From Pirellula staleyi DSM 6068 (GTDB taxonomy: Bacteria; Planctomycetota; Planctomycetia; Pirellulales; Pirellulaceae), in assembly GCA_000025185.1 (NCBI GenBank), contig CP001848.1:1890001-1922000 (forward strand): a DNA stretch of 32,000 nt, read 5' to 3'. Positions 1-32,000 of the stretch are shown piece after piece (positions within the stretch are counted from its first letter, which is position 1; each line of letters begins with the position of its first letter). The notes below the pieces were generated by a model. It worked only from the letters and a program-made list of their open reading frames with translations. It ran no database searches and was not told where the DNA came from. A program made the translations under genes and the position numbers.

Positions 1-418
1 GTGGAACGGGCGATGATGGGCAACGATAGGTGGCTAGGAACAAGTTGTTCACGATCGGCATGTTGGTGGCATTGGTGTAGCCACTGTTGTTGCCATCGAG
101 AATCCACTTGCTGAAGATCGTGTCCTGCTCGATGAAAGGGAGCAGATAAACCTTCCACGAACTTCCCCAGCCACCACCAGCAGCAGTGGTGCCAAAGGGA
201 GATTGGTCGCGGGCACATCCTGGCGGAAAACGCAGCATCACGTCGTGATGGTTGTGCATGGCCAGACTGAGGTTCTTGAGATTGTTGAGGCACGACGAAC
301 GACGTGCGGCTTCGCGAGCTGCTTGCACAGCAGGGAGCAGCAAAGCGACGAGCACACCAATGATCGCGATGACGACGAGTAGCTCGACGAGCGTAAAACC
401 AGACCTTCGGACAGACAT
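1..418 (-). CDS. DUF1559 / H-X9-DG family pseudopilin-like protein with a prepilin-type N-terminal cleavage/methylation motif. The C-terminal part lies beyond the window edge.
   Basis: My own translation from the ATG at 416-418. It is absent from the ORF track because there is no stop inside the window. It reads [67 protein letters not shown]...[21 protein letters not shown]. The G|FTLVE prepilin motif and the [26 protein letters not shown] signature are typical of planctomycetal DUF1559 proteins. AGGAGAAGG lies immediately upstream of the ATG. Confidence 0.9.
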
Positions 419-1254
419 GCGCCTTCTCCTGACAAGAATGATTAAGAATGAATGCAAACCTATCGATTCGCGCGGTCGGTCGTTCCGAAAACCGCCGCAA
501 CGATGACAGCCAGGCGATGCAGCTTGCTCGAGAACCGAGCGGCAACTGCAAGTAAGGTCTCGAATGAGACCTAGCTATTTAGCCAATATCGACCGACAAA
601 GTTTCGGTGCGATGCACAAATTTAGGCACAATCTTCGCGAAATACGATACTGAATTTTGCTGGAAAATCGACTTTGATGACCGGCAAGGCCATGAAGCTC
701 CCCACTAGAATGACATAGAAATCCCGCGATTTCTTTTCGACAGTTTTGTCTTGACTTTGTGGGCCAAAACGAACGACCACACGCCGATTTTCGCGAATGT
801 CAGCTGCGCTTGTCTCGCACCCGTCTACTCCGCTGCAGACCCTCCTTGCAGCACAGCTTGTGTATCAAGCTGTCCAGCTCCGCGGCTAACATCCCTTAGC
901 TGCGTCGCTTCATTAGAGGGATCAGGGCATCGATCAGAACCGATCACCATCGTTTCGCCGATCGCTCTCTCGCGTCACAAGATGCTATCGCGCTTGCAGA
1001 GATCGATGCTGATATCAGATGCTCGCCACCCGCGAGCTGAATTGCGTGGCCCTCGAAGCGTTCTCTTTAACGCTCTAGCGTGAATCGTACGGGAGCGCCT
1101 TTTTTGGGGTGGGACGAAATCGGCTGTGCAGCGACAGCAGCAATAGGACTCGCGCCGGACTGAACGAGCCGCTGACAGCCTGGGCGACTGAGCCTGCCCC
1201 GCGTGGTTTCGATCGACAGCAGCGAATAAAGCATCCACGGAAAAAGCAGCTACG

Positions 1255-1290
1255 AAAAAAGCCTTGCCGCAACGCATGTCACGGCAAGGC
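1255..1290 (-). terminator. Rho-independent terminator downstream of tRNA-Val
   Basis: On the minus strand there is a perfect 9-bp stem, GCCTTGCCG (1290-1282) pairing with CGGCAAGGC (1269-1261), with a 12-nt loop. A T6 run (1260-1255) follows. The stem starts 9 nt after the tRNA 3' end. Confidence 0.8.
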
Positions 1291-1298
1291 TTGAAGAG

Positions 1299-1372
1299 TG
1301 GGCGATACTGGACTCGAACCAGCGACCTCCACGATGTCAACGTGGCGCTCTAACCAACTGAGCTAACCGCCC
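1299..1372 (-). tRNA. tRNA-Val, anticodon GAC
   Basis: The minus strand reads GGGCGGTTAGCTCAGTTGGTTAGAGCGCCACGTTGACATCGTGGAGGTCGCTGGTTCGAGTCCAGTATCGCCCA (74 nt). It has a 7-bp acceptor stem (one G-T pair), a D arm GCTC/GAGC, an anticodon stem CCACG/CGTGG with loop TTGACAT, and a T arm GCTGG-TTCGAGT-CCAGT. The 3' CCA is not encoded. Confidence 0.95.
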
Positions 1373-1846
1373 GATCTGTAGGACTGAAAAACGTTTGACA
1401 GTGCGGCGGCAGGCGAGCCTGATCCGCTGCGTGCTACTTTTTTAACGATCAGCGAGTACCGTTCAAGGTTCGCTAAACGGGCAAAGCAGTTGTTGCCCAT
1501 TCGTTTCTCAGCAGCCTTGTATTTTGGGCCAGGGGAGCGGAAGTTCAAGAGGGCTGACAGCCGGGAAGCGAAGTTTTTTGCCCAGCGACGAGTCTGCGGG
1601 GCACAATTGTGCCGCTTTGGCCTGACTTTCCGCGTCGGGCTGGCCCCAAGTCCCAGCCGAACCTGATCTTGCCGCTGGGCTCTCTTGTTCTACACTTGAC
1701 ACTCCTTGCCCGCTGGGAACCTTTCTGGCGTCCTTTGTACCGACGCCTCCCTCGGCAAGTAAAACCTCAAAAGTGCCCGGCTTGTGTGCGGCCTTCTCTG
1801 TTCGTAAGGCCAATAGCCAAAGCACTTTAGGAAGCGATTTGCGATC

Positions 1847-3847
1847 ATGCTCAAGGTAGTTCTGCCCGACGGTTCGAGTAAAGAGTTTCCGGGCTCGGTC
1901 ACCCCCCTCGAAGTTGCTGGTTCGATCGGAGCCCGACTCGCCAAAGCGACGCTGGCAGCCGATGTCGACGGCAAAGTGGTTGGCGTCGACACGAAATTGC
2001 CCGAATCGGGCGAAGTGAAAGTTCGGCTCCTCACCCGCAAAGACCCCGAAGCGCTCGGCGTGATGCGGCACTCCGCAGCCCACGTCATGGCGCGGGCGGT
2101 GATGCGGCTGCATCAGGGGGTTCAGCTGGCGTTCGGCCCGACGGTCGAAGGTGGCTTCTACTACGATTTCCAGTTGCCCAAACCTCTAAGCGAAGAAGAT
2201 TTTCCCGCGATCGAAGCGGAGATGAAGAAGATCGTCGCCAAGGACGAGCCGTTCGAGCGGATGGATGTCGATCGGAGCGAAGCGCTGGCGATGTGCGAAG
2301 GGTTGGCGCAGCACTACAAGGTCGAGCACATCTCGACCGGTCTGGCCGAGCATCCGTCGCTCTCGTTTTATCGCCAAGGGGAGTTCCTCGATCTTTGCCG
2401 AGGACCTCACGTCCCGTCGGCTGGCGCGATCGGCGCATTCAAACTGCTGTCGCTCGCTGGTGCGTACTGGAAAGGTGATTCCAACAACGCTCAGCTACAG
2501 CGGCTCTATGCCACCGCCTTCTTCACGCAAGAAGAGCTCGATGAACATCTTCGCAAAATCGAAGAAGCGAAGCGTCGCGATCATCGCCTGCTCGGCAAGC
2601 AACTCGACCTGTTTACGATCAATCCGTTGGTGGGCTCGGGGCTGATTCTTTGGCTCCCCAAGGGGGCGACGATTCGTGGCTTGCTCGAATCGTTTGTGCG
2701 CGAGGAACTGATTCGCCGCGGCTATCAAACGGTCTACACGCCACACATCGGCAAGGTCGATTTGTATCGCACCAGCGGACACTTTCCGTACTATGCCGAC
2801 AGCATGTTCCCTCCCTTCGTCACGAAGGAAGAAGAGGAGTACTTGCTCAAGCCGATGAACTGCCCGCATCACATCATGATCTATAAGAGCAAGCCGCGAT
2901 CGTATCGCGAATTGCCTTTGCGACTCGCTGAGTTCGGCACCGTGCATCGCTACGAAAAATCGGGTCAGCTGTCGGGCATGACGCGCGTGCGCGGCTTCAC
3001 GCAAGACGATGCGCACATCTTCTGCACCGATGAACAAGTTCCCGGCGAGTTCGAAGGCTGCATCGAGATGACGCAGTTTGTTCTGAAGTCGCTTGGACTC
3101 GACAACTACCGCGTGCGACTCGGCTTCCGCGACCCAAAGAGCGATAAGTACGTCGGCAGCGAAGAGCTGTGGAATCGTGCCCAAGGGGCGCTCGTCGAAG
3201 TTTGCACGCGGCTGGGAATCGAGTACACCGCCGAAGAAGGGGAAGCTGCTTTCTACGGTCCCAAGGCCGACTTCGTGGTCACCGATTGCATCGGTCGCGA
3301 ATGGCAACTCGGTACGGTGCAGCTCGACTACAACTTGCCAAGCGCCGAACGGTTCGACCTCGAGTATGTCGGTGCCGATAACAAGATTCATCGTCCGGTG
3401 ATGATCCACCGCGCTCCGCTCGGTTCGATGGAACGCTTCATCGGCGTGCTGATCGAACACTTTGCGGGCGCGTTTCCACTCTGGCTGGCTCCTGAGCAAG
3501 CACGCGTGGTGACCGTGAGCGAGAAGAGCGAGGCCTACGGCCGCGAGGTCGAAGAGAAGCTTCGTTCGGCTGGTTTCCGCGTCAGTGGCGACTATCGTAG
3601 CGAAAAGCTAGGTGCCAAGATTCGCGACGCTCAGCTCGAATTGATTCCGTACATGTTCGTCGTTGGCCCGCGCGATGCTGAACAAGGAACGGTGTCACTT
3701 CGCGATCGACTCGACGGCGATCTCGGTGCCCTCTCATTGGCTGATGCGATGCAGCGACTCTCCGATGAAGTCGCCGAGCGCAAGGTTCGCAAAACCTTCA
3801 GCGGTTCTGCTGGCCTCGAAGCGAAAGCCGAAGCCAACGAGTACTAA
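1847..3847 (+). CDS. thrS: Threonine--tRNA ligase (threonyl-tRNA synthetase)
   Basis: 666-aa ORF. It has an N-terminal TGS-like start ([14 protein letters not shown]...), the editing-domain HSAAHVMA motif, a class II core ([15 protein letters not shown]-type [25 protein letters not shown]) and a C-terminal anticodon-binding region. Length and order match bacterial ThrRS. Confidence 0.97.
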
Positions 3848-3898
3848 ACTCGCGCCGTCCCCATCGCTCACTTTGTGAGACCCGGTCAACCTCAGTAG

Positions 3899-3919
3899 CC
3901 CGGCCCGTTTGTGGCCGGG
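3899..3919 (+). terminator. GC-rich hairpin downstream of thrS, a possible terminator lacking a U-tract
   Basis: CCCGGCC (3899-3905), a 7-nt loop, then GGCCGGG (3913-3919). It begins about 50 nt after the thrS stop. No T-run follows. Confidence 0.4.
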
Positions 3920-3970
3920 TGCCATTTGATTGGGCGCCACGTTGTGGGCGCCATTGGTTCGGATGGATGC

Positions 3971-4064
<94 letters not shown>

Positions 4065-4116
4065 CAGCGAATTCACGAAATCACGCGGGTTTCATCTCGA
4101 AGCAACTTCGGTGCTG

Positions 4117-5178
4117 TTACTGCTTATCGATCAGCTCTCTTTGCAAGAATTCGCCGGCGGTTTGCCAAGCGTCGGCAGCGGCAGCGAAGTCGACCTGTTG
4201 CCACTTTAGCGGCGGAGCATCGGCGGCAAGAAACTTCTCGAGCACGAGGGACTTCTTCTTCGCCGCGGGATGTAGCGGAAACTGCGCGCTCTCACCAATG
4301 GCAAGCTGATCCTCGATCTCGGGGGTGAGGAGATAGTCGATCAACTCTTTGGCAATCGCTTGCTGCGGGCTGTTCTTGATCAAGCAAAGCGTGTTGGGTA
4401 CCAGCAGTGTGCCCTCTTCGTTCTCGTCTTGATCGGGGAAAACGATATCGATATCGCGGCCGCGCAGATGCTCGACCCACGCATCGTCGGTATCGGTGAG
4501 ACCCCAGGCGAGATCGCCACGGCCGACCGCTTCTGCCACTTGCTTGTTGCCCGAGAGCATCGCGGCATTCTTCTTGGCATTGAGGAAGAATTCCTTAGCA
4601 AACGACTCGCCAGCGGTTGCGAACAAAACAGCAGCTTGTGTCGCGGTCGTACCAAAAATCGGACGCGCAAAACCACACTTTCCTTGCCAGCGAATATCGT
4701 CAGCAATTTGATAAAACGAAGTTGGATAGTCGCTCTTCGCGGGGATCAGTTTTTTATTGATGATCAGCACGCGCGCTCGTGCAGCAAAACCATGCCACGT
4801 ATGATTGGCGGCTTGATACTGGGCTGGAAACTCAGCGGCGCGCTTCGGAGTGTAGGGCTCGAGCAAGCCTGCTTTTTCCAGACGAATCGAGTGCAGGATT
4901 TCGTTGTTCCAAAACAGATCGCAGCGCGGGTGCTTGGCCTGCTGCATGATCTCGGTCACAAGGCCGACCGTCTTCGTCGATTCAAGATCGTACTTCGGCA
5001 GTACGCTTTTTCCCGATGCAGCGGCGAACTGCTGCAGGATCGGATCAGAGAACTCCCGATCGAGCGCGGCGTATACCACGGCTGCTGCCTCGCTACCGCC
5101 AAAACATCCCCCGAGCGTCGCTGTGGTGAGCGCCGTTCCTGCCAGCAGGAAATCGCGTCGACTGAGAGAGGGCATCAT
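4117..5178 (-). CDS. ABC-transporter periplasmic substrate-binding protein, Fe(3+)-type (FbpA/AfuA-like). Predicted Tat-signal lipoprotein.
   Basis: This is the 353-aa C-terminal part of the 559-aa track ORF. It starts MMPSLSRRDFLLAGTALTTATLGGCFGG, which gives a twin-arginine motif plus an LGGC lipobox. The body (VVYAALDREF..., DLFWNNEILH, GFAARARVLIINKKL, GLTDTDDAW) resembles family-1 iron(III)-binding proteins. Its ATG overlaps the upstream stop (ATGA). Confidence 0.8.
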   Translation of the reverse strand: MMPSLSRRDFLLAGTALTTATLGGCFGGSEAAAVVYAALDREFSDPILQQFAAASGKSVLPKYDLESTKTVGLVTEIMQQAKHPRCDLFWNNEILHSIRLEKAGLLEPYTPKRAAEFPAQYQAANHTWHGFAARARVLIINKKLIPAKSDYPTSFYQIADDIRWQGKCGFARPIFGTTATQAAVLFATAGESFAKEFFLNAKKNAAMLSGNKQVAEAVGRGDLAWGLTDTDDAWVEHLRGRDIDIVFPDQDENEEGTLLVPNTLCLIKNSPQQAIAKELIDYLLTPEIEDQLAIGESAQFPLHPAAKKKSLVLEKFLAADAPPLKWQQVDFAAAADAWQTAGEFLQRELIDKQ

Positions 5179-5741
5179 GGCGCGGGCTCCTGAGGCGCAG
5201 CTGTTGCCGCACTCTGAGGGGGAGGATTTTTGGGGGCGATCAGTTCGAGCCGAATGATCATCAGCAGCAGCACGAGTGCGACGATCAGCTGGGCATATCC
5301 GAGCGAGCGTTCTCCCGGCATCGCTTGAAAGCGCGAGCGTCGCCAGCGCTCGAAGGCAGCCACCGCTGCACTTGCCGCCAGACTGATCGCCAGGGGAATC
5401 ATCATGCTGGCAATGCCGCGCGCAAAGAGCTGCGAAGGTGCGCCACGCAGTGCGTTTTCGAAAATCGACAGTGCGATTCCCAAGTTGGCGGTGACCATCA
5501 ACACGGCATCGCGCGCGGTGGTGGCTTTCGAAGTGCGTCGCAAATGCCACACCAGCGGAACGATCGCCGCAATCGCCGCTGTCACCAGGATCGACGTCGT
5601 ACTGAAGTTGTCGAGCAGCGCGGGAGCCAATCGCGGACGATCCAAGAGCCCCCAGATTGCGGCCAAAATGCCGATCGCTAGCAGCAGTGCCGCCGCGAGA
5701 TGCGACGTCGAGGTGGGTGGCGGTGAATCGCTGGAACTCAT
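5175..5741 (-). CDS. Hypothetical integral membrane protein with about 5 hydrophobic segments and a Pro-rich C-terminal tail
   Basis: The ORF 5175-5789 starts at a TTG, and I prefer the in-frame ATG at 5741 (MSSSDSPPPTS...). Repeated hydrophobic stretches include LAAALLLAIGILAAIWGL, ILVTAAIAAIVPLVW and YAQLIVALVLLLMIIRL. A 4-nt ATGA overlap with the downstream gene supports real translation. I recognise no family. Confidence 0.55.
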   Translation of the reverse strand: MSSSDSPPPTSTSHLAAALLLAIGILAAIWGLLDRPRLAPALLDNFSTTSILVTAAIAAIVPLVWHLRRTSKATTARDAVLMVTANLGIALSIFENALRGAPSQLFARGIASMMIPLAISLAASAAVAAFERWRRSRFQAMPGERSLGYAQLIVALVLLLMIIRLELIAPKNPPPQSAATAAPQEPAP

Positions 5742-5922
5742 GCGCCGAGACTTCAGAAAAGGAGAGGAAAAACGAGTGCGACCAAGCAAGCAGCATCGCG
5801 AGATTGCGGAATCACCTATATTTCTTCGAGCGAGAGTAGGATACTAGGTAGTGCGCCCCCTCGATAGATCGTGTACCCCGACTTCGCGTCTTCATACCTA
5901 TTCAGCCCTGTTTCGAGCGAAC

Positions 5923-7491
5923 ATGAAACTCGTGAGTGACATTTCTCGATGGCCTCTGCGGATCGGGTGGCTCGCGCTGCTGCTTGCCACGGCCAGCTGT
6001 GGTAGCGATGGGGTGCGCGAGCAAACAGCCTCTACACCTCCACGCACTGCCGCGCCGCGGAGCTCCGAGAATAGTCCCCCCTTGGTTCGCCCCGCCACCG
6101 ACGCGCAGGCCACCCCCTTGGTGCCAGCAGCAGAGACAATCCCGGCGAGCCAGCTCCCCGCGAACCAGCCTCCGGCAGAGGAGCGACCCGCCAGCGAGCC
6201 GAAACGCGTGGGGCTCGCCGATTTGGTGGAAGAAGGAAAGCGGCGCGAATTCGAACTCGCGCCGATCGATGAAGCGCGCGCAAAGGCAGCCGGGCTACGC
6301 AAAATCACTGGCCAGCATTTGGAACTTTGGACCGATTTGCCAGTCGAGAATCGTGCTGTCGATGCGCTCCCGGCGAATCTCGACCTGGCTGTCCAGCAGT
6401 TCGCTCAGTACTTCGGTCTCGATGCCGCACAGGTCGACGCTTGGCGGGTGCGCGGGTTTCTCATTGGCCAGCGCGGGCCCTTTGAAGCAGTCGATCTGTT
6501 GCCACCGACGCTCCCTGATTTCAAAAACGGTTTCGCGCGCGGCAGCGAGTTTTGGCTCTACGATCAACCAAGCGACTACTATCGCCAGCATCTGCTGTTT
6601 CACGAAGCGGTGCACGTGCTGATGAATCGTCTTCTCGGTGGAAGTGGTCCCCCATGGTACATGGAAGGGGTGGCTGAGTTCTTGGCAACCCATCGCACGA
6701 TCGATGGGAAAATCGTCACGGCGGCGATGCCTCAGCATCGAGACGAAGTGCCACTCTGGGGACGAACCAAAATCATTCGCGATGGTTTTGCCGAAGGGAA
6801 AGGGATGACGCTCGAGCAGATTTTTCGCTACGACGGATCGGCGCACCTGCGTAACGAACCGTATGGCTGGTGCTGGGGAGCTGCTGCGTTCCTCGATGCT
6901 CATCCACTGACGCAAGCCAAGTTCCGCAAGCTGAAAAGCGACACCACGAACCGTACGCTCGAATTCTCAGAACAGCTCGAGCAAAGTTTAGCGAGCGATT
7001 GGCCCGTGATCGCCACCGATTGGCAGCTGTTTGTGATCGACTGCGACTATGGCTACGACTTCGCGAGGTCGGCGATTGTGGTGCGCGATGCTGTCGATCT
7101 GCCGGCGGATGGAGCCACTGTGATCGTCGCAGCTGATCGGAGTTTTCAGTCGAGTGGCTATCGCCTGGAAGCTGGCAAGTCGTACGAGATCACTGCCACC
7201 GGCACGTTTCAGGTGAAGCGAGAAGCAGCAGTGGCGGTGATGAGCGAGCCCGATGGTATTACGCTTGAGTACCATCGCCAGCAGCCGCTGGGACGACTTA
7301 GCTGTGCGGTTGCCGATCTCCCGGGAAGTTTGGGGGGCGTAACACCGCTGGCCGACGAGCAAGTGGTAGGGCGCCAATGTATCTACACACCCAAAAGCAG
7401 CGGACCAGTCTATTTTCGGATCAATGAAGCGTCGTCGGGGCTGGCCGATAATCGGGGCGAACTCTCCGTCACGATCAAGCTGGCTAACTAG
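5923..7491 (+). CDS. Secreted lipoprotein with an HExxH motif (putative metallopeptidase-like, possibly DUF1570-type) and a C-terminal beta-sandwich/lectin-like region
   Basis: The ATG at 5923 gives MKLVSDISRWPLRIGWLALLLATASCGSDG, a signal peptide with lipobox LATASC. A Pro/Ala/Ser-rich linker follows. HEAVH lies at nt 6601-6615 within YYRQHLLFHEAVHVLMNRL. The C-terminus (YEITATGTFQV...GPVYFRINEASSGLADNRGELSVTIKL) resembles PA-IL/LecA-like sandwich domains. The family names are from memory. Confidence 0.6.
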   Translation: MKLVSDISRWPLRIGWLALLLATASCGSDGVREQTASTPPRTAAPRSSENSPPLVRPATDAQATPLVPAAETIPASQLPANQPPAEERPASEPKRVGLADLVEEGKRREFELAPIDEARAKAAGLRKITGQHLELWTDLPVENRAVDALPANLDLAVQQFAQYFGLDAAQVDAWRVRGFLIGQRGPFEAVDLLPPTLPDFKNGFARGSEFWLYDQPSDYYRQHLLFHEAVHVLMNRLLGGSGPPWYMEGVAEFLATHRTIDGKIVTAAMPQHRDEVPLWGRTKIIRDGFAEGKGMTLEQIFRYDGSAHLRNEPYGWCWGAAAFLDAHPLTQAKFRKLKSDTTNRTLEFSEQLEQSLASDWPVIATDWQLFVIDCDYGYDFARSAIVVRDAVDLPADGATVIVAADRSFQSSGYRLEAGKSYEITATGTFQVKREAAVAVMSEPDGITLEYHRQQPLGRLSCAVADLPGSLGGVTPLADEQVVGRQCIYTPKSSGPVYFRINEASSGLADNRGELSVTIKLAN

Positions 7492-7718
7492 AACGCGTCG
7501 CACTTTTGGGTAGTGGCTCTTTCGTCAATTTTCGCCAGGATTAACGGCGTCAAGCACGATTGTGGGCCAGCCTCAATGCTTGCTCGGAGGCTTAGTTTCT
7601 TCGAGATTCTGCTAAGATTTCCGGGCTCGATGGTAGTCACGGCGCGCTGGGTGTTTTAGTCTTGAGCGATCGCACCTGTGCGGATTGAACTCATAGCTAT
7701 TGGGGATAAGCGAGCGAC

Positions 7719-8279
7719 ATGGAGCCTGCGGCCAATCGAAAAAAGAGCAAGCGATTTGATTCGCCCGAGCAGGAAGCTTATCTGCACATGTGGCGGACTT
7801 ACGACCGCCTCAAGGCGATCGAAGAAGAGTTGTTTGGCCGCTATGAGTTGTCGGCTCAGCAGTACAACACGCTCCGGTTGCTGCGAAGTGTTTATCCTGG
7901 CAGCGTCCCGACGCTGGCGATTGGTGCTCAGCTGATTTCGCGAGCTCCCGACATGACCCGGATGGTCGACAAGCTCGAGCAGCGCGGCCTCGTCGCCCGC
8001 ACTCGTCGGAGCGACAATCGCCGAGTCGTCGAGGTGGCCGTTACCGAACAGGGACTTGCGCTGCTGGAGGAACTCGATCAGCCGGTCCGCGATTGCCACG
8101 CCAAGCAGTTGGGGCATCTGACAGCCGAGGATCTCCAGCAATTGGTGCGGCTGATGGAGATTGCTCGCCGTCCGCACGAAGACCCGGAGCATCCGTGGCT
8201 CTCGCCCAAGCAGGAAACTGCGAAAAACGAGGCCGGGAAGTCTGGTTCACTCCCGCCCGATGCCACGAAGTTGCCGTAG
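7719..8279 (+). CDS. MarR-family transcriptional regulator
   Basis: 186 aa. The winged-helix core reads LSAQQYNTLRLLRSVYPGSVPTLAIGAQLISRAPDMTRMVDKLEQRGLVARTRRSDNRRVVEVAVTEQG, which is the typical MarR pattern (wing R..D.R). Confidence 0.85.
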   Translation: MEPAANRKKSKRFDSPEQEAYLHMWRTYDRLKAIEEELFGRYELSAQQYNTLRLLRSVYPGSVPTLAIGAQLISRAPDMTRMVDKLEQRGLVARTRRSDNRRVVEVAVTEQGLALLEELDQPVRDCHAKQLGHLTAEDLQQLVRLMEIARRPHEDPEHPWLSPKQETAKNEAGKSGSLPPDATKLP

Positions 8280-8342
8280 TTTCACGGCGCGAGCTTCGTG
8301 GTGCTTGATGTTAACCGATGGCCGCTCGACTTTTTCGGCCCG

Positions 8343-9332
8343 TTATCGAGGGAGCTTATCGATGGCCGCGCTGTGGTGCAGCGCTTCGATCTCAGCATCT
8401 GTGAGTGCACGATTGAAGACCGCGAGTCCTGCGAATTTACCCTTCATCGCTTCTCCCAAAAAACTCCCGACCGCGTAGCGGGCTCCCACGGTGAAATCGG
8501 CTCCACCACCGGGCTTCGTTTCCTTGTGTAGCTTTTCGTCGTACTGAAAAATGCCCCGGCCGTGATAGTAGGGATTCATGCCACGGTCTTTCCCGTTGGG
8601 GCCTTCGAGGGTGAAGTAGCGGTCGGTTCGTTTATCTTTTTGGGGGTCGAGTGGCCGCTCTTCCAACGTGCCGTTGAAGTAGGCGCGGATGTACTTGCCA
8701 TCGTAGGTGAAGGCGAGGGTGACCCATTCTCGCTCGGGAACTTCGCTGCGCGAGGCGGCATAGTCAGCGCACCACGGGAAAGCCGATCCATCGGCGCGGC
8801 GCGTCACGCCACCTTCCGCCGAGATATGAGGGGTCAACTGCCTCGAGCCGCCGTAGGTCGGCATGTTCAGCAGCATCGAGTATTGCCTCGTTCCGGTGTC
8901 GTCGTTGGCCCCTTTCCCTTCGCTCCAAATGCCCGCAATCGTGACCCCTCGCTTCATCTCTTCCAATTCAATCACAGCGAACATGCTCACCTGCGCCTCT
9001 TTGCCGCCGATATTGAGGCTCCTCAGATCTTGGTGCGGGAGCTTGAAATAGTGCTTGCCATCGAGCTTCACGCTGTAGCCCGAATAGCTTCCCCCAGCGA
9101 TGCGCTCGATCGGTCCCCCCACTTCTTCAAGCGGATGCTCGTCGGTCGTTCCCGTGGAAAGTCGCTTAGTCCCCGGTTCTTCCGCGAAGGTCCAGAAACC
9201 GACGAGTCCAGGTGTTTTCTGAACAACCTGAGGATCGCCGACAGGCTCAGCGGCGAGCAGCGTGGCGGAAACGAGCGGGAGCACGAGCGCTGCAAGCAGC
9301 GTGGCGCCGAGCGCCGAGAGTGGAATACGCAT
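8343..9332 (-). CDS. Secreted LamG / concanavalin-A-like lectin domain protein
   Basis: Start chosen at the ATG at 9332, giving MRIPLSALGATLLAALVLPLVSATLLAAEP (signal peptide). The C-terminal GEAMKGKFAGLAVFNRALTDAEIEAL matches the characteristic LamG_3 ending (f.G.id.v.if.raLs..Ei..L). LVGFWTFAEEPG lies near the N-terminus. Confidence 0.7.
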   Translation of the reverse strand: MRIPLSALGATLLAALVLPLVSATLLAAEPVGDPQVVQKTPGLVGFWTFAEEPGTKRLSTGTTDEHPLEEVGGPIERIAGGSYSGYSVKLDGKHYFKLPHQDLRSLNIGGKEAQVSMFAVIELEEMKRGVTIAGIWSEGKGANDDTGTRQYSMLLNMPTYGGSRQLTPHISAEGGVTRRADGSAFPWCADYAASRSEVPEREWVTLAFTYDGKYIRAYFNGTLEERPLDPQKDKRTDRYFTLEGPNGKDRGMNPYYHGRGIFQYDEKLHKETKPGGGADFTVGARYAVGSFLGEAMKGKFAGLAVFNRALTDAEIEALHHSAAIDKLPR

Positions 9333-9598
9333 GGTGAGGTTTTCCCGAGATTTCAGGTGCAAAACAGCAGAGAGGAGACCGTGAAACCAGCCTTGGGTGT
9401 CCCTGGCATTTTACCGGCTCGCCAGAGCGACAGAAACCAGCTGGCGAGCGGCCAGGAATCCTTGCGGAAAGATTACAAATCAGCGCGCATCTGCAGACCG
9501 GCTTTGACAAGGCAATAGCGAAATCGTATTCCCCTTGCTCTCCTGCAGCGGAGGCGTGACGAGCACGTGCGCTGCAGCTATCTACCAAGGATGGAACG

Positions 9599-11266
9599 AT
9601 GCAACTGCTCTCCTCGATTCGACAATGGTCTGGCTTGTTCACGTCTTGCGCGCTGTTCTCTCGTAAGCGTGGAGGTCGACCATCGACGGTTGGAGGTACT
9701 TGCAGCGGACTGCTGTCGCTGGCTTTGCTAGCAGCGGCGAGCAGTGTGGCCTGGACCCAGCAATCCCAGCCGCTCCCAGCATGGGCGCAAACACCGTCGC
9801 GCGATCCCAGTGCGGTGATGCGCTCGCTCGGCTATCCGACAACTCCGCCGGGGCCGGTCGTGATGCCCGGTGCTAGTACATCACCGATTCCCCAGGCCGA
9901 TGGCGTGGCGCAGGCGAGCTTCGAGGGATCGGCAGCTCCGCACGGCAGCAGTGAGTATGGAGTCTCAAGCTACGATGCTTCGCTGGCACCAGCTGGCAGC
10001 GTGCCATCCGTGGAGCAAGAGCTCGCCGAACTTAAAGCGCGTATCGGAACTCTTGAAAAACCGGCTCCCAAGTATCCTTCGCTCCCGGTTCTCTCGGGGG
10101 TATTTCAGGCCGATATTGTGTCGTTCAATCAAGACGATGCGAGCCGCGCTCAACTCGGGGTGATTGAAAATGGTGCCGATTTTCGTCGCGCACGCCTCGG
10201 CGCGAAAGCGGCGATCACCAACAACATGAATGCGTTCATGCAAATGGACTTTGCTTTTCCTGGACGCCCAACTTTCACCGATTTGTGGGTCGAGTGGACT
10301 GATCTGCCGCTCCTCGGGAATGTGAAAGTGGGACAGTGGAAACAGCCGTTCAGTTTGGAGGTGGTGAGCAGCTTTCGTTACACCACGTTCATGGAACGCT
10401 CGCTCTTGTTCATTCCCTTCACACCGTTTCGGCATATGGGTGTCGGATTCTACGACCATAGCGACGACCTGATGAGCACCTGGGCTGCGTCGGTGATTCG
10501 CACAGGACAAGATCAGTATGGAGACTCGCTCAGCACGAGTGGCGGCAATGGACTGGTGAGTCGACTCACACGACTCGCCTGGTACGACGAGGCGAGCGAT
10601 GGTCGCAGCTATTTCCATCTGGGTGGGGCTTACTTTTTGGATGTTCCGCCGCGTCACACCCGACGTTTTCGCACAATCCCCGAAATCTTTGTCGGCGAAC
10701 ATGCTGGTGGCGCTGTCGGCACTGCGGGCGTAGCGTTGCCGGGAGCGATTAACGGAACGCCGTTCTTTGTCGATACCGGTAATATCACCGGCATCGATGC
10801 GGTGCATACGTTTGGTGTCGAAGCGATGCTGGTGAACGGTCCGTTCTCACTGCAGTCGGAAGCGATGGCAGCGGTGGTCGATCAGGAAGCTCAAGACACA
10901 GCGATGCTGGGAGGGATGTACGTGCAAGCTGGTTACTTTTTGACCGGCGAGCATCGTCCCTACGATCGTGCCAACGGCGCGATCGGACAGGTCAAGCCGT
11001 TTGAAGAATTCTTCCGGGTCCGTACCAGCGAAGGGATTGAGCATGGAAAGGGTGCGTGGGAAGTTGCTTGCCGCTGGTCGTACATCGATCTCTCCGATGC
11101 CAACATCAACGGCGGAAGCATGCACGATCTGACTGCGGGGCTCAACTGGTACAGCAACGCGAACTGCAAAGTGGTGGTGAACTATATCCACTCGTGGCTG
11201 ACGAGTGCCAACGGCGTCGAGAGCGAAACTTCGGCCCTCGGTGTTCGAACGCAAGTCGATTTCTAG
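9599..11266 (+). CDS. Outer-membrane beta-barrel porin, phosphate-selective porin O/P (OprO/OprP-like) family
   Basis: 555 aa with AAGGA 7 nt upstream of the ATG. It has a signal-like N-terminus (LLSLALLAAASSVAWTQQ), a short coiled-coil (SVEQELAELKARIGTLEK), FRRARLGAKAAITNNMNAFMQMDF, alternating beta-strand patterns, and a terminal ...ALGVRTQVDF ending in Phe. Confidence 0.7.
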   Translation: MQLLSSIRQWSGLFTSCALFSRKRGGRPSTVGGTCSGLLSLALLAAASSVAWTQQSQPLPAWAQTPSRDPSAVMRSLGYPTTPPGPVVMPGASTSPIPQADGVAQASFEGSAAPHGSSEYGVSSYDASLAPAGSVPSVEQELAELKARIGTLEKPAPKYPSLPVLSGVFQADIVSFNQDDASRAQLGVIENGADFRRARLGAKAAITNNMNAFMQMDFAFPGRPTFTDLWVEWTDLPLLGNVKVGQWKQPFSLEVVSSFRYTTFMERSLLFIPFTPFRHMGVGFYDHSDDLMSTWAASVIRTGQDQYGDSLSTSGGNGLVSRLTRLAWYDEASDGRSYFHLGGAYFLDVPPRHTRRFRTIPEIFVGEHAGGAVGTAGVALPGAINGTPFFVDTGNITGIDAVHTFGVEAMLVNGPFSLQSEAMAAVVDQEAQDTAMLGGMYVQAGYFLTGEHRPYDRANGAIGQVKPFEEFFRVRTSEGIEHGKGAWEVACRWSYIDLSDANINGGSMHDLTAGLNWYSNANCKVVVNYIHSWLTSANGVESETSALGVRTQVDF

Positions 11267-11292
11267 TGCGTGTCGCCTCGATAATGCTTATA

Positions 11293-12927
11293 TCACTCCT
11301 TCGCGCCATGCTTGCGCAGGAGGTCGATCATCGGCTGATCCCCTTGAGCAGTCGCGGCTGAGAGCGGGGTGCTGTTCCATTCTTTATGGCGGGGGCTTGG
11401 ATCGGCCCCTGCTTCGAGCAGCAGTCGGGCGAGTTCGACGTTCCCCGACGAAGCAGCAAACGTGAGTGCTGATTGGCCATCTTCGCGCACGGCATTGACA
11501 TTCGCGCCATGCTCGATGAGCCAGCGAGCCATCTCGACCGTCTTCACTTGCATCAGATGGGTCTCGCCCCAAGTGCTCGGGGTGTTCAGGTCGTAGCCTC
11601 GTCGATAGAGGGCCTCGATCTTCTCGATGTTGTCGTTGCGCACTGCATTCTCGGCATCGCGCAATCGATCGCGGCGCACTTCATCGCTGTGGGTGTAGAT
11701 GAACATCGCCAGCAAGATGATCGCATGGATGATCACTGCGGCGATGATGGAACCGAAAAAGTAGCCCCGAGCATCTTTCAGGAAAGTGGTGGCGAGCTGA
11801 GCTGGATCACCGATGTAGAGCCGATTGGGGGGACCACTTTTACTCGTGGGACGAAGCCCTCGATGTAGTTCGTTGTAGATCCCGATCACACAGACCTTTT
11901 GTCCCGGCAATACCCGTTTTTCGATCAGTCGGGGGCGTTTGCCGAACACAGCAGGGGGCAAGCGATAGCCTTCAGGAGTGAGCTGAGGGGCTGAACCAGC
12001 GCCACCCTCTCCAGAGGCTTCACGTGCAAGCTTCTCCGTCTCGCGGAGTCTGCGGCGCTCTTCGCGCACCCGTTGCTGGTAGGCCTCTAGCGCGCGATCG
12101 AAATCCTCTTCCGAGAGTTTCTCAGCCTCGGCATAAAACTCATCGTCGGGTTCGATCTCTTCGTCGTCATCCTCGCCTGACGCATCATGGTCTGCGCTGG
12201 GGAACAGTTCGTCGAGGGTGCTGCTGGTAAGACGTAGATGTTTGTCGACAAAGCCATCGTCGTCGGTCCAGAGTTCTCCAAACAGCGACACGACAGTGAC
12301 GATACGAAGTCCGGTACGGTCTTCGAACGGTTGCGACTGCAGGAAGAGATAGGCGCGCGAGGCATCATCGAGTCGCGTGGCCTGGTTATCGCTCACTTTG
12401 TCGAGTTGGGGAAAGCCGAGGAGGCGGACTTCCCCTTGCCGCGATTGAATCGACGCGGGAGTCATCATGAAGCCGCAATAGTCGGGGGTCGGTTTTTGCT
12501 TGTGTTTCGACGACTGCTGCTGCTCGAGCTTCGCTTGGCTGAAGAGTTCGTACTCGCAAATAACGCATTGCGTGCCGCTGAAGGGGGCGAGCATCACTTC
12601 GCCGGTCGATTGAATTTCGCCACAAACGGCGACCAGTTTGCCATCGCGAAATTCTTCACCGGCCAAAGCGCGGCGAATGCGACCACCATCTCCCCAGGCC
12701 TTCCAGGCGTTCAGCAGCGAGCCGACGCAGCACCAGGTAGCAAAGCCTGCAACGAGTGCTCCGATAATGCCTCCCGGAGGATCGAACACGGTGTCGAACC
12801 AGCGGTAGTAGGCGTAGGAGACGGCGAGCCAACCGGCGAGACTAAGGAAACATCCAAGCATGGGAACGTGGTGGTGCAAGAGCCAAGGTGCAGAGGAATA
12901 GCGCCGCGTGGTGGAGAGGAGTGCCAC
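11293..12927 (-). CDS. Membrane protein with a GIDE-like central region, an acidic coiled-coil insert and C-terminal ankyrin repeats
   Basis: 544 aa. It starts at GTG 12927, with an alternative ATG at 12861. Two N-terminal TM segments are followed by GKLVAVCGEIQSTGEVMLAPFSGTQCVICEYELF and later EKRVLPGQKVCVIGIY. A third TM is GYFFGSIIAAVIIHAIILLAMFIY. Ankyrin repeats follow (THLMQVKTVEMARWLIEHGANVNAV.., SALTFAASSGNVELARLLLEAGADP, TPLSAATAQGDQPMIDLLRKHGA). Confidence 0.75.
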   Translation of the reverse strand: MALLSTTRRYSSAPWLLHHHVPMLGCFLSLAGWLAVSYAYYRWFDTVFDPPGGIIGALVAGFATWCCVGSLLNAWKAWGDGGRIRRALAGEEFRDGKLVAVCGEIQSTGEVMLAPFSGTQCVICEYELFSQAKLEQQQSSKHKQKPTPDYCGFMMTPASIQSRQGEVRLLGFPQLDKVSDNQATRLDDASRAYLFLQSQPFEDRTGLRIVTVVSLFGELWTDDDGFVDKHLRLTSSTLDELFPSADHDASGEDDDEEIEPDDEFYAEAEKLSEEDFDRALEAYQQRVREERRRLRETEKLAREASGEGGAGSAPQLTPEGYRLPPAVFGKRPRLIEKRVLPGQKVCVIGIYNELHRGLRPTSKSGPPNRLYIGDPAQLATTFLKDARGYFFGSIIAAVIIHAIILLAMFIYTHSDEVRRDRLRDAENAVRNDNIEKIEALYRRGYDLNTPSTWGETHLMQVKTVEMARWLIEHGANVNAVREDGQSALTFAASSGNVELARLLLEAGADPSPRHKEWNSTPLSAATAQGDQPMIDLLRKHGAKE

Positions 12928-13006
12928 TCACGATGGTGTGAAGCGTAGCGCCGAGCGATACGTTACAGCGAGGAGCTTGCACATCGCAAGGATCGAGTGG
13001 TGGCGC

Positions 13007-13043
13007 AAAAAAACACACCAGCTGTTTTGAGGCAGCTGGTGTG
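13007..13043 (-). terminator. Rho-independent terminator downstream of the RRM protein gene
   Basis: On the minus strand there is a perfect 11-bp stem, CACACCAGCTG (13043-13033) pairing with CAGCTGGTGTG (13024-13014), with an 8-nt loop. A T7 run (13013-13007) follows. It lies 45 nt after the stop at 13089. Confidence 0.85.
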
Positions 13044-13088
13044 CGATGGTTTAATAGATTGTGTGGCGATGGTTAGGTCGCCAGCGAA

Positions 13089-13385
13089 TTAACGGCGGCC
13101 GTAGCCACCGCGATCGCCACCACCACCACCACGAGGACGCTCTTCACGAGGACGAGCTTCGTTCACGGTCAATGGACGACCGTTGTGCTGCTTTTCGTGC
13201 AGCGCTTGGATGGCCGAACGGGCAGCGTTGTCGTCTTGCATTTCGACAAAGCCAAAACCCTTGCTGCGGCCGGTTTCACGATCCTGGATAACTTGGGCAC
13301 TGCGAACAGCACCGAACTGCGAAAACAATTCTTCCAAGCTCTGGTTGTTGACATCGTAAGACAGATTGCCAACGTACAACTTCAT
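13089..13385 (-). CDS. RNA-binding protein with a single RRM domain and a Gly/Arg-rich tail
   Basis: 98 aa from the ATG at 13385: MKLYVGNLSYDVNNQSLEELFSQFGAVRSAQVIQDRETGRSKGFGFVEMQ... The RNP2 (LYVGNL) and RNP1 (KGFGFVEM) motifs are intact. The tail is RGGGGGDRGGYGRR. The 82-codon upstream extension in the track ORF looks non-protein-like. Confidence 0.9.
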   Translation of the reverse strand: MKLYVGNLSYDVNNQSLEELFSQFGAVRSAQVIQDRETGRSKGFGFVEMQDDNAARSAIQALHEKQHNGRPLTVNEARPREERPRGGGGGDRGGYGRR

Positions 13386-14042
13386 ACCCACTGTGCAATT
13401 CCTTGAACAAAATACGCGACCTTCGAGTGATTCCGGGTCGAATCGGAAAGCCTGAATGGCGGCCAACCAAGTGGTAAAGGCGAGGAAGTGACAGCGAGAA
13501 CCGAGGACGGGAAAACCGGGACGGCAAACTTGCAGACAGATCTCGTCGACCAACCGACTATGCCGAAGTGTAGCAGTTCCCGCCGGAGAATTGGAAGCAA
13601 TTCTGCGCGTTTCTGCAAAATTATTCACCATAAAACCCTGGTCTAGGTCGTTTGATCCGCACTCCGTGACTGGCGTTTTCTTGACTGAGGAGCGGCCTGT
13701 GGTGCCACTTGCAACCTGCAGTGGGGTCGTTAAGTGTTTTTCTGGTAAGGGTTTATAGAAATTGTTAGGCGTTCTCGAAACGAACTTTTCATTTGGACCG
13801 TGCCGAGTGACTTGCTAGACTTAGGGGAGAAGACGCTGGGGAATGGAAGCGGTGGAAATACTCCGCAGCATGCTTGGACAGCGGCTGAGAGGGGCATTTT
13901 GTGGCCGGACGATGAGTAAATCGGGGTGTCCCTGGGTAAAAGCTGACGGCTCGCGACGCTCAATCGCCGAGGCATCGGCAGGTTTTCGTGCTGTCGACTA
14001 GCGCCCAACGGACGACTTTTGCATGGCCGAATTTCTGTGGAG

Positions 14043-14072
14043 CAGGGAACCATGAACCAGGGAACCATGAAC
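14043..14072 (+). repeat. Perfect 2 x 15-bp tandem duplication spanning the antitoxin start region
   Basis: CAGGGAACCATGAAC (14043-14057) is repeated exactly at 14058-14072. This creates two in-frame ATGs (14052 and 14067), each preceded by AGGGAA. Confidence 0.95.
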
Positions 14073-14303
14073 ACAGCCGCTTCGATTGATATCGATAAGC
14101 TGCCACCAGCCGAGAAGCTCGCGCTGATCGAGCGTCTGTGGGAGTCGCTTGCACGCACACCCAGCGATGTCCCTGTCCCTGCTTGGCATGAACGTGTTTT
14201 AGCAGAGCGGCTGGCCAATCCCGACCCAAAGTCGGCGCTCGATCTTGACGAAGCAATGAGCCAAATCAAGCAGGAATTCGATGCGCGTCGAACTACGGCC
14301 TGA
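14067..14303 (+). CDS. Type II antitoxin, putative addiction-module component (Unstab_antitox / TIGR02574-like)
   Basis: MNTAASIDIDKLPPAEKLALIERLWESLARTPSDVPVPAWHERVLAERL... is the typical L..eEr..L...LW.SL....... pattern of this antitoxin family (recalled). It overlaps the downstream toxin gene by 23 nt. The start could instead be the ATG at 14052. Confidence 0.75.
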   Translation: MNTAASIDIDKLPPAEKLALIERLWESLARTPSDVPVPAWHERVLAERLANPDPKSALDLDEAMSQIKQEFDARRTTA

Positions 14304-14577
14304 GGCTCAGCGCGACGTTGTGGAATTAGCCCTCTTCTACGATCAACAGTCGCAAGGACTCGGCGATTATTTTTTGCGTAGCTTTCATACTGATGCAGCA
14401 AAGCTCTCTTATGAAGCTGGTTCGCACGCACTTCATTTTGGTCTGCATTACAAGTCGTGCAGTCGCTTTCAGGCGTCGATTTACTATCGCATGCGTGACA
14501 ATGTTGTCGAAGTGGTGGCTGTCCTCGACAGTCGGCGCGATCCTGAGGCCTTACGAAATGTGTTAACGAATCGCTAG
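14281..14577 (+). CDS. Type II toxin, RelE/ParE superfamily (ParE-like)
   Basis: 98 aa: MRVELRPEAQRDVVELALFYDQQSQGLGDYFLRSF...IYYRMRDNVVEVVAVLDSRRDP. The size, the N-terminal ..A..D..E...yy pattern and the C-terminal v.v..v.h.rrdp ending fit ParE/RelE. The gene order is antitoxin then toxin, with an overlap. Confidence 0.75.
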   Translation: MRVELRPEAQRDVVELALFYDQQSQGLGDYFLRSFHTDAAKLSYEAGSHALHFGLHYKSCSRFQASIYYRMRDNVVEVVAVLDSRRDPEALRNVLTNR

Positions 14578-14630
14578 GTCGCGCCAAAAAGGTTTGACTA
14601 CTTTGCTCCAGATGCAAACACGAAGTGAAT

Positions 14631-15650
14631 CTACTTCGTCACTGCAGGGGCTTTGAGCTTGGTGATCAAAAAGTTGGTCGGGCTTCCGTAGTCGTTCTTG
14701 GGACCACCGGGATACGCGAGCACACCTTCCACACCGGTCGCTTTGAGCTTCTCGGCGAGTTTGAGACCGTAGATGGCCGAGTGGGTGGGGTCGGCTTCCG
14801 AGGTTCCGACGACGGGTGGCTGTTTTTGATTGGGGTAGTCGAGGTAGATCGGCGCATCGTCTTTGGTGACGAGTTCGATCGGCGAATATTCCTTGATCCA
14901 AGGGAGCACTTTCTCGCGGTTCTCGATTAAGAGATCGAATTCCTCGGGACGTGTGCGACCGGGGGCGGCAAAGCCAAACGCATGTCCACCATAGATGGCG
15001 TTGGGCATCCACTCCCGCAGCTCTTTGGGGTCGAGCGACGTTTGAGCGCCAGAGACAGCGGCGCAGGTGAGTCGCGACGACTCGCGGTCAATCGGATCTT
15101 TGCTGCTGGGATTGGCCAGATTATCGTGCAGTGCCAGCCAGAGCGAAGTGCAGGCCCCGGCGGAACCTCCTGTGGCACCAATGCGCGTGGGATCGATGTT
15201 CCAGTCTTTCGCTTTCGAGCGAATGGTTTGCAAAGCGCGAGCGGCGTCGTGCAAAGGAGCCATGACCGGCGGCTCTATCTTTTGCGCCATCGCTTGTTCG
15301 ATGAAGCGATAGTTCACAGCGGCGACAGAAATTCCGTTCTTGCGATACGCTTCAATCACCGAGGTGCCGTAACTCGATTTGTCGCCGCCACGCCATCCAC
15401 CTCCATGAATTAGCAGCACTACAGGAGTCGGCTGATCGGACTCGGCCTTCCAAAAATCAAAGACCTGACGTTCCGATTGATCGCCATACTTATAGTTGGC
15501 TACGGTGGGCTCGGGTCGTTTCGGAGGAGCCTTTGCTTTGGCTTTGGGCTTCGGTGTTTCCGCTGGCGTTTGGGCCGAGAGTGTGGGGGCAACAGTGGTG
15601 CAAAGTGCGAGCGCGACAAGCATCGCGCGCAGCAGAAATCGTAGGCGCAT
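14631..15650 (-). CDS. Secreted alpha/beta-hydrolase (esterase/lipase, hydrolase fold-3-like)
   Basis: The ATG at 15650 gives the signal peptide MRLRFLLRAMLVALALCTTVAPTLSAQT. The oxyanion-hole motif is LLIHGGGWRGGD. The nucleophile elbow is GATGGSAGA (G-x-S-x-G). The track start at 15665 is a TTG. Confidence 0.8.
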   Translation of the reverse strand: MRLRFLLRAMLVALALCTTVAPTLSAQTPAETPKPKAKAKAPPKRPEPTVANYKYGDQSERQVFDFWKAESDQPTPVVLLIHGGGWRGGDKSSYGTSVIEAYRKNGISVAAVNYRFIEQAMAQKIEPPVMAPLHDAARALQTIRSKAKDWNIDPTRIGATGGSAGACTSLWLALHDNLANPSSKDPIDRESSRLTCAAVSGAQTSLDPKELREWMPNAIYGGHAFGFAAPGRTRPEEFDLLIENREKVLPWIKEYSPIELVTKDDAPIYLDYPNQKQPPVVGTSEADPTHSAIYGLKLAEKLKATGVEGVLAYPGGPKNDYGSPTNFLITKLKAPAVTK

Positions 15651-15790
15651 GACGGAGTATCCCAAGTCGGAGAGTGAGAGCGGCGCTTGAAAGTTGCCTG
15701 ATCTTCGCGCTCGAAATGTGAGCGGTCAAGTCAAATCAGGGGGGCGTCCCTTTTTTATGGGGCGCTAAAAAGATGCTCGAGCCGACGGGA

Positions 15791-17155
15791 TTATTGAAGG
15801 TCCTGCGTCAAGCTGCTCGAAAGGAGGAGGCCATCGATTTCAGCAGCGGCTGTTTGCAGCTCCTGCAGCGACTCGAGATAGGCCAGGTTGGTTTGAACCA
15901 GCGTGCGCTGGGCTGTCAGGAGCGAAAGGAAACTGAACTCCCCTGCCCCGTACCCTGCGCGCGACAAATCGAGCGACTCCGCTGCAGCGGGGAGCAGATC
16001 TTTTTGATAGCGGTCGACCGATTCGCGGGCAGTGCTGTAACGCTCATAGACCCCCGCCAATTGTTGGCTCAATCGCACCTCGAGTTGTTCGAGGGCGTAG
16101 GTCGCGGCTGTGAGTTCGCGCTGCGCAGCGAGAATACCACCCTGATTGCGGTTGTAGATCGGAAGCGGCATCGTCACCTGCACAATGCCGTCGGTTTTGC
16201 CACCGATACCGTTGTCCTGCATCACGACCCCTTGCACATTGAGGTCGCCAATCGGCTCCGCCTCGGCCCGCGCCACGGCCCAGCGAGCACGCTCGATATT
16301 GGCCATCGCTTCCGCCACTTCGGGACTCGTCGATAGCAGGCGTGCTTTGGTTTCTTCGAACGATACAAGCGGAAGGACTTCGTCGGGGCGACCTACGATC
16401 GGACGAGATTCGTCGAGCGGAAGGTTGCAGACAGCGGTGAGCTCGCGCCAAGCAGCAGCGAGTCGATTACGCGCGGCGATCAGCGACAGTTCGGTTTGCT
16501 GCGCTTCGAGTTTGGCTTGCAGGATGTCGACCTTCGCCGCCTCTTTCGCTTCAAAGAGTTGATTGACGGTTTTCAGGGCATCACTCGCCAGTCGCGACAG
16601 ATCATTCGTGCGATTCAGACGCTGCTGAGCGATCAGCACCTCGTAGTACTTCACGCGCACATCGGTCATCACACGCTGCTGCTGTGCGGCGAGTCGCTGC
16701 TGAGCCATCACCCATTCTTGCTGCATCACCGACTGGCTGAGCCGAAGCTTGCCGCCACGAATGATGTCCTGCGTGACCATTAAGCCATGCTGTTCCGCTT
16801 GACCACCACTGCCGAGTTGCGAACCAAGGTAGCCCGCATGAGGATTCGGTTTTAGACCCGCTTGCAGCATCCGTCCACAAGCTGCTTGCACGAGCGCTTC
16901 AGCCCGTGCCACCGAGGGATTGCTGGTGATCGCTTGTTGCTGCAGCAATTCGAGCTCGAGAGGCTCGAGCATCGGCTGGGGGGGAGCGATCGACTCGGGC
17001 TCGATGAAGCGGACAGATGCCGTTCGCGCCCGGAGCTGCGAGGCATGCGGGGTGAACTCGCTCGGCGCTGGTCCCAGCGGTGTTTGTCCCAGCACATCGC
17101 CGCTGGCAATCGCCGCGACGAGCAGTGACCCCGCTATTGAAGTTCGCCAAAGCAT
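15791..17155 (-). CDS. TolC-family outer-membrane efflux/channel protein
   Basis: 454 aa with signal-like MLWRTSIAGSLLVAAIASGDVLGQ. It has two repeated helical halves with the typical OEP pattern (LTLQQAITSNP-like LELLQQQAITSNPSV; ...YLESLQELQTAAAEIDGLL at the C-terminus). Confidence 0.8.
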   Translation of the reverse strand: MLWRTSIAGSLLVAAIASGDVLGQTPLGPAPSEFTPHASQLRARTASVRFIEPESIAPPQPMLEPLELELLQQQAITSNPSVARAEALVQAACGRMLQAGLKPNPHAGYLGSQLGSGGQAEQHGLMVTQDIIRGGKLRLSQSVMQQEWVMAQQRLAAQQQRVMTDVRVKYYEVLIAQQRLNRTNDLSRLASDALKTVNQLFEAKEAAKVDILQAKLEAQQTELSLIAARNRLAAAWRELTAVCNLPLDESRPIVGRPDEVLPLVSFEETKARLLSTSPEVAEAMANIERARWAVARAEAEPIGDLNVQGVVMQDNGIGGKTDGIVQVTMPLPIYNRNQGGILAAQRELTAATYALEQLEVRLSQQLAGVYERYSTARESVDRYQKDLLPAAAESLDLSRAGYGAGEFSFLSLLTAQRTLVQTNLAYLESLQELQTAAAEIDGLLLSSSLTQDLQ

Positions 17156-17395
17156 CGCGCCACGTTCCGATCGCCGAGGAAGAGAAAGACCGATCGCACC
17201 TTTGCTACGGATTGCATCGGCTGATCTGGTTTTCCTGCTCCATCGGCTCGTAGCGGTTTTGCGCTTTGGCGCAGCTGTTTTTCAAGACTTACGTCGCCAG
17301 TCGACTCTTGGTTGGCAAGCTGTAGTGGTTGTTCTGTATGTGCGGCTCCCCTTGGTGGGGCACCGCCGTCAGGCCTTTCCACCTGGGGCAGCGCA

Positions 17396-19948
17396 CTACC
17401 GGTAGTTCACCACCACCGTCATCACCCCATCGTGCATGGCTCGCACACGAATCCAGTGGGCCTGAAAGCCCTTCGGGAAACTGTAGGCGACCACTTCTCC
17501 ACCGGGCGTAGAAAGCTGCAGCGCCGACTTCCTCGGCTGATCGGCCGGGACCACATCGGGCTTCACTTCGCCACCAATTCGGACAGGGACACGATAGGCA
17601 TGAAATCCGGTGTGATCGAAATCGACGTCGATCTCGATGCTCGCACCTTGGTCGTTATCGGTCCAGAACGACAGCTCGATCTGCTCGTAGCCTGTGGCCA
17701 GAATCGGATCGGAAATGTCCCCTACTTTCACTTGGGTATCGCGCCACAAATAGCCTTGGCCGACCGGGCGTCCCAGTTTCCACAGATCGTCGATCGCCCC
17801 CATCCAGAGCGGCAGTTTTTCACTCGCGAGTTGCAAGTTGGAACTATCGGCATCGGCGGCCAGACTTGCGCCGGCCAGCACCATCAGCCCGCGCCAGGTG
17901 CACATGTCGGTGATCAGTTTGTTGTGACTTGCCACCGGTTTGATATGCGAGAACATCGGCTGGTGATCGTCGGTACGGGGCATCTCATAAATCGTGCCGT
18001 GCAGATTCGCCATGAAGCGTTCCGACACCACTTCGCGTACACCACGTGCCCAGCCTGCGGCAAAAGGCTCGCTATAAATTTTGCTGGACACCGGCAAACG
18101 CCAACGTTTCTTCGCGAAATCGGTGACCACCACCGTCTCGTCAACCATCTCAAAAGGCTGCTCTACCGCTAACGTTTTCTCGAGAAATGCTAGTCGATCT
18201 GCTGGTCCTGCGTTCACTTCGAGCTTGGTGAGATCGTCCGCTAGTTCGACTTCGCGATGCATCAAGGGTCCCGCTTTGCCATCGGCATCCACGACATGCG
18301 CAAATACTTCGAGACTTCGGTTATGACCACCAGGACGGAACGTGGCTGCAAGGTAGTTCTTCGGATTCTCGACTGTCGCGAGTCCATCGAAGAGTTTCTC
18401 TTCCTCAGCCTCCCTAGCGCGCGGCGAATAGCCATGCACGTAGGCGGTGAGTTTCGCAGCTAAGTGCGATTGCACCTTCAGCCACTGCGCTTCGACCGAC
18501 TTATCGAGAATCACACTTTGATAGCCGGGGAGAAGTTCGATGCTGCCGATCGAGTTGTAGCCGTTGTTGCTCGCCACATCGGCTAGCAGTTCGACACGCA
18601 CTGGCGCGTCGCCATGATTCACCAGATGGACCGTGCGATGGTCGTAGCCCCGCACCAGCAGTGGATCGCTCGGCGCTTCGGTCACGTCGTCGTGTTGCCA
18701 AACACCCCCCGCTCCGAACTTGGGTCCCCAGTGAATCAGGTCCTGCGACTTGCCCATCCAAAAATTCGATTGTGCTTGTCCCACAAGCGGATTTTGCATG
18801 AACGACGCATCGTCGGCAGCCAGCACTAGCTGACCATCGAAGGTGCAGAAGTCGGGGATGTAGCGTAGGTGCGAACAAATAGGCTGCAGGCCTACCGGAG
18901 TCGTTTCCTTGAAGCTCAGTGGGAGCATGAAAACGCCCCCATGCATCACGACGAATGCCATGCCAGGAGCTACTTCGCGAATGCGCGGCCATTCGGTAAA
19001 CCAGCCGTGCGATGCATCAAAGCAGTGACTCGCCTTGAGGAGTCGACGGGTGCTCCATTGGCCATCTTCGAGCACCTTGAGAATCACACTCCGTCGATCC
19101 CAGCCGAGCGCCCAGAGCGGAGCATCAGACGCTGGACTCCCCTCGATGCCCCCCGGTCCCGTGATGTCGGTGAACTGCTTACGCTCGATGATCGTCCAGG
19201 TTTTTCCATCCCACTCGGCGAGCACACCCGCTTCGTCTTTATGCTTCGACGGACCACCCGCCTGCAATGTTTTGTACGAACGTTCGCCCGAGGCATGTTC
19301 GCCATTGTTGGATACGACGAGTCGGCCTTGTCCTGTGTAAGCACCTTTGCCGTGCCAACCTGGAACCGGTTTGTCGAACAGTTTTTTGACCGACAGGTCG
19401 TGAACGTTCACTTCATAAAGGGTCCCTTCCATGTCGTAGAAGTAGACCCAGTTGTTGGGATCGGTCAGATGCTCGGCCACGGCAGTCATCCGTCCATCGA
19501 GCTGCTTGAGATCGCAGGCGCGAACCACTCCCTTTTCGTTGATGAAATAGGGGCCGATGATCAGCTGCTGGCTGGCGCGATGAATCATCCGCGAGGCATG
19601 CGTTCCACCGACACTCTCCTCGCGAATCTTCTGCACGAAGTTCTGGTCGATCTCGTAGAGTTTGTCGCGGCTGCCACTTCGCTTGTGAGGTGGGTAGGTG
19701 ATCGCCCAGAGCTTGTCGGCCCACTCAACCACCGCGCCGATGCCACACTCGCCGTGATCTTTGGCGGGGAGCGTTCCCAGCGGCGTGTTGTAGCAGCAAA
19801 GATGGGGATAGATGCCACGAATCTTCAGCGGCTTAAACGTGGCTACAGGGGCATCGCCTGCCAAGGTGTCGTCTATGGTTTTGAGCAGGGCGATGCCGCC
19901 AGCAGCGGCTGCGGAAGCGAGGAGGAAGTTGCGTCGATTCGTAGTCAT
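17396..19948 (-). CDS. Large Tat-signal exported protein of unknown family (850 aa) with an internally duplicated C-terminal module
   Basis: The ATG at 19948, with GGAG about 10 nt upstream, gives MTTNRRNFLLASAAAAGGIALL (twin-arginine signal). The long ORF has protein-like composition. I recognise no catalytic motif. Two paralogous modules are described in the findings. Confidence 0.7.
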   Translation of the reverse strand: MTTNRRNFLLASAAAAGGIALLKTIDDTLAGDAPVATFKPLKIRGIYPHLCCYNTPLGTLPAKDHGECGIGAVVEWADKLWAITYPPHKRSGSRDKLYEIDQNFVQKIREESVGGTHASRMIHRASQQLIIGPYFINEKGVVRACDLKQLDGRMTAVAEHLTDPNNWVYFYDMEGTLYEVNVHDLSVKKLFDKPVPGWHGKGAYTGQGRLVVSNNGEHASGERSYKTLQAGGPSKHKDEAGVLAEWDGKTWTIIERKQFTDITGPGGIEGSPASDAPLWALGWDRRSVILKVLEDGQWSTRRLLKASHCFDASHGWFTEWPRIREVAPGMAFVVMHGGVFMLPLSFKETTPVGLQPICSHLRYIPDFCTFDGQLVLAADDASFMQNPLVGQAQSNFWMGKSQDLIHWGPKFGAGGVWQHDDVTEAPSDPLLVRGYDHRTVHLVNHGDAPVRVELLADVASNNGYNSIGSIELLPGYQSVILDKSVEAQWLKVQSHLAAKLTAYVHGYSPRAREAEEEKLFDGLATVENPKNYLAATFRPGGHNRSLEVFAHVVDADGKAGPLMHREVELADDLTKLEVNAGPADRLAFLEKTLAVEQPFEMVDETVVVTDFAKKRWRLPVSSKIYSEPFAAGWARGVREVVSERFMANLHGTIYEMPRTDDHQPMFSHIKPVASHNKLITDMCTWRGLMVLAGASLAADADSSNLQLASEKLPLWMGAIDDLWKLGRPVGQGYLWRDTQVKVGDISDPILATGYEQIELSFWTDNDQGASIEIDVDFDHTGFHAYRVPVRIGGEVKPDVVPADQPRKSALQLSTPGGEVVAYSFPKGFQAHWIRVRAMHDGVMTVVVNYR

Positions 19949-20068
19949 GGAGAGTTGGCTCCTTCGGAGCAGTTGACGATGTTCCAATAATGATCGAGGT
20001 GCCGAGCATGGCTGGTGCGACCAATTGTCGCGCCGCCAGCGGCGCTCAAGCCAGTGGAGCCAACAACA

Positions 20069-20614
20069 ATGAGCGGTTCATCCAGCACAATTACGGCCAC
20101 CGATCCGGGGAGTATCGATCCTCGGATTTCACCCACGCTGTCGTGGCCGCTGAAGCTCCTCGCGCTGATCGGTATTGTAATCGCCGTTTTGGCGGTTGGG
20201 GGTGGTAGTGCTTTAGCCGGGAGTCCCGACGCTTGGTATGCGGCCCTCGTTCGACCGCCACTAGCGCCCCCCAATTGGATTTTTGGGCCCGTTTGGACGC
20301 TGCTCTACATCATGATGGGGATCAGTTTGTGGCTGCTGATGCTGGCACCGGCAGGGCGCCAGCGAACAACCGCTATCGGGCTGTTTCTTCTGCAGCTGCT
20401 ACTCAATTTCGCCTGGACCCCGATTTTCTTTGGGCTCCATCGCACCGATCTGGCAGCCATCGAAATTGTGCTACTGCTGCTGGCCCTGCTCGCCACCATC
20501 GGCGCGGCAGCACGCGTCAGCCGACCAAGTGCGCTGCTGCTGGTTCCCTACGCCGCCTGGGTCAGCTTTGCGACGTACCTCAGTATCGGCTTTTGGTGGC
20601 TCAATCGAAGTTGA
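20069..20614 (+). CDS. tspO: TspO/MBR family tryptophan-rich sensory protein
   Basis: WYAALVRPPLAPPNWIFGPVWTLLYIMMGISLWL, LLNFAWTPIFFGL and LLVPYAAWVSFATYLSIGFWWLN are the canonical TspO motifs across five TM segments. The start is set at the ATG at 20069, while the track ORF begins at 20015. Confidence 0.88.
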   Translation: MSGSSSTITATDPGSIDPRISPTLSWPLKLLALIGIVIAVLAVGGGSALAGSPDAWYAALVRPPLAPPNWIFGPVWTLLYIMMGISLWLLMLAPAGRQRTTAIGLFLLQLLLNFAWTPIFFGLHRTDLAAIEIVLLLLALLATIGAAARVSRPSALLLVPYAAWVSFATYLSIGFWWLNRS

Positions 20615-20654
20615 GCTGCATCGAGCAGGCCGGTCCCTTCAAGATCGGCCCGCT

Positions 20655-22472
20655 TTAAACTTTGCCTGCCAGTTTCAGAGCGGCCATGACACCGATGAAC
20701 AGGAAGCAGCAGCCACCCAAAAAGAGTCCGATCCGAATGAAGATGTTCGGCCGAATTTCTTTGGGTAGCAGGATGGTGTTCACAAACATCGTGTGCCAGC
20801 AGCTGAACGCGAAGGCAAAGTTGTAGCCTGTCGACGACAGCTTAAAGACAAAGCCGGGCTTATCGATCAGCCACAGAATGGTGAACCCGAGCGTGCAGTA
20901 GCAGCAGAGGACCGTGAAGTAGACATAGCGGATGTAGCTCGTATCGAGCTCGCGCATCCGGGGACTTGCTGTCCAGATCACATCGACCCAGCGTCGAATG
21001 AAGCCGTCCATCGTCGTGGCGTTGCTGGTGATCATCACCAGGAATCCGCAGAAGAGGGTGAAGCCCCAGAAAGCGCGTCCCAGTTTGGGTCCTGACACCG
21101 TTTTCGAGAGCCCGCTTTCATACGCCAGCACACCAGGCGGAGGATTGGCTACCTGACGCTCCACGCCACCAGCAGTGGCTGCTGCGGTGGTCCAGTCGTC
21201 GCTTCCCGTTCCGCGCGGCAGGAACTCCACCGAGAGGATGCTCGGCAAAGCGACACCGACAAAGCAGGCGAGCATCCAGACGCAGGTTTGATCTCGAACG
21301 ATATGAAGATACCAGCGTCGCCACCGCGGCAGCGATTCCTCGTTCACAATGAACACACTTCCCACGTGCGAAAGGGTGATGCCGTGGCCACCGACGACAC
21401 TCGGAATCGCGCCGACGTGATGCCCCATTCCCCATCCCTGATCGCGCGTGAAGTTGCTGATCGGCGTATTGGTCAGGCCACCGTTGCCGGCAATCGCCGC
21501 CAGACCTGCGATGAACGCAATCAGCGAAAGATCGACCGCCGGGAAGGTTCCCTTCGTTGCGAGCGAGACAAACACATTCTCGACGTTCGACCCGTCTTGT
21601 TTGCCATCCCCATCGACATCTTCAAACTTAATCAGCTTGCCCGCCGCATCTTTCTCCCACGTGTCAGGCTTTCCATCCCCATCGGAGTCGATGGAAACTG
21701 CCAGCGAAGGCTCGACGATATCGAGCCGTCCATCGAGGTCGAAATCTTCGCCCGGATCAAGCACTCCATTGCCGTTGAGATCTTCTGCGCGAATGATCGG
21801 CACGTTACCGATTTTTGTAAACCCGCTGACAATCTCGACCCAGCTCGAGGGACGGGAGTAGAACAAGCTCAGGATCACTAAGAATCCAACGACCACCACG
21901 AGCTTAAAGCTCATGATGAACTTCAGGCTGTTGTAGACCTTGCCACCGAAGATCAGCGGAATCATCGTCCCGCCGTAGAGGCAGCTGCTCACGATTTTGT
22001 GAAACCACCAGTCCGATGCGCTCCCATCGGGGTCGGGTAGTCGGCCGAGCAAGATTGCTTCGAGAGGGACAGCCGCATTGACCGCGAGATAGGGAGCAAT
22101 CGATCCCCAGTCGAGCATCAGGTAGATGACGACCCAAAAATAGGGATGCGGAAAGAGACGGAATTTGCCCGTGAAAATCGGTTCGCCGGTGTAGAGCGTG
22201 TAGCGGCTGATTTCGATGTTATAAAGCACCTGGATCAGAATGCTGAGGGTTGCGACCCACAGTAGCGATCCACCATACTTGGCGGTGACAGCGGGGCCAG
22301 CCAGCCACTCGCCACCTCCGATCGCCGCGGCCCCCATGACGAGGCCCGGCCCGATCATGCTCAAGATGTTTCGCCAGTGAAACTTCGGAGCATCGATCAG
22401 TTCGTTCACGTCCCATTGGGGCATTGCGTGCGAACCGGGCCAAGGCGCACTGGTGGCGGGTTTGTCGCTCAT
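20655..22472 (-). CDS. Nramp-superfamily-like multi-pass membrane transporter (divergent) carrying an acidic DxDxDG-repeat loop insertion
   Basis: 605 aa. The N-terminal NILSMIGPGLVMGAAAIGGGEWLAGP aligns by eye with the Nramp TM1 region (GPG...DPGN), but GGGE replaces DPGN. There are about 11 or more hydrophobic segments. Residues about 229-297 are an acidic Asp/Gly repeat region. Confidence 0.6.
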   Translation of the reverse strand: MSDKPATSAPWPGSHAMPQWDVNELIDAPKFHWRNILSMIGPGLVMGAAAIGGGEWLAGPAVTAKYGGSLLWVATLSILIQVLYNIEISRYTLYTGEPIFTGKFRLFPHPYFWVVIYLMLDWGSIAPYLAVNAAVPLEAILLGRLPDPDGSASDWWFHKIVSSCLYGGTMIPLIFGGKVYNSLKFIMSFKLVVVVGFLVILSLFYSRPSSWVEIVSGFTKIGNVPIIRAEDLNGNGVLDPGEDFDLDGRLDIVEPSLAVSIDSDGDGKPDTWEKDAAGKLIKFEDVDGDGKQDGSNVENVFVSLATKGTFPAVDLSLIAFIAGLAAIAGNGGLTNTPISNFTRDQGWGMGHHVGAIPSVVGGHGITLSHVGSVFIVNEESLPRWRRWYLHIVRDQTCVWMLACFVGVALPSILSVEFLPRGTGSDDWTTAAATAGGVERQVANPPPGVLAYESGLSKTVSGPKLGRAFWGFTLFCGFLVMITSNATTMDGFIRRWVDVIWTASPRMRELDTSYIRYVYFTVLCCYCTLGFTILWLIDKPGFVFKLSSTGYNFAFAFSCWHTMFVNTILLPKEIRPNIFIRIGLFLGGCCFLFIGVMAALKLAGKV

Positions 22473-22601
22473 GCTTTGCTCAATCGGTCTCGTCGCAAAG
22501 TGGTGGGAGAGGAAGCAGACGTTGGGGTAGAGAGTATCGACTGCGATCGTGGGTGGGTCAACCTTCTTGGGGAAAAACTACGGGAAACTACAATACTCTC
22601 C

Positions 22602-23666
22602 ATGAACACACGTACCCATCGCGGACTCACGCGGCTCGAGATCATCACGCTCGTCTTCATCGCGGGCGCAGCGTTCTGCATCCTGATGCCCTACCTGGCC
22701 TCCTCGCGCAACAGTTCGCGCCAGGCGCAGTGCGACCGAAAACTGCAGGAGCTTGCGCGGACCACCACGTTCGTAGCTCAGCTGAAAGACGAATTCCCCG
22801 GCTACAGCAACTTGCGCGCGAAGCATGGCAAACTTGGACGTCTGCGCACCGGGTGGGTCTTTCCGCTGTTGCCTTTTATCAGCCGACCGATCGATCCGGT
22901 GACGCTCGAGCCCCCTGGACCCGATGTGCTGGGGCCTCGCGCCGATATCCACCTGAAGTATGGTCCCGCTGGGGAGGATGAAGTGCGCGGCCAAGAGCCC
23001 GATCGATACCTCCCGGAACTTGTCTGCCCGGCTGATCCTCGGCTGGCCAGTTCCAAGCGCCTGGCTCTTCTCACCTATGTCGCCAACTGCGGTCTTCCCG
23101 ACGCGCAAGGGGCTCGAGAAAGCGCTGGAGATCTGCTCCCCGATGGTCCGGAAAGCGGCGTGTTTCTCGACAAGTTTCCGGAGTGGAAAGAGCCGTATCA
23201 ATTGACGATTCCCGAGATCGAAGCAGCCGACGGAAGTGAGTTCACGCTGCTGTTTAGCGAGAATATCGACGCCAGCCTCTGGACCGATGCTACCGAACCG
23301 CAGGTGGGGTTTGTCTGGAGCGTCAACGATGGGCTCGCTGATCCGGTAGCAATGGCTGATGGAGCGCTCGCTGACGGAGCACAGCTGAGCGACGAGCAGA
23401 AAGGTTGGCTCCGAGAGATGCCCAGCGTGCTGCCGATGAATGCCGAGCGTGGTCAGGGAGATCGGAGCAGTTTGAAATATGCTCGTCCTTCGAGCATGCA
23501 TGGCGATGGGGTGATGGTGGTGTATGTCGATGGTCACACACGATGGACTAGCGACAAAATCGATCCACGGATTTTTCAGCACCAAATGACACCGATGGGA
23601 ACCAAAGTTCGCTTCCCCGGAACGGAGGTCCCTATGCCCGAGCCTTGGCGCGAAGTGCGTGAGTAG
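22602..23666 (+). CDS. Divergent DUF1559 / H-X9-DG family pseudopilin-like protein
   Basis: The ATG at 22602 gives MNTRTHRGLTRLEIITLVFIAGAAFCILMPYLASSRNSSRQAQCDRKLQEL. G|LTRLE keeps Glu at +5 of a prepilin-type motif. The C-terminal HGDGVMVVYVDGHTRW fits H-x9-DG. The 75 upstream codons of the track ORF overlap the divergent neighbour's start. Confidence 0.7.
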   Translation: MNTRTHRGLTRLEIITLVFIAGAAFCILMPYLASSRNSSRQAQCDRKLQELARTTTFVAQLKDEFPGYSNLRAKHGKLGRLRTGWVFPLLPFISRPIDPVTLEPPGPDVLGPRADIHLKYGPAGEDEVRGQEPDRYLPELVCPADPRLASSKRLALLTYVANCGLPDAQGARESAGDLLPDGPESGVFLDKFPEWKEPYQLTIPEIEAADGSEFTLLFSENIDASLWTDATEPQVGFVWSVNDGLADPVAMADGALADGAQLSDEQKGWLREMPSVLPMNAERGQGDRSSLKYARPSSMHGDGVMVVYVDGHTRWTSDKIDPRIFQHQMTPMGTKVRFPGTEVPMPEPWREVRE

Positions 23667-23672
23667 CGCTGC

Positions 23673-25205
23673 TTATTTGATGGTGCGGCGTAGCAGCACG
23701 AGGTTGCCAAACCAAGTCGCCTGATCGAAGCTCGCTATCACCGGCGCATAGGTGGGGTGCTGCTGCAGTTCGACGAACGATCGCTCGGAGCCGCGCAGAA
23801 CCAGGGCCTCACTTGCGCCGAGCGATCGAGGCTCGCGTGCGAGCGAGCGAATATCGAGCGGCACAATGCGCGGCGCAGGGTCGCCGCTGATCTGGTAGAT
23901 CGCCGTGAGAGGAAACACGAGAAAGGCATCCCCTTCCGAGGTGCGATGCTTGAGCAGCTCGGGGGCTTCGATCAATCCACTTCGGAGATGGATCGTGGCG
24001 GGGCGCTCGGTCTCGGCCAGCGCGCTGAGGTGCTCGACGAGGCCGCGCCAATCTTCGCGACGATCGGCGATCAGCACGCCGCGGGTCATCACGTTTTGTG
24101 CCAAACCGCTCTGATAAAGGGTGAAACCGACCAGCAGCGATCCGACGGCAATAGCTCGCAGAGTCGATTTTTCGCAGACGATCACAAGTAGCGATGCCAG
24201 CACGATGAGCGGCACGATAGAGCAGACGAGATAGCGGGCGGTGAGCAGCGGCGCAAAACCCGCAGCACTGGCGATGTAGGCTAGCACCAGTGGCAAGAGG
24301 GCTGTCGCTGCAACCAGCGCAATGCGGCTGAACTGCAGATCCTCGAGCTTGCTCGCTCGCTGGCGGAGCGCGATCGCCACCACAATCGCCAGCCCAGCGA
24401 GGGCCAGCACCGTCCCGGGTACGACGGTGAAGAGCTGCGGCAAATCGTGCCACGCTACTTGCTCGAACGAGAGACTCCAGTTTGCGCGGCGCGCGGTGGC
24501 CAGGCGGATCAGTTCGAGCTGAGGAAAGATCAACAGAGGGAGTAGCAGCGCGCACAAGCCGAACTGTCGATAGCCAAAGCGTTGGCTGGGGGGGCGAAAC
24601 TGCACGAGGATTGCAAGCGTGAAGAGTTCGGCACCGATCGGCAAGAGACCCGTGGGATGCAGATGGATCACGAGCGCCGCCGAAGCAGCCCACAGACATT
24701 GCATGCGAAGCGTCGGCTGCTCGATCATCGCTATGGCAATCAGCAGATGCACCACCATGACGAGCTGCAGTAGCGCATACGGACGAGCCTCACTTGCATA
24801 GAAGATTGGCAAGTGACTCACCCCCACCATCATCGCTGCGATGATCGCGGCTGTCGGCGCTGCAATGGTGCTTCTGGAGAATAGTCGCGCAGCGAGCAAA
24901 CTCGTTAGCGGCACCAAAGCGATGCCACTCAGAAGACTTACGAGCCGCAGTGCAATCTCGCTCTCACCCAGCACGAAAACAACGAGTTTCACCACGTAGA
25001 AATAGAGGGGCGATTGGTTGCCGATCAGCGCACGACGACTCACGTCGCTCCAGTCCCCATGCACGCACCAACTGGTGTGAAGTTCATCGAGCCACAGGCT
25101 CTCGCCGACGTGCCACGTGCGAAGGATCGCTGAAGCGATGGTGACGCCAGCGACGATCCCAAGGGTGGATGGAGCGAGCTTAGGCACAGAGGGGGCTGAT
25201 GTCAT
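23673..25205 (-). CDS. GT-C fold membrane glycosyltransferase (PMT_2 / ArnT / GT39-83-like)
   Basis: 510 aa with about 11-12 TM segments, then a C-terminal soluble domain of about 130 aa. The first-loop motif is RTWHVGESLWLDELHT (acidic DE pair). NQSPLYFYVVKL and YASEARPYALLQL are typical of the PMT_2-type family as I recall it. Confidence 0.7.
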   Translation of the reverse strand: MTSAPSVPKLAPSTLGIVAGVTIASAILRTWHVGESLWLDELHTSWCVHGDWSDVSRRALIGNQSPLYFYVVKLVVFVLGESEIALRLVSLLSGIALVPLTSLLAARLFSRSTIAAPTAAIIAAMMVGVSHLPIFYASEARPYALLQLVMVVHLLIAIAMIEQPTLRMQCLWAASAALVIHLHPTGLLPIGAELFTLAILVQFRPPSQRFGYRQFGLCALLLPLLIFPQLELIRLATARRANWSLSFEQVAWHDLPQLFTVVPGTVLALAGLAIVVAIALRQRASKLEDLQFSRIALVAATALLPLVLAYIASAAGFAPLLTARYLVCSIVPLIVLASLLVIVCEKSTLRAIAVGSLLVGFTLYQSGLAQNVMTRGVLIADRREDWRGLVEHLSALAETERPATIHLRSGLIEAPELLKHRTSEGDAFLVFPLTAIYQISGDPAPRIVPLDIRSLAREPRSLGASEALVLRGSERSFVELQQHPTYAPVIASFDQATWFGNLVLLRRTIK

Positions 25206-25258
25206 GATTCAGCCAGCATAATTCGCTCGAGCCGTTTGTCGCTATTGTGGGCGAGTGA

Positions 25259-26083
25259 TTACTCGGCAATCGCGCTTGCCAGTTCGGTAGAAACGCTTTC
25301 GATATGCTCGGCGCTAATGGCGGGAAGTTCTTCGGCAAAACCGACCAGTAAGGCGAGATCGCACAAGCGATTGATTCGCCGCGGAATTCCTTGGGTCAAG
25401 TGATGGACTGATTCGATCGCTTCGTCCTCGAAAATCGCCCGCTGACAGCCAGCCGCCGAGAGGCGATGCTGCACGTAGGCCATCGTTTCCGCGAGCGAGA
25501 ATCGGCGAACCAAACATTTCACTGCGAGTCGTTCTTCGAGATCGGGCATCTGCTCAATGGCGAGCAGTAGCGATGTTTGTCCTACCAGGATGAATGTCGC
25601 CAGCGGCTGTGAATGATATTCGAGGTTCATGAGCAGACGGATCGTTTCGAGCGCTGAGGTATCGCGTAGCAGATGCGCTTCGTCGACGACAATCACGGCA
25701 TGCTTTTGCGATTTCGCGTTTTCGATCAGCCTCGTTTCGATGCGCGACAAGGAGGCATCGAGCGCTGCGGGGCTGGTGGACGACAAGCGTGATCCAGTCA
25801 GTTGATCGGCCAGATAGGCGAGCAGTTCACCGGTGCTGAACTGCGGAAACACCAGTTGCACGCGTGGGGCAAAACTGTCGGAGAGTTGACGCAGAATGGC
25901 TTGCGCCAGCATCGTTTTCCCGAGGCCACAGCCACCAGCGAGCACAGCCCCTTGGCGCCGATTTTCGATCGCATAACGGAGCTTCAAAATCGCTCCTTGC
26001 TGCGAATCGCTCGGGTAATAGAACCGCGGATCGCCGAATGGTTCAAACGGCTTTGCGGCTAATTGCCAGTACGCCTGGTACAT
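25259..26083 (-). CDS. ExeA / MshM-like AAA+ ATPase (AAA_22 type)
   Basis: 274 aa. MYQAYWQLAAKPFEPFGDPRFYYPSDSQQGAILKLRYAIENRRQGAVLAGGCGLGKTML combines the typical ExeA N-terminus (y..yfgl...PF....d..f.y.s..h.eal..L) with Walker A GxGKT. Walker B is VIVVDEAHLL. GIPRRINRLCD lies near the C-terminus. Confidence 0.85.
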   Translation of the reverse strand: MYQAYWQLAAKPFEPFGDPRFYYPSDSQQGAILKLRYAIENRRQGAVLAGGCGLGKTMLAQAILRQLSDSFAPRVQLVFPQFSTGELLAYLADQLTGSRLSSTSPAALDASLSRIETRLIENAKSQKHAVIVVDEAHLLRDTSALETIRLLMNLEYHSQPLATFILVGQTSLLLAIEQMPDLEERLAVKCLVRRFSLAETMAYVQHRLSAAGCQRAIFEDEAIESVHHLTQGIPRRINRLCDLALLVGFAEELPAISAEHIESVSTELASAIAE

Positions 26084-26129
26084 GGGGAAGTTTCCGTCTC
26101 GCTACCAGCCAAGCAGCCATTGCCAGGCT

Positions 26130-27998
26130 TTAGAGGGTGGGTGTTTCGCTCGCAAAGTTCTCGGCAATGCCCACAGCTTCAGCGCCGCAGCCATACAAGC
26201 GATCGCCAATCGCGTGGCTTTCGCTGGTGGTGGCAAAGCGGGTGTCGCGAACCACAATCATGGCATCCATCGGGCACGCTTCACCGGCGGGAAAGAGCGA
26301 ACCTTCTCCCATGGCTGTGGGAGGCATGTCAACGATCACAAGCTCGAACGTTGCAGCCAGCGCGCGGAAGGTGGCGGTAACACGTGGGTCGTCGAGCGAC
26401 AGTGGATCGGCAGCGGACGAAACTTCGAGGGGAAGAATCGTGATTCGATCTTCTTTGCTTTTGATAGCGGCTTCGCTCAGCGGAATGGCTCCGGTGGCGG
26501 CATCTTGCCAGCCATAGGCCACTTCGAGACCGAGCATGCTCGCCAGCTGAGGTCGCGTGAAATCGGCATCGACAATGGCGACTTGAATGCCAGCGTCAGC
26601 AGCAGCGCGAGCCAAGCAAAGTGCCAAGGTCGAGCGACCTTCACCTCGCCGACTTCCGGTGATTCCAAGGGTCTTCAGGCCATCGCGAACCGCAATGCGG
26701 AGTTTCTCGCCAGCCTCGGAAAAGTAGCTGTTATCGCTGCGGAGCAGTTTCTCGCAAACGGCTGGCCAGTCGAAGCGATCGACGGCCCAGAGCGGCACGC
26801 AAGCGCGAGGAGCATGAACGACAGCTGGCTCCGCGAGAGGCTCGCTGGCGATCGTTTCCACTTCTTCGGCGAGTTGCAATTCTTCTTCCAGCTTGACTTC
26901 TTCGAGCTTCATATCGGCCGCTTCTTCGGCGGCAGTCGTCAGGTCGACGACTTCGGCCTGCGCGGGCAAATCGTCTGCCAGTTCGGCGGCCTCTGCGAGC
27001 AACTCCGGAGCTGGAGCGGCTGGTTTTTCCGAACGCTTTTTGTGAGGGGCAGGAACGGCGGTGTGAGCACCATCGACACGAAAATTTGGTTTCGCAGCTG
27101 GCTCTTCGGCAGCGGTTTTCGCGGCGATTTCAGTAGTTTCAGCGGTCGATGCTTGGTCGATCGAGCCTGCGAGTTGTTCGCTCAGGTCGAGCGAGGTAAG
27201 GTCGACCGTGACCATCATCGACGAGCGTGCCAGGGGCAACTCTTCCGAGGTCTCGAGCATCACGAGCGACGAGATCGAAGGATCATTCTCTTGCGAAAAC
27301 TCTTCCCAGTGCCCATGCACTTCGATGTGCATCGGATCGGCATCGATGGCGGCAGCGGCGATTGCTGCGGGCTTCAGTGGCTCGGCTTGAGGTGGCTCGA
27401 CTTTAGGTGATTCCGCAGCCACTGGTGCTGCCGCGATTGTCTCGGCAGGAGGTGCTGGAATCTTTGCGACCGAGACAACGGGCGATCGACTGGTGAGGGC
27501 GTCGGTTACTTCAGCTTCGGACTGGTCGTCGATGGCAATCACCACCGGGCCATACTGCGGCAGACGCGCGAGCTGTTCGCGCGTTTCTTCCAGTTGACGA
27601 ATGATCTCGAGCACACGGAGGGGACGCATGCGGCGAGGTGGTTCGTAGGCGGTTTGTGCAGGCTCGATGCGCTGTGGCGCTGGCTGCTCGACCGTGCTCG
27701 TCAGTTTGCGAAGGATTCGCCGTGGACGTGTTTTGGAACTACGCACCAGATGAGGTGGGGGAACAGCCGACTCGGCTGCATGCCGCTCGATCGACGCGCG
27801 ATAGAGCATGCCGCTATCGTACGACAGTTCAACCTGCGGTTGAGCTGGCTCGTAGGTCGGGCGTAGGGTGGTGGCCATCACATGGGGCTCCCGCGCTGCG
27901 GTAGTAACTGGTGGCGCGACCGAGGCTTTCGTCGAACGAGAATCGGCCGGCGCTTCTTTCGAAAATGCCTTAATAAAGGCCTGATCCAGAACGCTCAT
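26130..27998 (-). CDS. Protein with a roughly 440-aa low-complexity N-terminal region and a C-terminal BY-kinase/MinD-fold P-loop domain (CpsD/CapB/EpsG-like, atypical Walker A)
   Basis: 622 aa with AGGGAA 8 nt upstream of the ATG at 27998. The C-terminal domain carries Walker A ITGSRRGEGRSTLA, Walker A' VAIVDADFTRPQL and Walker B ELVIVDMPP. The N-terminal region is Pro/Ala/Glu-rich with no TM segment. Confidence 0.75.
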   Translation of the reverse strand: MSVLDQAFIKAFSKEAPADSRSTKASVAPPVTTAAREPHVMATTLRPTYEPAQPQVELSYDSGMLYRASIERHAAESAVPPPHLVRSSKTRPRRILRKLTSTVEQPAPQRIEPAQTAYEPPRRMRPLRVLEIIRQLEETREQLARLPQYGPVVIAIDDQSEAEVTDALTSRSPVVSVAKIPAPPAETIAAAPVAAESPKVEPPQAEPLKPAAIAAAAIDADPMHIEVHGHWEEFSQENDPSISSLVMLETSEELPLARSSMMVTVDLTSLDLSEQLAGSIDQASTAETTEIAAKTAAEEPAAKPNFRVDGAHTAVPAPHKKRSEKPAAPAPELLAEAAELADDLPAQAEVVDLTTAAEEAADMKLEEVKLEEELQLAEEVETIASEPLAEPAVVHAPRACVPLWAVDRFDWPAVCEKLLRSDNSYFSEAGEKLRIAVRDGLKTLGITGSRRGEGRSTLALCLARAAADAGIQVAIVDADFTRPQLASMLGLEVAYGWQDAATGAIPLSEAAIKSKEDRITILPLEVSSAADPLSLDDPRVTATFRALAATFELVIVDMPPTAMGEGSLFPAGEACPMDAMIVVRDTRFATTSESHAIGDRLYGCGAEAVGIAENFASETPTL

Positions 27999-29208
27999 AG
28001 CGATTCCCTAATCGTGGCTCGTAGTTGGGCGTAACAGTGCCGTAGGTCATTCCTGGAGCCACACCACCAGCAGCACCTGGTGCGGGTGCTACAGGAGCAT
28101 TGGCTGGTGGAGCCAAGGGTGGTGTGTAGTTGCCACCTCGACCTGTCGACGGATAGCTGATGGCCGGAGCTGCTGGTGCAGCAGCCGGTGGGGTGGATGT
28201 AGCAGTTTCGACTTGCGGACGCGATGCCATTTCGGCCGCCGGCTGTGATGGACTACCTGCTGGCGGAGCCGAATTTCCCTGAGCCGTTTGATTCCAAGGG
28301 AACAAGGCACGATCGTCGTTTGGAGCGGCTGGAGCAGCTTCGGGAGTCCCCAGTTCGATGCCACTGGCAGGCGAACTTCCTTGATCGCTATAGACGCTAG
28401 CAGTCGAAGGAGGTGCCGGGGGCTCGGAAACGAGTTCGGGTGCCGACGAGGTTTCCACTGGCGACTCGCTTGGCATTTCGATCGATGGGGGACCGATCGA
28501 GGCAGCATCGCCCGGATGAGCGGCTGGCCAATCGGCGTTAGGAGTCGGTTTTTTCGAATCGCCCGACCGAGCGAAGTAGATCGTGGCGGCCAATGCCACG
28601 ATGAAAACCAGGGCAATGTTGCGGCCGTGCGTGGTGAACCAGCTGTCGGCCGTCGGTTTCGCGGTCTCTTGTGGTTCGCGACTTTCGCCCCGTTTTCGGC
28701 GCGAACTGGCAGGCGTAACTGTAGCATCAGCAGCAGGTTGCGTCTCGGAGGTCGCTTTATCGACCATCGTCTCGACAGCCGATGCTGCAGGTTTCTCGGC
28801 CACTGATTCCTGGAGAACTGGCTCGCTCGGCAACGACTTGGGCTGCGGCTTCACGACTGACGCTGCAGCTACAGCGGGAGGAGGTACTTGCGTTTCCGCA
28901 GGAGGCGTAAACTCTGGCTTGGCTTCGACTTTCGGCGTTACATCGATCTTGGGAGCCTCGGCCACTGCGGGCTTGCTCACCGGCAGCTCGGCAGCCAACT
29001 CAGTGGCCGGTGGCGCTGCAATCAGAGACGCTGGAGGAGGTGTAACTGGTGTATTAGAAATAGTTTGCGTTGCTGGCTTGGATGTCGTCGCGCTCGACTT
29101 TTTGGAACCAGCCGATCGTGGGCGGACATCCATCAAGTGAAACAAGACCGGCATTTCCCGACGCGATGGAGCGTCTTTGGCGGGCTTGGCAGCTGTTTCG
29201 TGCGTCAT
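27970..29208 (-). CDS. Pro/Ala/Ser-rich single-pass membrane protein (hypothetical) with a Tyr-enriched C-terminal tail
   Basis: 412 aa from the ATG at 29208, with AAGGA about 8 nt upstream. The track start at 29232 is a TTG. It has one hydrophobic segment (NIALVFIVALAATIYF) flanked by RRKR...R and R..KK. The remainder is low complexity. Its 3' end overlaps the next gene by 29 nt. Confidence 0.6.
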   Translation of the reverse strand: MTHETAAKPAKDAPSRREMPVLFHLMDVRPRSAGSKKSSATTSKPATQTISNTPVTPPPASLIAAPPATELAAELPVSKPAVAEAPKIDVTPKVEAKPEFTPPAETQVPPPAVAAASVVKPQPKSLPSEPVLQESVAEKPAASAVETMVDKATSETQPAADATVTPASSRRKRGESREPQETAKPTADSWFTTHGRNIALVFIVALAATIYFARSGDSKKPTPNADWPAAHPGDAASIGPPSIEMPSESPVETSSAPELVSEPPAPPSTASVYSDQGSSPASGIELGTPEAAPAAPNDDRALFPWNQTAQGNSAPPAGSPSQPAAEMASRPQVETATSTPPAAAPAAPAISYPSTGRGGNYTPPLAPPANAPVAPAPGAAGGVAPGMTYGTVTPNYEPRLGNRYERSGSGLY

Positions 29209-29688
29209 CGGGGAGTCCTTTCCCAGGGGCAAATGGCCGGGCCAGCGCAGTGTTCTTAAGTGCGCGCGGCACCAACCGCTTAGCGCCAGTTATCGGTAGC
29301 AATCTTGCCGGTCTTTAGGATTAGGTAAACTTTGACGGCAAAATCCCCGGTTGGGGTGAATTTCACCAATCTTCCCCTTCACAGCTTTTGCAGGCTTCTC
29401 CAGTTTCACAGCGTGGCGAATTCACCTAGTCGCAAAGTGGTTGTTCAAGGGAACATCTCGACACCACTTCGCCCGGCATGAGCCCCTGGCAAGCCTTGCG
29501 ATAAATCGGGTGGGCTGGGATAATTGGAAGTTTGTTCGAACTTCGATCGCACTTGCGGGTCCCTATCCATCTGCTGATCGCACTCCCCAGCGACTTCCCG
29601 ACGTGAAGTTGCCCCACCCTTTTGCGGTTGGCAGTTGTTTGCCGCACCTCTCGTTTCTTTCAACCTTTCGCTCGCAACAGTTTCCACC

Positions 29689-32000
29689 ATGACCGATATC
29701 CGCAGGTCGAAGACCTATGACCTTCTCGAGTCGCTGCTAGAAGACCGTGTGCTGGTGCTCGACGGGGCCATGGGAACGATGATCCAGCGGCTGGACCTCG
29801 ACGAAGCCGCCGTGCGTGGCGATCGCTTCGCCGACCACACCAAGGACCTCGCTCGCTTCTCCGATATCCTCTGTCTGACCCGCGCGAATGACATCACCGA
29901 GATCCATCGGAAATATCTCGCTGCCGGTGCCGACATCATCGAGACGAATACGTTCGGCGCTAGCGTCATCGGCATGGAGGAGTTCGACCTCCCGAACGAA
30001 CTTGTTCGCGAAATTAACTTCGCCGCTGTCAAATGCGCGCGCATCGCTTGCGACGAGTTCACCAGCCGCGATCCTTCGCGCCCGCGCTTCGTCGCCGGTT
30101 CGATCGGACCGACGACCAAACAAACGGCCATCTCCACACGCGTGGAAGATCCCGCCTATCGCGCCGTCACGTTCGAGCAGATGGTCGAATCGTATAGCGG
30201 ACAGATCGAAGCACTCGTCGAAGCGGGTGTCGACATCATCCTGCCCGAAACGGTCATCGACACCCTCAACCTCAAAGCGTGCCTCTTCGCGCTTGAGCGA
30301 CACTTTAAGAAGGTCGGCGAGCGCACCGCGGTGATGGTCTCGGGCACCTTCAACGCTGCTGGTGTGACATTCGTCTCGAGCCAAAACGTCGAAGCATTTT
30401 GGAACTCCATCGCGCATGTGCCGCTGCTGTCGGTTGGCATGAACTGTGCCCTCGGTCCCGACGTGATGCGCCCGCATCTCGAGGAACTTCAGCGAGTCTC
30501 TGGCGCGAAAATCAGCTGCTATCCCAATGCCGGTTTGCCCAACGAAATGGGGCAGTACGATCTCGGCCCTGCAGGCATGGCCAACATCATTGGCGAATTT
30601 CTCGACGAGCGCTGGCTTAATATTGTCGGCGGCTGCTGCGGCACCACCCCCGATCACATCGCGGCCATTGCCGAGCGTACGCGCCGCGCCAAGCCGCACA
30701 AGATCGCTGAGAAGCCCGCTTGGCTTCGTTTGTCCGGAACCGAGGCCTTCACTCTACGTCCCGAAAGCAATTTCGTGATGGTGGGCGAGCGTACCAACGT
30801 CACCGGCAGTAAAGCTTTCGCACGTCTGATTCGGGACGAAAAATACGAAGAAGCTGTCGACGTTGCCCGTCAACAAGTGGCTGGTGGCGCCACGATCATC
30901 GACGTCAACATGGACGATGCGCTGCTCGACGGCGAAGCCGCCATGACCCGATTCCTGCGACTCATCGCCGGCGATGGCGAAGCGTCGAAAGTGCCGGTGA
31001 TGATCGATAGCTCGAAGTGGAGCGTGCTCGAGGCTGGTCTCCGCTGCGTGCAAGGCAAAGCGATTGTTAACAGCATCAGCCTCAAGGATGGCGAGGAAGA
31101 ATTCCTCCGCCGCGCCGAGCTTGTACGTCGCTACGGCGCGTCGGCTGTGGTGATGGCGTTCGACGAAGGTGGTCAAGCTGTCGAAATCGATCACAAGGTG
31201 AGCATCTGCAAACGAGCCTACGACCTGCTCACCCAGAAGATCGGCTTCCCGCCCGAAGATATCATCTTCGACCCCAACATCCTCACCGTTGCCACCGGCA
31301 TCGAGGAGCACAACAACTACGCCGTTAACTTCATCGAAGCGACCCGGATCATCAAGCAAGTTTGTCCTGGGGCAAAAGTCAGCGGCGGTGTGAGCAATAT
31401 TTCGTTCTCGTTCCGTGGCAACGATGTGGTGCGCGAGGCGATGCACTCCGCATTCCTCTATCACGCCATTCGTGCAGGGCTCGATATGGGAATCGTCAAC
31501 GCCGGCCAATTGGCGGTGTACGAAGAGATTCCTCCCGCGCTGCTCAAAGCGGTTGAAGATGTGCTGCTCAACCGCAGCGACGATGCCACCGAGAAACTCG
31601 TCGCACTGGCAGAAACTGTCAAAGGGAAAGGCAAAGTTGCCGCAGGTGAAGATCTCACCTGGCGTGAAGAAAACGTCGAAGGTCGCCTCCGACATGCGCT
31701 CGTCAAAGGGATCGATCGTTTCGTCGAGACCGATGTCGAGGAAGCTCGCCAAAAGTATCCGAAGTGCCTCTCGATCATCGAAGGCCCGCTGATGGACGGC
31801 ATGACCGTTGTCGGAGATCTCTTCGGCGAAGGAAAAATGTTCTTGCCGCAAGTGGTCAAAAGCGCTCGCGTCATGAAGAAGGCAGTCAACTATCTGCTTC
31901 CCTTCATGGAGCAAGAAAAGCTGCTCGCCGGTAACGAAAGCCAAGGGGCTCGTGCTCGCGTGCTGATGGCCACCGTCAAAGGGGACGTGCACGACATTGG
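29689..32000 (+). CDS. metH: Cobalamin-dependent methionine synthase, N-terminal about 770 aa. It continues beyond the window.
   Basis: My own translation from the ATG at 29689: [35 protein letters not shown]... (homocysteine-binding domain). The frame stays open to the window end, where it reads ...[16 protein letters not shown], the D-x-H-x-x-G cobalamin-binding motif. It is absent from the ORF track because there is no stop in the window. Confidence 0.95.

Follow-up and report, generated by a model that had tools for sequence, protein, structure and literature searches.

We analyzed a window of 32,000 nucleotides of the Pirellula staleyi DSM 6068 genome, in which four genes, here g1 to g4, are all encoded on the minus strand, with g1 overlapping g2 by 29 nt and with downstream gaps of exactly 46 and 53 bp (Table 1). 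These open reading frames, the overlap and both gaps reproduce the tightly packed, co-directional cluster described in an initial annotation of this DNA, and the flanking genes it named, i.e., a DUF1559/HX9DG gene on one side and metH on the other, are also present. A ribosome-binding-like site (AAGGA) is located 9 nt 5′ of the g1 ATG, and an alternative TTG start at position 29232 would give a g1 protein of 420 aa.

Table 1. Features of the g1-g4 locus (positions are those of the window)
Feature	Position	Strand	Details
g1	29208..27970	-	412 aa from ATG; ORF
g2	27998..26130	-	622 aa; ORF
g3	26083..25259	-	274 aa; ORF
g4	25205..23673	-	510 aa; ORF
DUF1559/HX9DG gene	22377-23666	+	flank of module
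metH	start 29689	+	other flank of module
Promoter-like/operator element, 5′ of g1	29290..29334	-	CAAAGTT 29328-29334, TAAAGA 29312-29317, CCGATAA 29290-29296
Putative GC-rich hairpin GCGGTTGGTGCCGCG	29265..29279	-	just 3′ of putative -10
g1 hydrophobic segment, aa 198-216	28561-28617	-
Dual-coding overlap, 29 nt	27970..27998	-	g1 tail ..NRYERSGSGLY* + g2 start MSVLDQAFIK..
g2 N-terminal amphipathic helix motif	27957-27998	-	sequence, AF2
g2 C-terminal BY-kinase-fold domain	26154-26792	-	sequence, AF2
g2 atypical P-loop RRGEGRST	26628..26651	-	Arg455 in place of Walker-A Lys
g3 Walker A GLGKT	25913-25927	-	sequence
g3 Walker B DEAH	25673-25684	-	sequence
g4 D40-E41	25083-25088	-	invariant W-x-D-E-L-H motif, first periplasmic loop

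Two features of this locus, both newly observed here, bear on how its genes are expressed. The first is a promoter-like or operator element 5′ of g1. A scan of both strands of 846 kb identified 36 occurrences of the pattern TCAAG[AC]-N15-CCGATA, always on the module strand, one per locus and never on the opposite strand, with the pattern located just upstream of g1 in every locus checked for position; the putative hairpin is common to the closer Pirellulaceae-like loci. Judged by these patterns, the upstream element is module-specific and promoter-like, and the presence of a dedicated, conserved element is highly suggestive that the operon is one regulated unit. The second feature is the conserved, dual-coding g1/g2 overlap, with the g1 stop codon located exactly 28 nt beyond the g2 ATG in about 27 of 36 loci. 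Loci that lack the overlap (L012-L014) keep the N-terminal motif of g2, so that selection acts primarily on the g2 frame. The genes g1, g2 and g3 look co-transcribed, and the conserved overlap couples them translationally.

Our survey of further loci demonstrated that g3 directly follows g2 in 63 of the 65 informative loci, and that a single-pass Pro/Ala-rich open reading frame equivalent to g1 is present 5′ of g2 in nearly all loci. This gene arrangement is repeated on dozens of independent contigs and so is not due to chance, with the metagenome-derived loci among them not being phylogenetically independent of one another. By contrast, g4 is found downstream of g3 in just 18 of 52 loci, and in both Anatilimnocola aggregata and a Planctomycetota MAG, relatives of g4 are encoded at another site. 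The four-gene module initially described is therefore too broad: synteny in related genomes holds for g1-g2-g3, and the conserved unit is this three-gene operon, apparently restricted to Planctomycetes so far, to which g4 is added in some lineages only. Across 43 loci of at least 6 kb each, the only recurring neighbors were g1, g2, g3, g4 and metH, the last being a divergent neighbor in 11 of 24 loci. Within 6-10 kb, no Wza, Wzx/Wzy, Wzz or exosortase gene recurred in the flanks of these 43 loci, no PCP-2 or EPS gene was located beside the module, and exosortase/PEP-CTERM genes were found neither within the window nor in the flanks of the 43 loci. The view of a self-contained module, unmatched by any described system, agrees with this survey and with our literature search, which found no description of a g1-g2-g3 system.

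The g2 protein combines a conserved N-terminal helix with a C-terminal domain, separated by a disordered, acidic linker of ~390 aa. In the full-length AF2 model, the helix (residues 3-13) has a pLDDT of 84, residues 15-400 are mostly <50 and the domain is >90; residues 15-400 contain 17% Ala, 12% Glu and 11% Pro, with a net charge of -28. The length of the linker varies widely, with orthologs being about 300 to 800 aa. Searching the PDB with a g2 profile gave VpsO as the best match (2.3e-19), then BceF, CapB, Etk and Wzc, and the AF2 model of the domain (pLDDT 91.4) gave Wzc, CapAB, VpsO and BceF as top Foldseek matches (TM about 0.7). By sequence and predicted fold, the C-terminal domain is a BY-kinase domain, in agreement with the BY-kinase/MinD fold assigned initially.

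All three Walker motifs of g2 had been reported as recognizable. We find that Walker A′ (VAIVDADFTRP) and Walker B (ELVIVDMPP) are clear, with D477, D479 and D557 invariant or nearly so, whereas Walker A is present in outline only, with Arg in place of Lys. The GEGKTT of VpsO aligns to GEGrTT, and the Arg-Arg pair of the P-loop is almost invariant. None of 27 g2 orthologs contains the Walker-A Lys; in 139 representatives, this position is R in 78, C in 23, A in 4, S in 3, G in 3 and K in 3, with 25 unresolved, i.e., Lys is kept in 3 of 114 resolved representatives. A C-terminal Tyr cluster is also missing, with one Tyr in the last 30 aa of g2, and with none of the 139 representatives containing at least three Tyr in the last 25 aa. 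Because the Walker-A Lys and the Tyr tail are missing, we infer that g2 is not an autokinase and that autophosphorylation would be impossible. The module was initially credited with two ATPases, but only g3 is predicted to be a canonical NTPase. Alternatively, g2 could still be an enzyme with an Arg-based P-loop, and not a pseudoenzyme, since it retains all nucleotide-binding residues except the Lys, along with those that bind Mg: the P-loop Gly, the Walker A′ D-A-D, the Walker B Asp, the Asp of VVRD and the Asn of ENF are invariant or nearly so.

A cytoplasmic BY-kinase-fold protein lacking the catalytic Lys and the Tyr-rich tail, encoded next to a membrane protein, is also found in the EcpK-EpsV pair of Myxococcus xanthus and the HfsB-HfsA pair of the Caulobacter holdfast, where EcpK and HfsB are BY pseudokinases proposed to be scaffolds, not kinases (PMC12004946). 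Unlike in these systems, the membrane partner of g2 spans the membrane once and lacks a Wzz domain, the module has no surrounding Wzx/Wzy/Wza locus, g2 contains a conserved N-terminal helix and a linker of variable length, and an ExeA-like AAA+ gene adjoins g2 in nearly all loci examined. The CapA/CapB (PCP-2b) pair is similar in that a membrane modulator gene is followed by a translationally coupled gene for a cytoplasmic, homologous P-loop domain, and CapAB ranks high in both the sequence and the fold matches of g2. It differs in that g2 has neither the Lys nor the Tyr cluster, so that no autophosphorylation cycle would be possible, and in that g1 is not recognizable as CapA/Wzz.

Exactly one hydrophobic segment is present in g1, and the protein is Pro/Ala/Ser/Thr-rich on either side of it (P+A+S+T = 53%). 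An N-in/C-out topology is weakly favored (flanking K+R 94 vs 70). In nearly every locus, g2 is preceded by a positional equivalent of g1 with one TM; g1 evolves very fast and matches no Pfam or NCBIfam model, including Wzz and T2SSB. The most distant g2 relative (locus L098) is found within a canonical Wzz-PCP/BYK-like/Wza trio, with the PCP, a Wzz-type co-polymerase, in the gene slot of g1. Thus g1 occupies the slot that a Wzz-type co-polymerase fills in a canonical locus, and from this position we infer that g1 may be a tether; its single TM, its lack of a Wzz domain and its very fast evolution argue against this role.

The third gene was initially annotated as encoding a 274-aa ExeA-like AAA+ ATPase, and our analysis supports this assignment: in addition to the GLGKT and DEAH motifs, g3 matches Pfam AAA_22 (6.5e-16) and aligns end-to-end with the XrtA/PEP-CTERM-associated ATPase family TIGR03015 (residues 1-269 of 269). 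It is 55-66% identical across Pirellulales, with G53, G55, K56, D134 and E135 invariant, and among solved structures, Cdc6/ORC and TnsC are closest to it. We find no TM or hydrophobic segment and class g3 as a soluble ExeA/GspA-like AAA+ ATPase of the ExeA/ORC/TnsC-like clade. The PEP-CTERM connection suggested initially holds at the family level, with TIGR03015 being the best-scoring curated family, but g3 (179 bits) is below the cut-off of 324.5, as are two orthologs (137.5 and 191.5 bits), which makes g3 a sister to the XrtA-associated ATPases. Likewise, g2 matches TIGR03018, the XrtA-associated tyrosine autokinase, with 33 bits (cut-off 230.65). The two XrtA-associated models together match the ExeA-like ATPase/BY-kinase-like pairing of the module, whereas an exosortase/PEP-CTERM context is present in no locus examined.

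These family relationships raise the question of whether the module has become detached from an otherwise ordinary pathway for polysaccharide (Wzx/Wzy, exosortase/PEP-CTERM EPS or holdfast), with g2 the BY pseudokinase of a co-polymerase encoded at another site, g3 the ExeA-like ATPase of the pathway and the other genes scattered, as pathway genes usually are in planctomycete genomes. The BY-kinase fold of g2, the XrtA-associated models matched by g3 and, weakly, by g2, the Wzz-BYK-Wza locus of the distant g2 relative and the lipid-linked-sugar transferase sometimes attached to the module all fit such an origin, as does the finding that BY pseudokinases partner separate PCPs (PMC12004946). We nevertheless consider it unlikely, given that the 43 loci share no recurring EPS gene within 6-10 kb, that g3 falls well below the TIGR03015 cut-off, that the protein in the PCP slot lacks a Wzz domain, and that the conservation of g3 and a housekeeping neighbor are atypical of strain-variable EPS loci.

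With its AAA_22 domain, Walker A and DEAH motifs, g3 also resembles GspA/ExeA and MshM (MSHA pili), whose N-terminal region is similar to the MYxxYWQLxxxPF motif of g3, and a bitopic partner gene (g1) in the same operon recalls GspB/ExeB. The module could on this basis be a GspA/GspB (ExeA/ExeB)-like helper that assembles, across the cell wall, a secretin or another trans-envelope channel of the T2SS or type IV pilus kind, with g3 as the ATPase, g1 as the ExeB-like partner and g2 as an adaptor. The ExeA/GspA-like annotation and scores of g3 are consistent with this, g1 shares with ExeB a bitopic topology and a Pro-rich periplasmic part, and planctomycetes contain many pseudopilin-like DUF1559/HX9DG genes, one of which flanks the module here. 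That neighbor is not conserved across loci, however, the 43 loci show no recurring gsp or pil gene near the module and no msh gene is close to it. In addition, g3 is an ATPase domain alone, with neither a TM nor a peptidoglycan-binding domain (no PG_binding match in Pfam), g1 has no T2SSB similarity, and ExeAB systems are not known to contain a BY-kinase-like component. We therefore regard a helper of this kind as quite unlikely.

The interpretation that we favor, tentatively and at somewhat less than even probability, is that g1-g2-g3 forms a membrane-anchored, nucleotide-switched envelope assembly scaffold, found so far only in Planctomycetes. The module would be built from two known parts, the co-polymerase/BY-kinase pair known from polysaccharide export and a GspA/ExeA-type AAA+ ATPase. 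The inner-membrane tether of the complex would be g1, with its Pro/Ala-rich tail reaching into the periplasm; g2, without autophosphorylation, would be a nucleotide-binding oligomerization scaffold comparable to EcpK and HfsB, bound to its partners through its N-terminal helix and long acidic linker; and g3, acting directly on g2, would drive ATP-dependent assembly or disassembly. The output might be the construction or placement of an envelope-spanning structure, for example a channel or a site at which glycan or holdfast is exported. Coupling of g2 and g3 is suggested by a natural in-frame fusion (P0404, 749 aa) on one metagenomic contig, which may be an assembly error, and ancestry in a polysaccharide system by the trio containing the distant g2 relative; the module is linked to neither a glycan-export nor a secretin gene, which argues against the scaffold.

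In Pirellulaceae-like lineages, g4 may add a further step to this scaffold. The initial assignment of g4 as a GT-C membrane glycosyltransferase is consistent with its multi-TM core (at least 9 TM segments), its acidic loop motif and its C-terminal soluble, periplasmic domain of about 150 aa. In 23 family sequences, W38, D40, E41, L42, H43 and W46 are invariant, and 18 of the 23 match Pfam PMT_2 (PF13231; best 1.5e-10); homologs are annotated as GT39 or mannosyltransferase (PF13231). The organization is that of PMT_2/GT39 enzymes (ArnT- and protein-O-mannosyltransferase-like), although the P. staleyi protein itself does not match PF13231 at E≤0.001 and gives weak TMEM260-like and Agl23 matches in Pfam/NCBIfam. 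We class g4 as a likely PMT_2/GT39-like GT-C glycosyltransferase and a lineage-specific accessory of the operon; as about two thirds of loci lack it, glycosylation cannot be central. Here g4 would glycosylate a periplasmic acceptor from a lipid-linked sugar, the most economical candidate being the Pro/Ala/Ser/Thr-rich tail of g1.

Planctomycetes combine an unusual envelope with holdfasts, crateriform structures and FtsZ-less division, and they contain many conserved genes without an assigned function. The operon described here is widespread (about 1,500 g2-family representatives at 50% clustering), tightly organized and under its own conserved control element, and it pairs a predicted BY-kinase-fold non-kinase with an ExeA-type ATPase in the absence of linked polysaccharide or secretion genes. 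If the scaffold model is true, phosphorylation-independent BY-kinase-like scaffolds reach beyond the classical polysaccharide co-polymerases, and stand-alone ExeA-like ATPases, including the uncharacterized XrtA-associated family, gain a testable partner.

A MinD/ParA-type positioning or cell-cycle system, maybe tied to FtsZ-less division or budding, would instead have g2 as a membrane-tethered SIMIBI-class switch, g1 as a polar or septal anchor and g3 as a regulator. The width of the g2 family (1523 representatives at E≤1e-30), the strong conservation of g3 and matches of g2 to MinD, FlhG and CpaE-like models could be read in this way, but all MinD/ParA models are far below their cut-offs, BY-kinases outscore MinD in the g2 profile search (73 vs 47 bits), the deviant Walker A of MinD/ParA (KGGxGK[ST]) is replaced by RRGEGR[ST]T in the g2 family, and genes for division or segregation are not linked, making such a system very unlikely. 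One lead in its direction comes from TraDIS in Planctopirus limnophila, where the ExeA-like Plim_0447 has an insertion index of 0.025 (“unclear”), with the adjacent hypothetical genes Plim_0448 and Plim_0449 being essential and non-essential, respectively (PMC10632474). The layout of Plim_0447-0448-0449 matches g3, g2 and g1, making these genes candidate orthologs. That g1-g2-g3 is a (near-)essential, Planctomycetes-specific machine, in which a BY-kinase/MinD-class switch without the lysine and an AAA+ ATPase of the ExeA type organize envelope growth, budding or FtsZ-independent division, and not an accessory polysaccharide system, is a long shot. If the P. limnophila genes are orthologs, the system is testable directly in a genetically tractable planctomycete. 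An ExeA-like paralog, Plim_0854, is essential in the same TraDIS data (PMC10632474).

Our analysis of this region shows a conserved, translationally coupled three-gene unit, made up of a bitopic low-complexity protein (g1), a BY-kinase-fold protein that has neither the Walker-A lysine nor a Tyr tail (g2), and one canonical ATPase, the ExeA-like AAA+ protein g3. A GT-C glycosyltransferase (g4) follows in P. staleyi. Our ORF calls placed these four minus-strand genes exactly where the initial annotation had put them, and reproduced the 29-nt g1/g2 overlap and the remaining gaps of 46 and 53 bp that it had described. On its flanks the module has a DUF1559/HX9DG gene and an Nramp-like gene, together with metH, which is divergent and begins at 29689. 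The genes elsewhere in the window are unrelated (ThrRS, a solute-binding protein, a phosphate porin, an ankyrin protein, an esterase, a TolC-like protein and TspO).

Coordinates of the module genes and associated features (window positions)
Feature	Position	Strand	Length	Remarks
g1	29208..27970	minus	412 aa	ORF call
g2	27998..26130	minus	622 aa	ORF call
g3	26083..25259	minus	274 aa	ORF call
g4	25205..23673	minus	510 aa	ORF call
Dual-coding g1/g2 overlap	27970-27998		29 nt	nucleotide position kept across distant loci
Upstream element	29290-29334	minus		about 80-130 nt ahead of the g1 ATG
GC hairpin	29265-29279	minus		follows the element; present in closer relatives

Gene order was compared across 11 loci from species genomes, 80 metagenome loci found by scanning with g3, and several contig look-ups, using our own ORF calls, and the metagenomic loci are not phylogenetically independent. 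In this comparison, a check of the kind suggested by the initial annotation, the pairing of the kinase-fold protein with the ATPase recurs: of the 65 loci whose sequence sufficed, 63 have g2 directly upstream of g3 and two have partial matches, and almost every locus has a Pro/Ala-rich ORF with a single TM ahead of g2. Genomes assembled from metagenomes and labelled Planctomycetaceae and Thermoguttaceae also carry the module, with shorter g1 and g2. The proposed unit of four genes did not hold, as g4 directly follows g3 in only 18 of 52 loci, mostly from close kin of P. staleyi. All-against-all clustering of the flanking ORFs of 43 loci gave no further recurrent family, and none of Wza, Wzx/Wzy, a Wzz protein, exosortase, gsp or pil was recurrent in these flanks. 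Two candidate members were rejected, i.e., the DUF1559 gene, which is not conserved across loci, and a Ser/Thr kinase as fourth partner, found after g3 in 2 of 47 loci (L012 and L099). In 11 of 24 loci the gene next upstream, in divergent orientation, is metH (this neighbourhood occurs at 29689-32000, plus strand, in the window, and in L002-L004, L013, L014, L030, L033, L056, L057, L062, L083 and L095), in lineages with g3 identity down to about 53%; this adjacency is unusually conserved for planctomycete gene order, with no functional link evident.

The g1 protein matched no curated family in Pfam and NCBIfam profile searches. It has a single TM segment (aa 198-216), and Pro, Ala, Ser and Thr together make up 53% of its residues; flanking K+R around the TM was 94 vs 70, with a Lys-rich N-side, which weakly favours an N-in/C-out topology. 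In about 27 of 36 loci the g1 stop codon lies exactly 28 nt past the g2 ATG, and therefore the same 29 nt encode both the g1 tail (..RYERSGSGLY, then stop) and the N-terminal motif of g2. The constrained frame of this overlap is that of g2, since loci L012-L014, which have lost the overlap, retain the g2 motif and have changed the g1 tail. What looks like a conserved C-terminal "motif" in g1 mostly shadows the N-terminal motif of g2, and GSGLY as a functional signal in its own right, e.g., a Tyr substrate, was set aside as largely explained by dual coding.

The g2 protein starts with the conserved helix motif M-S-x-L-D-Q-A-F-I-K-A-F/Y, followed by an acidic, disordered linker of ~390 aa (net charge -28) and a C-terminal domain at aa 403-615. 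Most of the linker has pLDDT values under 50 in an AF2 model, where the N-terminal helix attains 84; the domain itself was modelled at pLDDT 91.4, with Wzc, CapAB, VpsO, BceF and Etk as the first fold-search matches. BY-kinases were also the best solved-structure matches to the family profile (VpsO at 2.3e-19, then BceF, CapB, Etk and Wzc). That the module is a MinD-like positioning or division system is very improbable; MinD did match the g2 profile, more weakly than the BY-kinases. The g2 P-loop reads RRGEGRST, with Arg in the Walker-A lysine position, where relatives have Arg, Cys, Ala, Ser, Gly or Val; Lys occurs there in 0 of 27 orthologues and in 3 of 114 resolved representatives, and a Tyr-rich tail is absent from g2 and from the representatives examined. 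Invariant or nearly so are the P-loop Gly, the D-A-D of Walker A', the Walker B Asp, the Asp of VVRD and the Asn of ENF, whose VpsO counterpart is the Asn of LN. Judged from these residues, g2 cannot act as a tyrosine autokinase and probably still binds nucleotide. The family is large: with clustering at 50% identity, the searched library contains 1523 representatives at E<=1e-30. The most distant g2 relative found, at 27% identity, lies in a canonical trio of Wzz-PCP, BYK-like and Wza (Poly_export) genes (L098, 1805-5405), a locus that displays the ancestral setting of this domain and therefore places g1 in the co-polymerase slot. Weighing this ancestry against the flanks without recurrent Wza, Wzx/Wzy or Wzz genes, we consider it unlikely that the module is a fragment split off from an EPS or holdfast pathway.

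The third protein, g3, is a soluble AAA_22 ATPase in which GLGKT and DEAH are invariant; its sequence is 100% identical to a protein annotated "AAA ATPase" in Pirellula staleyi DSM 6068. Its alignment to TIGR03015 (the family of XrtA/PEP-CTERM-associated ATPases) runs from end to end, with a score of 179 bits against a cut-off of 324.5; the 2006 PEP-CTERM paper mentions neither this ATPase nor the kinase. The nearest solved relatives of g3 are Cdc6/ORC and TnsC. These are known as assembly-switch AAA+ proteins and not as unfoldases. True ExeA has a TM segment and peptidoglycan-binding parts, whereas g3 has neither, and gsp and pil genes do not recur beside the module; an ExeAB-like secretin helper, for all the likeness of g3 to ExeA, is a distinctly unlikely identity for it. 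Physical coupling of g2 and g3 is supported by an in-frame fusion of the two (P0404, 749 aa; L097, 6001-8250) on a metagenomic contig of 37 kb, where a g1-like ORF stands ahead of the fusion and the 16-aa joint resembles read-through of the intergenic spacer; this is a single case and possibly an assembly artefact. Outside the planctomycetes a single locus with a full-length match was recovered, in a Syntrophobacteraceae MAG (L009, 8567-10684), and there an ExeA/TIGR03015-like AAA+ gene comes after an IS481-family transposase. We class this as a transposase and helper-ATPase pair, i.e., a different system, because identity to g3 is 30% and g2 is missing, and a mobile-element reading of g3 was rejected.

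The g4 protein has at least nine TM segments and a soluble C-terminal domain, with an invariant W-x-D-E-L-H motif after TM1. Pfam PMT_2 was matched by 18 of 23 family members, and homologues are named GT39 or mannosyltransferase in source annotations; in two other genomes they occur in unrelated gene contexts.

Upstream of g1 we identified a sequence element, CAAAGTT...T[C/A]AAGA-N15-CCGATAA, in which CAAAGTT lies upstream of a bipartite core. This core, TCAAG[AC]-N15-CCGATA, occurs 36 times in 846 kb scanned on both strands, always on the module strand, never on the opposite one and once per locus, and the element lies just upstream of g1 in every locus position-checked, including those with no metH. 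The element is promoter- or operator-like, resembling either a -35/-10 pair spaced by 17 nt or a dedicated site for the binding of a sigma factor or regulator. A generic promoter and terminator scan gave chance-level results. A structured RNA or riboswitch in the g1-metH interval was rejected on an Rfam scan of 23000-30000 with zero matches at the gathering threshold, and an anti-phage defence reading was dropped as PADLOC gave no relevant match.

Curated families leave g1, g2 and g4 uncovered, and g3 scores below the cut-off of the one nearest to it. The module is similar both to PCP/BY-(pseudo)kinase pairs and to ExeA-type helpers, yet lacks defining features of each, and we would class it most readily as a scaffold system derived from BY-kinases and coupled to an ExeA-like AAA+ ATPase. 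In such a system g1 would tether the complex and g2 would form a nucleotide-binding oligomeric scaffold, in line with the scaffold role suggested for EcpK and HfsB, which are BY pseudokinases (PMC12004946). Assembly or disassembly would be driven by g3, the output may be an envelope-spanning structure, and g4, where present, could glycosylate a periplasmic acceptor, possibly the g1 tail.

A description of the module did not turn up in our literature searches, which covered Plim_0448, TIGR03015 and planctomycete ExeA. The TraDIS data for Planctopirus limnophila include two ExeA-like paralogues, Plim_0447 (insertion index 0.025, class "unclear") and Plim_0854 (essential); adjoining Plim_0447 are the hypothetical genes Plim_0448 (0.009, essential) and Plim_0449 (non-essential) (PMC10632474 supplements). 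The layout Plim_0447/0448/0449 matches g3/g2/g1, and may represent the same module.

Elsewhere in the window, the Nramp-family transporter (20655-22472, minus strand) contains an Asp/Gly-rich insertion of ~70 aa (aa 229-299) with DxDxDG-type repeats and a weak match to a CglD-like calcium-binding repeat; a copy 61% identical is placed after g4 in L002. Two large ORFs had no Pfam match at 1e-5, one of 546 aa (5851-7491, plus strand) and one of 863 aa (17396-19987, minus strand), the latter directly 5' of the TolC-like OEP gene (15791-17155) and in the same direction.
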